Assembly (NCBI GenBank): GCA_003550565.1
Contig: PUKQ01000053.1
Span: 1 to 54,386 of the forward strand
Length of the DNA stretch: 54,386 nucleotides
Source: Syntrophomonadaceae bacterium
GTDB lineage: Bacteria > Bacillota > Dethiobacteria > DTU022 > PWGO01
Direction of reading: 5' to 3'
In this document: positions 1 through 54,386 of the stretch, one piece after another
Position numbering within the stretch: the stretch's first letter is position 1
Layout of the letters: every line of letters starts with the position of its first letter
Notes under the pieces: generated by a model
What the model was told of the DNA's origin: nothing
The model's input: only the letters and a program-made list of their open reading frames with translations
Database searches by the model: none
Position numbers and translations under genes: made by a program

Positions 1-207
1 ATCATAATCCTGGCTTCCAAAGCCGGCCTGGTTTTTGTAAATTCCATGTTAATGATTTTTTTAGCACTGATCAGTTTCGTGTCTTTTTTGTTATTTGGGG
101 AGTATTTTGGGGAACTAAAATTAACCGGGATGCTTGTAATTGTAACAGGATTTATTTTGGTTATAGCCGGTGAACGGCAGGGAGAGAATAAAGGTTATAT
201 CGAATAA
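1..207 (+). CDS. 3' fragment of a small hydrophobic DMT/SMR-like membrane protein (5' end outside window)
   Basis: Frame 1 is open from the window edge to TAA 205-207. The translation is hydrophobic (..GELKLTGMLVIVTGFILVIAGERQGENKGYIE). Its tail parallels the C-terminus of the next ORF (GGTKLLGMIVIVIGYILVVIGEYQAEIQGLIE), suggesting a paired half-transporter. Confidence 0.45.
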   Translation: MIILASKAGLVFVNSMLMIFLALISFVSFLLFGEYFGELKLTGMLVIVTGFILVIAGERQGENKGYIE

Positions 208-261
208 AATATGTTTTAATGTGCCTGATTAAATTACAGAAATTAAGAAAGGTAAATTCAT

Positions 262-714
262 ATGGAAAACAGGTATTTGCTGGCATTTCTGGTAATTTTC
301 TTTAATGTTTTTTTGAATATATTTTTGAAGGGGGCACTGGGTTACAAAAAAGAAGGGGTGCAAATTGTCCCATCATGGGCAACAAAGATGGGCAGTAGCC
401 CCATGGAAATTGATTTAAAAAATTTCCGTGTTAGTCATTTGCGTCAGCTTTTGCGCAATATCCCTCTCTGGTTTGCTATTATATGCGCGCTTTGTTTTTT
501 TATAACCTGGATAAACCTGATAGCCGTGGCGGGGTTGGGTTTTTCTAATGCAGCCATGGCTTTATTTTTCGTGATTATTAGTATTGTCTCTTATTACATG
601 TTTGAAGAGTACCTGGGGGGCACTAAACTACTGGGAATGATTGTTATTGTTATCGGCTATATTTTGGTGGTTATCGGCGAATATCAGGCTGAAATACAGG
701 GACTTATTGAATGA
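262..714 (+). CDS. small integral membrane protein, DMT/SMR-like paralogue of the upstream fragment
   Basis: 150-aa ORF with several hydrophobic segments. The C-terminal helix is similar to that of the 1-207 product. AAAGG lies 9 nt upstream of the ATG. Confidence 0.55.
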   Translation: MENRYLLAFLVIFFNVFLNIFLKGALGYKKEGVQIVPSWATKMGSSPMEIDLKNFRVSHLRQLLRNIPLWFAIICALCFFITWINLIAVAGLGFSNAAMALFFVIISIVSYYMFEEYLGGTKLLGMIVIVIGYILVVIGEYQAEIQGLIE

Positions 715-776
715 ATTATCTTGACATTGAGATATAAGAAACCTCAATGCTTTGCTTGGAACCGGGGACAGTCATA

Positions 777-2069
777 TTACCCCCTTTGTTCTATAGGAAT
801 GTAATGGCTAAGTGTTGCTCCCGTATATATTTGGCGGGGGCGCCCGATTTTAAAAGGTATGGTATCGTGCATTTCTTTCCAATGGGCTATCCACCCCGGT
901 AAACGCCCTATGGCAAACATTACCGTAAACATCTCCTTGGGAATACCTATAGCTTTGTAAAGGATACCGCTATAATAATCAACATTGGGGTAGAGATTTC
1001 TTTCCGCAAAATAGTCATCGTTTAGAGCTGCATGTTCAAGTTCCATGGCTATTTCTACCAGGGGTTCTTCTATGTTCAGCTTATTGAATAGTTTTTCCAC
1101 AAGTTGCTTTAATATTTTTGCCCGGGGATCGTAATTTTTGTAAACCCGATGGCCAAAACCGTAAAGGACAAAATTATTGTCTTTGGATTTTGCATTTTCA
1201 ATCACTTCTTTTATGGTTAGCCCTTCATCACGGATCTTTTCCAACATTTCCACTACCTGCTGATTGGCCCCTCCATGCAAGGGGCCCCAGAGGGCGCATA
1301 TACCGGCGCATATGGAGGTATATAGATTTACCTGGCTGCTGCCTACCAGTCTAACGGTGGCAGTACTACAATTCTGTTCGTGATCGGCATGCAATATGAG
1401 AGAAACTCTTAAAGCCTGTACTATTTCGGGATCAAGTGTGTATGGTTTCACCGGGCTGTTAAACATCATGTGGAGTAAATTTTCCGTATACTTAAGATCA
1501 TGCCGCGGATAAACAAAAGGTTCCCCGATAGAATTTTTATACGAATAAGCCGCCAGGGTCCTGATTTTAGAGAGCAACCGGGCGCATACCAGATCAAAAG
1601 TGATGGAAAAAAAAGCTTCACTATAGAGAGTGGGATAGTAAATGGACAGGGCATTTACCATTGAGCTTAAAATAGCCATGGGGTGGGCATGTGGTGGAAT
1701 GCCATCAAAGAAATGAATCATTTCTTCATGAATAAGGGAGTTTTCAGTTAGCATGTTAGAAAATGTTTTTAATTCTTTTTGCGTGGGAAGATACCCATAT
1801 ATTAATAGATAGGAAGTTTCTACAAAAGTAGAGTTCTCCGCAAGTTCCTGAATGGGTATGCCTCTGTAACGGAGTATTCCATTTTCACCGTCTACAAAAC
1901 TAATGGCGCTTTTACAACTACCGGTGTTTTGATAACCTTCATCAAGAGTTATCAAACCGGTATTTTGCCTCAATTGAGAAATATCGATAGCCTGCTCACC
2001 TTCAGTTCCCTCAAATATATTCATTTCAAATTCTTTGTTATTATCAAATAATAGCTTTGTTTTTTTCAT
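777..2069 (-). CDS. gltA: citrate synthase
   Basis: Full-length match to the citrate synthase pattern (..GFGHRVYKNYDPRAKIL.., LHADHEQNCSTATVR, PNVDYYSGI). The ORF extends to 2075, but GAGG spacing favours the second ATG at 2069. Confidence 0.93.
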   Translation of the reverse strand: MKKTKLLFDNNKEFEMNIFEGTEGEQAIDISQLRQNTGLITLDEGYQNTGSCKSAISFVDGENGILRYRGIPIQELAENSTFVETSYLLIYGYLPTQKELKTFSNMLTENSLIHEEMIHFFDGIPPHAHPMAILSSMVNALSIYYPTLYSEAFFSITFDLVCARLLSKIRTLAAYSYKNSIGEPFVYPRHDLKYTENLLHMMFNSPVKPYTLDPEIVQALRVSLILHADHEQNCSTATVRLVGSSQVNLYTSICAGICALWGPLHGGANQQVVEMLEKIRDEGLTIKEVIENAKSKDNNFVLYGFGHRVYKNYDPRAKILKQLVEKLFNKLNIEEPLVEIAMELEHAALNDDYFAERNLYPNVDYYSGILYKAIGIPKEMFTVMFAIGRLPGWIAHWKEMHDTIPFKIGRPRQIYTGATLSHYIPIEQRG

Positions 2070-2175
2070 AGTCATACCTCACTTTCCAGAATTTTTGGTT
2101 TGTCTGAGGATATGTGCGCGGTTTTGGCTCCCAAGTTTTATAAATTATTTTCTTATTTCTTGCTTTGCTCTTCTT

Positions 2176-3390
2176 CTATAAGGCCGCAAGCTTAACTTGA
2201 TTTCTACCGTTAAGCTTGGCCTGGTAAAGGGCGTCATCGGCTTTCTTGAGGATTTCTTCATATGATTTTAACTCGGGAGTCCATTCAGCTATGCCGATAC
2301 TACAGGTAACATTGAATGTTTCTCCCCTGTCATTTTCAAATATAAATTCTGCCAGTTTCTTGCGAAGGCGATCTGCCATCTGCATAGCACCTTCACTATT
2401 TGTTTCCGGCAGCAGCATAGTAAATTCTTCGCCGCCGTAGCGCCCTGCAATATCAGATGAGCGGCTGCATGAATCAATTATTTCCCCAAATATTCTAAGG
2501 ACATTATCTCCTATACTATGCCCGTAATCATCATTGATTTTTTTGAAGTAATCGAAATCTATCATTAATACACTCAGAGGGTTATTATAGCGGAGTGCCC
2601 GCATGAATTCTTCTTGTGCGCGATTTTCGAATTCCCGCCGGTTATAAAGACCGGTGAGCTGATCATAGTCGGCCAGTTTTTGGATTTCTTTCTGCTGTTT
2701 CTTAAGCTGGTGCTGCTGGAAAAAATTTTGGCGATTCTGGTAGTAAATAACATGACCCAGTAAAATGCTTATAACGATTGCCGAAATCCCGAAGTTGACC
2801 GTAACTCCTAAATGTTCGTAATTCAAATTGTGGGGGTTAAAAACTAGAAACCCCGTTGCGTAAGTTGCCGGCACAAGAATAGTCGCCAAAATTCGCCATA
2901 AAATTTTGCTGTTAAAAAAAACGGTTACTATGGGCAAGAGAAAAATAAAATAAAACCAGGGGGTGGTAAGATCGCGTAGTTGCCCAAACAGGTAACCCGA
3001 AAAGAAAATTCCCCCGAGAATGCCGATAAATGTAATGGTGTAAACGTTTTTGCGCGCCCATGTAAAAAATTGGAGTAGAGATAAAACGATTATAATTAAA
3101 GAAATCATCACTATTCGCCACAAAAAGTAAACTTCAATCATTATTTCATCAAAGAAAATGTAATCTGTGGGCCAGGTGATTAATATAAGAATGAATAAAC
3201 AGAGCAGGGCTGTGCGAATAACGGGGATTGTTTCCCGTTGTTGGGCGAGATGAAAATAATATTCCTGGAGAGGAGTTCGACCCCGGGTTAAAATTACCTT
3301 ATGAAAAAAATCTTTCCAATCTTTCTTGCCTGCCAATGAAGGATTTTCTATGTTTAAATATTCTTGTTCTTCACTAAGATAATCCTTCAT
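2176..3390 (-). CDS. membrane-anchored diguanylate cyclase (GGDEF domain)
   Basis: The N-terminal ~220 aa are multi-pass hydrophobic. The C-terminal GGDEF domain reads LTGLYNRREF..RYGGEEF, with an RSSD (RxxD) I-site exactly 5 residues before GGEEF. GGAGG SD present. Confidence 0.9.
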   Translation of the reverse strand: MKDYLSEEQEYLNIENPSLAGKKDWKDFFHKVILTRGRTPLQEYYFHLAQQRETIPVIRTALLCLFILILITWPTDYIFFDEIMIEVYFLWRIVMISLIIIVLSLLQFFTWARKNVYTITFIGILGGIFFSGYLFGQLRDLTTPWFYFIFLLPIVTVFFNSKILWRILATILVPATYATGFLVFNPHNLNYEHLGVTVNFGISAIVISILLGHVIYYQNRQNFFQQHQLKKQQKEIQKLADYDQLTGLYNRREFENRAQEEFMRALRYNNPLSVLMIDFDYFKKINDDYGHSIGDNVLRIFGEIIDSCSRSSDIAGRYGGEEFTMLLPETNSEGAMQMADRLRKKLAEFIFENDRGETFNVTCSIGIAEWTPELKSYEEILKKADDALYQAKLNGRNQVKLAAL

Positions 3391-3879
3391 AAATTATTCC
3401 TCCGTTTATTCTTCCAGTAAGAAAGAGATTTGTTCTTTGGTAAGGAGATAATACCATATTATTAAGTTAAATTACAAGACGCATATACAGTAATTAGAGA
3501 TATAATGACAATTACCAAAATAATGATTTTCATTGTTTCGAAATTTAGCAGGTTTTCTTTCTGGAAAGATAAACTTATCAATTTATTTGTCTTTTCTTAC
3601 TCATAAGAAAGACGGGTATTTTGATCCCCATGCTTATTACTTGGAGTTGTATATATTTCAGGGGTTGTTAATTGTTGTATTTTAGGGGTCTTGATGCTTA
3701 TTCTGGTGCATCCGACCGGAACGGGTGGCCGGATATGGCAAGAATACGCAGTCTTGAGAAGAAAAGAATTTTGGAGATTTGGTAATTTCCGTCATTTTCC
3801 GTAATTTTACCCTTTTTTCACTCATTAGGCTACAGTAAATTAAAGTTATTTATGCCTTTATAATGCCTTTAAGAACAAA

Positions 3880-4488
3880 TTATAGATATTTAAGCATCTG
3901 AAGTAAGTAATCTCCTTCAAAGAAATCTTTTTCATCCGGATCCAAAGATCTATTTCCAAAAACAAAAAATCCGTGTTTATTATAAAAATCAACTAATTTT
4001 TGTACATCTTCACATTCAAGATATACAACTTTTCCGCCCAGTTCTAATTGTGTGTTTTCAACTTTATCACAAGCCATTTGTAGCAGGTCATCCCCTTTAA
4101 TTAACTTATCATAAACATTGTGGTAATTTTTTCCTAGTTGGGCAATAAGCGGAGCCGATAGCATATATTTTTTAAAATCGTGATCATAATGAGCAAACTT
4201 GTTTATCCTTTTCTGCATTCTATTGGATAAGCTTTTTTTATTTACTGTCAGGAATTTATTGGCTAAAGTAAAGTAACCTACCAATACAGGAGATTTTTTA
4301 TAAGAAGCAAAAACTAGGTGAGTAGCTGCTATCCTCTGTTTAGAAAACTCGATGGCCTTTCCATCTGTTAGAAATTTTTCAACATCTAAATTCAATGGGC
4401 AATAAAAATTGGAAAGGATTGATTTTGCTTCATCCTCTCCAAGAATATCTATTATTTCAAATAGGTTAACTAACCTATATCCTTTCAT
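3880..4488 (-). CDS. GNAT-family acetyltransferase, TacT/KacT-like toxin architecture (putative)
   Basis: 202 aa. The N-terminal FYCP..LDVEKFL..THLVF..VGYFTLA pattern and the C-terminal GGKVVYLECEDVQKLVDFYNKHGF GNAT core resemble acetyltransferase toxins. There is a 4-bp ATGA overlap with the small upstream ORF. Confidence 0.55.
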   Translation of the reverse strand: MKGYRLVNLFEIIDILGEDEAKSILSNFYCPLNLDVEKFLTDGKAIEFSKQRIAATHLVFASYKKSPVLVGYFTLANKFLTVNKKSLSNRMQKRINKFAHYDHDFKKYMLSAPLIAQLGKNYHNVYDKLIKGDDLLQMACDKVENTQLELGGKVVYLECEDVQKLVDFYNKHGFFVFGNRSLDPDEKDFFEGDYLLQMLKYL

Positions 4489-4673
4489 TCTTTATTACTT
4501 AATAATTCTTTTATTTTTTCACCTCTAAGTTCAGCAAAAGATTTACTTATCTTAGTCCTTTTCTCCCTATTTTCTTCCTTTTTTTCTTCAGCCTTTTCTA
4601 ACGCATTTATAAGATTGCGGCTGTCTGACTTTTTCTTTATATCAATATTTTTCAAGATGCTTTTTGTAGCCAT
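4485..4673 (-). CDS. small Lys/Glu-rich protein, candidate antitoxin partner of the GNAT gene
   Basis: 62-aa ORF, translationally coupled to the GNAT gene (overlap 4485-4488). Strong AAGGAGG SD. A TGATATAAT extended -10 lies upstream (about 4707-4715, - strand). No family recognised. Confidence 0.4.
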   Translation of the reverse strand: MATKSILKNIDIKKKSDSRNLINALEKAEEKKEENREKRTKISKSFAELRGEKIKELLSNKE

Positions 4674-4880
4674 GAACTAAATCCTCCTTGCCTCCTAAGT
4701 AATTATATTATATCATTTTTAAACCACTTTTTAAATTAAATTTCTTCTTTATTGATAGTTTTTTATTTGCCATGTTTCTATAATACAGAATTTATTCTAC
4801 AGCCTACTTAAAATTCCTTCTCTATCAATAAAAAATTGGAGCAATAGGCTACAATTTAAGGATGAAAACCATTTTGGCTA

Positions 4881-4928
4881 CCAAATAAAGCCCCACTGAA
4901 AACCTGCTATCAGTGGGGCTTTATTTGG
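4881..4928 (-). terminator. perfect 18-bp-arm hairpin, bidirectional intrinsic terminator downstream of tRNA-Pro
   Basis: CCAAATAAAGCCCCACTG (4881-4898) and CAGTGGGGCTTTATTTGG (4911-4928) are exact reverse complements separated by a 12-nt loop. The GC core is flanked by A/T runs on both sides. Confidence 0.7.
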
Positions 4929-5002
4929 TCGGAGCGGTGGGATTTGAACCCACGACCTCTTGACCCCCAGTCAAGCGCGCTACCAAGCTACGCCACGCCC
5001 CG
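4926..5002 (-). tRNA. tRNA-Pro (anticodon GGG), CCA encoded
   Basis: The reverse complement reads CGGGGCGTGGCGTAGCTTGGTAGCGCGCTTGACTGGGGGTCAAGAGGTCGTGGGTTCAAATCCCACCGCTCCGACCA. It folds as a cloverleaf with anticodon stem CTTGA/TCAAG, loop CTGGGGG, and a GGTTCAAATCC T-arm. Confidence 0.95.
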
Positions 5003-5012
5003 TTGCAAATTA

Positions 5013-5041
5013 ATTATATTATATATATTATCTCTAAGCAA
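5013..5041 (-). promoter_or_regulatory. sigma-70-type promoter of the tRNA-Pro gene
   Basis: On the - strand: TTGCTT (5041-5036), a 17-nt spacer, then TATAAT (5018-5013), about 10 nt upstream of the mature tRNA 5' end. Confidence 0.6.
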
Positions 5042-5095
5042 GTATTTATAAAGTTCCTTCTCTTTTTTTGCTTGAATAGGTTGAATACATGGGAA

Positions 5096-6721
5096 CTACT
5101 TGTGAAATTTTTGCATGATTTTCTCAAACTTACGTCGGTCTTGAATGGTCATTTGCTTTTCGTAAGCCACTTCTATACCTTTGATCAGCGAAATTGTCAT
5201 TACCGTTAGAATTATGGCAAAAGGTAGCCCAACAGTGATAACACCTGTCTGTAAAGCTTCCAAAGCTTGCTCTCCGCCTATTAATAGGAGAGTTGCCGCT
5301 ACTAACCCTTCCAGGCAGGCCCAAAAGACCCGCTGAATTTTGGCGGTATCAATTATGCCGCCGGAAGTTATCTTATCCACCACCAGGGAACCGGAGTCTG
5401 AAGAGGTGATAAAATAATTAATGACCAGTACCGTTGCCAGGATAAACATTACTATGCGGGCAATATCAGCTATAACCGGTATGCTTAGGTTGTTAATTAA
5501 CTCGAAAAGGGCAACGGGTAGATTGTCCTGAACCGTAGTAAATAAAGCTCCGCCCAGGTTGGCGTCCACGGAAAAAGCTGTTCCGCCGAACACTGAAAGC
5601 CAGAAGAAAGAAAGGAGAGAAGGTACAAGAAGTACCCCCAATACCAATTCCCTGACTGTCCTGCCTTTGGAAATTCTGGCAATAAACATGCCCACGAAAG
5701 GTGACCAGGAAATCCACCAGGCCAGGTAAAAAACAGTCCAGGCGCTTTGCCATTCTTGTCCCTGCACGGCTATATATGAAGCATTTTCTATTATATTGCC
5801 GAAGTAGACTCCCAGAGAGTTGGAAAAAAGGTTTACAATATATGCGGTAGGCCCTAATAAGAAGATGACCACCATAAAAATGCCCGCCAGGATCATATTG
5901 AGAGAAGATAATAACCTGATGCCCTTATGGATCCCTGACAAAATAGATAATATGGCAATTGCGGTTATCGCTGCAATTAAGCCCACTTGAATGTAAACGT
6001 TAAAGCCTATGCCGGTAAGGTAATCTATGCCGCTATTTATTTGTTGGATTCCAAGCCCCAGGGAAGTGGCCAGGCCAAATAAGACAGATATTACCGCCAT
6101 TATGTCGATAGCATCCCCTAAAGGCCCATAGACTTTTTCTTTAAAAAGGGGATAAAAAATGGACCGCAAAGATAGCGGCATCCTCCGGTTAAAAGCAAAG
6201 AATGCCAGGCCCAGAGCCATTAGTGCATAGATGCCCCAGGGGTGCAAACCCCAGTGATAAAAAGTAGTGGCCATGGCGGCATAGCTGGAATCTGCATTTT
6301 GGAAAATAGGAGGTGCTTCCAGAAAGTGGGTTAAAGGCTCTCCTACGGCCCAAAACATCAGGCCGATGCCCATGCCTGCTGAAATCAACATGGAGTACCA
6401 GGCGAAGTTAGAAAACTCGGGTTTGCAATCTACACCACCGATTCTAACCTGCCCTAACCGAGATAATGAAAAGTACAGGCATACCAATACAAAAAAATTA
6501 CTGCTTATAATAAAAACCCAATCAAAATTGGTGGCAATGTAATCATAAGCGATTTGAAACATCTTACTGGCTTGTTCTAAATTTAAAAGAGCATACAGAC
6601 AGAATGCGACTACTAAAACGGCAGTAATTATAGAAACATAAGGGTTTAAATTGATGCCGTATTTTTGTACGTTTCTTCGAATTATTCTATCATCTACTTC
6701 CTGGCTGTCTTTAAGGTCCAT
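5096..6721 (-). CDS. BCCT-family (betaine/carnitine/choline) transporter
   Basis: Polytopic membrane protein with the BCCT signature region WTVFYLAWWISWSPFVGMFIARISKGRTVRE. The ORF is open to 6778, but GGGAGGAG sits 5 nt upstream of the ATG at 6721 (MDLKDSQ..). Confidence 0.9.
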   Translation of the reverse strand: MDLKDSQEVDDRIIRRNVQKYGINLNPYVSIITAVLVVAFCLYALLNLEQASKMFQIAYDYIATNFDWVFIISSNFFVLVCLYFSLSRLGQVRIGGVDCKPEFSNFAWYSMLISAGMGIGLMFWAVGEPLTHFLEAPPIFQNADSSYAAMATTFYHWGLHPWGIYALMALGLAFFAFNRRMPLSLRSIFYPLFKEKVYGPLGDAIDIMAVISVLFGLATSLGLGIQQINSGIDYLTGIGFNVYIQVGLIAAITAIAILSILSGIHKGIRLLSSLNMILAGIFMVVIFLLGPTAYIVNLFSNSLGVYFGNIIENASYIAVQGQEWQSAWTVFYLAWWISWSPFVGMFIARISKGRTVRELVLGVLLVPSLLSFFWLSVFGGTAFSVDANLGGALFTTVQDNLPVALFELINNLSIPVIADIARIVMFILATVLVINYFITSSDSGSLVVDKITSGGIIDTAKIQRVFWACLEGLVAATLLLIGGEQALEALQTGVITVGLPFAIILTVMTISLIKGIEVAYEKQMTIQDRRKFEKIMQKFHK

Positions 6722-7087
6722 TTTGTGGCTCCTCCCTTCTGCAAACGTGTGACTTAAATATTTATAAAAAAATTTCACATTTCTATTTGCTTATTTTAAT
6801 AATGTATGCTCATTCTTTTCATTATTCTATATGCTAAAACTATTTCCTTTTGTTATGTGCCCAAAATTCACTTCAAAAACGCGTATTATAATAATATATG
6901 GTTTAGAAGATTAATATTAGTTCTTTAAGAAGTAGCTGTTTAAACAAACGTGAAGAAAAATTTTTGACCAAAAGCAGGTTTAAGGGATGAATGTCTGGAA
7001 ATACTAGAATTAAAAGTGTAATTAAAATAAATGAGTTTTAAGAACGGATGAAATGTCAAATAAATAATAATACCAGGGAGGGATTGC

Positions 7088-7324
7088 TTGGAAACGGCAA
7101 ATCTGGTTAATATCGGTTTAGGCAATAATGTTTCTATTAATAGGGTTATTGCCATAGTTAGTCCTGAATCGGCGCCTACCAAAAAGATAATAAATGAGGC
7201 CCGGGAAAAAGGTGTCCTGATAGATGCTACCAACGGGAGAAAGACCAGGGCAGCTATAATTACCGACAGCGGCCATATAGTTCTTTCCATGTTGCGCCCC
7301 GAAACAGTCCAAGAAAGACTTTAA
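7088..7324 (+). CDS. remA: RemA/YlzA (DUF370) biofilm/extracellular-matrix regulator
   Basis: 78 aa. [62 protein letters not shown] is near-colinear with B. subtilis RemA as recalled. TTG start with a GGGAGGG SD. Confidence 0.85.
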
Positions 7325-7505
7325 AGTAATTATGGGGGTAATTGTTGATATATTGTCGGCTTCCCGGATTTAGATAAAATTCAGCGTCCGTAATTATGAA
7401 AGGGCTTTATTTTCGGGATGGGGATATAGGAATAGGTGTTTAGTTTTTTATCCTCCGGCTATTAGGCAAGATATTAAAAAGTTTGAAGTTTTGTTTCTCA
7501 AAAGT

Positions 7506-7534
7506 TTGACATAATGGAAAATATCTGTTAATAT
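7506..7534 (+). promoter_or_regulatory. sigma-70-type promoter driving the riboswitch and GGDEF/HD-GYP transcript
   Basis: TTGACA (7506-7511), a 17-nt spacer, then TAATAT (7529-7534). Confidence 0.6.
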
Positions 7535-7594
7535 GTTAAGTAGTTAAAGAAGCGGCTCAAAATTGAATAGAAGAAACATATTATTTGTGTGCCT

Positions 7595-7709
7595 GACCGA
7601 CAAAGGCAAAACTTCCGAAAGGAAGGGACGCAAAACCATGGGTCTAAGGTCCGCTAGCGGACTATGACAGCCAGGTTGCCGAAGCAGGCTAATTACAAGT
7701 TTGTCGGTC
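7595..7709 (+). promoter_or_regulatory. c-di-GMP-I (GEMM-I) riboswitch aptamer
   Basis: AAAGGCAAAACUUCCGAAAGGAAGGGACGCAAAACCAUGGGUCUAAGG..GACAGCCAGGUUGCCGAAG matches the GEMM-I core as recalled from Vc2 (GGCAAA, a GAAA tetraloop hairpin, GGGACGCAAAGCC, CUAA, AGC..GGUU.CCGA). It is closed by P1 GACCGACAAA / TTTGTCGGTC (7595-7604 / 7700-7709). Confidence 0.85.
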
Positions 7710-7735
7710 CCTCCCTCACAGGAGGGCTTTTTATT
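7709..7735 (+). terminator. intrinsic terminator, expression platform of the c-di-GMP riboswitch
   Basis: CCCTCC-ctcaca-GGAGGG followed by CTTTTTATT, abutting the 3' strand of P1 and 64 nt before the ATG at 7799. Confidence 0.6.
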
Positions 7736-7798
7736 GGTAGACTTGCTGTAAGTGTGGCATTTCTATCCCGGCATTAAATAAAAGGAGGATAAAGGCAC

Positions 7799-9805
7799 AT
7801 GAATAACATCGGAGGTGCTTGTTACCTTAAAGAGAACCTATTAGACGGGTACGCCTATGGTAAGGGTGATCTGGATGAGCAAGGAAATATTTATGACTTC
7901 ACTTTTTTAGAGGTTGATGATTATTTTACTCAACTAGCGGGTTTTAGCACGGATGAAATTATTGGGAAAAAAGCTACAGAAATCTTCGAAGGAATAGAAA
8001 ACTCAATTTTCAAATGTATAAGGGAATATGGGAAAATAGCCGAAGAAAGCACACCCGGAGTATTCCATATATATTTTGAAAATCTGGGGAAATGGTACGA
8101 ACTTACAGTTATCAGCGAGGAAGATAATTATTATACTTTATTATTCAAAGATATTTCTGCCTTGAAGGCAGAAAAAGACCAAACCCAAAGGGTATTGGAG
8201 TATATTGGTAAATGCCAGGAATTTTTATTTAAAAAAGAACTGGATTATCACTTTTTTACTGACAGTATAAGGGAGATTGCGGGGGCTCAATTTGTAGCCC
8301 TTAATATTATTTCCGATGAAGATAAAAGTAAAGCAATTACCATGGCAGTTTCCGGTGACGATGGGGAATTAGCACACGCAGTTGATATTTTGGGGTTTGA
8401 ACTGGAAGATGCTGTCTGGGAAGTTAATCAAAAAAACTTAGAAGATAATCACGAAAACTGCTTGAGACAATTTAATTCTTTCTTCGAAAAAGGCTTCTAC
8501 AATTATACTTCTATTAAGCCTGCCCTTGAAAAGATTGAGACAGATCTTATGCCCGGCGAAATATATGATGTGATTATTTCTTATGACAGAGATCCTTTGG
8601 GTTTTTTAACCATTATCATGCCTGCAAGTTCTAGTTTGGAAAATAAAGGTCTCCTTGAACATTATATTCGTCAGATTGCAGCTACGATTAAGCGCTTTCG
8701 CATGGAGCAAGAACTATATCAAAACATGCAGGAACGCAAAATACTGGCAGAAGAAAAAATTCACTATATGAATTATTGCTGCAACCTTACGGGGCTGTAT
8801 AACCGACATTTTATGGAAGAAAAAATGGAGCAACTGGAGGTTTCTGAGTCGGATCAAACCCCTATTAGTTTGATCATGGCTGATGTAAACGGTTTGAAAC
8901 TAATTAACGATAAATACGGCCAAAAATTGGGGAATGAAGCTCTTCAAAAGGCGGCTGAATTACTACTTCAAAGCTGCCGCAAGGGAGATTACGTGGCTCG
9001 CTGGGGCGGAGATGAATTCTTAATTATGATGCCTAAAACTGTAGAAAAGAAAGCTAAATATATATCACAAAAGATACGCGATGCTTGTACCGGAGTTTAC
9101 ATTGATGATATTCCGGTGACAATTTCTTTGGGAGTGGCTGTAAAAATTGGCCCCCGGAAAAATTGGAATGACGTCATAAAAGAAGCTGAAAATGATATGT
9201 ATACCCAAAAACTTTCCGAAAATTACAGTAAAGGAAGCGCGGCTATTAATGTATTGATTAAAATTTTAGAAGAAAAGAGCTATGAAACAGAAGCCCACAC
9301 CCGCCGGATGCATCAGGTGGCTTTGGCAATCGCCAAAAAACTTAAACTTTCTACAAATCAAATTAATCGCTTAAAATTATTAATTACTTTGCATGATATC
9401 GGAAAGATTAATATACCTGAAGACATGCTTACAAAAGCAGGTAAATTAACAGAAAAAGAATGGCAGTTAATGAAAGAACATCCTACAAGTGGTTATCGTA
9501 TTGCTTGCGCTACGGGGCAATTTGAACATGTGGCCGAAGAAATTTTAGGGCATCATGAACGTTGGGATGGCTCGGGTTATCCCCGCGGGCTGAAGGGAGA
9601 TGAAATTCCCTTATTATCCCGCATTACTGCTATAGCAGATGCTTTTGAAGTAATGACCAATGGCCGGCCTTATAAAAAACCATTAAGCCTTGAAGAAGCA
9701 ATTAAGGAAGTAAAAAGATGCGCCGGCACACAATTTGATCCGGCCTTAGTTAAAGTTTTTCTCCGGGTGATAGAAGAAGACAAATTGCACGTAAATAATA
9801 AGTAA
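7799..9805 (+). CDS. PAS-like sensor / GGDEF diguanylate cyclase / HD-GYP phosphodiesterase hybrid
   Basis: 668 aa. GGDEF domain (LTGLYNRHF.., RWGGDEF) with an RKGD I-site 5 residues upstream. The C-terminal HD-GYP domain reads LHDIGK.., HHERWDGSGYPRGL. AGGAGG SD. Confidence 0.9.
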   Translation: MNNIGGACYLKENLLDGYAYGKGDLDEQGNIYDFTFLEVDDYFTQLAGFSTDEIIGKKATEIFEGIENSIFKCIREYGKIAEESTPGVFHIYFENLGKWYELTVISEEDNYYTLLFKDISALKAEKDQTQRVLEYIGKCQEFLFKKELDYHFFTDSIREIAGAQFVALNIISDEDKSKAITMAVSGDDGELAHAVDILGFELEDAVWEVNQKNLEDNHENCLRQFNSFFEKGFYNYTSIKPALEKIETDLMPGEIYDVIISYDRDPLGFLTIIMPASSSLENKGLLEHYIRQIAATIKRFRMEQELYQNMQERKILAEEKIHYMNYCCNLTGLYNRHFMEEKMEQLEVSESDQTPISLIMADVNGLKLINDKYGQKLGNEALQKAAELLLQSCRKGDYVARWGGDEFLIMMPKTVEKKAKYISQKIRDACTGVYIDDIPVTISLGVAVKIGPRKNWNDVIKEAENDMYTQKLSENYSKGSAAINVLIKILEEKSYETEAHTRRMHQVALAIAKKLKLSTNQINRLKLLITLHDIGKINIPEDMLTKAGKLTEKEWQLMKEHPTSGYRIACATGQFEHVAEEILGHHERWDGSGYPRGLKGDEIPLLSRITAIADAFEVMTNGRPYKKPLSLEEAIKEVKRCAGTQFDPALVKVFLRVIEEDKLHVNNK

Positions 9806-10056
9806 CTATTTAGGTTAAGATAAGGCTTGGCACAGCAGTATATGCCTGAGTACTTGCAATAATAATTAATCAAGATTTATGGTGTTGGTAAATACCTGCG
9901 GGTTTTTCCCCATTTAAAAATAAATTAATGTTTAAATGCTTAATTTTACGGTTGAATGGTTAATAATTTTACTTATTACATTCAATGCAGGGGAAAAGTG
10001 TGTTTTTATTGAATTATTACTTTTAGAAGAACATATAGATTGTCTTTATTTACATA

Positions 10057-11547
10057 ATGGTAAAAGGAGGAGGAGTTGTGGCTGAAAATAGAACGGTAAT
10101 TCAGGAAAAAAGTCTTTCTGACGATTTGCTTCATGAAATGACTTCTAAGCTGCAAAAAATTGTGGGCGAAGAGAGGGTGTCGGTTAAAGAGATTGATCGT
10201 TTGAGCACATGCCGGGATTTCTGGCCCATGGCCAGTATCTGGTTTATGGAAGGTAGGTTTCCTTCTGTTCCGGATTTAATTGTTTGGCCGGAGAACACAG
10301 AAGAGGTTTCTGCCATTATGGCATTGGCAAATGAAAAGGGAGTGCCGGTAACTCCTTATGGAGAAGGGTCCGGAACCCTTGGTGGTTCTATAGCCTTACG
10401 AGGCGGTATTGTTCTGGATATGAAAAAAATGAACCGGGTAAAAAAACTTGATGGCGAGAACCAGATGGTTACAGTGGAACCGGGCCTTAATGGCTCTCTT
10501 TACGAAGAATATTTGAATCGGCAGGGGTATACCGGAGGGCATTTTCCGCAATCCATACGCTGTTCTTCGGTGGGAGGGTGGCTGGCTTGCCGCGCTGCGG
10601 GGCAGTTTTCCACCCGTTATGGCAAAATTGAAGACATGCTTGTGTCTTTAGAAGCGGTACTTGCTGATGGAACAGTGATTAAAGGCCGCGATGTGCCTCG
10701 CACTTCCACAGGGCCTCGATTGGACCACTTTTTATTGGGTTCAGAGGGAACTTTGGGGATAATTACGGAAGCTACACTTACCATATGGCCTTATCCTGAA
10801 AAGAGGGCTATGTCTTCTTTTGCTTTTGATACTATGGACGTAGCTTTGGAAGCTATTCGCAAGATCATGAGAACAGGGGCGCGTCCTGCCGTGGTTCGCC
10901 TTTATGATTACGTAGAAACCAGTTATCATTTTCCGGAAGCTGAAGAAGCAGAAGACCGTTGTATGTTGATATTTTTAATTGAAGGAAATGAAAAAATTGT
11001 GGATGCTGAAAATGATATTTGCACTTCCCTGGCTCGGGAACACGGCGGAGTGGATTGTGGGGAAGAACCGGTGAAGCACTGGCTGGAAAGGCGCTTTAAT
11101 GTCAGCTTGGCTTCTAAAATGTTCCGCCAGGGCGCCGTCCTCGATACCATCGAAGTTACTTCCAACTGGCACAATGCTTTTGAAATTTATAAGAATATGC
11201 AGGCTGCCATGATAGGCATTGAAGGTGTAGCGCTGGCTTCAGGACATTATTCCCATGTTTATCCTGAAGGCGCTTGCCTTTATATAACAACGATGGGGAC
11301 TCCTCCCGATGAAGATAAAGAAGCTTTTTACCGGCGTCTATGGAATGTAGCCATGGAAGCGTGCCTTTCCCAGGGTGGAGCGATAAGCCATCATCACGGT
11401 GTGGGGCTGCACCGCGGCCAGTGGATGGAAAGCGAACATGGAGAGGGGCTAAATGCCCTGCGTAGCATCAAAAAAGCATTAGATCCCAAAGGGATTATTA
11501 ATCCCGGAAAACTTGGCATGGAGGAGGCAGAAAAATGGCCGAAATAG
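10057..11547 (+). CDS. FAD-linked oxidase, GlcD / D-lactate dehydrogenase-like
   Basis: FAD_binding_4 pattern: PDLIVWPENTEEV..PYGEGSGTLGGS..VLDMKKMNRV. C-terminal ISHHHGVGL motif. GTG at 10078 behind AGGAGGAGG is an alternative start. Confidence 0.85.
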   Translation: MVKGGGVVAENRTVIQEKSLSDDLLHEMTSKLQKIVGEERVSVKEIDRLSTCRDFWPMASIWFMEGRFPSVPDLIVWPENTEEVSAIMALANEKGVPVTPYGEGSGTLGGSIALRGGIVLDMKKMNRVKKLDGENQMVTVEPGLNGSLYEEYLNRQGYTGGHFPQSIRCSSVGGWLACRAAGQFSTRYGKIEDMLVSLEAVLADGTVIKGRDVPRTSTGPRLDHFLLGSEGTLGIITEATLTIWPYPEKRAMSSFAFDTMDVALEAIRKIMRTGARPAVVRLYDYVETSYHFPEAEEAEDRCMLIFLIEGNEKIVDAENDICTSLAREHGGVDCGEEPVKHWLERRFNVSLASKMFRQGAVLDTIEVTSNWHNAFEIYKNMQAAMIGIEGVALASGHYSHVYPEGACLYITTMGTPPDEDKEAFYRRLWNVAMEACLSQGGAISHHHGVGLHRGQWMESEHGEGLNALRSIKKALDPKGIINPGKLGMEEAEKWPK

Positions 11548-12614
11548 ACCTTAAAAATCTACTGAATTGTGCTTTATGTGCGAATATGTGCCGCTGTGAG
11601 TGCCCCGTAACTCAGGTTTTTTCTCGCGAAGCGGTGTCTCCTGCAGGCAAAGCTCGCCTCGCCTATCTTTTACTGGAAGGAAAACTGGACTGGACGGAAG
11701 ACAATTATGCTGCCCTATCTACCTGCGTGGGTTGTAAGGGGTGTGAGACCCTGTGCCCATTTCTCGAGCTTGAGCTTGATAAAGAATTGCAAAAAGTAAA
11801 GGGAGAAGGGGCTTCCCAAAATTTTAATTTAGAAGTCCTCGATCCCTATCGCGCTAACTTAAAAAATTACAGCAGTCCTTATGGGATGAAACAAGATATT
11901 CCCAAAGTACAGAAAGGTGATGGGGAAATTGTCTTTTTTAGCGGCTGTACTTCCCTGGCTAACAACCCTAACTCTATTAAAGCTACTTTATCTTTACTGG
12001 ATAAAGCCGGTGTTTCATATCAGACCATAAATGAAGATTGCTGCGGTTACCCCGCCGAAATTTGGGGCGAACCGGAGTTGGCTCGCCAGTTAGCTGATGA
12101 AAACTGCAAGCGTCTGGCTGAAAGTGGCGCAAGCTGCCTGGTTACGAACTGTCCTGAATGTTGGCTTACTTTTAAAAAGAAGTATGCGGAATGGGGAGTG
12201 GAATTACCGGTAAATGTGAAAGACAGCACTACTTATTTATTGGAATTAATAGAAAGTGGAAAGCTCCAGCCCAAGGAAGTAGAAGGGATTAATACTGTTA
12301 CATATCATGATCCGTGCATCTGGGCCAGGGTGGAAGAAAATATTGAAGCCCCCCGCCAATTGCTGGCGCAGATACCGGGAGTAGAACTTGATGAAGCGGA
12401 ACCGGCAGGCGCAAACTCCCGCTGCTGCGGAGGTGGCCAGATGTTTCAGCTTACATTTCCACAGGAAGCTGAGGCGATAGCACTGCGTCGTTTGCAAGAA
12501 TTTCCCGGCGCTTCGGCATTAGTTACTACCTGCCCTTTTTGCCGTGAAAGTTTAAAAATCGAGGGCAATGAAGTCTTGGAATTGGTAGAACTTCTGGATA
12601 TGGCCTGCAAATGA
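11535..12614 (+). CDS. (Fe-S)-binding protein with two CCG domains (GlcF/HdrD-like partner of the FAD oxidase)
   Basis: N-terminal Cys clusters (CALCANMCRCECP, CVGCKGCETLCP). Two CCG motifs (EDCCGYP, SRCCGGGQ) and CPFC/CPEC motifs. Overlaps the upstream gene by 13 nt. Confidence 0.85.
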   Translation: MAEIDLKNLLNCALCANMCRCECPVTQVFSREAVSPAGKARLAYLLLEGKLDWTEDNYAALSTCVGCKGCETLCPFLELELDKELQKVKGEGASQNFNLEVLDPYRANLKNYSSPYGMKQDIPKVQKGDGEIVFFSGCTSLANNPNSIKATLSLLDKAGVSYQTINEDCCGYPAEIWGEPELARQLADENCKRLAESGASCLVTNCPECWLTFKKKYAEWGVELPVNVKDSTTYLLELIESGKLQPKEVEGINTVTYHDPCIWARVEENIEAPRQLLAQIPGVELDEAEPAGANSRCCGGGQMFQLTFPQEAEAIALRRLQEFPGASALVTTCPFCRESLKIEGNEVLELVELLDMACK

Positions 12615-12825
12615 TGCATTTTTTAGAGAAGCGACCATTATTTGGTATAAATGCTTCTTTAATTATTAAATTAAAAAGGTTTATATTTTGTCTATCCCTC
12701 ATCCGGAGGGGATGGATGAAAAAGAAGCCGAACTTTATGAAGGCATAGAAGAATTGAGCGGGGAAAACTGCATTTTATTATAACTTGCCAAGATAATATA
12801 AACTTTTAAGGCCGGGTGGGAGTCT

Positions 12826-14169
12826 ATGGAGGAAGTGTCTTCTCATCAAGTTATTTATTTCAGTGCAGATTATTTCGGTTGCCCTACCAGTCAATATGAA
12901 AAGGATGCTCTCCGCACTCTTCTTCAAAAAGAAGGCTTTCAGGAAGTTCAAAAGGATAAAGCGGATATTTATATAATCAATAGTTGTGTGGTTACCGGAA
13001 AGGCAGCGCGCAATGTGCGAAAGGCTGCTCGCCGTGCCCGAAAAGGAAACCCCGGGCTTTTAATTGTAATAACGGGATGCTATTCTCAGGTTTATTCCCG
13101 GGAGATTTTTACTCATATTCCGGAAGTAGAAATTGCTGTAGGCAATAGTAATAGAGCAAAAATTCCTGATATCCTTCGCCAACGTTTTGGCCAAAGAAGC
13201 ATGCCGCCCTGGAATTTGGTGGATGACGGGTTGCCTGATGAACCGTTAAAAGAATTATCCCTGCATATAGACTCTTCGAAAGTGAGGCCTGTTTTAAAAA
13301 TACAGGAAGGTTGTGATGAATTTTGCCGTTACTGCATCGTTGCCCGAGCTCGCGGCAAACCGCGCAGCCTGGAACCGCAAGCAGTGTGGGAACAGGCGCA
13401 AGGATTTTTACAGAAAGGGTATCGGGAAATAGTGCTCACAGGTACCCACATAGGCATATATGGCAGAGAATGGGAGGAGTGGAATTTAGCGCGCCTCCTC
13501 AAATTATTGAGCGAATTGCCTTATGATTTTCGCCTCAGGTTGACTGCAGTGGAGCCCATGAGTATAAATGAAGAGCTTTTGCAAGTAATGGCTGAAAACG
13601 AAAAAATTTGTCCCCACCTTTATATGCCTATACAAAGTGGTTCTGACAGGGTTTTGCAGTTAATGGGGAGGCGTTATACAGCCCGTGATATTTCTACAAT
13701 ATCTCGACAGGCAAAGGAAATGATGCCTGATATTAGTTTATATACGGATATTATTACCGGCTTTCCGGGAGAGAAGGAAGAAGACCATTATTTCACGTTG
13801 TCATTATTAGAAGAATTGGAATTTAGCGGTTTGCATATTTTTTCTTATTCCCCTCGCCCCTTCACTGCGGCTTACCATTTCCGTGAGGCAATACGCCCCG
13901 ATATCAAAAAGCAACGGTTAAATGATTTGGAGAATCTTAAAGAAAAGCTGGCGCTACGATTCCACTGCCAAATGGAGGGTAAATTGTTGAGAATTTTAGT
14001 GGAGAAATGCTCTGAAGAATGGGTTGAAGGGTATGCAGATAATTATACATGGTCAAAGTTTAAAGAAACGGCTCAACTGCAAGAAGGGCAGGGAAATTTA
14101 AAAGGCAGTTTTGTTTGGCTTAAACCCCGGGAGTCCCATACCTGGGGTGTGAAAGGAGAACTGCATTAA
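12826..14169 (+). CDS. mtaB: MiaB-like methylthiotransferase (MtaB-type tRNA modification radical SAM enzyme)
   Basis: UPF0004-type N-domain (ADIYIINSCVVTGKA), radical SAM CDEFCRYC (CxxxCxxC), and a C-terminal TRAM-like region. 447 aa. Confidence 0.8.
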   Translation: MEEVSSHQVIYFSADYFGCPTSQYEKDALRTLLQKEGFQEVQKDKADIYIINSCVVTGKAARNVRKAARRARKGNPGLLIVITGCYSQVYSREIFTHIPEVEIAVGNSNRAKIPDILRQRFGQRSMPPWNLVDDGLPDEPLKELSLHIDSSKVRPVLKIQEGCDEFCRYCIVARARGKPRSLEPQAVWEQAQGFLQKGYREIVLTGTHIGIYGREWEEWNLARLLKLLSELPYDFRLRLTAVEPMSINEELLQVMAENEKICPHLYMPIQSGSDRVLQLMGRRYTARDISTISRQAKEMMPDISLYTDIITGFPGEKEEDHYFTLSLLEELEFSGLHIFSYSPRPFTAAYHFREAIRPDIKKQRLNDLENLKEKLALRFHCQMEGKLLRILVEKCSEEWVEGYADNYTWSKFKETAQLQEGQGNLKGSFVWLKPRESHTWGVKGELH

Positions 14170-14176
14170 AGCATTA

Positions 14177-14535
14177 AAGAACACATTAAAGAACACTGTG
14201 TGTTAACTTGTTAACTTATTATTAAAGAACACTGTGTGTTAACTTGTTAACTTATTATTAAAGAACACTGTGTGTTAACTTGTTAACTAACTTGAAGAAC
14301 ACTGCGTGTTAACTTGTTAACTTATTGAAGAACAATGTGTTTTATTAAAGAACACTGTGTGTTAACTTTTGAAGAACACTGTGTGTTAACTTGTTGAAGA
14401 ACACTGTGTGTTAACTTGTTAACTTATTATTAAAGTACACTGCGTGTTAACTGTTAACTTATTGAAGAACACTGTGTTTTGGAGCAGCCGTCAAGGCTTG
14501 TTAAAAACACTGTGGGTTAAGTTGTTAACTTTTTT
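14177..14535. repeat. array of ~11-12 degenerate tandem repeats (period 24-39 bp), consensus RAAGAACACTGTGTGTTAACTTGTTAACTTATT
   Basis: Copies start near 14188, 14224, 14260, 14294, 14327, 14347, 14371, 14396, 14432, 14464 and 14503, plus a partial copy at 14177. Each carries the 5-3-5 palindrome AACAC-TGT-GTGTT and GTTAAC sites. There are no unique spacers. Confidence 0.9.
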
Positions 14536-14690
14536 ATAGTCTCGAAGTCCCGGTTGAACGGCCTAATCCTTAACTGGCTATGTTACCTTGCTTATAGAGA
14601 GAAGGAATAATAGTGATTTCTCTTCCACTTATGGCTATCTGGCTATTGCTTAGAAGTGGGAATACCCTCGCCTAAAAAAAGATGAAGTGC
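14536..14690 (+). promoter_or_regulatory. orphan copy (A) of the structured AOR leader; candidate Moco/tungsten-cofactor riboswitch-like element
   Basis: Colinear with 20831-20966, about 85% identical over the first 46 aligned nt by hand count. It includes the ATGAAG start, and hairpins are kept through G-C to G-U changes. It is followed by a terminator instead of a gene. Confidence 0.4.
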
Positions 14691-14696
14691 TTGATA

Positions 14697-14737
14697 AGAG
14701 GGGCGGTATCTTTTTCAAGATGCCGCCTCTCTTTTTT
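14697..14737 (+). terminator. intrinsic terminator ending the orphan leader transcript
   Basis: GGCGGTATC-tttttcaa-GATGCCGCC, extendable with a bulge to AGAGG..CCTCT, followed by CTTTTTT. Confidence 0.7.
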
Positions 14738-14840
14738 AGCGGCAAAGATTCTTTTAATAATTTCTTTTCATGTGTAATAACCCTCGCACGAGGTTAAATG
14801 TAGAAATATTTAAATATCATAGAATTTTTCAAAAAATATA

Positions 14841-14869
14841 TTGACTTCATGTATGCATTTAGATATTAT
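14841..14869 (+). promoter_or_regulatory. sigma-70-type promoter upstream of the TetR gene
   Basis: TTGACT (14841-14846), a 17-nt spacer containing ATGCAT, then TATTAT (14864-14869). Confidence 0.5.
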
Positions 14870-14941
14870 TGTGATAATTAAGAAAATATTATGGTTTTTT
14901 GAGTTTTGTTTTTACCATACTAAGAGCGGAGTTGCCGGTAA

Positions 14942-15583
14942 ATGAATGATACCAGGGAAAAAATTATCAGGTCGGCGCGGAAAATTTTTTTCGAGCATGG
15001 CTACCGGAATACAACCATTGAGGAAATCTCAAGCCAATTGGGAATGAGCAAAAGAACGATTTATGAGAATTTTTCCAGTAAGAGAGAGATACTCGAAGCT
15101 GCCGTTGATCTGGAATTAGCGAAATTCACCAACCGTATTTATGAAATTGTGGGAGCAGAAAAAGAGCCGCTGGCAAAATTGTGGGAGCTTTACCAGTTTT
15201 CACAGGGCATAGTAAATCTGGGTATTAGTGCCACTGCTTTGAAGGATATGCAAAATCAGCTTCCCGATCTCTGGAAAAAGATTCTTGTTACCCGCGAGAA
15301 GGTTCTGGAAGAGTTTGGCAAGGTAATAGACGAAGGTAAGAAAAAAAATGTTTTCAACCCGGAAATAAATACGGATGTTATCATTGCCACATTAGTCGGT
15401 TCGCTACAGGCTACCCTCTCTTCGGAGTTTTTGCTTAAGAGCAGTCTTTCCCTGGATGAGGTGTTTTCCAGCCTGTTTCTCCTGTTTACCGAGGGCTTTT
15501 GCCTTGAAGAAAAAGAGATGGTGGAAAGGGGGGGGAGAAGGAATAAAATAAAAAATAATGGCGGGTTTTCCTCCAAATATTAA
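14942..15583 (+). CDS. TetR/AcrR-family transcriptional regulator
   Basis: The N-terminal HTH pattern KIIRSARKIFFEHGYRNTTIEEISSQLGMSKRTIYENFSSKREIL is typical of TetR_N. 213 aa with a Gly/Lys-rich tail. Confidence 0.9.
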   Translation: MNDTREKIIRSARKIFFEHGYRNTTIEEISSQLGMSKRTIYENFSSKREILEAAVDLELAKFTNRIYEIVGAEKEPLAKLWELYQFSQGIVNLGISATALKDMQNQLPDLWKKILVTREKVLEEFGKVIDEGKKKNVFNPEINTDVIIATLVGSLQATLSSEFLLKSSLSLDEVFSSLFLLFTEGFCLEEKEMVERGGRRNKIKNNGGFSSKY

Positions 15584-15819
15584 TTGATTTGGACTTTGCC
15601 ATTATTATAATTGCTATATCATACCAGTAACTACAAAAATATTCCCCTTCAAATAAGTTAAATTAGTTGCAAAAATGCACTTTGACTTAAAGGTATTGTC
15701 TTGCTACCCATAATTATTGGCTGCAACTTTCACTGTTTCAATCGTTAATCTTTAACTAAAATAATTATTGCTGTAATGGTTTCTGTTAGTAGTACAAAAA
15801 ATTGCGAGGAGGGAGGAAA

Positions 15820-16236
15820 ATGTTTACTTTTCCCACCCTGGAATGGTTACAGGAATTGCAAAGAATTCTCAATGAGAGCAATGAGTACAGACAGGCAGGA
15901 AAAAATTGGGAGGGCGCACTGGCCTTAATTTCGGAACCTGACGAAATTTATAAGGAACCGATCTATATTTGGATAAATCCATACCGCGGTCAGGTCTTGG
16001 ATGTGGCCCAGATGAATTCTCCCGATGAAAAGCCCGCTCCTTTTGTTCTTACCGGTACTTATTCTACCTGGAAGAGTATTGTTAAGGGCGAACTTGATCC
16101 CATCAAGTCAATTATGAAAGGGAAGATAACGGTTGACGGGGATGTTTCCTACCTGGTAACCCAGGTAAAACAGGCGCAGGCATTGTTAAAAGGTTTGCGT
16201 CAAGTGGAAACCCAGTTTATCGATGAGATGGGTTAA
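15820..16236 (+). CDS. SCP2 (sterol-carrier-protein-2-like) lipid-binding domain protein
   Basis: 138 aa counted from the ATG behind GGAGGGAGG (the ORF is open from 15802). YSTWKSIVKGELDPIKSIMKGKITVDGD is SCP2-like. It is a paralogue of 33025-33441 with the same length and the same TQFIDE end. Confidence 0.7.
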   Translation: MFTFPTLEWLQELQRILNESNEYRQAGKNWEGALALISEPDEIYKEPIYIWINPYRGQVLDVAQMNSPDEKPAPFVLTGTYSTWKSIVKGELDPIKSIMKGKITVDGDVSYLVTQVKQAQALLKGLRQVETQFIDEMG

Positions 16237-16297
16237 AAGAAATGGAAGCTGTTTTATTTGTGGCGGGTTGCCTGATACTATTTAAGGATATGGGGGG

Positions 16298-17632
16298 TTG
16301 AATGTGGAGGTAACGCTTAATGAAAATATGACACCGCTGGCTAACCTTCTGGGTACCGGTTCGCTGGTGGGAGGGAAGGATGAAGCTGCTAAATATTTTG
16401 CTTCAATGAACATTGATGGCGATTTCCTGGTGGTTTGCCCCGGGACCACCGAGGAGGTTCAGCGGGTGCTGTCTTATGCCCGGGAAATGGGTATACCGGT
16501 TTATACGTTGAAAGATGATTTCCTCCCTGCCTGGATTAGCGGGGAAAAAGGAATTATTCTTGATACCTCTATGATGAAATCCATAGAGAAGATTGACATT
16601 GATGCCCTGGCGGTTAATGTGGAACCGGGTGTTACTTATGAAGAGCTTAGAGAAGAGCTTAACCGTTATGGATTGAAAACTTTAATGCCGGCTGTGGCTA
16701 CCTCTCCCTATGTGGCAAGAAACTCGGTTAACCGCGCATTAATGCAAGCGGCCAGCCGCTACCCGGAAACGCAGTTTTCGAACTTAGCGGTGGTTTTGCC
16801 TGACAGCAGGATTTTTAAAACGGGCGGGCATGCGCTGACGGATGAATATGCAGATTGGAAAGATGTTTTGGGGCCACATCTGGAAAAATGGTTTCATGCT
16901 TCGGAAGAAATCTATGGACTTATAACAAGAGCGACAATCTGGACGTATAAGCGTTTGGATGGAAGAGAAGCCGGCCTGTTTTATTTTGATGAGCGGGATA
17001 AAATGCTTGGCTTTCTGAAGGAAGTTTCAAGGAAAGAATTATGTCAGGAAGCAATGGGTTTTAATTCTTCCGCTGTTTCGAGGATATTGGAGCGTGAATT
17101 TTCTAAAGGATGGTATGCGCTGGTAGGCAATGAATCATTCGCAGAGCATGTAAAATACCAGGTGCGTAAAGTGAGGCAGATTTGTAAGAACTGGAAAGGT
17201 GAAAAAACCAAGGAAAAAAGCAAAGATTTGCTGCAAAAAATGGAAATTCCGTGGATACACAGCCCGACGGAACATTTGGGCTTTTATGCCCTTTATTCCC
17301 GCGCGCCGGAATTGGATAACTATATGGATGAATGCTTCTTATCCGGCAAAAAGAGTGAAAACGAATTGGAGAAATATTTTATTTCGGTAAGCTTCGGGCG
17401 GACAATCTATATGGGCTACAGGATCCCCGGTTTGAATGAAACTCGCTATTTGGACGTTGCGGTGGAAGCAATTGCCAGGGGAGCGTTTTTTAATCGGCCC
17501 CTGGGGAAACTTGCGGAGTATTATTATCCCAAGACAACTAACTATTTGGAAATGATGCGCAGGGTGAAAAATATGCTGGATCCGGAAGGATATTTGAACC
17601 CTCATCAGCCGTACTGGGGGTGGAATGAATGA
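16298..17632 (+). CDS. FAD-oxidase-family protein with a degenerate FAD-binding loop
   Basis: FAD_binding_4-like layout (FLVVCPGTTEEVQRVL..IILDTSMMKSIEKID..VEPGVTYEEL). The usual GxGxxxGG pyrophosphate loop is replaced by TLKDDFLPAWISGEKG. C-terminal MLDPEGYLNP. ATGA-coupled to the next gene. Confidence 0.7.
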   Translation: MNVEVTLNENMTPLANLLGTGSLVGGKDEAAKYFASMNIDGDFLVVCPGTTEEVQRVLSYAREMGIPVYTLKDDFLPAWISGEKGIILDTSMMKSIEKIDIDALAVNVEPGVTYEELREELNRYGLKTLMPAVATSPYVARNSVNRALMQAASRYPETQFSNLAVVLPDSRIFKTGGHALTDEYADWKDVLGPHLEKWFHASEEIYGLITRATIWTYKRLDGREAGLFYFDERDKMLGFLKEVSRKELCQEAMGFNSSAVSRILEREFSKGWYALVGNESFAEHVKYQVRKVRQICKNWKGEKTKEKSKDLLQKMEIPWIHSPTEHLGFYALYSRAPELDNYMDECFLSGKKSENELEKYFISVSFGRTIYMGYRIPGLNETRYLDVAVEAIARGAFFNRPLGKLAEYYYPKTTNYLEMMRRVKNMLDPEGYLNPHQPYWGWNE

Positions 17633-18840
17633 AAAAAGCTTCGACTGATATGCAGCATTATAGAAATAACGCTTGGGCCTGTGTGCGTTGTGGAATTTGC
17701 AAAATGACCAACCCGGAAAAGATCAGAGGCCAGAAACATGCAGATAACTGCCCCAGCGGCACTCGCTTTAAATTTGAGCCCTATTATGGTTCCGGTAAGC
17801 ATGAACTGGTAAGGGCTCTTACTTCATTCAGACCGGAGATTGGCATTGACGAAACGCTCTTACATGTCATTTACACCTGTACGCAATGCGGCGCATGCGG
17901 AGAGATATGCGAACCGGTAAAAGGGATTAACCCCTACCATGCCAGTGCTGCTTTGAGAGAGCATGTAGTGGAAGAAGGGTTTGGTCCGCTTCCCGAACAT
18001 AAAACGCTTATTAAGAGCATTATGAATTACGGAAACCCCTGGTTATCGCCGCGGGCATCGCGTACACGTTGGACAAAAAAACTCGGATTTAAGCCCAAAA
18101 ATGTGCAGAAAGAAAAGGTTTCAGTTCTTTTCTATCCGGGATGCACCCAGGCGCTGGATCCGGTAGTCCAGGAAGTAGCTATTGCCACAGCCCGCCTGCT
18201 TCAAAAAGCCCACGTTGATTTCGGCATGCTTTGGGATAAAGAATATTGCTGTGGCAGTACAGTTTTGCGGGTGGGAGACCGGGCCACCTTTAATACTATT
18301 AAAGACTATAATATGCAGATGTTCAAAGAACTTGATATTGATCTAATGGTTACTAGTTGCTCGGGATGTAACAGTATTCTCAAGGAAGAATATGCGGAAG
18401 AACTGCCTTTTCCGGTTATACACACTATCGAATATATTGACCAGCTCATACAGGAAGGGAAAATGAAACCATCGAAAAAGATAGCTTCAAGAAAAGCCAC
18501 CTATCATGATCCCTGCCACTTAGGCAGATACACAGATGTTTATGATGCTCCCAGGCGGGTAATAGAAGCAATCCCGGGTATAGATTTTGTGGAAATGGAT
18601 CGCATCCGTGAATATTCCTGGTGTTGTGCTGCGGGAGGAGGGGTCCGCACTGCTTTCCGCAATGACCTGGCCCTCTGGAGCGCCGATTTACGCTTGGAAG
18701 AGGCAAAGGAAACTGGAGCTGACTTGCTTCTTACCACCTGCCCGTTCTGTGAACAAAACTTCAAAGAGGCGGTGGCGCAGAAGGACTATGGCATAGAGAT
18801 TATGGATGTTTTGGAAGTTCTTGATTCCACTCTGGAGTAA
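17629..18840 (+). CDS. HdrD/GlcF-like Fe-S oxidoreductase (2x[4Fe-4S] plus two CCG domains)
   Basis: CVRCGICKM.., CTQCGACGEICEP, EYCCGST, SWCCAAGGGVR, CPFCEQN. Close paralogue of 23418-24599. Confidence 0.85.
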   Translation: MKKASTDMQHYRNNAWACVRCGICKMTNPEKIRGQKHADNCPSGTRFKFEPYYGSGKHELVRALTSFRPEIGIDETLLHVIYTCTQCGACGEICEPVKGINPYHASAALREHVVEEGFGPLPEHKTLIKSIMNYGNPWLSPRASRTRWTKKLGFKPKNVQKEKVSVLFYPGCTQALDPVVQEVAIATARLLQKAHVDFGMLWDKEYCCGSTVLRVGDRATFNTIKDYNMQMFKELDIDLMVTSCSGCNSILKEEYAEELPFPVIHTIEYIDQLIQEGKMKPSKKIASRKATYHDPCHLGRYTDVYDAPRRVIEAIPGIDFVEMDRIREYSWCCAAGGGVRTAFRNDLALWSADLRLEEAKETGADLLLTTCPFCEQNFKEAVAQKDYGIEIMDVLEVLDSTLE

Positions 18841-18870
18841 ATAGAGGGGTTTGAAGAGGAGGAGTGTTTA

Positions 18871-19227
18871 TTGATGATAGATCATGAATCAAGTTTAAAT
18901 GCCCGGGAAAATAATGTTAAAGGCAGTGAAAATAATATATTACAAGAACTCCGGGAAGTTTTGGGTGAGGATTGGGTGAGTAGCAACCCATCTGTTTTGG
19001 AGAACTACCGGGCTGCTTATGAGATTAATGCCGGAAAGAGGATGGAACCGGAAATCGTAGTGTTCCCTTCCTCTGACAGCGAAGTTAAAAAAGTGATTGA
19101 CATTGCTGAAAAATATGCAGTACCAATGTTGTCAATAGGTAAATATTTTGACCATACGGGAGAGCGTAATGCAGAACACGGCGGTGTTCTCATGGACCTT
19201 CGCCGTATGGATATTGTCGGGGGGTGA
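18871..19227 (+). CDS. N-terminal fragment of a VAO/PCMH-type FAD-binding oxidase (truncated duplicate of the next gene; possible pseudogene)
   Basis: 118 aa aligning with residues ~20-112 of the 19224 product (LGEDWVSSNPSVL / LGAEWVSDSPAVL; VVFPSSDSEVKKVI / VVLPSSTEEVQSVV; GGVLMDLRRMD / GGILMDLRRMD). It stops right after RRMD. It keeps a GAGGAGGAG SD. Confidence 0.55.
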   Translation: MMIDHESSLNARENNVKGSENNILQELREVLGEDWVSSNPSVLENYRAAYEINAGKRMEPEIVVFPSSDSEVKKVIDIAEKYAVPMLSIGKYFDHTGERNAEHGGVLMDLRRMDIVGG

Positions 19228-20783
19228 ATTATTTGCAGAATCAAGACAGAGTTGCCCGGGGCATGAACCCGGATAGTTTAAGGGAGGCCAAAAAGGAATT
19301 TGAGGAAGCTTTAGGTGCAGAGTGGGTCAGCGACAGCCCGGCGGTCCTTACTTGCTATCACCGTGATTTTACCATAATAGTAGGTAATAAGCCCCAGTTA
19401 GTGGTTTTGCCATCTTCCACGGAAGAAGTGCAGTCAGTAGTGCGTATTGCGCAAAAACACGAGATACCGCTTTTAGTTATGACTACCGGTTTTAATCACG
19501 CCGGACAGACTGTCCCGAAACGCGGGGGTATTTTGATGGATCTGCGCCGCATGGATAATATTTTAGAAGTTGACGAAGAAAGCATGACCGTTACTCTTTC
19601 CCCGTATATACGCATCGGCCCTATTTTTGAAGAATGTGTCAAAAGGGAATCTACCGGGGGAATGCGCATGATGCCCAGCAGTCCCATGACCCTCGCCAGC
19701 ATTTCATTGTTATCTAACTACGTCACGGGTGGAATGACTGAAATGTCCTATAAAACGGGGAATCACCATGAAAATATCGTAAGCTCTACCTGGGTGCTGC
19801 CTGATGGTGAGATTTTTGAATCAGGCCCTCTTACATTTGAAGATTTTGAAGATAAGGTAGGGGTGCTGGGGCCGGGTCCGGATATGTTGGGAATGCTTTT
19901 GTCTTCAGATGGAAACTTTGGTATATGCACGGAAATAACCATAAAAATCTTCAATAAATTTCCTATTGAAAAGACGTTTTTCCTGGAATACGAAGATGAA
20001 GATGAAAGAGATCTTGACGTCTTTTGTGAATTCTTCAAGGTAATCTGTAAAGAAAATTTTGTCCAGGATTTTTACAAATCCGGAAACTGTCATGCCGCTC
20101 AAGTTTTAACAGAGGATGCCACGGATATAATGGAATCTCTCGGGGTGCATTTCCTTTTCTTGAATATAAATGCCCTGGATGAAGAAGAACTTGCCATTAA
20201 GGAGAAACGCTTGCGAGAGATTGTCGACAGTATTGATGGTTTAACTTTTATGGCCGATGAGAGCATTAACCTTTTCTACCGGGCTATGGAGATACCGGAG
20301 GGAGAATTTACCTGGCAGATGTTCAGAAAGGTTTACAAGGGCGGCAGGTCTCAACGTTGGAAGGGAAGCTTTAATTGGATGGCTTATGCCTGCAAACTGG
20401 ATCAAGTTCCCGAGCTGGAAAGAATCCACCGGCGCCTGAGAGATAAATACTTTGCTACTACAGATCCTTTTGCAAGCAAAAAAACAATTCCCCAGGGCAT
20501 ATCTTTGCAGGGCCCCATGCAAATGGGACGAATGTGCGCTTTGGAATTTGATTACTACGTTGATCCGGGCCATCCTGATGAAATGTTGAAATTCAGAGAG
20601 ATGGTGCACAAGTTAGGAGAGGATTTTGCCCAACGCGGTGTGATGTTGGGGAAAGGGACCTTAATGCATAATTATCAGTTAAAGCGCATGGTGCCTTATA
20701 TAGATCTGGTAAGGCAAACCAAAAAAATGTTGGATCCTAACCTGGTAATGGCACCGGGGAACCTTCCCCTTTGGGATGATTAA
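19224..20783 (+). CDS. VAO/PCMH-type FAD-binding oxidoreductase
   Basis: 519 aa. FAD_binding_4 pattern: PQLVVLPSSTEEVQSVVRIAQKHEIPLLVMTTGFNHAGQ..GGILMDLRRMDNILEVDEE. C-terminal MLDPNLVMAPG. The GTG start overlaps the upstream stop. Confidence 0.8.
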   Translation: MNYLQNQDRVARGMNPDSLREAKKEFEEALGAEWVSDSPAVLTCYHRDFTIIVGNKPQLVVLPSSTEEVQSVVRIAQKHEIPLLVMTTGFNHAGQTVPKRGGILMDLRRMDNILEVDEESMTVTLSPYIRIGPIFEECVKRESTGGMRMMPSSPMTLASISLLSNYVTGGMTEMSYKTGNHHENIVSSTWVLPDGEIFESGPLTFEDFEDKVGVLGPGPDMLGMLLSSDGNFGICTEITIKIFNKFPIEKTFFLEYEDEDERDLDVFCEFFKVICKENFVQDFYKSGNCHAAQVLTEDATDIMESLGVHFLFLNINALDEEELAIKEKRLREIVDSIDGLTFMADESINLFYRAMEIPEGEFTWQMFRKVYKGGRSQRWKGSFNWMAYACKLDQVPELERIHRRLRDKYFATTDPFASKKTIPQGISLQGPMQMGRMCALEFDYYVDPGHPDEMLKFREMVHKLGEDFAQRGVMLGKGTLMHNYQLKRMVPYIDLVRQTKKMLDPNLVMAPGNLPLWDD

Positions 20784-20794
20784 TCTGTAATCTT

Positions 20795-20823
20795 AACACT
20801 GTGTGTTAACTTGTTAACTTATT
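20795..20823. repeat. solo exact copy of the 29-nt repeat core AACACTGTGTGTTAACTTGTTAACTTATT
   Basis: Identical to the core of the units in the 14177-14535 array. It sits immediately 5' of the AOR leader. Confidence 0.85.
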
Positions 20824-20830
20824 CATAATT

Positions 20831-20958
20831 TAGAAGCTCTGGTTGACCGGCCTTAGCCTTAAATGGCTCCGTTACCTTGTTTATAGAAAGGAGGAATGGC
20901 GATTCCTCTCCCATTTATGCTGTTACCCAGAAGTGGGAGTATCCTCGCCTAAAACAAG
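20831..20958 (+). promoter_or_regulatory. structured 5' leader of the AOR operon (copy B); candidate Moco/tungsten-cofactor riboswitch
   Basis: Hairpins GAGGAAT-ggcg-ATTCCTC followed by TCCCA, and CCCA-gaag-TGGG. AAAGGAG and CUCCCA elements resemble my recollection of the Moco RNA motif. It lies upstream of a pterin-cofactor enzyme. No SD lies within 15 nt of the ATG. The class is not verifiable by eye. Confidence 0.45.
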
Positions 20959-22794
20959 ATGAAGGGTTATACTGGCAAATATATCTGGATAAATCTGGAA
21001 GACAGGACTTATTCTGTGGAAGTGCTTCCGGAAGAAATAGCAAGAAAATATATCGGGGGATATGGGTTAGTTGCCTGGTCTCTTTATAATGAGATCCCTG
21101 CCGGAGTTGATCCGCTGTCTCCGCAAAATGTCATTGCTCTCTGGACCGGCCCTGTAGCAGGCACTCCCGTTCCAGTTTCTTCTAAATACGTCTTGGGCGC
21201 TCTTTCGCCGCTGACCGGTTTTATCGGCTTCGGTATCTCTTCGGGAGGAATTGCCTCGGAGTTGAAAGCAGCGGGTTGGGACGGAATCGTCATCCATGGG
21301 CGAGCTTCTTCCCCGGTTTACCTCTATATTAATAACAAAAGTATAGAGATAAAAGATGCGGGGCATTTGTGGGGGAAGTCTACATGGGACACAGAAGAAG
21401 AGATCCGCAGAGAACTTGATGACGATGAAATAAGAGTGGCGGGTATCGGCCCTTCCGGGGAATTAATGAACCGCTTGGCAAACATTACCAATGATCGTAA
21501 CCGCCAGGTAGGCCGGACGGGAATGGGGGCGGTTATGGGATCCAAAAATTTGAAAGCCATTTGTATGCGGGGTACAGAGAGTGTGGAGGTAGCGGCGCTT
21601 GATGAGCTTATGGAATTATGCCGGGACCTTTATTTACGCTGCCGTGGGCCGGCTACGGAAAAATACCGGGTTTTCGGAACTCCGGCTAATGTTTTGGTTC
21701 ACAACCGTCTGGGTTGCTTGCCCACTAATAATTTTCAGAAGGGCACCTTCAAGTATGCGGAAGATGTGTCCGGGGAAACTATGCTCAAAAACCTGGTGAA
21801 AAAAATTTCTGCCTGCCCTTCATGCCCCATAGCCTGCGATCATATCAACATGGTGGAAGAAGGTCCATGGGCAGGAGCGGTAGCCTCTGTTGACTATGAA
21901 TCTTTGGAACTGCTAGGGCCCAATTGTGGTGTGGGAGATTTAAATGCCATTACCCGCGCGGTAGAGTATTGTGACACTTTGGGAATGGATACTATTTCTG
22001 CCGGAGGCACCATAGCGTGGGCTATGGAATGCTATGAGAGGGGATTGCTGAGCAAGGAAGATTGTGATGGGCTTGAACTTCGGTTTGGCAATGCCGAGGC
22101 CATGGTGGAAGCTGTCAGGCGCATGTGCTTGCGGGAAGGCAAACTGGGAGAACTGTTGTCTGACGGTTCTGCCCGGGCGGCAGAAAAAGTGGGCAAAGAT
22201 TCTTCTCAGTATGTAATTACTAATAAAAAAATGGAATGGGGCGCTTACTCCATGCGCTCTTTGCAAACATCTACCCTTGGCTTCGCAACTTCGGTAAGGG
22301 GAGCGGATTATCTTCGTTCCGGTTCTTACCAGGATGATGTAAAAGGAAAAGTGGATCGTTATAAACTGGATCGTTCCCGCGGCAAGATCGTTTATGAGGG
22401 AGAAAACCTTTATGCGGCAATTGATTCAATGGTGATCTGCAAATTTACCCGTGGTATCTACAAAGATCCCGGCGAAATGGCCCGGGTAATCCGCCTGGTG
22501 ACCGGGTTTGACATGGATGAAGAGGAAATGATCAGGGCGGGAGAACGCATTCATAACCAGGCCAAACTCTTTAATATCCGTTTTGGTGCGGCTCGCAAGG
22601 ATGACTATCCCCCTCCCCGCGCTTTTAATGAAAAGCTTTATGATGATGTTTCCGACGGCGCGGTAATTAAATACGAGGAATATGAAGAAGCCCTTTCCGG
22701 ATACTACGAACATAGAGGTTGGAACGAGGAAGGGGTTCCCACGAAAGAACTCCTGAAAAAACTGGAACTTGACATGGGAATGGGGGTGGAATAG
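20959..22794 (+). CDS. tungsten-type aldehyde:ferredoxin oxidoreductase (AOR family)
   Basis: 611 aa, colinear with P. furiosus AOR as recalled: N-domain (GGYGL..DPLSPQN..GP.AGT), GMGAVMGSKNLKAI, the [4Fe-4S] motif CPSCPIAC, CDTLGMDTISAG, and DSMVICKF. Confidence 0.93.
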   Translation: MKGYTGKYIWINLEDRTYSVEVLPEEIARKYIGGYGLVAWSLYNEIPAGVDPLSPQNVIALWTGPVAGTPVPVSSKYVLGALSPLTGFIGFGISSGGIASELKAAGWDGIVIHGRASSPVYLYINNKSIEIKDAGHLWGKSTWDTEEEIRRELDDDEIRVAGIGPSGELMNRLANITNDRNRQVGRTGMGAVMGSKNLKAICMRGTESVEVAALDELMELCRDLYLRCRGPATEKYRVFGTPANVLVHNRLGCLPTNNFQKGTFKYAEDVSGETMLKNLVKKISACPSCPIACDHINMVEEGPWAGAVASVDYESLELLGPNCGVGDLNAITRAVEYCDTLGMDTISAGGTIAWAMECYERGLLSKEDCDGLELRFGNAEAMVEAVRRMCLREGKLGELLSDGSARAAEKVGKDSSQYVITNKKMEWGAYSMRSLQTSTLGFATSVRGADYLRSGSYQDDVKGKVDRYKLDRSRGKIVYEGENLYAAIDSMVICKFTRGIYKDPGEMARVIRLVTGFDMDEEEMIRAGERIHNQAKLFNIRFGAARKDDYPPPRAFNEKLYDDVSDGAVIKYEEYEEALSGYYEHRGWNEEGVPTKELLKKLELDMGMGVE

Positions 22795-23277
22795 ATGGCG
22801 GGGAAAAAAATAATAGTGTGTGATATGGATAAGTGCGCCGGTTGCGAGCTCTGCGAGTATGCCTGTTCCATATATAAAGATGGTGAGATCAACTGGAACA
22901 GGGCACGTATTCGTCATATACGCATCGAACCCATCTATGATATAGCTATTCTATGCCGTAAATGTGAAAGCCCCGAATGTATGCGTGCCTGCCCCCGGGA
23001 AGCAATTTCTGTTATCGGCGATAGCTCTGTAATGATTGATGAGGAGAAGTGTAATGGCTGCGGATGGTGTGTGGAGGCCTGTGACTTTGGAGCGATGAGG
23101 TTGGATGAAGTAAATGATCATGCTTATACCTGTGACTTTTGTGCCGAATATGAACAGCCGAAGTGTGTAGAAGTTTGCCCTTTTGAGGCTCTGGAATTTA
23201 CTACCCTGGATCAGGTTTCATTCGATAAAGGGAAAAGAGCCTTGATGAGGGTTATTCAGGAGAAAGGTGCGGGATAG
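22795..23277 (+). CDS. poly-[4Fe-4S] ferredoxin-like subunit (AorA/BamC/DmsB-like)
   Basis: 160 aa with four Cys clusters (CAGCELCEYAC, CRKCESPECMRACP, CNGCGWCVEAC, CDFC..CVEVCP). Its start abuts the AOR stop. Confidence 0.9.
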   Translation: MAGKKIIVCDMDKCAGCELCEYACSIYKDGEINWNRARIRHIRIEPIYDIAILCRKCESPECMRACPREAISVIGDSSVMIDEEKCNGCGWCVEACDFGAMRLDEVNDHAYTCDFCAEYEQPKCVEVCPFEALEFTTLDQVSFDKGKRALMRVIQEKGAG

Positions 23278-23417
23278 ATAAACAGGGGAAACAAAAGAAT
23301 TATTATGTATGCTAATAGAGAAACATTTAGGGGTTGGATGTAACCGGAAACTTTCTATCAACTAACTACACCCGGAAAAGAGATCCGGTGATAACAATGA
23401 AAGCGAAGGGATGAAAT

Positions 23418-24599
23418 ATGACGCACAATAAGGCTTTGGAAATTTACCCCGGCGAACTTGATTTTTTTACTTCCCGCCTTTTGCAGACGGAAGCGGGGGA
23501 AAAATTGTTACACTGTATTCAATGCGGAACCTGCAGTGGTTCTTGCCCTACGGTTAAATCCTGGGGCATAACTCCCCGGCAGTTGGTGAGGCTGCTGCAG
23601 CTGGGGAAAAAAGAAGAGATTCTTCGTCCGGAGGTGCTCTATTTCTGTTCACAGTGCTATGCTTGCAAAGCACGCTGTCCCATGGGTATTAAGCTTTCGG
23701 ATGTTCTCATTGAATTGCGCCATATTGCCGTTCAAAACAAAGTAGGTCCCTTAGAGCCACAGACAGCCCTCGTTAAAAGCGTCCGCAACTATGACAATCC
23801 CTGGATGCAGCCGCGGGCGCAAAGGGATCGCTGGGCCAAAAAGCTCCGCCTGAACATTATCCCCCGGAAAAAAGCGAAAGTTTTGTACTATCCCGGCTGT
23901 ACGGCAGCTTTTGTACCTGCCGTGCAAGGAGTGGCTTTTGCTACTGCCCGCCTTTTCCAATACCTGGATATTGATTTTGGCATTCTGGGACGTGAAGAAA
24001 AGTGCTGTGGTTCTACTTCGTTTAGGGTGGGAGAAAAAGAACTTTATGAAGAACTTGCCCTCCAAAATATTGAGCAGTTTAACTCCAGCGGGGTAAAGAC
24101 TATTGTTACTGCTTGTGCCGGTTGTTTCGGCGTCATTAAACATGAGTACCCCAAACTTGCTTGCCTGGAACCGGAAGTTTTGCACCTTTCCGAGTTTTTA
24201 GTTCGCCTGGTGGAAGAAGGGCGATTGAAGTTTCCCGCATACCCTCTGAAAGTTACTTATCACGATCCCTGTCATCTGGGAAGGCACGGAGGGGTTTTTG
24301 AGGCTCCCCGGAAGGTCCTGGAAATGATTCCGGGAGTTGATTTGTTGGAGATGCATCGGATCAAAGAAAACAGTCGATGTTGCGGCGCCGGAGGCGGGGT
24401 GCGTACCGCCCATGCGAATTTTGCCGGAGAGCTGGCCGCAGCACGCTTGGACGAAGCCATAAATACAGGTGCCGAGGCATTGGTTACCTGCTGCCCTTTC
24501 TGTGAACAAAATCTCGGGGACGCTTTAAAAGCTGCCGGAAACCCCCTCCAATTTTATGATCTGGTAGAACTGATTACTAAAATATTTAAAATAACGTGA
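23418..24599 (+). CDS. HdrD-like Fe-S oxidoreductase (2x[4Fe-4S] plus two CCG domains)
   Basis: CIQCGTCSGSCP, CSQCYACKARCP, EKCCGSTSFR, SRCCGAGGGVR, CPFCEQN. Confidence 0.85.
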   Translation: MTHNKALEIYPGELDFFTSRLLQTEAGEKLLHCIQCGTCSGSCPTVKSWGITPRQLVRLLQLGKKEEILRPEVLYFCSQCYACKARCPMGIKLSDVLIELRHIAVQNKVGPLEPQTALVKSVRNYDNPWMQPRAQRDRWAKKLRLNIIPRKKAKVLYYPGCTAAFVPAVQGVAFATARLFQYLDIDFGILGREEKCCGSTSFRVGEKELYEELALQNIEQFNSSGVKTIVTACAGCFGVIKHEYPKLACLEPEVLHLSEFLVRLVEEGRLKFPAYPLKVTYHDPCHLGRHGGVFEAPRKVLEMIPGVDLLEMHRIKENSRCCGAGGGVRTAHANFAGELAAARLDEAINTGAEALVTCCPFCEQNLGDALKAAGNPLQFYDLVELITKIFKIT

Positions 24600-24615
24600 G
24601 GAAGGGAAATTCTCA

Positions 24616-25659
24616 ATGAAAAAAGGGATAACCAAACCGGTTCAAAAGAAAAAAGCGGCCAAACATGTAAGCGTATTACTGATATTCTTCATGGCTTTGA
24701 CGTTATTTTTTGTTTTGCTGCTGCCGGGATGTACCGGTCCGGAACAAGAAAATAAGCTTATAGAAGAAGAGAAAATTCCCATCCGCATGGCTTATCTTTA
24801 TAATGATCTTCACCAATTGGCCTATTATGTGGCTCAACAAAAAGGTTTCTACGAAGATGCCGGTTTGCAGGTGAAAGAAGCCGGAGTATACGGTTCCGGG
24901 GTGGAGCTAATGGCGGCTTTTCAAGCGGGCAGTCTTGATGCCGGTTATGTGGGGTTGGCGCCTGCTACCGTTGCCGTGGCCAATGGTAAGGCTGAAGTAA
25001 GTGTTGTGGCCCTGGCCAACCAGGTGGGTTCGGCTCTGGTGGTAAGGGATGGCCTGGAAGTAGAAGCGATTGCAGATCTTGAGGGACAAAGGGTGGCCGT
25101 CCCCAATCTTGGGACCGTGCAAGATTTTTTGCTCAACCGGGCCTTGGAAGAAGCCGGCCTAAAAACCACTGCGGTGGAGAAGACCTTTATTTCACCGTCG
25201 GAAATGATTTCCGGCATGGCTTCCGAGGGCATAGAAGCTTGTATAGCCTGGGAACCGTATGTTTCCAAGCTGGTGAACAGGGGGTATGGGCAAGTGCTAT
25301 TATGGTCTCATGAAATTTGGGAGAACCATCCCTGCTGTGTTCTGGCAGTCGATGAGGAATTTTTAAAAAATAACCGCGAGGCGGCAGCATCACTGGTAGA
25401 GGCCCACAATCGGGCTACGGATTTTATTTTGCAAAATAAAGAAGAGGCAAAGGAAATGGCAAAAGATTTTACCGGCCTCTCTGAGGATGTCGTAAAAGAG
25501 GCAATGGAAAATATTGAATTTACCAGCGAACTGGATGCCGAAGAAGCAGAAACATATGCCCGTTACCTGGTGAATCAGGGCTTGGTCGAATTAGAAGATA
25601 CCGCGGCATTTATGTCTGAATTTATCCATGAATCACTCCTGGAGGAGGGAATTAATTGA
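24616..25659 (+). CDS. ABC transporter substrate-binding lipoprotein, NMT1/SsuA/TauA-like
   Basis: Signal peptide with lipobox LLPGC. The periplasmic-binding fold pattern (GSLDAGYVGLAP.., GQRVAVPNLGTVQDF) is typical of the NitT/TauT family. Confidence 0.75.
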   Translation: MKKGITKPVQKKKAAKHVSVLLIFFMALTLFFVLLLPGCTGPEQENKLIEEEKIPIRMAYLYNDLHQLAYYVAQQKGFYEDAGLQVKEAGVYGSGVELMAAFQAGSLDAGYVGLAPATVAVANGKAEVSVVALANQVGSALVVRDGLEVEAIADLEGQRVAVPNLGTVQDFLLNRALEEAGLKTTAVEKTFISPSEMISGMASEGIEACIAWEPYVSKLVNRGYGQVLLWSHEIWENHPCCVLAVDEEFLKNNREAAASLVEAHNRATDFILQNKEEAKEMAKDFTGLSEDVVKEAMENIEFTSELDAEEAETYARYLVNQGLVELEDTAAFMSEFIHESLLEEGIN

Positions 25660-26408
25660 ACCGATGGTTCACCGTGTTATCTCCCCTGGCATTTATAATC
25701 ATCTGGCACGTGGCGGGCACTCTGGGGTGGCTGGGAGATACACCGCTGCCGGCAGAGGTGGCTGTGGCATTGGGCAATTTACTGCGGGGAGAAGACCCAT
25801 TTTTGGGGGAGCTTCTTCGAATTCATGTGGCTGTATCGCTGGTGCGTATTATGGCAGGGTTTGCCCTGGCCGCTCTTTGTGGCATAGGGCTTGGGTTGGC
25901 CATGGGGTGGTTTCCCACGGTGCAAATAGTGATGCGGCCCATTTTGGAAATGCTGCGGCCTATTCCTCCTTTTGCCTGGGTAGTGTTAGCTATTCTCTGG
26001 TTTAGTACCGGCAATGCGCCGGCTATATTTATAACCTTTTTGGGGGCATTTTTCCCGGTGGCGTTAAACACCACTGCCGGCGTAGAAGGAGTTAGTCCGG
26101 TTTTGCGTGAGGCGGCTTCTACCCTGGGAGCTTCTCGGTGGGATTCATTACGCATGGTGGCTATTCCGGCTGCTGTTCCCGAAATATTTACCGGGTTACG
26201 CATAGGGCTTGGAGTAGCCTGGATGAGCTTAATTGCAGCGGAAATGGTAGGAGTGGGAACGCGTGGATTGGGTCTCCTGATTGAAACATCAAAGATGGTC
26301 TGGAGGTTGGATTATGCAGTAGCAGGAATGGTGGTTATTGGATTGGTAGGTTTTTTTCTGGATTTTCTTATGCGCTGGTGGAGCGGATATTTACTGCGCT
26401 GGAGGTAG
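25656..26408 (+). CDS. ABC transporter permease (NitT/TauT family)
   Basis: 250 aa, six hydrophobic segments, and an EAA-like loop (REAASTLGASRWDSLRMVAIPAAVP). The TTG start overlaps the upstream stop. Confidence 0.85.
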   Translation: MNRWFTVLSPLAFIIIWHVAGTLGWLGDTPLPAEVAVALGNLLRGEDPFLGELLRIHVAVSLVRIMAGFALAALCGIGLGLAMGWFPTVQIVMRPILEMLRPIPPFAWVVLAILWFSTGNAPAIFITFLGAFFPVALNTTAGVEGVSPVLREAASTLGASRWDSLRMVAIPAAVPEIFTGLRIGLGVAWMSLIAAEMVGVGTRGLGLLIETSKMVWRLDYAVAGMVVIGLVGFFLDFLMRWWSGYLLRWR

Positions 26409-26414
26409 TTATAG

Positions 26415-27209
26415 ATGGATTCCCAAACAGTTATGAGAATAAAAAACCTTTCCAAAACATTTCCCGGTAGAAAAGGGCTTCCGGAAACGGAAGTCCTGGC
26501 GGGTTTGGATTTTAAAATTTTAGCGGATAAATTTGTATGTATTGTGGGGCCAACCGGTTGTGGAAAAACCACCCTGTTGCGTATCCTGGCCGGGTTAGAA
26601 ACTCCTTCCGCGGGCAATGTGGAATTGGGAGGGGAGGAAGTAAATGGCCCTAATGCCGAGGTGGGATTGGTTTTTCAGGAATTTGCCCTGTTCCCCTGGC
26701 GCAATGTTTTACAAAACGTAACTTTTGGACTGGAATTAACCCGCCGGAATCGCCGGGAAATAATAGAAGAAGCCAGGCATTACCTGGATATGGTAGGAAT
26801 GAGCGGGGTCGAAAAACACTATCCGCGAGAGCTTTCGGGGGGGATGAAACAAAAGGTGGCTATTGCCCGCACCCTTGCATTGCAACCGCGGGTGATCTTA
26901 ATGGATGAACCCTTTGGTTCCCTCGATGCGCAGGCAAGAAACCTGATGCAAGAATTTCTATTGGGTTTACAGGAACGCACCGGCGTGGCCGTGGTTTTTG
27001 TCACCCACAATGTAGATGAAGCAGTATTTCTTGGTTCGGAAGTGATTGTTTTTACAGCCCGCCCGGCAGTAATTAAAAAAGTTTATCATGTAGAATTGGC
27101 GCATCCCCGATGCCGAACCGGGGATAATTTTATTGCCTACAGGAGAGAAATTCTTGAATGCCTGGGTGAAGAAATTAAAACAGCAGAAGAAAATATATTT
27201 GCGGGGTGA
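26415..27209 (+). CDS. ABC transporter ATP-binding protein
   Basis: Walker A GPTGCGKTT, signature LSGGMKQKVAIAR, Walker B ILMDEPFGSLD. Confidence 0.92.
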   Translation: MDSQTVMRIKNLSKTFPGRKGLPETEVLAGLDFKILADKFVCIVGPTGCGKTTLLRILAGLETPSAGNVELGGEEVNGPNAEVGLVFQEFALFPWRNVLQNVTFGLELTRRNRREIIEEARHYLDMVGMSGVEKHYPRELSGGMKQKVAIARTLALQPRVILMDEPFGSLDAQARNLMQEFLLGLQERTGVAVVFVTHNVDEAVFLGSEVIVFTARPAVIKKVYHVELAHPRCRTGDNFIAYRREILECLGEEIKTAEENIFAG

Positions 27210-27219
27210 AATTTGAATC

Positions 27220-28737
27220 ATGTACACCAGAGATCTCAAAACCGAACTTCAAAGTTATGGCCTTCGCTTACCTACCGGAAATCTGAAGGGAAGAAAAGGG
27301 GGAGCCGGGCCTGCGGAAGGGGCAACTTTTTTGATGGGTAACACGGTTGTTAATGTGCCTTTTTTTAGCAGTTATGTGCAGCATTCCCCTTATTGGTTGA
27401 GTGGGCGTGGGGACTCTTCTTATGATCTCTGGTATAACGATTACCGTGTGGAAAAAATGCTGCCGCTGGCGCCTGCACGGGACTTTTACCATAAAAAGAC
27501 CGGGGACGGTTTTTCTTATGAAAAAATTGCCCTCATTCACGGGAAAGACTGCCTGGCCACTACCGTTATGCAAGATTGCATTTATCAGAGACTGAATGAG
27601 GGCTGCAGTTTTTGTGCTATTGAGTTGAGTTTACAAAGAGGGCTGACTATCAGGAGGAAAGAGCCCCAGCAGTTGGCGGAAGTTGCCCGGGAATCAATGC
27701 GTGAGGGAATAACGCATCTACTGCTTACCACCGGAACCTTACCACATAGAAAAGAAGAAGTGCAACACCTGTCAGCATGCGTGAAAGCTTTGAAAGAATC
27801 TACGGGCTTGCCTATACAGGTTCAGTGCTTACCTCCTGAAGATTTTGGTTTGTTGGGGATTTTAAAAGAAGCCGGCGTGGATACCCTGGGTTTGCATATA
27901 GAGAGCCTGGATGAAAATGTTCTGCAGCAGCATGCCCCGTCTAAAGCATCCCTGGGGTGGGAAGGTTTCCAAAATGTATGGTCCGAAGCAGTAAAATTAT
28001 GGGGAAGGGGGCAGGTAACCAGCTATATCATTATGGGCCTGGGAGAAAATTTGGACCGGAGCTTGGAACGTTTGGAAAAAATGGTGGAATTGGGTGTTTA
28101 TCCATACGTAGTTCCCCTGCGCCCTGTGCAAGGGACTATATTAGAAAACAAACTGCCGCCTTCTCCTTCTTTGATGAAACAGGTATATGAATATACTGCG
28201 GAACTACTGTCTGAAGGGGATATGTGTGCCGGGGAAATTGCCGCCGGCTGCGGACGGTGTCGGGCTTGTTCTGCCCTTCCTGACTTTGAGGATGTGGCTA
28301 TAAAAAAGCCTCAAACCACTTGCCGAACTATAGGCAATAAGGAGGAAAAAGCAATGGTTATGGCTCTGAGGCGGCGGGTATTTGTGGATGAACAGGGGCT
28401 TTTTGTGGATACCGATGAAGATGAATATGACCGCAGAGCTTTACACCTGGTGGCCAGTTGTAACAACCGCCTGGTTGGAACCGTTCGCCTCTACCACTGG
28501 GATAAAGGCATCTGGATGGGGGGGAGGCTGGCTGTTTCTCCCGATTATCGCCACAACGGTATAGCCCCGTTGTTGGTTAAAAAGGCGGTGGAATTGGCCC
28601 GTGAGAATGAAGCTTCAAAATTTATGGCCTGGGTGCAAGATCAGCATCAACAATTTTTTCTGCACTTGGGGTGGTGGTATACCGGTAGTAAGAAGCTTAT
28701 TGCCGGCAAGGAGCATTTGCTTATGCAGGCATTTTAA
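27220..28737 (+). CDS. fusion of a non-canonical radical-SAM-like domain (MSMEG_0568-like) and a C-terminal GNAT acetyltransferase (MSMEG_0567/Sll0786-like)
   Basis: 505 aa. N-terminal GRKGGAGP. A Cys triad C120-x8-C129-x2-C132 (CIYQRLNEGCSFC) takes the place of CxxxCxxC. TIM-barrel-like LLLTTGT..LGLHIES..IIMGLGE. A second cluster motif CGRCRAC. The GNAT part reads RRRVFVDEQGLF..LVGTVRLY..WMGGRLAV..YR. The family assignment is from memory. Confidence 0.65.
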   Translation: MYTRDLKTELQSYGLRLPTGNLKGRKGGAGPAEGATFLMGNTVVNVPFFSSYVQHSPYWLSGRGDSSYDLWYNDYRVEKMLPLAPARDFYHKKTGDGFSYEKIALIHGKDCLATTVMQDCIYQRLNEGCSFCAIELSLQRGLTIRRKEPQQLAEVARESMREGITHLLLTTGTLPHRKEEVQHLSACVKALKESTGLPIQVQCLPPEDFGLLGILKEAGVDTLGLHIESLDENVLQQHAPSKASLGWEGFQNVWSEAVKLWGRGQVTSYIIMGLGENLDRSLERLEKMVELGVYPYVVPLRPVQGTILENKLPPSPSLMKQVYEYTAELLSEGDMCAGEIAAGCGRCRACSALPDFEDVAIKKPQTTCRTIGNKEEKAMVMALRRRVFVDEQGLFVDTDEDEYDRRALHLVASCNNRLVGTVRLYHWDKGIWMGGRLAVSPDYRHNGIAPLLVKKAVELARENEASKFMAWVQDQHQQFFLHLGWWYTGSKKLIAGKEHLLMQAF

Positions 28738-28757
28738 TGCGGAAGGGAGGTGCTTAA

Positions 28758-29846
28758 ATGGCTGAAATTGTAGTGGTGGGAGCCGGGCTGGCCGGGTTAA
28801 CTGCTGCTTTTACATGCGCACGCCGGGGGCACAGGGTTACCGTTTGGGAACAATATAATCATATTGGCGGCATTCCGTATTCTCACCCGGCAGTGGATAT
28901 AACCCCCATGGAACCCACTGTATTAGGCGAAGTAATTGGCATGGATTTAGGGCCTCCCCAGATTGTACCTGCAAAAACGGTAGCGTTGTATATATACGGA
29001 AAACGTTATGAAACAGGTGGGGAACATCTTTCCTTGCAGGCGGTGGAAAGAGGGGAAAACCCCTATTCGCTGGATGTCTACCTTTACCAAAAGGCCTGCG
29101 AAGAAGGAGTTAAATTTGAATTTGGGCGGGAAATCAATAGCAACAGCATAGCTGAACTACCCCCTTATTCCATCATTGCCACCGGGTTAAACCCCGAGTT
29201 GTATCAAGCGCTGGAGTTGCCTTCTACCAATGTTTATGGTTACGTAGCCAAGGGAGAAAGCAATGAATCGCCCCGCGTTATCGGTTGGTTCGATGATTAC
29301 ACCCGTGATTATGCCTATTATGCTTCTTCTAACGGCATTACTTTTGGACTTTTGTTTGATCGTAAGCCCATGAATGAGTCGGTAAGGCAGCGTTGGGAAA
29401 AACAGCTTTGGGAACAGGAAGGAATAAAGTTTTCTTCCTGGCATCCACACGAAGGGATAGTTCCCATTAAAACCCCCACTAATCCTCAATTTTTCTGGAA
29501 GGATAAGATATTGGCGGGTACTTTTGCCGGAATGCAAGACCCCGTGATGCTTTTTGGAGTGCACGGGGCTTTATTGTCAGGAAAAATTGCGGCTTTAGCC
29601 GTGGATGATAAAGCCGGGGCCATGAGGCTTTTTCGACGGTTTACCTCTTTCTTCAAGTATTCGTGGATGGTGAAAAAAACAATTTTGGATATACCGCCGC
29701 ATCCGGTGAGAAAAAATTTGCTTAGGCCCATTATCGGGCTTTGGGAAAAATACCCCGAAGAATTGAAATTTAGTATAAATTTTGCCCTGGGAACGATTCC
29801 GGGCTTTAGAACTTTGGGAAAATACCGTAATTTAATTCCTGATTAA
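28758..29846 (+). CDS. FAD/NAD(P)-binding oxidoreductase (geranylgeranyl-reductase-like fold)
   Basis: N-terminal dinucleotide-binding motif IVVVGAGLAGLTAAFTCARRGHRVTVWE. 362 aa. Confidence 0.7.
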   Translation: MAEIVVVGAGLAGLTAAFTCARRGHRVTVWEQYNHIGGIPYSHPAVDITPMEPTVLGEVIGMDLGPPQIVPAKTVALYIYGKRYETGGEHLSLQAVERGENPYSLDVYLYQKACEEGVKFEFGREINSNSIAELPPYSIIATGLNPELYQALELPSTNVYGYVAKGESNESPRVIGWFDDYTRDYAYYASSNGITFGLLFDRKPMNESVRQRWEKQLWEQEGIKFSSWHPHEGIVPIKTPTNPQFFWKDKILAGTFAGMQDPVMLFGVHGALLSGKIAALAVDDKAGAMRLFRRFTSFFKYSWMVKKTILDIPPHPVRKNLLRPIIGLWEKYPEELKFSINFALGTIPGFRTLGKYRNLIPD

Positions 29847-29915
29847 TCTTTAATTAGGTATATAATAGCGGGCAAAATTAACTACTAAATATTATGAAAG
29901 GAGTGAAAAGGTTAA

Positions 29916-31265
29916 ATGGCATTTCGGGATTACTTTCAGGAGGATATGTATTACCGTCAAAATTCCGCAGAAATGAAAGATTTGCAGTTAAGGAAATTGA
30001 GGGAAAGGCTTAAAATCTATAGCGAAAGCTCTCCTTTGGTAAACATGCTTATAGAAAACACGGGGATTAAGCCTGAGGAAGTTACTATGGAACAGTACAA
30101 TGCGGCTGTGCCGGTAATTACTCAAAGAGACGCGGGAGGCAGTAGCTCGGGTTCTGATATTGTAGGAAACAGGGCCGCTCTTTCCGGAGTAGACGAACAG
30201 GATTTTGTCCTCCTTTGTTCTACTTCGGGAACTACAGGTGAGCCATCTCCTTATTTCCTTACCGAAGAAGACCTGCAAGTGACCGCGCATGGATTGGCAC
30301 GAGCTATGTGGATGATCAGCGGTGAATCTGAAGAGGAGCTGCGCAGTTTCCGAGCGGTGCAGGCTTTTGCCTTAAGCATGGTGGGGGCGGGGATGCCTAT
30401 GGTAGAAACCCTTATTCGCCTGGGCATACCGGTTATACCGGTGGGAGCCGAAGGAGGCACGGAACGTATTGTTTATTTTACCCAAAAGCTCCGCGGGAAC
30501 CTGCTTTTTTCCACTCCATCCCTGGCAGAACACATGGCGGAGGTGGAACCCCAAAAAGTTAAAGATTTGGGCTTTAAACGAATTGTTTGCGGCGCGGAGC
30601 CAGGTGCCGGTGTTATAGAAGTGAAGAAAAAGATGGAAGCAGACTACGGTTGTCCGGTAGTGGATGCGATGGGCTTGTTGTGGGGAATGGCCTGGGTATC
30701 CTGCGATCATCCCGAGTACGGAGGGATGCACTTTTTGGCCGATGATTTTCACATTATTCAACTGGTTGATCCGGAAACCCAGGAGAATATTCCTTTTGAA
30801 GACGGTGCTGTGGGACAGTTGGTGCTGGTGCCTTTGGTGGGGTCCCTTCCTCCCATGCGGGCTACTCCCGGTGATTCCGTTCAAGTTTTTACCCAGCCCT
30901 GTAAATGTGGAGTCCCGGGATGGCGGATGAAAGTGGTGGGACGCACAGATGACATGCTCAAAGTTAAAGGGGTAGTAGTATTTCCTGCTGCTATAGATGG
31001 TGTCATAGCCGCCTTTGTCCCGCAGGTGACAGGGGAATTTCGCATAACATTAGATGCTCCTCCCCCTAAAGTGGAGCCCCCCCTTAAATTAAAGGTGGAA
31101 TATGGGGAGAATGTGAAAGAAGAAAGATTGCAGGAACTTGCAGGTGAGATTGCGGAGGAAATGCATAATCGCTTGAAAGTAAGGCCGCAAATTACCTGGG
31201 TAAAGCCTATGAGCCTGGAGAGATCGACTTATAAAACCCGGTTTATAGAAAAAAATTATGAGTAA
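29916..31265 (+). CDS. phenylacetate-CoA ligase (PaaK)/F390-synthetase-like adenylate-forming enzyme
   Basis: 449 aa. AMP-binding motif CSTSGTTGEPSPYF. The C-terminal GRTDDMLKVKGVVVFP motif is typical of the PaaK family. Confidence 0.8.
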   Translation: MAFRDYFQEDMYYRQNSAEMKDLQLRKLRERLKIYSESSPLVNMLIENTGIKPEEVTMEQYNAAVPVITQRDAGGSSSGSDIVGNRAALSGVDEQDFVLLCSTSGTTGEPSPYFLTEEDLQVTAHGLARAMWMISGESEEELRSFRAVQAFALSMVGAGMPMVETLIRLGIPVIPVGAEGGTERIVYFTQKLRGNLLFSTPSLAEHMAEVEPQKVKDLGFKRIVCGAEPGAGVIEVKKKMEADYGCPVVDAMGLLWGMAWVSCDHPEYGGMHFLADDFHIIQLVDPETQENIPFEDGAVGQLVLVPLVGSLPPMRATPGDSVQVFTQPCKCGVPGWRMKVVGRTDDMLKVKGVVVFPAAIDGVIAAFVPQVTGEFRITLDAPPPKVEPPLKLKVEYGENVKEERLQELAGEIAEEMHNRLKVRPQITWVKPMSLERSTYKTRFIEKNYE

Positions 31266-31319
31266 AATATTAAATAGGTCTCAAAATAATGACCTTTTGC
31301 CAATCAAAAAAAGAAAGGA

Positions 31320-32141
31320 GTGATCGAAGTGCCCGAGATTTATGTAAATGATTGGCCGCCTCATGCGCCGGATGATTTGCATAGGCGGGAAGGTGTAGTT
31401 GAGGCGGCTCGCCTCATGCTCAATGCCGCCTACACCGCTCCGGTGGCAGGGGGTGTGGGGCAAATTGAAGCGGTGATTTTGTGGGGAAAGCATGAGCAAG
31501 AAAAGCTGGCCAAGAAAATGGAAGAGATGGCCGCCCATAATCAACATACCAGCAGGCGATTTAAATATGAGGCGGAAATGGTGCGAGAGTCGGATGCCAT
31601 CTTATTGATCGGCGATTACCTGGCTTCTACCTTACCCATTGATGCCGGCTGCGGATTATGCGGAGGTGAGCCTAACTGTTCTTTCCTTTACGAACGCAAA
31701 AAAGTAGTTGCGGGGGGGCAGATAGACCCGACGGAAAGAAACTTTGACAAACTTGTGGATGGGCCAATTTGCCTGGTTCGCTTTCAAGACATGTCTTATG
31801 CTGTGGGCAGCGCACTTTTTATGTCTACGCGCTTATTGGTGGATGCCAGGCCTTACTTTACGGTGGGAGCTGCCGGGCGCCAGTTAGGATATTGTTCGGA
31901 TTCTGGGGTAGTATGTGGAATCCTGATTGCTGCCCAGCAAAAAAATCCTTTTGTGGATATTCCCCAGGATTATCATGTGATTAACATGCGGCGCATGATT
32001 CAAAGTGTCAGGCACTGGTATATTATTAACCGCAATACTGCCGGAGATTATCGTTTCTTTGACCCGAGCGCCGACCTGGAAAAGGAAATGCTACAGCAGC
32101 AACAGGAAGAACAGGCGGAAAAGGAGGGGGATGAGGAATGA
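31320..32141 (+). CDS. DUF2148-like ferredoxin-domain protein (uncharacterised), acidic C-terminal tail
   Basis: 273 aa. Cys motif DAGCGLCGGEPNCSF, analogous to the CGACGF..C motif of the next ORF. Tail QQQQEEQAEKEGDEE. GTG 31329 is an alternative start. Confidence 0.5.
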   Translation: MIEVPEIYVNDWPPHAPDDLHRREGVVEAARLMLNAAYTAPVAGGVGQIEAVILWGKHEQEKLAKKMEEMAAHNQHTSRRFKYEAEMVRESDAILLIGDYLASTLPIDAGCGLCGGEPNCSFLYERKKVVAGGQIDPTERNFDKLVDGPICLVRFQDMSYAVGSALFMSTRLLVDARPYFTVGAAGRQLGYCSDSGVVCGILIAAQQKNPFVDIPQDYHVINMRRMIQSVRHWYIINRNTAGDYRFFDPSADLEKEMLQQQQEEQAEKEGDEE

Positions 32142-32998
32142 GTATTATACCGGTAAATGAAAAATTTACGGAAGAAACATTAATTCAGGTGGGTAGGCTT
32201 TGTGCCCAGGCGGTTTATAAAGCGCCCCAGCTGACGGGAAGGGTTAGCTTTACTTGCAACCTGGTAACCGGGGAAGACTTGAAGTATATTACGGAAGCCT
32301 TTCAAATCCTTTTCCGCCTTGAAATGTACCATTTACCCAGCCTTTTTTGTTACCGGGATGCTATGGATAAGGGAGAGCCGCTGGTCTTACTGCTGGTGGG
32401 CACTAAAGACCTTAATCATTCGGAGCTAAACTGGGATTGCGGTGCTTGCGGTTTTGACACCTGTGGGGAATTTAACCGCTATACCCGCAAAAAATTGAAG
32501 GAACCTTCTTATCCGGGAATGTTGCAGGGACAGGGGCCTTGCTGTGCCTGGAAGCTCATGGACTTTTCCCTTGCCAATGACTGGGCAGCAGCTGTGGCCT
32601 GGCAGCACAATGTTACCAACCGGGTAGAGGTAGCCAGCGGACAGGCTGCTCTGGCAGTAGGTATGATGGAAGGTTGCACTACAGTATTGGGCCTTCCCCT
32701 GGGGCCCCGTCATGAACTTTATTGGTACTCCCGCCGCGGTTTTGATACAGCTTTGCCTTATAAAAGATGGTTAAATACCATGCAGTTGAATTATCCTCAC
32801 CACTGGGGAACCTTTAAAGGATCGGGCCGCCCCGAGATTAAAAAAGGAAATCGCTGGTGGGAAGATATGTATGAAGCTAAACTGGAAGAAATGGATGTGC
32901 AGGAGCTTGTGGAAAGTAGAAAAGATGTAGAGGAGGATTTACGGGAGTTGAGGGAACAGCGCATGGCTGATCTTAAAAAACGCGCGGAACAGGATTAA
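32138..32998 (+). CDS. DUF2148-like ferredoxin-domain protein (uncharacterised)
   Basis: 286 aa. NWDCGACGFDTCGEF matches the motif I recall for the DUF2148/COG4739 family. ATGA-coupled to the upstream paralogue. Charged coiled tail. Confidence 0.55.
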   Translation: MSIIPVNEKFTEETLIQVGRLCAQAVYKAPQLTGRVSFTCNLVTGEDLKYITEAFQILFRLEMYHLPSLFCYRDAMDKGEPLVLLLVGTKDLNHSELNWDCGACGFDTCGEFNRYTRKKLKEPSYPGMLQGQGPCCAWKLMDFSLANDWAAAVAWQHNVTNRVEVASGQAALAVGMMEGCTTVLGLPLGPRHELYWYSRRGFDTALPYKRWLNTMQLNYPHHWGTFKGSGRPEIKKGNRWWEDMYEAKLEEMDVQELVESRKDVEEDLRELREQRMADLKKRAEQD

Positions 32999-33024
32999 AA
33001 ATAAAAAATTTAGGAGGGATTTTT

Positions 33025-33441
33025 ATGCCTGTTTTTCCGAGTTATGAATGGATGGAAACTTTGGTGGAGATGCTTAATGCTAACGAGGAATATAAAAAGG
33101 CGGCAGCCACTTACGAAGGTGTAATGGCTCTGTTGATTAAAGCGGAAGAGGGCAAATTAGAAGAAGACATGTTGGGTTATGTGCATCCTTATCATGGAAA
33201 GATTATTGATTATGGCATTTGGGATGATTTAGAAGGTAAAGATCCCATGTTTATCATCTATGCACCTTATTCAACGTGGAAAAGCGTGGTTAAGGGAGAA
33301 ATTGATCCTATGGGGGCTATAATGAAAGGAAAAATTAAAATCAAAGGAGATATGGCTCAACTGCTAAAAAGAACGCAGGGTTCCCAGATAATGATGGAGG
33401 CCATGAAACAATTAGACACCCAGTTTATTGATGAAACTTAA
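33025..33441 (+). CDS. SCP2 lipid-binding domain protein (paralogue of 15820-16236)
   Basis: 138 aa. YSTWKSVVKGEIDPMGAIMKGKIKIKGD, C-terminal DTQFIDET. AGGAGGG SD. Confidence 0.7.
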   Translation: MPVFPSYEWMETLVEMLNANEEYKKAAATYEGVMALLIKAEEGKLEEDMLGYVHPYHGKIIDYGIWDDLEGKDPMFIIYAPYSTWKSVVKGEIDPMGAIMKGKIKIKGDMAQLLKRTQGSQIMMEAMKQLDTQFIDET

Positions 33442-33448
33442 ATTTTGA

Positions 33449-34429
33449 TTGATCAGGTTTTCTGAACAAGGGGAGGAAAGAGTCATTTCGGGTCCTTTTT
33501 TAAAGCATTTAGCTCAGAAGTTAGAAAAACATACCGGGGTTGCCCGCAAACGTCCGGTGGGAGATCTTCTTAAAATTTTGCACCGGGGGAAGAGTTCAAA
33601 ACTTCCTGTGGACGACTGTGGGGTAATTCTTGATGATGGAGGTTACCTGCTTTTTACAGCAGATTCCCTGCAGGATTGGCTGTTGGAAGACCCTTACTTT
33701 GCGGGTTTTTGTGGGGTTAATGTCGTAGTGAACGATATTTATGCCATGGGTGGCGTGCCCCGGGCAGTGGTTGATTCTATTTATATGATTGAAGGCGAAA
33801 AAACATGGTTGCGCCTTCTGGGAGAAGGTATGCGAGATGCCTGTGAAAAATTCAACGTGGTTATGTCCGGAGGGCATCTGGATCCGGATGCCGGTTTTCG
33901 GGCGCTCAGTGTAAGCGGTATCGGTAAAGCAGAGCGGGTAATGTCTACCTTTGATGCCGAACCAGGAGATGCCGTGATGTTTGCCTTTGATTTAAACGGG
34001 AAATTGAGGGGCTCTTTTCCCATTTGGGATTCTTCTACCGGCACGGAAGAAGGAATTCTGCGGCGCAAATACCTGGAACTGGTGAAAATTGCTGAAGAGG
34101 GCCTGGCTACAGCTTGTCGAGATATAAGTAATGCCGGCTGTATCGGCACTCTGGGTATGATGATGGAGGCTTCTCAGACTGCTGCCTGGCTGGATTTAGC
34201 TGCTATTCCTGTTCCGAATAATTTATCCCTGGAAGAATGGATTTTTACTTATCCCAGTTATGGTTTCATTTTGACCGTACCGCTTGCTTTTGCTTCTTCC
34301 GTTGAAAATTCTTTTCGCCGGCAGGGTATTGCTGCGGTTCAGGTGGGCCGGGTGGTGGAAGGAAGGGGTGTTACCTTGGTGTGGCAGGGTGAGTCGGTGG
34401 AAACTTATAGTTCCGGTATTATTTTTTAG
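33449..34429 (+). CDS. AIR-synthase-related protein (PurM/ThiL/HypE superfamily; sll0787-like?)
   Basis: 326 aa. VDDCGVILDDGGYLLFTADSL..VVNDIYAMGGVP..MSGGHL is the N-domain pattern of the PurM-like superfamily. TTG start. Confidence 0.65.
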   Translation: MIRFSEQGEERVISGPFLKHLAQKLEKHTGVARKRPVGDLLKILHRGKSSKLPVDDCGVILDDGGYLLFTADSLQDWLLEDPYFAGFCGVNVVVNDIYAMGGVPRAVVDSIYMIEGEKTWLRLLGEGMRDACEKFNVVMSGGHLDPDAGFRALSVSGIGKAERVMSTFDAEPGDAVMFAFDLNGKLRGSFPIWDSSTGTEEGILRRKYLELVKIAEEGLATACRDISNAGCIGTLGMMMEASQTAAWLDLAAIPVPNNLSLEEWIFTYPSYGFILTVPLAFASSVENSFRRQGIAAVQVGRVVEGRGVTLVWQGESVETYSSGIIF

Positions 34430-34463
34430 TATGTTTTAAATTGTGATTAAGGGGGGGGAAGCC

Positions 34464-35648
34464 ATGGTGGGATTTGAGTTGAATGAGGAACAAAAGGCGC
34501 TTTGCCAAACCGTACATGATTTTGCTGAAAATGAAATAAGGCCGATAGCAGCTGAGATTGATCGCAGCATGAGTGATGAATTTCCCATAGAAGTAGTCCG
34601 TGAGGCCGCAAAACTGGGTTTTACCACGTTAATAATTCCCGAAAAGTATGGAGGTGGTGGCTTAGGTGATTTAGAGTTAGTCCTCTTGTGTGAAGAATTG
34701 GCCTGGGGAGATGCCGGTTTGGCTTCTACTATTGGAGGTTCCAACGGCCTGGGTGTTAAACCTATACTATTTGCCGGCACAGAGGCCCAGAAAGAAAAAT
34801 GGTTGGGTATGATCTGTGAAAGGGCCGAAGAACCTTTTTTAACTGCTTTTTGTGCTACGGAAGCGAGCGGTGGTTCGGACGTGATTTCAGAGGACCCGCG
34901 GGCAGGCATTCAAACTCTGGCTCAAAAAGACGGCTCGGATTACGTATTAAACGGAACCAAAACATTTGTCACCAATGGCGGTGTAGCCGGTCTATATGTT
35001 GTTTTTGCCAAGACCGATATTAATAAAGGCGCGTCTGCCGGGCTTAGCTGTTTTATCGTGCCGGCTGATACACCGGGAGTTTCTGTCGGGGAGCGTTTTG
35101 ATAAAATGGGACAGCGATTAAGCCCCACAACTGAACTCATCCTGGATAATGTTCGCGTTCCCGCAGATAATTTGCTGGGGGAAGAGGGAGATGGCATATA
35201 TATTGCTATTAATTTTCTTACCGGTGGAGGTTCGGCAGTGGGGGCTTTTGCGGTGGGTTTGGCCCGGGCAGCATATGAAGAGGCCCGCAAATACGCCCTG
35301 GAGAGAGTGCAGGGTGGAGTGCCTATTATTGAACATCAGGCTATTGGTTTTAAGTTGGCGGATATGTGCATGCAGATTGAAGCTGCCAGGCTCTTGACCT
35401 GGAAATCTGCCTGGGCCAACCAGGTAGATCCGGACAGCCGGATTGCAGCCATGACGAAAGTTTACTGTTCTGAAATGGTTCAGAAGGTTACCTATGATGC
35501 CGTGCAAATTTTTGGGGGTTACGGTTATATGAGGGATTATCCTGTGGAAAAGTACATGCGTGATGCCCGGCTTTTGCCCCTCTATGACCTTACTAACGAA
35601 TTATTGCGGGCTTTGAGTATCGTGCCTTTTATTGCCATGAAACCTTAA
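34464..35648 (+). CDS. acyl-CoA dehydrogenase
   Basis: Typical ACAD layout (LNEEQKAL.., CATEASGGSDV, FVTNGG, QIFGGYGYMRDYPVEKYMRDAR). The position of the YEGT catalytic Glu reads YDLT. The ORF is open from 34443, but the ATG at 34464 follows GGGGGGGAAG. Confidence 0.88.
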   Translation: MVGFELNEEQKALCQTVHDFAENEIRPIAAEIDRSMSDEFPIEVVREAAKLGFTTLIIPEKYGGGGLGDLELVLLCEELAWGDAGLASTIGGSNGLGVKPILFAGTEAQKEKWLGMICERAEEPFLTAFCATEASGGSDVISEDPRAGIQTLAQKDGSDYVLNGTKTFVTNGGVAGLYVVFAKTDINKGASAGLSCFIVPADTPGVSVGERFDKMGQRLSPTTELILDNVRVPADNLLGEEGDGIYIAINFLTGGGSAVGAFAVGLARAAYEEARKYALERVQGGVPIIEHQAIGFKLADMCMQIEAARLLTWKSAWANQVDPDSRIAAMTKVYCSEMVQKVTYDAVQIFGGYGYMRDYPVEKYMRDARLLPLYDLTNELLRALSIVPFIAMKP

Positions 35649-35705
35649 AAAAACAATAAGGAAGCATGAAGAGGGTTCTTTTGCTTCTTAGATAGAAAGG
35701 TGGGA

Positions 35706-36464
35706 ATGATTTTGAAGTTAGAAGGAAAAGTTGCCATGGTAACCGGTGCCGGCTCGGGTATAGGACGGGAGATATGCTGCCTTTTTTGTAAGGAAGGAGC
35801 TCACCTGGCTGCCCTTGATATTAACCGGGAAGGCCTGCAGGAGACTGTTAAAATTAGTGGAGGCGAAGAAAAAGACATATTGTCCCTGCAAGTGGATGTT
35901 ACTGATGTTCCGGAAGTAAAGGAGTCCGTGCAAAAAGTAGTGGAGAGGTTCGGTCACATAGATATCCTGGTCAACTGTGCCGGCATACAGCAATCAATAC
36001 CCTTAGGTTCTGTAACGGAAGAAGACTGGTATCGTACTGTGGATATAAACCTGAAGGGGACTTTTTTCGTTATCCAGCAGGTTTTTAAAGTTATGCGCCC
36101 TAAGCGCTATGGAAAAATAATAAGCCTTTCTTCTCTTTCGGAATCAAAGGGAGGATCGGCTCTAATGTCTGTATACTCGGCCTCCAAAGGAGGCATAGCT
36201 GCCCTTACCCGAGCTCTGGCTGTGGAGATGGGTGGTTCTAATATTAATATTAATGCTATTTGCCCGGGCTTTATTAATACGCCCATGACGGAGGGAGTTC
36301 TTGAAATCGAGGAGTTTAAAGAAATTGCCCTTGATCAAACTCCACTGGGGAAAATAGGTGAACCGGGTGATGTGGCTAAACTGGCATTGTTTCTCGCCTC
36401 TGATGATGCCTCCTTTATTACAGGCCAGGCAATTTTTGTAGATGGCGGGATGTCAATTGCTTAA
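35706..36464 (+). CDS. short-chain dehydrogenase/reductase (3-hydroxyacyl-CoA / 3-oxoacyl reductase type)
   Basis: TGAGSGIG cofactor motif, NCAG, catalytic S..YSASK, PGFINTPM. The ORF is open from 35700. Confidence 0.9.
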   Translation: MILKLEGKVAMVTGAGSGIGREICCLFCKEGAHLAALDINREGLQETVKISGGEEKDILSLQVDVTDVPEVKESVQKVVERFGHIDILVNCAGIQQSIPLGSVTEEDWYRTVDINLKGTFFVIQQVFKVMRPKRYGKIISLSSLSESKGGSALMSVYSASKGGIAALTRALAVEMGGSNININAICPGFINTPMTEGVLEIEEFKEIALDQTPLGKIGEPGDVAKLALFLASDDASFITGQAIFVDGGMSIA

Positions 36465-36484
36465 AGAAAGGAAGTGTTCTTCTT

Positions 36485-36934
36485 TTGACTACTAAATTAA
36501 ATTGGGATGGAGGCAAACTGGTTAATCCGGATTTTTTTCTCACCGGTGAAGATGGATCCGTGAGTTTGCGCGGAGGTGTTTGTGCTACCTGCAATAAGTA
36601 TTTCTTCCCTTATAAAGAGGTTTGCACAGTTTGTTTTCAAAAAACGGTAAAGGAAACTCCTTTATCTGGCAGAGGAAAGCTGGTTTCCTGGAGTGTTGCC
36701 AGTCAGCCTTCTATTATGGGGTTGGAATCACCGTATTGCTTTGGGTATATAGATCTGGAAGAGGGGGTGCGTATATATTCACTCCTGGAGGTAAAAGATA
36801 ATAATTTCGAAGTTCTTTACAAGGGAAAGGAATTGCAAATGACCATGGGTTTTTTGTACCAAAACATAACCGGAGAAGATATCTATACGTATAAATTTAC
36901 CCCGGTAGAAACAATAAACGGAGGAGGTGATTAA
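36485..36934 (+). CDS. DUF35 Zn-ribbon/OB-fold protein (thiolase partner, BbsA-like)
   Basis: 149 aa. The rubredoxin-like CATCNKYFFPYKEVCTVCF followed by an OB-fold region is typical of DUF35 proteins encoded next to SCP-x-type thiolases. Confidence 0.8.
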   Translation: MTTKLNWDGGKLVNPDFFLTGEDGSVSLRGGVCATCNKYFFPYKEVCTVCFQKTVKETPLSGRGKLVSWSVASQPSIMGLESPYCFGYIDLEEGVRIYSLLEVKDNNFEVLYKGKELQMTMGFLYQNITGEDIYTYKFTPVETINGGGD

Positions 36935-38102
36935 ATTGCGTAAAGTAGCGATAGTAGGAACAGGATTGGTTAAATTTGGCAATTATCCGGAAAGAGGAAT
37001 AAGAAAAATGGCGGAAGAAGTGCTTTTTGAAGCCTTAACCGATGCGGGTGCCCGACCTGAAGATATTCAGGTGGCTTATTGTGGTACTAACGGTTTTTCC
37101 AGTGATACTCCTGACATGCAAGGTCCCATTTCTTTTTCTCAAGTAGGCATAGCCGGCATCCCTATATTGCAATTAAAAAATGGCTGTGCATCCGGTTCTA
37201 ACGCATTCCGCGAAGCATGGATTTCTTTACAAAGCGGTTTATATGATGTAGCGCTGGTGCTGGGAATTGAAAAATTAAGCGCCCCTACTATGGAAATGAT
37301 TAAATTAGCGGCCAGCATGGGAGGTGGCGATGGAGAATTGGAAGGTTCCATGGGGTTTTTCCCACCGGGAATTTTTGCCATGTTTGCCCGTCATTATATG
37401 GATGATCTGGGGGTTACAAGGGAACAATTGGCAAAGGTCTCTGTGAAAAACCACTTCCATGCCACCTTAAATCCATATGCGCACTATCCTAAAAATGTAA
37501 CGGTAGAAGAAGTTCTTTCTTCCCGCCCGGTAACGTCACCGTTGAATACTTTGGATTGTTGTCCCATAGACGACGGTGCTGCTGCAGCAGTGTTGGTATC
37601 TGAGGATGTGTTGTCCAAGTTTAAACAGCGGCCTGTTTGGGTGGTCGGTTCTGCTCAAACCTCGGGAACTTATCCGGAGGAAGGCAATATTGGCGATACC
37701 GATACCACTCGCCGGGCAGTTGCCATAGCTTATGAAATGTCCGGAGTGGGGCCGACCGACATAGATGTTGCCGAAGTGCATGATTGTTTTACTCCGGCAG
37801 AACTCATGCATTACCGGGATCTGGGGTTCTGCAAGGACATACAGGAAGCTGCTTATTGGCTGGAAAAAGGCTACACGTATCTTGGCGGAAAGATACCGGT
37901 TAACACCAGCGGTGGATTGCTGGCAAAAGGACATCCACTGGGAGCTACGGGGGTGGCTCAAATATGTGAAATAGTGCAGCAACTGCGAGGCGAAGCAGGA
38001 GAAAGGCAGGTAGATAATGCCAGGGTAGGGCTAACGCACAACGGAGGAGGATTCAGGCAGGGTGATGTGGGTTCTGTTTGTGTCCACATTCTGCAAAAAT
38101 AA
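36927..38102 (+). CDS. thiolase-like protein, SCP-x / lipid-transfer (BbsB-like) type
   Basis: 391 aa. VAIVGTG.., active-site region NGCASGSNAF, C-terminal EVHDCF..NTSGGLLAKGHPLGATG. TTG 36936 behind GGAGGAGG is the likelier start. Confidence 0.85.
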   Translation: MIKLRKVAIVGTGLVKFGNYPERGIRKMAEEVLFEALTDAGARPEDIQVAYCGTNGFSSDTPDMQGPISFSQVGIAGIPILQLKNGCASGSNAFREAWISLQSGLYDVALVLGIEKLSAPTMEMIKLAASMGGGDGELEGSMGFFPPGIFAMFARHYMDDLGVTREQLAKVSVKNHFHATLNPYAHYPKNVTVEEVLSSRPVTSPLNTLDCCPIDDGAAAAVLVSEDVLSKFKQRPVWVVGSAQTSGTYPEEGNIGDTDTTRRAVAIAYEMSGVGPTDIDVAEVHDCFTPAELMHYRDLGFCKDIQEAAYWLEKGYTYLGGKIPVNTSGGLLAKGHPLGATGVAQICEIVQQLRGEAGERQVDNARVGLTHNGGGFRQGDVGSVCVHILQK

Positions 38103-38161
38103 AAAACAAAATAATCGTTTATTTTTTAGCAGCTATAAATGAGAAAGGGGAGTGGATTTTT

Positions 38162-38518
38162 ATGCCTTTTGCAGTGGAACCGTTGAAGTGTAATGGTTGT
38201 TCCCTGTGTGAAGTGGCCTGTAGTTATCATCGGGATGAGGCTTTCAGCTTGCTTTCCTCTTCCATTATGGTCTATCGGGCTGAAGAAAAGAAGAATTATT
38301 TCGGATTGATCATCAAATTTGAAGACACCCTACTACTTGGTCGCCCTGAGGGCGCAGAAGAAGTTGGCATGGCGGAAATGCAAAGTCAGGGAGGGGGCGC
38401 GTCTGCCAAGCCCATAATGATTCGGGAGGCTTGTGATGGCTGTGAAGATCTCGATGGGCCTTTGTGCGTTGCTTATTGCCCCACCGGCGCTTTGAGTAGA
38501 AGGGAGGCTGAAGTGTAA
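38162..38518 (+). CDS. small ferredoxin-like Fe-S protein
   Basis: 118 aa counted from the ATG behind AAAGGGGAG. CNGCSLCEVAC and CDGCEDLDGPLCVAYCP motifs. The ORF track extends it to 38078 without SD support. Confidence 0.7.
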   Translation: MPFAVEPLKCNGCSLCEVACSYHRDEAFSLLSSSIMVYRAEEKKNYFGLIIKFEDTLLLGRPEGAEEVGMAEMQSQGGGASAKPIMIREACDGCEDLDGPLCVAYCPTGALSRREAEV

Positions 38519-39855
38519 TGGATTTTTTGTTTTCCGGCAACCTGCTGGTGGTGGACCTGCAAAAAAAGGAGATAGAAGAAGAAGTTCTTTCCGAGGAATT
38601 TATTTCTCGATATATTGGAGGCGCCCGCGCTAATCTTGCTCTATACGAAAAATACCGGGAAGAAGACCCCATAGTTTTTGGAAGTGGTTTTTTCACCGGA
38701 ACACCCGTGCCGGCCTCCTGCCTGGGGGTAGTAACCGGAAAGAGCCCTCGCACAGGGAAGGTAGGACACAGCCCATTTAATTTATATGCGGGGATGGAAT
38801 TAAAACTTTCGGGTTTTGATTTCATTGTAGTAAAAGGTGTGGCAGCAGAACCGCTTTACCTCTGGGTGCATGATGGGTTGGCTGATCTCCTTGATGCCTC
38901 TGAATTATGGAAAATGGATACCTGGGCACTTACGGACGAATTGCGCAATATCATCGGAGAAGAGATGGTCCAGGTATTGGGTATCGGAGAAGCCGGGATG
39001 AAAGGGTCGCCTGCTGCCCAGATAAACATTAACTACTGGGCCAGCCCCGACCAATTTGGTTTCGGGGCAAAAATGGGAGAAAAGAACTTAAAGGCGCTGG
39101 CCCTTCGGGGGTTAAATATGCTGGATGCCGCTGATCCTCCCGAATTTAATGACCGCTGCCTGGAACTTCATAACCGGATCAAGGGAAGTAAAGTTTTACC
39201 CGGAAAGGGGTTTGCTTCTTTTTCAACACTTTTAGGCGGTGAGGATATCTCCGGTTGGTTGTCCCAGTTGTTACACCGCCACAGTGGCTGTTTTGCCTGC
39301 CACATGAGTTGTAATACCTTTGTCAAGTATAATGAATCCCCCACGGAGATGCGTTCTACAGAAGTCACGGAACCGGGAATACTATTTACGGGTTTATCTT
39401 ATTTGCAGAAGCTTAAAAAGGGAGGATTTACTATAGAAGAATGCGGCCGGATCCTGGAGCAAGTTTCTCGGCTGGGTCTTGATCCGGATGTAGCTGCTGA
39501 TGCCCTTGTGGGTGAGGGGGTTTCCGATTCAAAAGGGGCAAAAAAGGTTTTACAGGAATTAATTTCAGCCGGGGAAGTTAAGTCAGGGGGGTGGATGTCG
39601 GAAGAGGCTGCAGAAGCAAATGACCAAAATATTTTTAGCTCATGGCCTCCCTTTAAAGCAATTGGTGAGGGGATAGAGAAAGAATGGATGCAAATAAACG
39701 CACTGGCCTATACTTGCGGTATTTGCCCTGTTTTTATGTTGACGGTGCCTTTTGTAGATGCCGCGGCGCTCGCCCATTTAATGGAGCCGGGCGCGGAAAT
39801 GGAAATGACCGGTGAAGCTTTGTTAGAAATCACGCAAGAAATCTTAGACCATTAG
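38518..39855 (+). CDS. shortened AOR-family protein (AOR N-domain plus reduced cofactor domains)
   Basis: 445 aa, against 611 for the upstream AOR. Clear AOR N-terminal domain (YIGGARANLALY..DP.VFGSGFFTGTPVP..GKSPRTG..FDFIVVKG..LYLWV). Keeps CFACHMSC (CxxCxxxC) and LGLD. About 165 aa are missing. Confidence 0.7.
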   Translation: MDFLFSGNLLVVDLQKKEIEEEVLSEEFISRYIGGARANLALYEKYREEDPIVFGSGFFTGTPVPASCLGVVTGKSPRTGKVGHSPFNLYAGMELKLSGFDFIVVKGVAAEPLYLWVHDGLADLLDASELWKMDTWALTDELRNIIGEEMVQVLGIGEAGMKGSPAAQININYWASPDQFGFGAKMGEKNLKALALRGLNMLDAADPPEFNDRCLELHNRIKGSKVLPGKGFASFSTLLGGEDISGWLSQLLHRHSGCFACHMSCNTFVKYNESPTEMRSTEVTEPGILFTGLSYLQKLKKGGFTIEECGRILEQVSRLGLDPDVAADALVGEGVSDSKGAKKVLQELISAGEVKSGGWMSEEAAEANDQNIFSSWPPFKAIGEGIEKEWMQINALAYTCGICPVFMLTVPFVDAAALAHLMEPGAEMEMTGEALLEITQEILDH

Positions 39856-40005
39856 CAAAAAAAACCTGGTGAAGCGCATTAAGATGTAAGTGACTTAGGG
39901 ATAAAAAAATAAGGGCATTGCCTGACAGGTCAAATTGCCCCTGGTTCATTTCAATTATGGGTAATATGTATGATTTTGTATTTACTTTGCAGGAAGGTGA
40001 AGGGT

Positions 40006-41256
40006 TTGGAATCTGAAGAAATAACGGCGGGGATTTATACAGGGGAAGGCGCCTCTCACTCATGGACATGGTTTGTAGAAGTCCTGGACCCAATGGAAGG
40101 CGTAAAAAAAGTTTATTTGGATGAAGCTGATGTTAGCCATGAATCCCTGGCAAAATTGGATATATTCCTCATGGGGGGCGGGGATGTATATGGTATGGCT
40201 TTAGCATTGGGGAAAAAAGGCGCGCATGCCCTGGAAAATTTCGTGGAGAACGGTGGAATATTTCTGGGTTCCTGCGCTGGGGCTTACCTGGTAATGAGCG
40301 GGGTTAATTTGCCGCCCTATGATCCTTTTTGCTTGATTGATGCCGGCATGGTAAATTACGCCATTTCTCCGCCAATTTTACCGGGAATTTTGCCTAAGTA
40401 TTTGGTGCCTTACGGAAAAGGGTATGTTTTCTATCCCGCATATGGCCCCGTGGAGTTGGAAATGATAGGAAAGCCACTTTTGTCGAACAGGGAAAAAATG
40501 GTGGCCCCCCTTTATGGCGGTCCGGTTATTGATCCCGGGGAAGGCGCGCAGCCATTGGGATATTATGGAGGTAGGCAAAAAGGGTGTATAGCTCTGGCAG
40601 ATGAGGCCTATCTGGAGGAAACTTTTAACGGTGGCTGTGCCGCGGCCTGGGCCCAAAAAGGCGAAGGAAAAGTGTTTTTGTTTGGTCCCCACCTTGAATG
40701 TCCGGGTTTTCCGGGTGGAAATGATGCAATTAGAAAGGTGGTAGGATTGGCAAAAGGGGAGCGGATGAATTTAACAGCAAGCGAAGGTTTAATGCCCACT
40801 AAAGAAGAAAAAAGGGAAAATAGGCGAGGCAGATCTTCATGTGTGGGCTTAAAATCCCATCGTTATTATAAATTTAACAGTGAACGGAAAAAAAAACAGT
40901 TGCAGTCTATAAAAAGAGAATTGTCTAATGCCCGTATTGTAGCCTTTGGTTTGGAAAAGATGCCGGTGAGCTGGAATGTGGGTACCAAGGTGTGGGAGCC
41001 GGAAAAAATCCGCTTGTTTGTGGAATTTTGCTGGTGTCGTATTGAGCGTTTGGAAAAGGCGGTTGCTGCTGAAAAAGGAAATGGCACGGAGGAAGAGGAA
41101 TTAGAAAAGTTGGTGGAAAGCGTTGTCCGCACGAGAGAAATGATCCGGGACCTAAAAAAAAGACTTGATCAAGGGACGGAAACTACGGATTTGGCCATGC
41201 ATTTATTCCGCCACTTGAAACGCCAGACGGTAATGCTTTTGGAAACAAGCGGTTGA
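40006..41256 (+). CDS. class-I glutamine-amidotransferase-like (BPL_N-type) domain protein with an unknown basic/helical C-terminal half
   Basis: GIYTGEGASH..FLMGGGD..GGIFLGSCAGAYL resembles the GATase1-like nucleophile elbow. The start is uncertain: TTG 40006 behind AGGAAGG, against ATG 39970 with no SD. Confidence 0.5.
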   Translation: MESEEITAGIYTGEGASHSWTWFVEVLDPMEGVKKVYLDEADVSHESLAKLDIFLMGGGDVYGMALALGKKGAHALENFVENGGIFLGSCAGAYLVMSGVNLPPYDPFCLIDAGMVNYAISPPILPGILPKYLVPYGKGYVFYPAYGPVELEMIGKPLLSNREKMVAPLYGGPVIDPGEGAQPLGYYGGRQKGCIALADEAYLEETFNGGCAAAWAQKGEGKVFLFGPHLECPGFPGGNDAIRKVVGLAKGERMNLTASEGLMPTKEEKRENRRGRSSCVGLKSHRYYKFNSERKKKQLQSIKRELSNARIVAFGLEKMPVSWNVGTKVWEPEKIRLFVEFCWCRIERLEKAVAAEKGNGTEEEELEKLVESVVRTREMIRDLKKRLDQGTETTDLAMHLFRHLKRQTVMLLETSG

Positions 41257-41287
41257 GCATAGGATATGAATGTGAGGTGAATAAAAA

Positions 41288-43318
41288 TTGAAGAATAATA
41301 CCGGCGTATATATTTGCCACTGCGGCTCTAACATAGCCTCCACTGTGGACTGTACAAAACTGGCGGAATATGCCGGAAGTCTGCCCCACGTAAAAGTAGT
41401 GCGGGAATATAGTTATATGTGTTCAGATCCCGGGCAGGAACTTATAAATAAAGATATCAGGGAGCTAGGGGTTGACAGGGTAGTTATAGCTGCGTGTTCT
41501 CCACGCTTGCACGAAAACACCTTTCGCAGATTACTTCATAAGGCGGGTATCAACAGATATTTGCTGGAGATGGCCAATATTAGAGAGCAGTGCTCGTGGG
41601 TACATCAGAAAAAAGAAGAAGCTACTTCGAAAGCCAGGCAGTTGCTTTCTTCTGCTTTGAAAAGAGTAATGCTGCAAGAGGAATTAGAAACTCTTAAGGT
41701 GTCTGTAACCCCGGCAGTAATGGTTATTGGGGCCGGAATTGCCGGTATTCAAGCTTCACTAACTATATCCAGGGCAGGTTACCCCGTTTACCTGGTGGAG
41801 AAAGAACCTTCTATCGGAGGCCATATGGCCCAGCTTGATAAAACATTTCCTACTCTTGATTGTTCGGCTTGTATTCTCACTCCCAAAATGGTGGAGCTTG
41901 CCCAGCAGGAGAATGTTCATCTTCTTACCTGCGCCGAAGTGGAAAAGGTAGAGGGTTACGTGGGCAATTTTAAGGCCCGGGTAAAACAGCATCCCCGTTA
42001 TGTAGATCAGGATGTTTGTGCCGGCTGTGGTAGCTGCATGGAAGCTTGCGCTGTCCAAAAAATACCTGCCGAATTTGATGAGGGAATGGGGATGCGTTCG
42101 GCTGCTTATATCCCCTTTCCCCAAGCCGTACCACTCAAATCTACCATAGATTCGCAACATTGCCTTGTATTTAAAGACGGTAAATGTTACCAGAAATGTG
42201 AAGAAATTTATGGTCCTTCCGTGCGAAAGCGTTTTTTGCGCCGTGCTCAACAACGTAGGGAAAGGCCGAAGTGTGTAGAAGCCTGTGAAGCCGGAGCCAT
42301 TGATTTTGAGCAGGAGGAAAAAATCTTGGAACTGGAGGTAGGGGCAATTATCGTAGCTACAGGTTATGATCTCTTTGATGCCCGGGATATGCCCCAGTAC
42401 GGTTATGGAAAATATGAAAATGTTTATACGGGAATGCAGTTTGAACGTATGCTAAATGCTTCCGGCCCCACCGGCGGAGAAATTCTCAAAAGTGATGGTG
42501 AGCCACCGGAATCCATAGCTTTTATTCATTGTGTGGGCAGCCGAGATGAAAACCACAATTTTTATTGTTCCCGTGTTTGCTGTATGTATAATATGAAACA
42601 TGCGTACCAGGCGAAAGAAAAAACCGGGGCCAGGGTTTACGAATTTTATATAGACCTTATGGCTTTTGGAAAGGGGTACCAGGATTTTTACCGGCGTGTA
42701 AGGGAAAAGGACGTGATTTTTACCCGGGGTAAATGTGCGGAAGTAATGGAAGTAGATGATAAATTGAAAGTGTTTGCGGAAGATACTCTTATGGGAAGGC
42801 CTCTGGAGGTAGAGGTGGATATGGTGGTGCTGGGGACGGGAGTGGTGCCGCGGCAAGAGGCATCGTCTATTGCCGGCGTGACAGGGATTTCGCAGGGCAC
42901 GGATGGTTTTTTCCAGGAAGCGCACCCTAAATTACGGCCCATAGAAACACTTGCCGATGGTATTTTTATTAGTGGTTGCTGCCATGGCCCAAAAGATATC
43001 CCTGACACTGTTGTTCAGGCATCATCGGGAGCAGCTGAGGCGCTTTCCCTTATTTCAAGAGGAGAATTGGAAGTAGAAGCTTTAACTGCAGCAGTTAATT
43101 ATGATTTATGCCGTGGCTGTGGCTTTTGTGTGGAAGCATGTGCTTATAATGCCGTTACTATCCATGAAGAAACCGGTAAGGCTACAGTGAATGAGGTGAT
43201 TTGCAAAGGGTGTGGGACTTGTGTTGTGGCATGCTTAACTGGAGCTGTAGATCAGTATAATTTCACTGATGATATAATTCTGGCTCAGATTGAAGGGGTT
43301 TTAAAGCAAAGTAAATAG
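41288..43318 (+). CDS. HdrA-like FAD/Fe-S oxidoreductase (heterodisulfide reductase subunit A family)
   Basis: 676 aa. N-terminal GVYICHCGSNIA, FAD motif VMVIGAGIAGIQASL, TLDCSACILTPKM, several CxxCxxCxxxC ferredoxin motifs, CSRVCCMY. Confidence 0.85.
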   Translation: MKNNTGVYICHCGSNIASTVDCTKLAEYAGSLPHVKVVREYSYMCSDPGQELINKDIRELGVDRVVIAACSPRLHENTFRRLLHKAGINRYLLEMANIREQCSWVHQKKEEATSKARQLLSSALKRVMLQEELETLKVSVTPAVMVIGAGIAGIQASLTISRAGYPVYLVEKEPSIGGHMAQLDKTFPTLDCSACILTPKMVELAQQENVHLLTCAEVEKVEGYVGNFKARVKQHPRYVDQDVCAGCGSCMEACAVQKIPAEFDEGMGMRSAAYIPFPQAVPLKSTIDSQHCLVFKDGKCYQKCEEIYGPSVRKRFLRRAQQRRERPKCVEACEAGAIDFEQEEKILELEVGAIIVATGYDLFDARDMPQYGYGKYENVYTGMQFERMLNASGPTGGEILKSDGEPPESIAFIHCVGSRDENHNFYCSRVCCMYNMKHAYQAKEKTGARVYEFYIDLMAFGKGYQDFYRRVREKDVIFTRGKCAEVMEVDDKLKVFAEDTLMGRPLEVEVDMVVLGTGVVPRQEASSIAGVTGISQGTDGFFQEAHPKLRPIETLADGIFISGCCHGPKDIPDTVVQASSGAAEALSLISRGELEVEALTAAVNYDLCRGCGFCVEACAYNAVTIHEETGKATVNEVICKGCGTCVVACLTGAVDQYNFTDDIILAQIEGVLKQSK

Positions 43319-43333
43319 TTTCGCATGAAGAAG

Positions 43334-44527
43334 CTATATTTGTGCAAACTGGGCAAAAACCTGCAGGTATTCAGTTGCCACGTTGCTCCAGAGCATTTGA
43401 CGGCTGTAGCGGTAAGCATTATTCCTTAATTCGTAACGTAGCTCGTTATCTTCTAAAAGTAACAGCAATTCCCTGGCGATGGCTTTATTATCGCGGAAAG
43501 GAACCAGTCGGCCGTGATTATTGCTCAGCATTTCTGCGGCATAATGATAGGGAGTAGATATTATTGCTTTTCCGCAGCCCATGGCATAAGCAAGAGCTCC
43601 CGAAGCAGTGCGATCTTCATTTAAATAATTTGTTATGAAAATATCAGTGGCCAGCAGGTAACCGATTAATTCCTGCAGGGACACGAACTCGTCGTGGAAA
43701 AAAACATTGTCATTAAGCCCCAAATCATCTACCAACTGCATGAGGGATTGGCGGTATTCTTCTCCATGATATTTCCTTATGACGGGGTGAGTTTTGCCCA
43801 CTACGAGAAATGCGGCTTTGGGAAAATATTTGGTTACCTCTGCCATGGCCTCTATTACATATTCAATTCCTTTTTTTGGGTCCAGTAATCCAAAATTTAA
43901 GATAACCGGACGACCTTCCTTGCCGATGTTTGGTTTGTAATGAGAAGGATCGATAAATGGTTTTTCATGAATGCCGTGGTGGATAAATAAACCTTTGTCT
44001 GCGGGAATATCATAAGAATCCTGCAAAATTTCCCGGGCTTTTTCGGCCATTACGACTACATAGTTTGAGCGGGCGCTGATTTCTTGAATTATTTCTTTCT
44101 GAATGGGGTTGGGATTGTTTAATACAGTGTGTAAGGTCGATACCACAGGTTTTTTTAGTTTATTGAGCAGGTTTATAATGTAATATCCTTCTTCTCCGCC
44201 AAAAAGATTAAACTCATGCTGCAAAGAAACTATATCCTGAGAGGAAGCGTTAATAAATTCAGCAGCCTCGTAATAGTCGTTAAGAGAGTGATCTTTGATT
44301 ACAAAAGTAGTTTCTGAAGGGTAATTATTAATGGGTTCTTCAATATCATCCACAGCTATTACTTGTAATGAATTATTGGTTACTTCTTCTCTATTATATT
44401 GCTTGGCCAGGCTTGATAATAAGTCTTGCGAAAACGTGGCAATACCGCATCTGCGAGGGGGATAACTGGATATAAAAGTTACTTTGGGGGTTTCTTGTAA
44501 ATCTATTTTAAACATACCTTTCATCAC
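43334..44527 (-). CDS. GT4-family (group 1) glycosyltransferase
   Basis: 397 aa. N-terminal FISSYPPRRCGIATFSQDL and the C-terminal sugar-donor region (ASGALAYAMGCGKAIISTP) are typical of GT-B/GT4 enzymes. Convergent with hdrA-like, 15 bp apart. Confidence 0.85.
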   Translation of the reverse strand: MMKGMFKIDLQETPKVTFISSYPPRRCGIATFSQDLLSSLAKQYNREEVTNNSLQVIAVDDIEEPINNYPSETTFVIKDHSLNDYYEAAEFINASSQDIVSLQHEFNLFGGEEGYYIINLLNKLKKPVVSTLHTVLNNPNPIQKEIIQEISARSNYVVVMAEKAREILQDSYDIPADKGLFIHHGIHEKPFIDPSHYKPNIGKEGRPVILNFGLLDPKKGIEYVIEAMAEVTKYFPKAAFLVVGKTHPVIRKYHGEEYRQSLMQLVDDLGLNDNVFFHDEFVSLQELIGYLLATDIFITNYLNEDRTASGALAYAMGCGKAIISTPYHYAAEMLSNNHGRLVPFRDNKAIARELLLLLEDNELRYELRNNAYRYSRQMLWSNVATEYLQVFAQFAQI

Positions 44528-45083
44528 CTCCTTTACTTGAAAACTTATGATGCATAAGTATAAAAAGGAAGATTAGCAATATATTATTGAACATTTGAAT
44601 ATAATTTTTTGGTTTTTCTACAGTTATTGGACGGTTTTTTGCGATAGCCTAAGAACGGTAGCAATGACACCAGGTTGTTTGATAAATTACCGAGTTTTCT
44701 GGCAAAACAAAAAAGGTTAATTTTGGAAGACTTTATGATGAGAATACTTTGTGTTTTGTTTTACTGAGATATATGCGGTGATTTTTAAATATTGATTAAA
44801 ATTTTAATCATACTTTTCTTTAAATATTTCGACAATCTTTATTGAAAATCCTTCTTAAATAAAAAAGTTTTTTACAATATGAAGGTTAGGGTAAAATAAA
44901 AACCGGTTATTATCGAGTTTGCCAAATTAAAGTAAAATATATTGCTTAGGTGGAAGGAAATTTTATAAGGTAGAGTGAATATTACCTTATAGAATGTTTT
45001 TAATTTTATAACTACTCGCGCTGAGAAAAGACCTGGCTAAAGCAGGTTATATCTGAGTAGTTACCAAAAATGAGGAGGTTATT

Positions 45084-46325
45084 ATGGCTACCCAAAAATT
45101 AATTCCTTTGCCTTTGGAAAATATGGATGAAACAGATATTTCTCTGGCGCATAGTTTGCAAAAATGGGCGGAAACCGAAGTTATTAACCGGAGATTAGAA
45201 TACAGAGAAGATTATACAAACTTGCTATTACCTGCTATGCATAAGTTATTAGTGGATATTGAGATGCAGAAGATGCTTTGGCCGGAGAAATATGGGGGAG
45301 TGGAACATAACTCCCCGGAAGTAGCTTTTACGCTGGCCCATGCCCTGGAACAAATTGGCCGCGCGGATACGGGCATCGGGTTTATTTGTGCTTCTACTTA
45401 TGCTCTGTGCAGTACTTTTGCCCTCCAACCCACTATGAACGATGAACTGTGTCGGGAATTTGCTCCTCAGTTTTGTGAAGGTAATGCCCCTGTTTTAGGT
45501 TCTCTGATTGTTCCCGCATATGGCAGCGAGGAAAGTGATTCTGCTACGGCATTCCGGGGAAAATACATGCAGGCCAACGCGCGAAAGGAAGGCAATGAAT
45601 GGATAATCAGTGGCAAGGAAATACGCCCCCTAAATTCGGGAGTTGATGCTTCTTTATATGGGGCTTTTTGTTTTTTAGAGGATGAACAGGAGCCGGCATT
45701 TTTTATTATTCCCGCTCATTTACCCGGCATCAAAAGGGGAGATAATTTTATTAAAACTGGCCTGGCTGCCAGTAGAAATTGCATTCTGGATCTGGATGAA
45801 GTGCGCCTACCTTTAAACAACCTTGTTTTTCGGGGAGAAGCCCCTTACCGGAGGATGATGTCCTGGCTTTACATGGGAATGAGCGCAGTAACTGTAGGTT
45901 CACTTTTTGCTGTTTACGAAATAATAAAGGACTGGGGAGATACCAGGGTTATAAAAGGAAAAGGAAGTATTTTTAAGGAAAACCCTCTTACAGCTTCACT
46001 GATGGCGGAAGCAAGCAACGAGATATTGCTAAGCCGGCTTCTAACTCATCAGGCATCTCAGATGTTAGCTAATCCGGGTGCTTACGAAACCGGGGAGGAT
46101 GAAAGGTTGTACATTTATGCACTGAGTATTACCAACCATGTTAGCAGTGCTGCTGAAAAGGCCATTAACCAGGTTATGGAATTAATGGGGTCGGCGGGGT
46201 ATGCCACCGAATGGAACCTCGAGCGTTACTGGCGGGACGTTAAAAATCTGCAGCTTTACCTGGGCAACTGGGAATTAAATAAAATGGATTTGGCCCGCTA
46301 CTTTTACCAGTGCAAATCCTTGTGA
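45084..46325 (+). CDS. acyl-CoA dehydrogenase-family protein lacking the canonical catalytic Glu
   Basis: 413 aa, ACAD fold pattern. The C-terminal GSAGYATEWNLERYWRDVKNLQLYLGNWEL aligns residue-for-residue with MCAD [30 protein letters not shown], placing Leu at the Glu376 position. Confidence 0.8.
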   Translation: MATQKLIPLPLENMDETDISLAHSLQKWAETEVINRRLEYREDYTNLLLPAMHKLLVDIEMQKMLWPEKYGGVEHNSPEVAFTLAHALEQIGRADTGIGFICASTYALCSTFALQPTMNDELCREFAPQFCEGNAPVLGSLIVPAYGSEESDSATAFRGKYMQANARKEGNEWIISGKEIRPLNSGVDASLYGAFCFLEDEQEPAFFIIPAHLPGIKRGDNFIKTGLAASRNCILDLDEVRLPLNNLVFRGEAPYRRMMSWLYMGMSAVTVGSLFAVYEIIKDWGDTRVIKGKGSIFKENPLTASLMAEASNEILLSRLLTHQASQMLANPGAYETGEDERLYIYALSITNHVSSAAEKAINQVMELMGSAGYATEWNLERYWRDVKNLQLYLGNWELNKMDLARYFYQCKSL

Positions 46326-46433
46326 GCAAGCAGCCCGTAATAATATTTGCTTTTTCTTTTTCTGAAAAACTTGGGAGAATAAATAGAACTCAGTTATTTT
46401 AGTTTAAATAATATATTGGGGAGGATTATAAAT

Positions 46434-47702
46434 ATGCACACTATTGATGATTTTACCAGACCCAGGGAGTATCTTTCACCGCTGGATGAATACATGGGCA
46501 AAATAGTAAGAGATTGGGCAGAAAAAGAAGTAATTCCTTTTCGTCGAAATTATGATGAAGATTGGAAAGAACATAATATTATCGAACCTGCTTTTGACAA
46601 ATTAATGGGCGAGCTGGGAATGCAGCGGGTTCTATTTCCTGAAGACTTGGGAGGGTGGGGATTGGGCCATTCCCACTACATTGGTTCGGCTTCCTTCCGT
46701 ATGTTTGAAGAAGTGGCGCGAGCGGATTCTGCTATAGCCGTTGCTTTTGGAGTCGTTTTTTGGCCTCTCATTATGATCTGCAATAAACCGCATGTTAACC
46801 GCCGACTTTGCGAGGAATTTTCACCCCTTTTTTGTCAGACAGACAAGGCAGTATTTGCTGCTAATGCCATGACTGAACCCCAGGGTGGCGCGGACATAGA
46901 AAACCTGGACATCGTTAAGGGAACTACTATTGAAACCACGGCAATACTTGAAGGCGATGAGTGGGTTATAAACGGGCACAAGCTTTGGCCTACAAACAGC
47001 GGAGGCATAGCGGATCTATTTGGGGTGGTATGCACCACTAATCCCGGTTCTGACGATGTGAATGATTTTGCCTTTATTTTTGTTCCCGCAGACACCCCCG
47101 GTGTTACCCAGGGTGGCCCTTATCAAAAGGCGGGAATGGCTGCGGATAAAAACGGAGACATCTGGTTCGAAAATGTAAGGGTTCCTGCCTTTTATCGCGC
47201 CTGCGGCCCCGGAGATGATTACAAGTATTTTAAAGAAGTTATCTCCTTCGGCAACCTAGGCAGTATCTCGTTTGTGAGCGGAGCCATGCTTAATGTATAC
47301 GAAATTTTGCGGGAATTTGTGGATACATATTTTTTCAAAGGAAAGCCTCTAAAAGAACATGATGCGGTGGCAGGGGTTCTGGCGGATTTAGCAAAAGACA
47401 TTGAAATCATCCGGATTATAGGTTACCAGTACGCCAGGATGATTGATCGGCCGGACATTTATGGAGATCGCTGGAGCGACGAGATTGTGGCCAAGGGGCG
47501 GGCCTATAAATATTTTGCCTGTGACCGGGCCGTGGAAGATCTGGGTAAAGCTATGAACTTGATGGAATCATACGGTAGTGAACGCTGCTGGGATATTGAA
47601 AAACACTGGAGAGATTTAAAAATTGTTCAACTGTGGATGGGTGGTAAACAGCTTTGCCAAATGGAGACGGCACGCCTATTTTTCGACTGCCAAACTCTAT
47701 AA
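46434..47702 (+). CDS. acyl-CoA dehydrogenase-family protein lacking the canonical catalytic Glu (paralogue of the upstream gene)
   Basis: About 422 aa counted from the ATG behind GGGGAGG (the ORF is open from 46416). AMTEPQGGADI, WPTNSGG. ..WDIEKHWRDLKIVQLWMGGKQL places Met at the Glu376 position. Confidence 0.8.
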   Translation: MHTIDDFTRPREYLSPLDEYMGKIVRDWAEKEVIPFRRNYDEDWKEHNIIEPAFDKLMGELGMQRVLFPEDLGGWGLGHSHYIGSASFRMFEEVARADSAIAVAFGVVFWPLIMICNKPHVNRRLCEEFSPLFCQTDKAVFAANAMTEPQGGADIENLDIVKGTTIETTAILEGDEWVINGHKLWPTNSGGIADLFGVVCTTNPGSDDVNDFAFIFVPADTPGVTQGGPYQKAGMAADKNGDIWFENVRVPAFYRACGPGDDYKYFKEVISFGNLGSISFVSGAMLNVYEILREFVDTYFFKGKPLKEHDAVAGVLADLAKDIEIIRIIGYQYARMIDRPDIYGDRWSDEIVAKGRAYKYFACDRAVEDLGKAMNLMESYGSERCWDIEKHWRDLKIVQLWMGGKQLCQMETARLFFDCQTL

Positions 47703-47739
47703 ATAATTATGGAAATAATATGGAAAGGAAAGAAAAGTT

Positions 47740-48411
47740 ATGAGCGAATTAAATTATCAACCCGGCTCTATTGATGCTGCCGATCGTGTAATGCGGGAAC
47801 TTTTGCGGACCCCCCGTTTCAAAAACGGCGTTAAAGTATTGCTTAATTCTCTGGATCCGAAATCGGCGCCCGGTTTGGTGAGAACCCTTATGTGGGAAGA
47901 TGCAGAGTTGTTTTTAGATGTGGTGGGAGTCGCTCCCGATGTTTTGAATGCACTGCTTTTGGGCAGTAGGGAAGCCATTGTCCAGGCAGAAAATTATCCG
48001 AAGCCGGTGTTGGCTGATTTCATTTCTCAAATGTTAGATAAATTTGATGCGGAAGAACTTGGTTCTACCATAGGGAAGGCAGCAGCCCTTTTACAGGATG
48101 TACAGAATGTCCCTGGTGACCCCGTGCAGAAATCCTTTGAAGATTTTAAAAGCCGGGTAAACAAAGGGTTGACTGCTGAAGGGCAAGAAGACACGGCTTT
48201 TTTAATGCTTTCTGTTTTGCAGCCATTACTTCGCCAACAGATGCGTCGGCTAGCTTTAGAAGCTGCCCGGGAGGGTTCGGAAACTCAGAAAGTGATTCAA
48301 GGCCTTTCTCAGGCTTTCATGGAAGAAGTAAAAGAAAATCCGGATTTTCTTAATTATGTCCTCAGGCCATTTTTTGATTCTTTGCCGGGGACTGATAGCG
48401 AAAACGGCTGA
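47740..48411 (+). CDS. hypothetical helical protein (shares an N-terminal motif with the next ORF)
   Basis: 223-aa ORF with a GGAAAGGAAAG SD. The motif RELLRTPRFK..GLVRTLMWEDAELF parallels KELLRTPAFK..MARTILWEDAAFSF in 48442-50250. No domain recognised. Confidence 0.6.
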   Translation: MSELNYQPGSIDAADRVMRELLRTPRFKNGVKVLLNSLDPKSAPGLVRTLMWEDAELFLDVVGVAPDVLNALLLGSREAIVQAENYPKPVLADFISQMLDKFDAEELGSTIGKAAALLQDVQNVPGDPVQKSFEDFKSRVNKGLTAEGQEDTAFLMLSVLQPLLRQQMRRLALEAAREGSETQKVIQGLSQAFMEEVKENPDFLNYVLRPFFDSLPGTDSENG

Positions 48412-48441
48412 AAAATAGTGTAAGAGGAGGAAAGGGAAAAT

Positions 48442-50250
48442 ATGGAAGACGATTTCAAAAACAAGGATTTTAAAAACGAAAATAATGAAGAGTCGCCGCA
48501 AACCGGAGCTGCCCCCCGCATTATAAAAGAACTCCTCCGTACACCGGCATTTAAAGATTTAATTACTTTAAGCCAGGGGGAATATGAGAAAGAAGATCCC
48601 CGGGAGATGGCGAGAACAATTTTATGGGAAGATGCCGCTTTTTCCTTCGGCTTATTGGGCAATCTGCCTTCCGGTATAAATTTTTGGATTAACTTTTTAG
48701 ATGAGCTGGGGATACAGCTTCAAAATATGCCCCCTCACCTCCTGCGAGAATATATTTCTCATATGGGGGATAATTTGGATAGAGAAGCGCTTGTAAATTT
48801 GCCCCGGTCTTATGCGCCTCTGGTGGAAAAGCTTTTATGGGAGGATCCGGAAAATCAACGCCATCTGCGCGCAGGAGCCAAAGAAACCCTCAACAACCTG
48901 ATGCGTCTTTCTGCGCGATCAATGGACAAACTTTCTACCCTGTATGAACAGGAAGAAAAGGCCGAAGGAAGAGCGGATGGCTTTGATGGTGGGGAAAGTG
49001 AAAATGACATTCTTGGAGAAGAGAAAGAACTGGATCCTCAAGCTTTGGGGGAATTGGTTAATTCCTTGTTTAAGTGGATGGGGGAAGCAGCGGGCAAAGA
49101 TCCGGAGACCATCCGAGCTGCTCAGGAAAAAAAGAAAGCTTTTTTAGAGGAAACCTTAAAGCACACCGATTTTGGTTTATTGCGCAGCGCCATTACCAGG
49201 CGGGCAGAAGCCAATTACCCTGTTTATGAGGCAGTGGGCGGTGCTCTTGTGAGTGACCCTGTTATTTTTGCCAACCTGGTTAATGTTTTACCTCCGTTGC
49301 TCAATAATTTGCTCAAGGGAGTTTCCAGCACTATTTCTCAAGTTGATTTTCCTCCCGAGATCCTGGCCAGTGCTGTTTTCAACCTGCTTGATGACCTGGA
49401 AGCTGCGGAAATAGCCGGAATCGCCAATGGATTAAGCAGTTTAATTAACCAACTTCATGAAGGAAACATGGTCCTTGGAAAAAACGAACCACGCTTTAAA
49501 GGTGTGTTGGAAAATTTCCTGGAAAAAGTACTTCAAGACTTTGATCAAAATGAAGTTGCCGGGGCGCTACAGGCTGTTATGGAAGATATGGAGGTTGTCC
49601 TCATAGTAACGGCAGATACTTTGGCGGAAAGGCCAGACTTGCTGGAAGATGTACTTCCGGCCGTCTATGCCGGTTTTAATGCTAATTTGAGAGGCCTTAT
49701 TTATTTTGTGCACACTTTGGATGATCTTCCCCCCGAGACTTATCAGCAATTGGGGCGGGAATTGGAAGAAAAAGGTGTCATTAAAGAGCTTGTCAGCCTT
49801 GTTAACGCGTTAATAGGTTTCGCCAACAGGATGATGGCGGAAAATCCTCATTTGTTGCAGCATGTAATTGAATCTCTTTATAATGACCTGGACAAAGATG
49901 AAATACAGAAACTTACCCGGCAGATTTATCAGCAGGGATATGCTTTTATGGTCAATGAGGAATTAGATGATTATTTACGTCCTGACTATATCGGACGAAT
50001 GACCAATTCACTCCTGGTTTCATATAATCGCAAATTAGAAAAAGAACCTCACAAAGTGCAGCAGAACCTGGAACTTTACTTAAAAAATCTTGATCAAGAA
50101 GAATTGTCCCGGGCAGTAACCAATAGTTCGAAACAATTCCAGAATGTTATAGCAAATAATCCCCAATTAGCTCAGGGGTTAATAAGTATTTTTTATTCCG
50201 TTTTCAAGGGAGCTGTAATAGGAGCTTTTAGATCGGGAAAACGTAAGTAA
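48442..50250 (+). CDS. hypothetical large helical protein (paralogous N-terminus to 47740-48411)
   Basis: 602-aa ORF, Leu/Glu-rich with no Cys motifs. GAGGAGGAAAGGG SD. No family recognised. Confidence 0.6.
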   Translation: MEDDFKNKDFKNENNEESPQTGAAPRIIKELLRTPAFKDLITLSQGEYEKEDPREMARTILWEDAAFSFGLLGNLPSGINFWINFLDELGIQLQNMPPHLLREYISHMGDNLDREALVNLPRSYAPLVEKLLWEDPENQRHLRAGAKETLNNLMRLSARSMDKLSTLYEQEEKAEGRADGFDGGESENDILGEEKELDPQALGELVNSLFKWMGEAAGKDPETIRAAQEKKKAFLEETLKHTDFGLLRSAITRRAEANYPVYEAVGGALVSDPVIFANLVNVLPPLLNNLLKGVSSTISQVDFPPEILASAVFNLLDDLEAAEIAGIANGLSSLINQLHEGNMVLGKNEPRFKGVLENFLEKVLQDFDQNEVAGALQAVMEDMEVVLIVTADTLAERPDLLEDVLPAVYAGFNANLRGLIYFVHTLDDLPPETYQQLGRELEEKGVIKELVSLVNALIGFANRMMAENPHLLQHVIESLYNDLDKDEIQKLTRQIYQQGYAFMVNEELDDYLRPDYIGRMTNSLLVSYNRKLEKEPHKVQQNLELYLKNLDQEELSRAVTNSSKQFQNVIANNPQLAQGLISIFYSVFKGAVIGAFRSGKRK

Positions 50251-50305
50251 GCATATTTCCTTATTCAAGCTCGGGGCAAAGCAAAAGAGGGAGGCGAAAT
50301 AAAAC

Positions 50306-51415
50306 ATGGATGAGTTGAACGAACTGGTAAGCGTCATAGAAAATACTTATGTGAGGAAAGCTCGCGAAGAAGGACAAAAAATTGTGGGTTATGCGTGCCT
50401 ATCTACTCCCCGCGAAATATTTGATGCTGCAGGAATATTTCCTTACCGAATCAAAGCCTTATCTAATACGGAAACAGAAATGGCCGATGCACATCTTTCG
50501 CGTTTTAATTGTGGATTTTGCCGTTCGTGCCTGCAACTGGGATTAGATGGTACTTACGATTTTTTGGACGGTTTGGTGGAAACTAACGGGTGTGATCACC
50601 TGCGAGGAATGTTTGAGAACTGGCAGTATGTGACTCCCCGTTCTTTTTTTCACTATCTTAGGGTGCCCCACCTTACCGATGAGGATTCTATGGAGTGGTT
50701 TAGGGGCGAGTTGGAAATGCTTGTGGAAGCTCTGGAAAAACACTTTGATGTGATTATTAATGAAGAAAATTTGCAGGCTTCCATTAAGACGCAGGATCAA
50801 ATAACAGAAAAGTTAAGGCATATTTATGAGAGCAGGTGGGAAAAGGAGATAAAGGTGCCGGGTAGTGAAATAATGGCTTTGACAGTGGCGGAAGGTTCTA
50901 TGCCTCCTGCTGATTACAGCCGTTTACTGGACGAATATTTAGAGGTTATCAGGAAAAGAAAGCCGCTGAAGACCCGGGCCAGGATTTTTATGGGTGGGGC
51001 GGCTACCGATGAAGTGGAACTTATCACTGCCCTGGAAGAGCTGGGTGGAATAATGGTAGCGGACTCATTTTGTTTCGGAGGGCGGCTTTTCCGGCGGAAA
51101 TCATCTGCGGATGATACTCTCCTTAGGCTGGTGGAAATGTATTTAAACAATTTATTGTGCCCGCGTATGTTTATGGATTATGAGAGCCGCAAATCTTTTA
51201 TCAAAGATATGATCCAAAAATCCGGGGCAGAAGGGGCGGTGCTTTTTCATAACAAGTTTTGTGATCTGCACGGTATTGAAAATGTTCAAATAAGACTGGA
51301 TTTGGAAAAAGAGGGTATGCCGGTCCTGCTTTTAGAAAAGGAATACGGCGCGGAGGCTGATATAGGACGCTTGAAAACCAGAGTACAGGCTTTTTTGGAA
51401 AGGCTAAAGAGGTGA
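50306..51415 (+). CDS. benzoyl-CoA reductase / 2-hydroxyacyl-CoA dehydratase family subunit (BcrC/BadD/HgdB-like)
   Basis: 369 aa. N-terminal GQKIVGYACLSTPREIFDAAGIFPYRI and conserved Cys (FNCGFCRSC, NGCDH, KFCDLH) fit the HGD-D family. Confidence 0.8.
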   Translation: MDELNELVSVIENTYVRKAREEGQKIVGYACLSTPREIFDAAGIFPYRIKALSNTETEMADAHLSRFNCGFCRSCLQLGLDGTYDFLDGLVETNGCDHLRGMFENWQYVTPRSFFHYLRVPHLTDEDSMEWFRGELEMLVEALEKHFDVIINEENLQASIKTQDQITEKLRHIYESRWEKEIKVPGSEIMALTVAEGSMPPADYSRLLDEYLEVIRKRKPLKTRARIFMGGAATDEVELITALEELGGIMVADSFCFGGRLFRRKSSADDTLLRLVEMYLNNLLCPRMFMDYESRKSFIKDMIQKSGAEGAVLFHNKFCDLHGIENVQIRLDLEKEGMPVLLLEKEYGAEADIGRLKTRVQAFLERLKR

Positions 51416-51420
51416 ATATT

Positions 51421-52824
51421 ATGGAAAACACTAAAATGCTTCCCAATGAAGGTTTGTTCGATCGGGTTTACGGGCTGTTTGAAATTTTAAAGAAGCTTCC
51501 CCCTCAGTTAAGTGAAGACGAATTAGAGGGGTTGTTAAAAGTACTTCCCCCGGATAGCGCCAATAGTATGCAAGCCTTATTAAAACCTTCTATCCAACAG
51601 GCGTCCCTTACATTCTTAAGTATGCTTACTACAGCGTTAGAGGAAACCAGGAATGCCAAGAAAAATGGGAAAAAAGTGATTCTGGTGCCTTTTAATTTTC
51701 CCCCGGAAATTGTCCATGCTTTTGACAATCTTGCACCGATTACCACCGAAGTTTTAACAACCCTGGGGGTAGTAGCCTTGGAAGGTCAGGGCGAAAGATA
51801 CTGGGAATATGCCATGGGTTTGGGTTTGCCCGATCATCTCTGTTCTGCCAATACCATTGACCTGGGATCAACGCTTACGGGCATTGACTTTGATCCTGAC
51901 GCTATTATCTCGGGTTGTGTGGGTAGTTGTGATGTCAATTCTAAAACCCATGAATTTGTGTCTGCTTTGTTGGGTCTGCCCCAGATTCCTTTGGAAAAAC
52001 CAACGGATGATACCGCCCGCGGTTTTGAATTTTTTAAGAAGAATTATTATAAAATGATATCACAGTTGGAAAAATTAGCCGGGGAAGAGCTTAAAGAAGA
52101 GAATTTAAGGGTTGTGGCCGAAAAAGCTAACCGCTGCACCGAGCTATACTATGATATTTGGGAAATGAAAAAACAGGTACCCTGTCCTGTGCCGGGCATA
52201 TTTTCCCTTTTTGTATGTGCTTCCCGTTTTTCCATGTGGGGGCGGGATGAAGCTATTAGGACTTTGGAAGATTGCCTGCAAGTGGCAATACGCAATTATG
52301 AAAGTGAAGAATACCGGGATCGCGGAGAGGTGGCGCGGGTAGTCTGGATATACCTCAGTTATTATTTTGATTTCGTAAATTTTTATGACTGGATGGAAAA
52401 TAAAAGAATAAGCAATATGGGTGATGCACTGCAACTGGCATTCCCGGAACCGCTGGATCTTTCCACCAGGGAATCCATATTGGACGGAATGATTAAAAGT
52501 GCCTGGAATAATGTCATGACCAGGCAGATGGGGGCATATTCCATGTCCGCTCAGTGGGTGGAAGATATCATCCATGTGATTAAAGAATTTGATGTTAACG
52601 GGGCAATTTATTGTGGTCACCATTCATGCAAACAGACCTGGAGTATTTTTTCTATTGCCCGCAGTGAAGTGCTCAAAAGGACCGGTGTTCCTACCTTGGG
52701 CTTGCAAGGGGATTCTTGGATGAAAAACATGACTCCCATAGGTGTTATCCAGGAGGAGATTGAACAGTTTGTAAACAACGTGGTAATCAAAAAACGAGGC
52801 CGCCGCAGGCGCAAAAAGTCTTAA
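51421..52824 (+). CDS. benzoyl-CoA reductase / 2-hydroxyacyl-CoA dehydratase family subunit (BcrB/HgdA-like) with a poly-basic C-terminal tail
   Basis: KKNGKKVILVPFNFPPEIVHAFDNLAP.., CGHHSCKQ. The tail reads VIKKRGRRRRKKS. The ORF is open from GTG 51412 (overlapping the upstream stop), but ATG 51421 has the AAGAGGTG SD. Confidence 0.75.
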   Translation: MENTKMLPNEGLFDRVYGLFEILKKLPPQLSEDELEGLLKVLPPDSANSMQALLKPSIQQASLTFLSMLTTALEETRNAKKNGKKVILVPFNFPPEIVHAFDNLAPITTEVLTTLGVVALEGQGERYWEYAMGLGLPDHLCSANTIDLGSTLTGIDFDPDAIISGCVGSCDVNSKTHEFVSALLGLPQIPLEKPTDDTARGFEFFKKNYYKMISQLEKLAGEELKEENLRVVAEKANRCTELYYDIWEMKKQVPCPVPGIFSLFVCASRFSMWGRDEAIRTLEDCLQVAIRNYESEEYRDRGEVARVVWIYLSYYFDFVNFYDWMENKRISNMGDALQLAFPEPLDLSTRESILDGMIKSAWNNVMTRQMGAYSMSAQWVEDIIHVIKEFDVNGAIYCGHHSCKQTWSIFSIARSEVLKRTGVPTLGLQGDSWMKNMTPIGVIQEEIEQFVNNVVIKKRGRRRRKKS

Positions 52825-52879
52825 CTGTTTTATGGACGGGTTTATTGACAATAATTATTGATGGAGGTTGATACAGTAA

Positions 52880-53677
52880 ATGTTATACGGAGGAATCGAT
52901 GTAGGTTCATTATCAGCACAGGCGGTAATTATTAAAGACAATGTTATTTATTCCAATTACAGTATGCGGGTGAAGCCAAGGCCGGTAGATTCTGCGGCTA
53001 CAGTTTTAGAGGAAGCGCTAAAAGAAAAGGGCCTTTCTCTAAAAGATCTTGCTTTCTGCGTAAGTACAGGTTATGGACGGGAACAAATCCAGAAAGAAGG
53101 GCTTTCGGGAGAAAACATGAGTGAGATTTCCTGTCACGGCAAGGGCGCTCATTGGGTTTTGCCGCAGGTAAGGACTATAATAGACATTGGGGGGCAGGAT
53201 GCAAAGGTAATCAAAGTAGATGAAAACGGTGAACTGGTTAACTTTGTGATGAACGATAAATGCGCTGCCGGAACCGGACGTTTTCTTGATGTAATGAGTA
53301 AAACACTGGGGGTTTCCGTGGATGAACTGGCTCCTTTGTCTTTAAAATCACGCCAGACAGTGGAAATGAGCAGCCGGTGCAGTATTTTCTGTGAAACGGA
53401 GGTACATCATTATCTGCAGAGAGGAGCCAGCCTTGCGGATGTGGCTGCCGGCATAAATTATGCCATGGCTGAACGTGTAATGGCCCTGGTGCGCCGGGTG
53501 GGAATAGAAAAGGAGATAACCATGAGCGGTGGAGTTGCTAAAAACTCGGCGGTGCGAAAAGAATTGGAGAAATTAATGCAAACCCGGATGGTAACTTATA
53601 AAGTGGATACGCAAATTGTAGGGGCACTGGGAGCAGCTTTGTTTGCGCGGAAGTTGGGGGAGGTGAAGTCCTTATGA
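52880..53677 (+). CDS. BcrA/BcrD/HgdC-type ATPase (CoA-substrate-specific enzyme activase / electron-activating subunit)
   Basis: 265 aa. ASKHA-fold motifs GIDVGSLSAQAVII, DIGGQDAKVI, NDKCAAGTGRFLD, RCSIFCETE, MSGGVAKN. Confidence 0.9.
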   Translation: MLYGGIDVGSLSAQAVIIKDNVIYSNYSMRVKPRPVDSAATVLEEALKEKGLSLKDLAFCVSTGYGREQIQKEGLSGENMSEISCHGKGAHWVLPQVRTIIDIGGQDAKVIKVDENGELVNFVMNDKCAAGTGRFLDVMSKTLGVSVDELAPLSLKSRQTVEMSSRCSIFCETEVHHYLQRGASLADVAAGINYAMAERVMALVRRVGIEKEITMSGGVAKNSAVRKELEKLMQTRMVTYKVDTQIVGALGAALFARKLGEVKSL

Positions 53678-54386
53678 TATCTTTAGGTATAGATGTGGGC
53701 AGCCTTTTTACTAAAGCGGTACTTTTAGATGATGACCAAATGCTGGCTTCGGCAATGCGGGAAACTACCGGAAATATTTCCGGAGAGATGGAGGAATTTA
53801 TAAATGAAGTGGCTTCCCGGGGAGGAGTTTCCAGGCAGAATATAGAGGTCTGCGTAAGTGCCGGTCAGGGAGAAGATCTGGTGGAGCAAGCCGATTTTAG
53901 TGAAGATACAGTGGTTTGTATCGCTATGGCCAGCCGTCATCTGTTGCCTGAAAGCGAATTGGCCGTGGATGTGGGTGGACAAAGCATTACTACTGTTATT
54001 AGTGATACAGAAGGGGAAGTAGCGAACTTTATGCACAATGATAAATGTGCTTCCGGTTCGGGACGGTTTATTGAGGTAATTAGCTCGGCCCTGGGTGTTA
54101 ATATGAATGATATTGATGAAATTGCGGAGAAAGCGCAGAAAACTATACCGGTGAGCACTCAATGCGCTGTATTTGCGGAAAGTGAAATTGTTTCTTATGT
54201 AAACCAGGGTGAGGCTGTACCCGATTTAATAGCGGCGGTATGCGAAGCCGTAGCCCGGATGGTGGTTTCGCAGGCGCTCCGCTTTGGAAATATTAAAAAT
54301 TATACCGTGACCGGCGGAGTGGGGCGCATTAGCGCTGTTGTAAATGTCCTGGAAAAACGCCTTCAGGGCAATTATTATTCTTTTCC
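53674..54386 (+). CDS. second BcrA/BcrD/HgdC-type ATPase, 3'-truncated by the window end (absent from the ORF track)
   Basis: ATG 53674 overlaps the TGA of the upstream gene (ATGA). The frame stays open to the window edge: MISLGIDVGSLFTKAVLL..VDVGGQSITTVI..NDKCASGSGRFIE..TQCAVFAESE..VTGGVGR. Confidence 0.85.
   Translation, partial: MISLGIDVGSLFTKAVLLDDDQMLASAMRETTGNISGEMEEFINEVASRGGVSRQNIEVCVSAGQGEDLVEQADFSEDTVVCIAMASRHLLPESELAVDVGGQSITTVISDTEGEVANFMHNDKCASGSGRFIEVISSALGVNMNDIDEIAEKAQKTIPVSTQCAVFAESEIVSYVNQGEAVPDLIAAVCEAVARMVVSQALRFGNIKNYTVTGGVGRISAVVNVLEKRLQGNYYSF

Follow-up and report, generated by a model that had tools for sequence, protein, structure and literature searches.

The locus and its operon

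All seven plus-strand genes of the first-pass annotation were recovered at exactly the same coordinates, 27220-34429, in an ORF listing of the window, the 54-kb (54,386-nt) stretch of DNA analysed here. The genes, g1 to g7, are spaced by 20, 69, 54, -4 (an ATGA overlap), 26 and 7 nt, and the domain calls made for them hold throughout: Radical_SAM plus GNAT, Rossmann, PaaK, DUF2148 twice, SCP2, and AIRS plus AIRS_C (Table 1). They are best explained as part of a single plus-strand operon (15802-43318) that is fronted by a TetR gene and spans about 27.5 kb with about 27 genes, within which no intergenic terminator scored above chance.

Table 1. Features of the operon and its flanks, in window coordinates
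Feature	Position	Strand	Details	Assignment
TetR-family regulator	within 14942-15611	+	TetR_N 57 bits	
Putative promoter-like site, best ahead of operon	15584-15611	+	TTGATT-16-TATAAT, 10/12 matches	
SCP2a, FAD-linked oxidase 1 (FADox1), CCG1, 118-aa ORF, FAD-linked oxidase 2 (FADox2)	15802-20783	+	Pfam	module B, upstream arm
Aldehyde:ferredoxin oxidoreductase (AOR, 611 aa), poly-ferredoxin (160 aa)	20959-23277	+	AFOR_N 234, AFOR_C 402 bits; Fer4 families	
HdrD/TfrB-like CCG-domain Fe-S protein (CCG2)	23418-24599	+	Pfam CCG 119 bits; NCBIfam TfrB/LdhH-like	trio partner
ABC importer: SsuA-family solute-binding protein (SBP), permease, ATPase	24616-27209	+	TIGR01728, Pfam NMT1_2, BPD_transp_1	module A
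g1, radical SAM-GNAT fusion	27220-28737	+	505 aa	module A
Variant radical-SAM cluster motif C120-x8-C129-x2-C132 (CIYQRLNEGCSFC)	27577-27615	+	g1 sequence	
C344-x2-C347-x2-C350 (CGRCRAC, residues 344-350)	28249-28269	+	probable auxiliary Fe-S cluster motif	
g2, FAD/NAD-Rossmann flavoprotein	28758-29846	+	362 aa	module B
g3, PaaK-type acyl-CoA (AMP-forming) ligase	29916-31265	+	449 aa	module B
g4, long-form DUF2148	31320-32141	+	273 aa, GTG start	module B
g5, long-form DUF2148	32138-32998	+	286 aa	module B
g6, SCP2	33025-33441	+	138 aa	module B
g7, sll0787-like AIR-synthase (PurM) superfamily	33449-34429	+	326 aa, TTG start	module A
Acyl-CoA dehydrogenase (ACAD), SDR, DUF35 OB-fold protein, SCPx-type thiolase	34443-38102	+	Pfam	module B, downstream arm
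Fd2, short AOR-like (445 aa, AFOR_N only), BPL_N-like (428 aa)	38078-41256	+	Pfam	
HdrA2-like flavin/Fe-S protein, final gene of operon	41288-43318	+	NF040770 HdrA2 829 bits, below cut-off 1100	
Convergent glycosyltransferase gene after operon	43334-44527	-		

The radical SAM-GNAT-AIRS trio

The radical SAM (rSAM) half of g1 (residues ~8-357) belongs to the MSMEG_0568 family and the GNAT half (residues ~368-504) is of the MSMEG_0567/Sll0786 type. Both assignments pass the NCBIfam cut-offs (TIGR04043, 353.6 bits against 303.7; TIGR04045, 110.6 against 68.45), as does the variant_rSAM model NF045502 (154.4 against 125). The sequence strings first read in the protein are all present, including the two Cys motifs, the GNAT strings and GRKGGAGP (residues 24-31). 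Residues C111, C120, C129, C132, C344, C347 and C350 are invariant across a 30-sequence alignment (A1, 41-89% identity) and are therefore not chance occurrences; the consensus CoA-binding motif R-x-x-G-x-G/A of the GNAT is preserved in the same alignment. Cx8CxxC is the spacing in all 4 window-lineage, 30 of 33 anaerobe and all 7 archaeal homologues (41/44 together), whereas all 22 proteobacterial homologues have Cx9CxxC. The late CxxCxxC motif is seen in every lineage group, and its copy in g1, CGRCRAC, is a probable auxiliary Fe-S cluster site, with C111 possibly the fourth ligand. In Foldseek searches with an AF2 model (pLDDT 91.4), the GNAT half is nearest to YjcF, SACOL1063 and ElaA, while the rSAM half resembles BioB, LIAS (LipA), NifB, PylB and ThiH more closely than it does Elp3. 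A radical attack on acyl-CoA in the manner of Elp3 is thus an architectural analogy only. Elp3, an identity raised in the first-pass annotation, is rejected for g1, along with BioB and LipA.

The best family for g7 is indeed the sll0787 AIR-synthase-like group proposed for it (TIGR04049, 263.2 bits), though the score misses the cut-off of 321.3. g7 is 34-41% identical to AIRS genes adjoining rSAM/GNAT genes at other loci. Profile comparison rejects ThiL (thiL, 65.8 bits), SelD (selD, 53.3 bits) and PurL. The methanogenesis marker 2 profile (methan_mark_2, 218.7 bits) scores nearly as well as the sll0787 family. We infer that g7 is the ATP-using partner of the trio.

Neighbourhoods of the trio were sampled with rSAM as anchor at 81 listed loci outside the window lineage; these samples, like those for module B below, were limited to 80 loci per scan and come mainly from contigs of MAGs or metagenomes, often short ones, and all counts are among the matches listed. 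The order rSAM, GNAT, AIRS is universal among the listed trio loci, and AIRS lies at most 800 nt from rSAM/GNAT in 43 of 44 outside the lineage. The 4.7-4.8 kb between g1 and g7 in the window and in two related assemblies (L001, L002) sets the window lineage apart: separation of the two genes is unique to it. rSAM and GNAT are fused in 19/31 listed anaerobe loci, and GNAT and AIRS in 6/22 listed proteobacterial/actinobacterial loci. The nitrilase-less fusion, first taken to be peculiar to this locus, is the standard and widespread anaerobic form, with more than 1,300 homologues, mostly in Desulfobacterota, and databases already annotate it automatically as such.

The reported lack of a nitrilase was borne out: homologues of nitrilase, MSMEG_0572, 0570, 0569 and 0565 are absent from all 54 kb of the window (tblastn E > 0.4, with working positive controls). 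The same genes occur in none of the 35 listed anaerobe trio loci. They are frequent in the 40 listed proteobacterial/actinobacterial loci, where the trio is accompanied by nitrilase, flavin monooxygenase and glycosyltransferase genes. The usual partners in anaerobes are an HdrD-like protein (CCG in 19 of the 35 loci), an SsuA-type ABC transporter (12-17, adjoining the fusion) and a BPL_N-like protein (14), and all three sit in the window, beyond 27220-34429. Other neighbours in anaerobes include Fe-S, tungstopterin-type and cytochrome proteins. Acyl-CoA-forming enzymes also recur beside the trio: a CoA-acylating MMSDH lies directly upstream in Type II loci, and Acs/PrpE-like ligases are near it in 11 listed loci, as well as in L170, a relative at 52% identity; g3 is a further case, in the window. 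Type II anaerobe loci further carry an arginase-family protein, aldehyde dehydrogenases and an MtaA/CmuA methyltransferase. As the first-pass annotation had stated, the chemistry of the trio is undescribed, no account of it having been found in the literature.

Flavoprotein, ligase, DUF2148 pair and SCP2

The remaining genes keep different company. g2 matches known families only over its N-terminal FAD/NAD Rossmann motif (residues 1-40). It was first read as the Nit1C flavoprotein, MSMEG_0569, an identification that we reject: the protein has no match to TIGR04046, and its homologues (34-39% identity) adjoin the DUF2148 pair at six loci (L086, L101, L104, L105, L109 and L110). The PaaK models score g3 at 146 and 115 bits, far under their cut-offs; g3 also matches PDB entries 4r1l (1.8e-34) and 6hdw, a 2-hydroxyisobutyryl-CoA synthetase (3.4e-29). 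g6, an SCP2 carrier for lipids or hydrophobic ligands, scores 37.9 bits against PF02036, and in L086 and L101 an SCP2 gene likewise follows the DUF2148 pair.

g4 and g5 (55.8 and 47.4 bits against PF09918) are distant paralogues with aligned Cys motifs (23% identity, E 1e-5), in agreement with the first reading. Within the g4 family, C111, C114 and C151 are invariant and C120 nearly so. An AF2 model of a DUF2148 protein (pLDDT 73.8, Cys-rich insert unmodelled) matches nitroreductases 3gfa, 2ifa and 3e39 (E ~1e-4, TM 0.4-0.55), a modest fold assignment. g4 and g5 probably form a heterodimeric nitroreductase-fold oxidoreductase with predicted FMN and [4Fe-4S] cofactors.

A g5-type partner adjoins the g4-type gene in all 43 listed long DUF2148 loci, which also carry thiolase (26), ligase (16), ACAD (14), SDR (14) and DUF35 (9) genes. 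Neither enoyl-CoA hydratase nor ETF was found in the operon or among the frequent DUF2148 partners of the listed loci. The set in L086 is g2-g4-g5-SCP2-ligase-DUF35, and the order in L101 is FADox1-CCG1-FADox2-g2-g4-g5-SCP2-ligase-DUF35-thiolase...Fd2-SDR, an order that matches the window except that AOR, Fd1, CCG2, the ABC genes, the fusion and AIRS are missing. In both L101 and L133 the FADox1-CCG1-FADox2 genes keep their order and lie directly 5' of DUF2148 or g2-like genes. Since AOR and the poly-ferredoxin are absent from the L101 operon, they probably arrived with or beside the module A block. The Fd2/AOR-like/BPL_N-like genes are a mini-module that accompanies either module elsewhere, being present in the DUF2148 locus L095 and in L170; Fd2 and AOR-like genes occur in 3-4 of the 35 listed anaerobe trio loci.

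A probable interleaving of two modules

Family memberships and neighbourhoods thus divide the seven genes between two separate conservation patterns. Genes g2-g6 stand beside the trio in none of the 81 listed rSAM-anchored loci outside the window lineage, and neither the fusion nor AIRS stands beside DUF2148 in any of the 84 listed DUF2148-anchored loci. Independent assemblies (L001, L002, L003) carry the identical gene string, which excludes an assembly artefact, and relatives that share 89% and, in the case of L003, 56% identity retain its order; L170 lacks module B. The interleaved arrangement is therefore restricted to the window lineage (at least 56% identity), so that the seven genes, first described as one cluster, are co-localised there and not elsewhere among the listed loci. 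We consider it probable that they represent a lineage-specific interleaving, within a degradation operon of an anaerobe, of two independently conserved and uncharacterised gene sets.

Module A would be the anaerobic, nitrilase-free Nit1C core, namely g1, g7, the SsuA-type importer and the HdrD-like CCG protein, probably joined by the Fd2, AOR-like and BPL_N-like genes. rSAM, GNAT and AIRS likely form one three-part enzyme, since rSAM-GNAT and GNAT-AIRS fusions alternate between phyla. In the proposed mechanism, the GNAT domain of g1 would hold acyl-CoA, while the rSAM domain would bind a SAM cluster through Cx8CxxC and an auxiliary one through CxxCxxC, and would generate a 5'-deoxyadenosyl radical for hydrogen abstraction. 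The PurM-like g7 may spend ATP on activating a carbonyl oxygen, and the substrate may be an imported solute or an acyl-CoA. Module B would comprise g2-g6, with the DUF2148 pair as its core, the FAD-oxidase/CCG genes and the ACAD-SDR-DUF35-thiolase genes. Here g3 is proposed to convert a bulky hydrophobic carboxylate into its CoA ester, with SCP2 as carrier, for breakdown via ACAD, SDR and DUF35-thiolase, and the step still lacking from this route, a redox or hydration-equivalent one, may fall to the FMN/Fe-S heterodimer of g4 and g5. In the window lineage the modules are probably coupled: AOR would yield the acid from an aldehyde and g3 would provide acyl-CoA.

It is unlikely, by comparison, that the seven genes form one dedicated Nit1C variant that recruited the ligase, the Fe-S proteins and SCP2 to the rSAM-GNAT/AIRS chemistry, with all seven products acting on one carboxylate. 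The close spacing on one strand, the lack of internal terminators above chance and the order kept in both relatives fit such a variant, and the recurrence of acyl-CoA-forming enzymes next to the trio makes a ligase beside the GNAT functionally sensible. The zero counts at both sets of anchored loci argue against it, as do the exclusion of g2 as a Nit1C flavoprotein, the position of the trio's conserved anaerobe partners outside the seven genes, and L101 and L086, which hold complete module B without the trio.

Somewhat less likely again, the trio and importer would release nitrogen or sulphur from an imported organic compound while module B burns the carbon skeleton. NCBIfam names of the trio families mention a nitrogen-starvation response, and Nit1C has been tied to cyanide-nitrogen assimilation in Pseudomonas (PMC11049912, PMC7815647). 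The Type II additions point the same way, and the SBP passes the cut-off of the sulfonate-type SsuA family TIGR01728, but by only 3.5 bits (167 against 163.5). The window holds no recognisable nitrilase, amidase or desulfonating enzyme, and regulators of the TetR kind typically accompany the catabolism of carbon compounds or lipids, not nitrogen or sulphur control.

We give slightly less credence still to the trio being a maturation system for cofactors or metal ligands of the AOR-like, CCG/HdrD-like and BPL_N-like metalloproteins rather than a catabolic enzyme. The structural kinship of the rSAM half with cofactor builders, its conserved second Cys motif, ThiL, SelD and PurL as the nearest characterised relatives of g7, its methanogenesis marker 2 score and the metalloprotein neighbours in anaerobes would suit this role. 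Such metalloproteins are missing from the 40 listed proteobacterial/actinobacterial trio loci, however, a dedicated solute importer is conserved beside the trio, and a GNAT whose CoA-binding motif is intact is unusual in a maturase. An assembly chimera or meaningless chance juxtaposition is very improbable: the contig is of MAG/metagenome type and interleaving requires at least two rearrangements, but the order is the same in an NCBI assembly, a Logan SRA assembly (86-99% protein identity) and a third assembly (56-87%), and GC content is even over the junctions.

A composite origin is compatible with a single function, and with their order kept to 56% identity the seven genes could act as one pathway in the window lineage. 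As the rSAM-GNAT fusion without nitrilase is already common, what is specific to the window lineage is its interleaving with g2-g6.

Gene content and the fusion protein

All seven genes lie on the + strand exactly where the first-pass annotation had placed them, with intergenic gaps of 20, 69, 54, 26 and 7 nt and a 4-nt overlap of g4 with g5 (see table), and the motifs it had quoted are present in the sequence.

Features of the window discussed in this section
Feature	Position (nt)	Strand	Description
citrate synthase gene	777-2075	-	
second GGDEF gene	2176-3390	-	
tRNA gene	4929-5002	-	
BCCT transporter gene	5096-6778	-	betaine/carnitine/choline
c-di-GMP-I riboswitch	7595-7683	+	86.9 bits (gathering score 35)
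GGDEF + phosphodiesterase-type gene	7799-9805		668 aa
third FAD-oxidase + CCG pair	10057-12614		GlcD-like, CCG/HdrD-like
methylthiotransferase gene	12826-14169		MtaB-type
TetR gene	14942-15583	+	
best promoter-like site	15584-15611		ahead of the operon
short ORF	18871-19227		118 aa
g1	27220-28737	+	505 aa, rSAM-GNAT fusion
C120-x8-C129-x2-C132 of g1	27577-27615	+	
C344-x2-C347-x2-C350 of g1	28249-28269	+	
g2	28758-29846	+	362 aa
g3	29916-31265	+	449 aa
g4	31320-32141	+	273 aa
g5	32138-32998	+	286 aa
g6	33025-33441	+	138 aa, SCP2
g7	33449-34429	+	326 aa, TTG start, AIRS
Fd/AOR-like/BPL_N-like mini-module	38078-41256		
glycosyltransferase gene	43334-44527	-	
second gene set	45084-53677	+	

The first gene, g1, encodes a radical SAM (rSAM) domain followed by a GNAT domain, and passes the cut-offs of both family models to which it had been provisionally assigned. 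Residues 8-357 match the MSMEG_0568 radical SAM model TIGR04043 over its full length (353.6 bits, cut-off 303.7), while residues 368-504 match the MSMEG_0567/Sll0786 GNAT model TIGR04045 (110.6 bits, cut-off 68.45). NF045502 'variant_rSAM' (154.4 bits, cut-off 125) and Radical_SAM PF04055 (42.7 bits, cut-off 29.5) are also passed. The canonical radical SAM motif CxxxCxxC is not found in g1; in its place is a conserved Cx8CxxC, shared by the rSAM homologues of anaerobes and archaea, the proteobacterial motif being Cx9CxxC. An alignment of 30 homologues (41-89% identity) revealed that C111 and both Cys triads are invariant. These homologues were used to build an AlphaFold2 model (pLDDT 91.4), which was compared with the PDB using Foldseek. 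The rSAM half resembles BioB, human lipoyl synthase (LIAS), NifB, PylB and ThiH (probability 1.00), and the GNAT half, which retains the consensus CoA-binding motif, resembles the small acyl-CoA N-acyltransferases YjcF (1q2y), SACOL1063 (5jph) and ElaA (TM ~0.9 on the target).

To our knowledge, Elp3 is the only characterised enzyme type carrying an rSAM domain and then a GNAT domain on one polypeptide, an arrangement confirmed in g1. Elp3, which carries out tRNA U34 carboxymethylation with its rSAM and GNAT/KAT domains on one chain, provides an example of radical chemistry carried out on an acyl-CoA bound by a GNAT domain. It is absent from the matches of g1 in NCBIfam, in phmmer searches of the PDB (E <= 0.01) and among the top 50 Foldseek results. 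On its family assignments, g1 belongs neither to Elp3 nor to another characterised rSAM family. A relationship to Elp3 is excluded on both sequence and structure, the two having nothing in common beyond their superfamilies: they diverge in the cluster motif and at the N-terminal domain, and g1 would work with a PurM-like partner.

More than 1,300 homologues of g1 were found, mostly in Desulfobacterota, of ~505 aa and 41-46% identity, and some are already auto-annotated in databases as, for example, 'radical SAM protein (TIGR04043 family)/putative N-acetyltransferase (TIGR04045 family)', the anaerobic loci also carrying the automatic label 'MSMEG_0568 family radical SAM protein'. Only three clusters are nearer, at 89, 56 and 52% identity, and in a scan of one genome per species the nearest relative in a named genome is a Bacillota MAG (53%).

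The last gene of the string, g7, encodes the AIR-synthase-like protein (AIRS). Its best family is TIGR04049, the sll0787 AIR-synthase-like model, at 263.2 bits, which is under the cut-off of 321.3; methanogenesis marker 2 (methan_mark_2) scores 218.7 bits. None of the characterised superfamily members reaches its cut-off (thiL 65.8 against 184, selD 53.3 against 125, PurL 33 against >500), and PDB sequence matches are no better than E ~1e-8. The possibility that g7 is a ThiL, HypE or SelD can therefore be dismissed, the ThiL and SelD scores being far too low. It is, by contrast, 34-41% identical to AIRS genes adjoining rSAM/GNAT genes in other loci. The sll0787 model aligns from residue 18, counted from the TTG at 33449, and the gene calls of the homologue in two loci of the same lineage, L001 (at 16338) and L002, give only 290 aa. 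The N-terminus of this protein type is therefore probably under-called in public annotations.

Distribution of the trio and comparison with Nit1C

The Nit1C cluster was reportedly described in 2005 by Podar and colleagues. It corresponds to nitBCDEFGH in Pseudomonas pseudoalcaligenes/oleovorans CECT 5344, sll0783-0787 in Synechocystis and MSMEG_0565-0572 in M. smegmatis. What its radical SAM, GNAT and AIR-synthase-like proteins do has yet to be defined (PMC11049912). The searchable literature on Nit1C addresses only the nitrilase and cyanide aspect; our search found nothing on MSMEG_0568 or DUF2148, and no publication on anaerobic (Desulfobacterota-type) nitrilase-less loci that combine rSAM-GNAT with AIRS.

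We collected 80 rSAM-anchored loci (one genome per species), which with five earlier loci made 85, and clustered the neighbouring ORFs blind to the window genes. Among 40 proteobacterial or actinobacterial loci holding the rSAM, GNAT and AIRS trio, the partners are those of canonical Nit1C: the MSMEG_0569 flavoenzyme (23 loci), a MocR-like regulator (22), MSMEG_0572 (18), the Nit6803 nitrilase (16), the MSMEG_0565 glycosyltransferase (14) and MSMEG_0570 (13). Not one of these six occurs in any of the 35 anaerobe trio loci. The comparison identifies the trio, not the nitrilase, as the core that does not vary across bacteria, and shows that anaerobes hold a large nitrilase-free form with conserved partners of its own. 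The nitrilase-free trio is the rule for the anaerobic clade and is not peculiar to the window.

Two architectures recur among the anaerobe loci. Type I loci run [Fd, short AOR-like], BPL_N-like, cytochrome c, cytochrome b, FAD-oxidase, CCG, SBP, permease, ATPase, [FMN reductase], rSAM-GNAT, AIRS. Type II loci begin with FAD-oxidase, CCG, two unknowns, an MtaA/CmuA methyltransferase and an arginase-family protein, and end with a CoA-acylating methylmalonate-semialdehyde dehydrogenase (MMSDH), rSAM-GNAT and AIRS. In L004, L007-L009, L018, L020 and L042 the MtaA/CmuA, arginase-family and MMSDH genes lie immediately upstream of the fusion. The Type II partners hint at a methylated, guanidino-type or 3-oxo-acid substrate.

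The gene order rSAM, GNAT, AIRS is universal across trio loci. Of 44 loci from outside the lineage of the window, 43 have AIRS no more than 800 nt from rSAM/GNAT, and in 33 of these the distance is at most 150 nt; in the window it begins 4712 nt past the end of g1, and the three are not contiguous. The rSAM and GNAT domains are fused in 19 of 31 anaerobe loci but in none of 22 proteobacterial or actinobacterial loci, 12 of which keep the genes apart while 6 have a GNAT-AIRS fusion. The proteobacterial rSAM-GNAT fusion suggested by tblastn spans was excluded by ORF-level analysis, which resolved it into separate genes or GNAT-AIRS fusions. The alternative fusions, rSAM-GNAT or GNAT-AIRS (Rosetta-stone evidence), argue that rSAM, GNAT and AIRS act as one enzyme. 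Seven archaeal loci (L036, L045, L047, L050, L053, L061 and L069, from ANME-1, Ca. Alkanophaga, Methanophagales, Bathyarchaeia and others) encode rSAM homologues of 43-46% identity that retain Cx8CxxC, with neither GNAT nor AIRS. In six of the seven, the rSAM gene is directly downstream of an HcyBio-CBS gene (homocysteine biosynthesis, sulfur incorporation).

The first-pass annotation had proposed that the seven genes form one nitrilase-less variant of Nit1C, with g2 as its hallmark flavoprotein. Absence of the nitrilase was borne out for these 54 kb, as a tblastn search with the L031 reference (570 bits against TIGR04048) found no match (best E 0.47); as a distinguishing feature it does not hold, since it is the rule across the anaerobic clade. 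Equally, the window contains no match to the L058 reference for the MSMEG_0569 flavoenzyme (653 bits against TIGR04046), nor, at E > 0.9, to MSMEG_0572/Sll0783, MSMEG_0570 or the MSMEG_0565 glycosyltransferase. Positive controls in these searches gave E values of 1e-47 to 1e-122, and all Nit1C accessory references E > 0.4. The glycosyltransferase encoded just beyond the operon does not match TIGR04047 and is excluded as an MSMEG_0565 type. The assignment of g2 is likewise rejected, there being no TIGR04046 match. Known flavoenzymes match only its first ~40 residues, and its PDB match is a Rossmann motif alone.

The window shares with Nit1C a NitD-type rSAM and a NitE-type GNAT, both in g1; g7 is NitF-like, with a score short of the family cut-off. 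The window departs from Nit1C in the fusion of rSAM with GNAT, in a Cx8CxxC cluster motif rather than Cx9CxxC, in the low score of g7 and its displacement by 4.7 kb, and in having an anaerobic catabolic operon as its setting. Since Nit1C has eight components and the cluster shares just two or three of them, it should not be filed under Nit1C; the best description is a nitrilase-free form of the Nit1C core as found in anaerobes, set within a DUF2148-type acyl-CoA operon. The anaerobic nitrilase-less loci have the same fusion and Cys motifs, and share with the window an SsuA-type ABC importer, CCG/HdrD-like, BPL_N-like, and Fd plus short AOR-like genes. Their fusions are, however, only 41-46% identical to g1, with AIRS directly following; they lack the ligase, DUF2148, SCP2 and beta-oxidation genes, and possess the membrane cytochromes c and b (Type I) or MtaA, arginase-family and MMSDH genes (Type II) that the window lacks.

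The DUF2148 pair and the architecture of the operon

The genes g2-g6 and the catabolic genes around them constitute a second unit, module B, distinct from module A (g1 and g7 with the importer and an HdrD-like CCG protein). g3 encodes a PaaK-fold ligase far under every equivalog cut-off (TIGR02155, 115.4 against 646.3; NF041878, 146 against 700). g4 and g5, noted at first pass as DUF2148-like Cys-motif proteins, do pass PF09918 (55.8 and 47.4 bits, cut-off 25) and are distant paralogues (23% identity). Both belong to a long form of 260-290 aa marked by a conserved insert with four Cys, and long-form proteins have ~100 relatives at 43-59% identity. A PDB sequence search with g4 gave no matches; its structural model, weaker than that of g1 (pLDDT 73.8), in which the insert holding the four conserved family Cys is left unmodelled, resembles the FMN nitroreductases 3gfa, 2ifa and 3e39 (Foldseek E ~1e-4, TM 0.4-0.55). 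Dimerisation is obligatory in nitroreductases, and genes like g4 and g5 lie side by side in all 43 long DUF2148 loci. We therefore infer that g4 and g5 would form an alpha/beta FMN/[4Fe-4S] heterodimer.

Of 84 DUF2148-anchored loci, 80 of them from a metagenome scan, the 43 long-form ones always carry the alpha/beta pair in acyl-CoA pathway operons, with thiolase (26 loci), ligase (16), ACAD (14), SDR (14) and DUF35 (9); enoyl-CoA hydratases are not among the frequent partners. L086 encodes homologues of g2 (36%), DUF2148 alpha (59%) and beta (42%), SCP2 (47%) and the ligase (44%), with DUF35 and without the trio. In L088 (Syntrophobacteraceae), ACAD, the DUF2148 pair, ligase, thiolase and SDR are followed by ferredoxin and AOR. 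A separate context, unlike the ligase/SCP2 type, is seen in L087, L122 and L123, where DUF2148 pairs lie between CoA-transferases and two arylsulfotransferase-family genes, together with enoyl-CoA hydratases and 3-hydroxyacyl-CoA dehydrogenases.

The PaaK-fold ligase, ACAD, SDR, DUF35 OB-fold protein with SCPx-type thiolase, and SCP2 carrier of the window operon are hallmarks of bulky acyl-CoA degradation. DUF35/SCPx-thiolase modules for beta-oxidation are familiar from BbsAB in anaerobic toluene degradation and Ltp2-ChsH2 in steroid side-chain degradation. The operon differs from these in having no enoyl-CoA hydratase or ETF, and contains the DUF2148 pair and an unassigned flavoprotein instead.

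All genes from the TetR gene to 43318 are on the + strand, a convergent gene marking the end of the unit. No intergenic terminator within the operon exceeds shuffle expectation. The promoter and terminator scans were at or under that expectation and are only weakly informative, and an Rfam search gave no riboswitch tied to the operon. The operon holds three FAD-oxidase/CCG-type pairs or relatives, AOR with ferredoxin, the importer, both modules, and short AOR-like, BPL_N-like and HdrA2-like proteins.

Several other features of the window were recorded. A further GlcD-like FAD-oxidase and CCG/HdrD-like pair, followed by an MtaB-type methylthiotransferase gene, lies upstream of and outside the operon, so that the window holds three paralogous FAD-oxidase/CCG sets. 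Within the operon, a 118-aa ORF with a partial FAD_binding_4 N-terminus runs 4 nt into the start of a 519-aa FAD oxidase gene. Its counterpart is also separate in L001 (117 aa) and L003 (111 aa), and the ORF could encode a split-off subunit or serve as a conserved leader. The mini-module comprises a small ferredoxin, a 445-aa AOR-like protein with the AFOR_N domain only, and a 428-aa protein with a weak BPL_N match and none in NCBIfam or the PDB. It recurs in L011, L034, L041, L095 and L170, accompanying the trio in some loci and the DUF2148 pair in L095. Adjoining the operon is an ATP-dependent acyl-CoA reductase/dehydratase system: two divergent ACAD-like genes, a BzdN/BcrC/HadC-like and HadB-like pair (a double-cubane-type reductase or dehydratase), a BcrAD/BadFG ATPase, and two proteins (223 and 602 aa) with no Pfam or NCBIfam match. 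Upstream, a c-di-GMP-I riboswitch directly precedes a GGDEF and phosphodiesterase-type gene; the BCCT transporter, tRNA and citrate synthase genes are ordinary flanking genes with no obvious operon link.

The two modules are conserved separately. In tblastn searches of the 85 rSAM-anchored loci, g2, g3, g4, g5, g6, ACAD, DUF35 and thiolase appeared only in L001-L003, which belong to the window lineage, and the fusion and AIRS appeared in none of the 84 DUF2148-anchored loci. L101 (FADox1, CCG1, FADox2, g2, g4, g5, SCP2, ligase, DUF35, thiolase ... Fd2, SDR) is the window operon minus the AOR, Fd1, CCG2, ABC and fusion block that lies in the window between FADox2 and g2, and minus the AIRS gene that follows SCP2. 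Conversely, L170 (52% identical in g1) has a Type-I-like context without module B, whereas L003 (56%) keeps the window order. Since L001-L003 alone have g2-g6 together with the trio, since L101 and L170 carry one module each, and since L003 keeps the order, the seven-gene string is a lineage-specific interleaving that required at least two rearrangements. The co-localisation assumed at first pass is thus real within the lineage and extends neither to the other rSAM-anchored loci nor to the DUF2148 loci. Of the three refuting outcomes set out at first pass, the two on the identity of g1 and g7 are not borne out, and the third, on co-localisation, is so in part. The analysis establishes the family memberships, short of a firm one for g7, both patterns of conservation and the unique separation of g1 from g7, and we consider a composite architecture probable.

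Proposed chemistry and significance

Acyl-CoA-forming enzymes stand beside the trio in several contexts: Type II loci have MMSDH directly upstream, 11 loci as well as L170 have Acs/PrpE-like ligases, and the window has g3. PurM-superfamily enzymes generally activate a carbonyl oxygen with ATP. We tentatively propose a specific chemistry for the modules, although its details are unlikely to be right throughout. In module A, rSAM, GNAT and AIRS would form one enzyme of three parts. GNAT would hold an acyl-CoA, the rSAM domain, with its variant SAM cluster and an auxiliary cluster, would generate a 5'-deoxyadenosyl radical, and the PurM-like subunit would spend ATP on carbonyl-oxygen activation. 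Such an acyl-CoA-holding enzyme is favoured because the GNAT CoA motif is kept and acyl-CoA-forming enzymes recur in unrelated contexts. In module B, a bulky hydrophobic acid may be activated and then degraded thiolytically, with g4 and g5 supplying the absent redox or hydration step. In the window lineage, oxidation of an aldehyde to the acid by AOR, followed by ligation by g3, could plausibly link both modules.

More speculative still, and in our estimation somewhat less probable, is that the Nit1C core was recruited as a step of an anaerobic hydrophobic-carboxylate pathway, where its ATP-assisted radical chemistry would act on the g3 product, an acyl-CoA, or together with it, and that the DUF2148 alpha/beta pair is a new FMN/[4Fe-4S] class replacing the hydratase or electron-transfer step of beta-oxidation. 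If true, the trio would be a general acyl-CoA-dependent radical enzyme, its association with nitrilase in aerobes would be secondary, and a first experimentally tractable substrate class for it would be at hand.

The partners of the anaerobic form (importer, HdrD-like and FAD-oxidase proteins, aldehyde-oxidising and acyl-CoA-forming enzymes) move the question from nitrile and cyanide chemistry to acyl-CoA-linked radical chemistry, and offer concrete systems for testing. Among all loci seen, only those of the window lineage have the trio built into an operon for acyl-CoA degradation, and this narrows the range of candidate substrates. A second unit is also defined: paired long-form DUF2148 proteins, widespread in anaerobic acyl-CoA operons without a recognisable hydratase. 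The main value of the analysis is that it redefines the core genes of Nit1C, in contexts that make their chemistry testable.

Follow-up and report, generated by a model that had tools for sequence, protein, structure and literature searches.

Class I benzoyl-CoA reductases use ATP stoichiometrically, and 2-hydroxyacyl-CoA dehydratases depend on one homodimeric activator. In the electron-transfer subunit BzdN, the double-cubane [8Fe-9S] cluster is held by Cys36/73/100/263/293/327 (PMC11971306). Here we analyse an operon that begins near the end of a 54,386-nucleotide (nt) stretch of DNA (hereafter the window) and encodes two ACAD-fold paralogues, two helical proteins, two HGD-D subunits and two different ATPases. 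On the balance of the evidence, with somewhat better than an even chance, this self-contained ten-gene operon encodes an uncharacterised, stoichiometrically ATP-coupled reductase complex of BCR architecture, which works with a base-less flavoprotein on a thioester substrate.

An ORF check of the window confirmed the layout given in a first-pass annotation, with all eight ORFs at the coordinates given below, co-directional on the + strand and either overlapping or set apart by short gaps, after an AT-rich spacer (44528–45083; 556 bp, 28% G+C) that lies between the operon and a divergent glycosyltransferase gene (43334–44527, − strand). An Rfam search of this spacer returned no matches, and a scan for sigma-70-like sites (at least 9/12) found none on its + strand and two on its − strand, both facing the glycosyltransferase gene. 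Pfam and NCBIfam assign ACAD domains (weakly), two HGD-D domains and two BcrAD_BadFG domains, in agreement with the previous description of the last four genes as two HGD-D subunits plus two ATPases. The claim that three of these genes' junctions overlap or nearly do so did not hold, as the junctions measure +5 or −4, +55 and −4 nt and only one or two overlap. The ambiguity stems from alternative starts; both the positions of ribosome-binding sites and the genes called on related contigs point to ATG 46434 rather than TTG 46416 as the start of ACAD2, and to ATG 51421 rather than GTG 51412 for HGD-D b.

The window end cuts the last gene, ATPase 2, at residue 237 of 257, and the operon consists of ten genes, of which the window holds the first eight (the 5′ four-fifths). 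A longer contig of the same organism (L027), 99.89% identical over 11.5 kb, contains full-length ATPase 2 (10795–11568), followed by genes for a CdhC-like protein resembling the acetyl-CoA synthase (ACS) middle domain (ACS-A2-like; 11571–12287) and a CooC-type ATPase (12284–13030); a strong promoter-like site lies ahead of the gene next after the ten-gene unit. The first-pass annotation did not include this continuation. In its alignment to residues 310–489 of ACS, the CdhC-like protein places its CxxC on the first two cubane cysteines of the A-cluster; it has three C-terminal cysteines. The CooC-like protein has CooC1 as its best PDB match, with the CxC motif aligned. The probable task of this nickel-chaperone-like pair is to mature a metal centre, to carry one or to bind CoA.

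The ten-gene order recurs, between unrelated flanks, in Bacillota, Actinomycetota (Ca. Geothermincola, GCA_018824995.1) and Ca. Lernaellota, amounting to at least 15 independent loci in at least three phyla; the hosts are uncultured anaerobes, every one represented by a metagenome-assembled genome. ACAD2 is the most conserved component (70–84% identity across phyla) and the 602-aa protein the fastest evolving, and some lineages have no separate gene for the 223-aa protein. The gene set is inherited as a unit, and its recurring order is no product of chance. The 108-, 55- and 55-nt gaps are wide enough for internal promoters, as would suit a fortuitous meeting of separate functions (ACADs, hypothetical proteins and a BCR-like enzyme), but we assign this explanation a negligible chance, given the strict conservation of order and content and the translational coupling, by overlap or near-overlap, at two junctions in the window.

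HGD-D a (50306–51415; 369 aa) is a BzdN-like electron-transfer subunit that carries all six double-cubane [8Fe-9S] ligands (C31, C69, C96, C256, C285 and C319), with a spacing of CX37CX26CX159CX28CX33C compared with CX36CX26CX162CX29CX33C in BzdN. Matches are also present for Arg53, Arg267 and His330 of BzdN, and all eight cysteines of HGD-D a are invariant in 10 loci. Its best PDB match is BzdN (8s02_B, 135 bits), ahead of HadC (114), DCCP (85) and MbdN (65). ATPase 1 (52880–53677; 265 aa), an HgdC/HadI-like ASKHA ATPase, scores 241 bits with TIGR00241 and 219, 214 and 198 bits with HadI, HgdC and MbdQ in the PDB, and its cluster cysteines, C128 and C167, are invariant. ATPase 2 (53674–54386 in the window), whose start overlaps the ATPase 1 stop (ATGA), is a diverged paralogue with cluster cysteines C125 and C164; a full-length orthologue (95% identical; L001) scores 133, 124 and 110 bits with HadI, MbdQ and MbdP. 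The two different ATPase genes are always co-encoded in the module.

These best ATPase scores, to the dehydratase activators HadI and HgdC, are compatible with a 2-hydroxyacyl-CoA dehydratase that has an enoyl-CoA reductase downstream, the arrangement known from Clostridioides difficile (hadIBC-acdB); the ATPases would then activate the dehydratase only catalytically, and the enoyl-CoA formed would be reduced by the ACAD pair. ACAD genes adjoin had genes in known operons, which also counts for this explanation. However, dehydratases have one activator where the module always has two ATPase genes, and in the alignment HadC lacks cysteines opposite C31 and C72 of HGD-D a, which follows the six-cysteine BzdN pattern. 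Moreover, the conserved unit has no CoA ligase, CoA transferase, ferredoxin or ETF gene, and the absence of the CoA transferase and ETF genes tells against a dehydratase pathway. We consider this explanation unlikely, and the catalytic subunit and the ACADs, described below, bear further on it.

HGD-D b (51421–52824; 467 aa) is a very divergent catalytic-type subunit. It scores 156 bits with Pfam HGD-D, and its profile reaches 56 bits with DCCP, 46 with HadB (over the full length) and 30 with BzdO; its similarity to characterised catalytic subunits is remote throughout, at no more than 57 bits. Among 32 diverse relatives, three cluster cysteines (C141, C170 and C403 in 467-aa numbering) are invariant and line up with the ligands of HadB and BzdO. 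An invariant Glu110 aligns with HadB Glu55; a family-specific His-His dyad (G-H-H-x-C) and a polybasic C-terminal tail are also invariant. The full-length alignment with HadB, including Glu55, would suit the dehydratase, whereas the invariant Phe at the position of HadB Ser37 tells against it. The catalytic His131 of BzdO is Asn in HGD-D b. Given this residue and the remote similarity, HGD-D b may catalyse something other than Birch-type reduction or 2-hydroxyacyl dehydration.

None of the module components reaches a curated NCBIfam equivalog cut-off. HGD-D a scores 171 against 350 for double_cubane, 133 against 454 for BzdN and 126 against 421 for BcrC; HGD-D b scores 57 against 750 for HadB; the HadC equivalog score is 121 against 700; and the two ATPases score 212 and 111 against 380 for BzdQ. 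The HadB and HadC values argue against the dehydratase, and the four BCR-type subunits fall outside the characterised clades, in a neighbourhood unlike bcr, bzd and had operons. Another explanation is a true aroyl-CoA reductase of class I (Bzd- or Mbd-type) that serves an aromatic acid, with the ACADs acting on alicyclic products like the cyclohexanecarboxyl-CoA and cyclohex-1-ene-carboxyl-CoA dehydrogenases; it is very unlikely, given these low equivalog scores, the Asn at His131 and the mere 30-bit similarity to BzdO. It would account for the BCR architecture of two HGD-D subunits plus two ATPases and for the BzdN-type ligands, and a PaaK-like ligase gene and beta-oxidation-like genes lie upstream in the window; these upstream genes, however, are not kept beside the module at other loci, and genes for the dienoyl-CoA hydratase, dehydrogenase and ring hydrolase are absent.

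In HMMER alignments to solved ACADs, the Leu of YLGN in ACAD1 (45084–46325; 413 aa) and the Met of WMGG in ACAD2 (46434–47702; 422 aa) lie opposite the Glu of YEGT, as the first-pass annotation had proposed, and the IVD/LCAD-type helix-G position is occupied by Leu and Gly, respectively, so that neither protein has a Glu at this alternative site. Aligned to 2dvl and other solved structures, ACAD1 lacks the cis FAD motifs TEP and WxTN and keeps the trans-acting Arg288 (TRVIKG) and GSAGYA (the G-x-x-G-Y motif); its orthologues are 42–66% identical to one another, with 79 invariant residues in the family alignment. ACAD2 shows the complement, with TEP (T147-E-P) and WPTN (W185-P-T-N) kept and the trans Arg absent, Gly-Asn standing where Thr255-Arg256 would be expected. 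This is the pattern of one-FAD heteromeric ACADs, in line with the earlier analogy to alpha2beta2 enzymes, and ACAD1 is probably an FAD-less partner subunit. The AlphaFold2 (AF2) model of ACAD2 has a confident ACAD fold (pLDDT 85, pTM 0.88), with IBD, MCAD and SCAD as its best Foldseek matches (TM 0.78–0.86, 21–24% identity). Over 11 loci, 207 of its 422 residues are invariant, and its top 120 database relatives are at least 70% identical and nearly all 422 aa long.

In NCBIfam, both ACADs match cyclohexane-1-carbonyl-CoA dehydrogenase best, as the aroyl-CoA explanation would have it, but the scores of 81 and 113 stand against a cut-off of 650, neither ACAD reaches any equivalog cut-off, and both lack the catalytic base. 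The missing Glu also weighs against the dehydratase, since known enoyl-CoA-reducing ACADs retain it. The same absence weakens a third explanation, ATP-driven reverse electron transfer in syntrophic fatty-acid oxidisers, in which electrons from acyl-CoA would enter at the ACAD flavin and be raised by the ATPases to the potential of ferredoxin. With 97% protein identity, the nearest named relative is labelled Syntrophomonadaceae, many loci come from anaerobic digesters, and a flavoprotein of an acyl-CoA-oxidising family is paired here with an ATP-dependent electron-energising module. We nevertheless regard it as highly improbable: neither ACAD has the base for acyl-CoA oxidation, a pure relay would have no need of the conserved acid/base residues and the catalytic-type cluster with an open site that HGD-D b keeps, and some of the lineages that have the module are labelled Ca. 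Geothermincolia and Ca. Lernaellota.

The 223-aa (47740–48411) and 602-aa (48442–50250) proteins are acidic and contain no cysteine; the L001 orthologue of the former (92% identical) has a pI of 4.55. The ELLRTPxFK...WEDA homology noted previously between their N termini is real but extends beyond a motif, to about 106 residues (35% identity, E = 2e-17, BLASTP). Neither protein has a significant match in Pfam, NCBIfam, PHROGs, a PDB profile search or Foldseek, bearing out the earlier statement that they contain no recognisable domain. The AF2 model of the 602-aa protein is all-helical and of low confidence (pLDDT 57), with zero matches in Foldseek and the PDB. Its family comprises 599 clusters at 50% identity (E ≤ 1e-3) among 1.84 billion representatives, and no Pfam domain was found in ten tested proteins (eight family matches and two module neighbours).

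The earlier interpretation of the locus, an ATP-driven reductase or dehydratase acting on a CoA ester with ACAD partners and accessory proteins, is supported, and none of the three contrary findings it had named (subunits nested in a characterised clade, known domains in the helical proteins, an alternative ACAD Glu) was made. From the protein families we infer complex formation, an electron path, stoichiometric ATP coupling and a CoA-ester substrate, the last being assumed from the precedent of these families and from the ACAD fold. The ten genes would encode one multi-subunit, oxygen-sensitive enzyme system. The two HgdC-type ATPases would form a heterodimer with a bridging [4Fe-4S] cluster, take an electron from ferredoxin and, by ATP hydrolysis, bring it to very low potential; it would then pass to the BzdN-type double cubane of HGD-D a and on to the three-cysteine [4Fe-4S] cluster of HGD-D b, with one open iron site, where the substrate, probably an acyl thioester, would bind and be reduced via a ketyl-type radical. 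ACAD1 and ACAD2 would assemble as a heteromer that holds a single FAD for each pair, in ACAD2. Since neither has an alpha-proton-abstracting base, this flavin site is presumably not one of classical alpha,beta-dehydrogenation; more speculatively, it might bind the same thioester intermediate or the one after it, for a step that involves an electron, a hydride or no redox change. The two paralogous helical proteins would probably serve as scaffolds or adaptors.

A literature search for this enzyme system yielded no description, and none of the described enzyme systems matches the ten-gene module. Sequence comparison favours a reductase over a dehydratase, because the six BzdN double-cubane cysteines are kept and two distinct ATPases are always co-encoded, and the complex would then use ATP stoichiometrically, like class I benzoyl-CoA reductase.

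The eight co-directional forward-strand ORFs that the first-pass annotation had placed at positions 45084–54386 of the window are all present, and encode, in order, two proteins of the acyl-CoA dehydrogenase (ACAD) family (ACAD1 and ACAD2), a 223-aa and a 602-aa protein, two HGD-D family subunits (HGD-D a and HGD-D b) and two ATPases (ATPase 1 and ATPase 2), the last ORF leaving the window. They follow a 556-bp spacer (44528–45083; 28% G+C), in which a promoter scan detected no convincing forward-strand promoter, and an Rfam search of positions 43000–54386 returned no RNA element. For ACAD2 (422 aa) the ATG at 46434, and for HGD-D b (467 aa) the ATG at 51421, is the preferred start, judged by ribosome-binding sites and by the genes called on related contigs. 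The junctions among the last four genes, described earlier as overlapping or nearly so, are looser than noted: the first (+5 or −4 nt) and the last (−4 nt) are tight, and the middle one is a gap of +55 nt.

The operon is cut by the window end. On contigs that encode a protein 97% identical to the 602-aa one, two further genes come after the eight and encode a 238-aa PF03598 (CdhC) protein and a 248-aa CbiA/ParA-type ATPase; we refer to the ten genes together as the module. The ATPase 1 of the window was found on a longer contig of the same organism (NCBI PWEW01000122.1, GCA_003553635.1; hereafter L027), which matches the window at 99.89% identity across 11.5 kb, and on which the full-length ATPase 2 (257 aa) precedes the CdhC-like and CooC-like genes. 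In L027, an 11/12 sigma-70-like site (TTGATA-16-TATAAT; 13071–13098, forward strand) separates the CooC-like gene from a thioredoxin gene and probably marks the 3′ end of the operon in this organism. The thioredoxin gene is followed by genes for an aldehyde:ferredoxin oxidoreductase (AFOR) and a ThiS-like protein.

The ten-gene order is repeated, with unrelated flanks, in biogas-reactor Bacillota, Syntrophomonadaceae and Dethiobacteria MAGs, in Ca. Geothermincola, an Actinobacteria MAG and Ca. Alcyoniella (Ca. Lernaellota), and on further unassigned contigs. Variation is small: the 223-aa gene is absent where the large helical protein measures about 490 aa, some lineages have the large helical protein split in two, and some have an additional HGD-D b paralogue and, 5′ of the module, a TetR gene. 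Identity to the window orthologues is 70–84% for ACAD2, 60–80% for ATPase 1, 52–79% for HGD-D b, 50–71% for HGD-D a, 46–67% for ATPase 2, 45–65% for the CooC-like protein, about 42–65% for ACAD1, 36–55% for the CdhC-like protein and 24–49% for the helical proteins. For ACAD2, at least 120 relatives (counted as 90%-identity clusters) reach 70% identity, and almost all of these have a length of 422 aa; 426 relatives of HGD-D b were found, the best 120 of which are at least 50% identical; and the helical-protein family comprises 599 clusters at 50% identity. The module proteins all bear generic or ‘hypothetical’ names in the databases, and no cultured host was seen among the database sources of their relatives. 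Within the conserved ten genes there is none for a ligase, a transferase, an ETF or a ferredoxin; the flanks vary, with a TetR regulator as the sole recurrent neighbour. Set against the repeated gene order, a chance juxtaposition of these genes is scarcely credible.

Several further observations concern individual loci. The TetR-family gene lies directly 5′ of the module in three lineages (L024, 1437–2060; L029, 3260–3904; L030, 1268–2020). Both L024 and L030 encode a second, longer HGD-D b paralogue; of these, the L024 copy was checked and has no C-G-H-H-x-C motif. Only fragments of the module are present on two MAG contigs from Syntrophomonadaceae, which suggests decay or assembly artefacts: ACAD1, ACAD2, an N-terminal part of the helical protein and 33 residues left of HGD-D b on L022 (7389–11044), and a truncated ACAD1 and a CdhC-like fragment on L023 (4103–5931). 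On a metagenomic contig (L007, 1–4888), an MTTB-family methyltransferase gene and pyrrolysine-set genes, with matches to tRNA-synthetase class II, radical SAM, ATP-grasp and PylD domains, lie a few kilobases 5′ of the module.

A functional link between the module and the beta-oxidation-like, AFOR and HdrA-like genes upstream of it in the window was considered and dropped, because this neighbourhood is not conserved in other lineages. These genes belong to a long co-directional run (29916–43318, forward strand) with an unusual beta-oxidation-like set: a PaaK-like ligase, two DUF2148 paralogues, an SCP2 protein, an AIR-synthase-related protein, an ACAD, an SDR, a DUF35/OB-fold protein with an SCP2-type thiolase, a ferredoxin, a BPL_N-like protein, a 445-aa protein with the AFOR N-terminal domain only and a 676-aa HdrA-like protein. 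The 3′ part of the run also occurs in L001, a contig of a close relative, and is absent beside the module in other lineages. The ACAD of the run (34443–35648, forward strand) is full-scoring (Pfam 133, 112 and 84 bits) and has Y-D-L-T for the Y-E-G-T of MCAD-type enzymes, with Asp in place of the catalytic Glu. Elsewhere in the window, two pairs of FAD_binding_4 (GlcD-like) and CCG-domain (HdrD-like) genes lie at 10057–12611 and 19224–24596 (forward strand), the second interrupted by an AFOR gene with its ferredoxin (20959–23274), and a single tRNA-Pro(GGG) gene (4926–5002, reverse strand) lies in an AT-rich stretch (3001–5000; 33% G+C) with a gene for a BCCT transporter on one side and a 201-aa ORF without a Pfam match on the other.

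The HGD-D domain was matched at 266 bits in HGD-D a and 156 bits in HGD-D b (Pfam/NCBIfam). Among proteins of solved structure, HGD-D a is closest to BzdN (135 bits), followed by HadC (114), the double-cubane cluster protein (DCCP; 85) and MbdN (65). The [8Fe-9S] cluster of BzdN is ligated by Cys36, Cys73, Cys100, Cys263, Cys293 and Cys327 (PMC11971306), to which C31, C69, C96, C256, C285 and C319 of HGD-D a are aligned; these six residues are invariant in ten loci. Their spacing, CX37CX26CX159CX28CX33C, is nearly the same as in BzdN and differs from the seven-Cys motif of DCCP, CX19CX18-19CX29CX166-170CX32-34CX32C (PMC7317905). The best NCBIfam model for HGD-D a is double_cubane (NF040772), at 171 bits against a cut-off of 350, so that by that cut-off (at least 350 bits) and the seven-Cys motif the protein does not classify as a DCCP, its score being half of what the model demands. 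HadC has no Cys opposite C31 and C72 of HGD-D a in the alignment.

Both ATPases contain the BcrAD_BadFG domain and match PF01869 and TIGR00241, and their cluster cysteines are invariant (C128 and C167 in ATPase 1; C125 and C164 in ATPase 2). ATPase 1 scores 219 bits against HadI, 214 against HgdC and 198 against MbdQ, and ATPase 2, a diverged paralogue, scores 133, 128 and 124, respectively. The two-ATPase hallmark of benzoyl-CoA reductase (BCR) proposed earlier is borne out by two different HgdC-type ATPases, each with the Cys pair for a bridging [4Fe-4S] cluster, and two distinct ATPase genes occur in every module locus examined. Two distinct ATPases together with a double-cubane subunit agree with the architecture of class I BCR and not with that of the dehydratases. 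The module might alternatively be a device for ATP-driven reverse electron transfer, which we regard as very improbable.

HGD-D b, by comparison, is far from all solved proteins, its family profile scoring 56 bits against DCCP, 46 against HadB and 30 against BzdO. Three Cys residues, invariant in 32 diverse relatives, are aligned with the cluster ligands of HadB and DCCP, and the first two are also aligned directly with BzdO. An invariant Glu lies opposite HadB Glu55, an invariant Phe occupies the HadB Ser37 position and an invariant Asn occupies the BzdO His131 position. Judged by the three Cys and the acid/base pair Glu65 and His131, HGD-D b is not a BzdO-type catalytic subunit, given this Asn and the 30-bit similarity. 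The family has invariant motifs of its own, C-D-x-N-x-K-x-H-E at the second ligand and G-H-H-x-C-K-Q at the third. C398 was considered as a fourth Cys ligand and dropped, as it is replaced in 3 of the 32 relatives. The protein ends in a polybasic tail (KKRGRRRRKKS; window 52780–52824, forward strand), and the family consensus is likewise Lys/Arg-rich at the C terminus; this tail could dock onto the acidic helical proteins.

The domain scores of the two ACADs are weak, and their best equivalog, cyclohexane-1-carbonyl-CoA dehydrogenase, is matched at 81 bits (ACAD1) and 113 bits (ACAD2) against a cut-off of 650. Alignment to solved ACADs places Leu (YLGN) in ACAD1 and Met (WMGG) in ACAD2 opposite the catalytic Glu, as first described, and only Met or Leu, never Glu, occurs at the Glu376-equivalent of ACAD2 in 11 loci. 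Opposite MCAD Thr255-Arg256, which corresponds to the catalytic-Glu position of IVD and LCAD, stand Leu-Tyr in ACAD1 and Gly-Asn in ACAD2. The loss of the base thus extends to the IVD/LCAD position (Leu and Gly, respectively), and neither protein is a canonical ACAD with Glu at MCAD Glu376 or at the IVD Glu254/LCAD position. ACAD2 keeps invariant flavin-ring motifs (T147-E-P and W185-P-T-N) and has Tyr and ESYGS in place of the partner-FAD-binding Arg and the GG-x-G-Y motif. Conversely, ACAD1 has IVPAYGS and IRPLNSG in place of the flavin-ring motifs, and keeps Arg288 (opposite the Arg of ERxxFG) and GSAGYA. Only ACAD2 has both the ACAD fold and the FAD motifs; its model (pLDDT 85) superposes on IBD, MCAD and SCAD with TM scores of 0.78–0.86.

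Complementary FAD motifs are the signature of one-FAD heterodimers among the steroid side-chain ACADs, in which the catalytic Glu is retained in the FAD-bearing subunit. The earlier analogy with alpha2beta2 heteromers agrees with the complementary FAD-binding residues predicted for the adjacent ACAD1 and ACAD2, which imply, at the level of sequence, one FAD per ACAD1–ACAD2 heterodimer. As in ChsE1-E2 and ChsE4-E5 (FadE26-27 and FadE28-29), the two paralogous genes are adjacent and one paralogue lacks the flavin-ring motifs while retaining the residues for the FAD of its partner. Unlike those enzymes, both module subunits, including the putatively FAD-bearing ACAD2, lack the catalytic Glu; they show no sequence affinity to the steroid clades, occur in anaerobes and are linked to a BCR-type module. 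An Fe–S cluster in ACAD2, as in 4-hydroxybutyryl-CoA dehydratase, was considered on the strength of C116, C126 and C134, none of which varies in 11 loci, and was dropped, because only C126 and C419 are invariant in 40 broader relatives.

The 223-aa and 602-aa proteins are acidic and Cys-free (pI about 4.6–4.8 for the near-identical L001 orthologues). They had been thought to share an N-terminal motif only; in fact, the shared N-terminal domain spans about 106 aa. The absence of a recognised domain stands, with nothing significant in Pfam or NCBIfam, and neither a PDB profile search nor PHROGs yielded a relative of known structure or function. Pfam found no domain in eight distant members of the family or in two module neighbours, and the candidate fusion proteins contain no known domain. 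An exact database look-up of the 602-aa protein gave no match, and its 97%-identical relative was used in its place. The AF2 model of the 602-aa protein is all-helical at low confidence (pLDDT 57), too poor for fold comparison, and Foldseek returned only noise. A membrane anchor in the 602-aa protein was rejected, as no hydrophobic window exceeds KD 1.6 and the C terminus is not conserved.

The CdhC-like protein corresponds to the middle (A2) domain of acetyl-CoA synthase (ACS) only (model positions 310–486), with three C-terminal Cys in an invariant CxxCx5C, and stops 20 residues later. It keeps the W-x-R and G-F motifs of ACS, and the first two of the three Cys lie opposite the first A-cluster cubane ligands of C. 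hydrogenoformans ACS. It is an A2-domain homologue of the ACS alpha subunit AcsB/CdhC that includes the first A-cluster-motif Cys, but, unlike AcsB/CdhC, it has neither an A3 domain nor a fourth cubane Cys nor a Cys-Gly-Cys nickel site, and therefore does not qualify as an A-cluster protein (four cubane Cys, Cys-Gly-Cys nickel site and A3 domain). The last gene (L027 12284–13030) encodes a protein with the deviant Walker A motif GKGGVGKTT and G-C-Y-C, both invariant, and its best PDB match is CooC1 (3kje; 65 bits), with the CxC aligned. With Walker A GKGGxGKT and CxC, it classifies as a CooC-type metallochaperone and resembles the CooC/AcsF nickel-insertion ATPases; unlike in their systems, neither CODH nor ACS adjoins the module.

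The most parsimonious reading, towards which we lean with modest confidence, takes the module as one enzyme system: an ATP-coupled reductase of BCR architecture whose catalytic subunit is new, an ACAD-type heteromer that has one FAD and no base, two scaffold-like proteins and a pair for metal-centre maturation or CoA binding. A novel type of ATP-driven metalloenzyme, with a CooC-installed heterometal, is a rather doubtful proposition. In such an enzyme, a dedicated CooC-type chaperone and the three-Cys protein derived from ACS would insert or convey nickel or a different heterometal, whose target could be the open-site cluster of HGD-D b beside the invariant His-His dyad, or another subunit, and the base-less flavoprotein would take part in catalysis as an integral partner. 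If so, thioester chemistry in widespread uncultured anaerobes could extend beyond the BCR, 2-hydroxyacyl-CoA dehydratase (HAD) and DCCP types, for example to reduction or C–C/C–S bond chemistry on non-activated acyl-CoAs. What lies outside these readings and the rivals weighed here falls to something else.

BCR/HAD/DCCP enzymes catalyse some of biology's most difficult reductions. Three types have been described in this rare family (PMC7317905, PMC11971306), of which one, DCCP, still lacks a known physiological substrate. The module adds a large and strongly constrained branch, always with partners never before linked to the family: a base-less flavoprotein pair, a pair of unannotated proteins, a fragment of ACS and a homologue of nickel chaperones. 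The components belong to known families, but neither the clade of the catalytic subunit nor the fixed partnership is a known one, and literature searches found no description of this gene combination. Once its substrate is identified, a reaction now missing from our picture of anaerobic digesters, sediments and hot springs could come to light, and enzymologists would gain a new double-cubane system. Taken at face value, the automated annotation labels on its genes could inflate estimates of anaerobic aromatic degradation.

A comparison with the three described types delimits the module. Like DCCP with its reductase DCCP-R (6eno, 7yyl), HGD-D a has all six cluster-ligating Cys, and DCCP is the best PDB profile match of HGD-D b; unlike the DCCP homodimer with its homodimeric reductase, the module core is heteromeric, with two different HGD-D subunits and BzdN-type spacing. 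Like the 2-hydroxyacyl-CoA dehydratases (HadBC/HadI and HgdAB/HgdC), the module has ATPases closest to HadI and HgdC, and HGD-D b can be aligned over its whole length with HadB, with the three Cys and Glu55 among the matched residues. A dehydratase acting together with an enoyl-CoA reductase is an unlikely account of these likenesses: dehydratases use one homodimeric activator, whereas the module has two distinct ATPases, a partner subunit with double-cubane ligands, no CoA transferase and no match to Ser37, the HadB equivalog scores 57 against 750 for HGD-D b, and the dehydratase pattern of one activator gene with a single three-Cys [4Fe-4S] beta subunit is not what the module contains.

The reductase of BCR architecture that we favour resembles the Bzd/Mbd class I BCRs (BzdNOPQ; 8s02, 9g87/9gai), with two different ASKHA ATPases bearing cluster Cys, a subunit of about 370 aa with the six-Cys [8Fe-9S] pattern and a longer subunit with a three-Cys cluster. 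Despite this likeness, a true aroyl-CoA reductase, an enzyme that takes an aroyl-CoA to a dienoyl-CoA with two electrons and ATP, is improbable. Against the class I BCR equivalog models (TIGR03190/03191/03192 and TIGR02259/02261/02263), the scores and cut-offs are 133/454 for BzdN, 126/421 for BcrC, 20/449 for BzdO, 163/578 for BcrA and 120/313 for BcrD, and the two ATPases score 212 and 111 against 380 for BzdQ; no curated cut-off was approached, each being missed about two- to threefold or more. Unlike in the Bzd enzymes, the catalytic subunit is remote from BzdO, with Asn for His131 and its own G-H-H-x-C motif, and bzd-type neighbours are absent; instead, the module always comes with a base-less ACAD pair, two unannotated helical proteins, an ACS fragment and a CooC-type ATPase.
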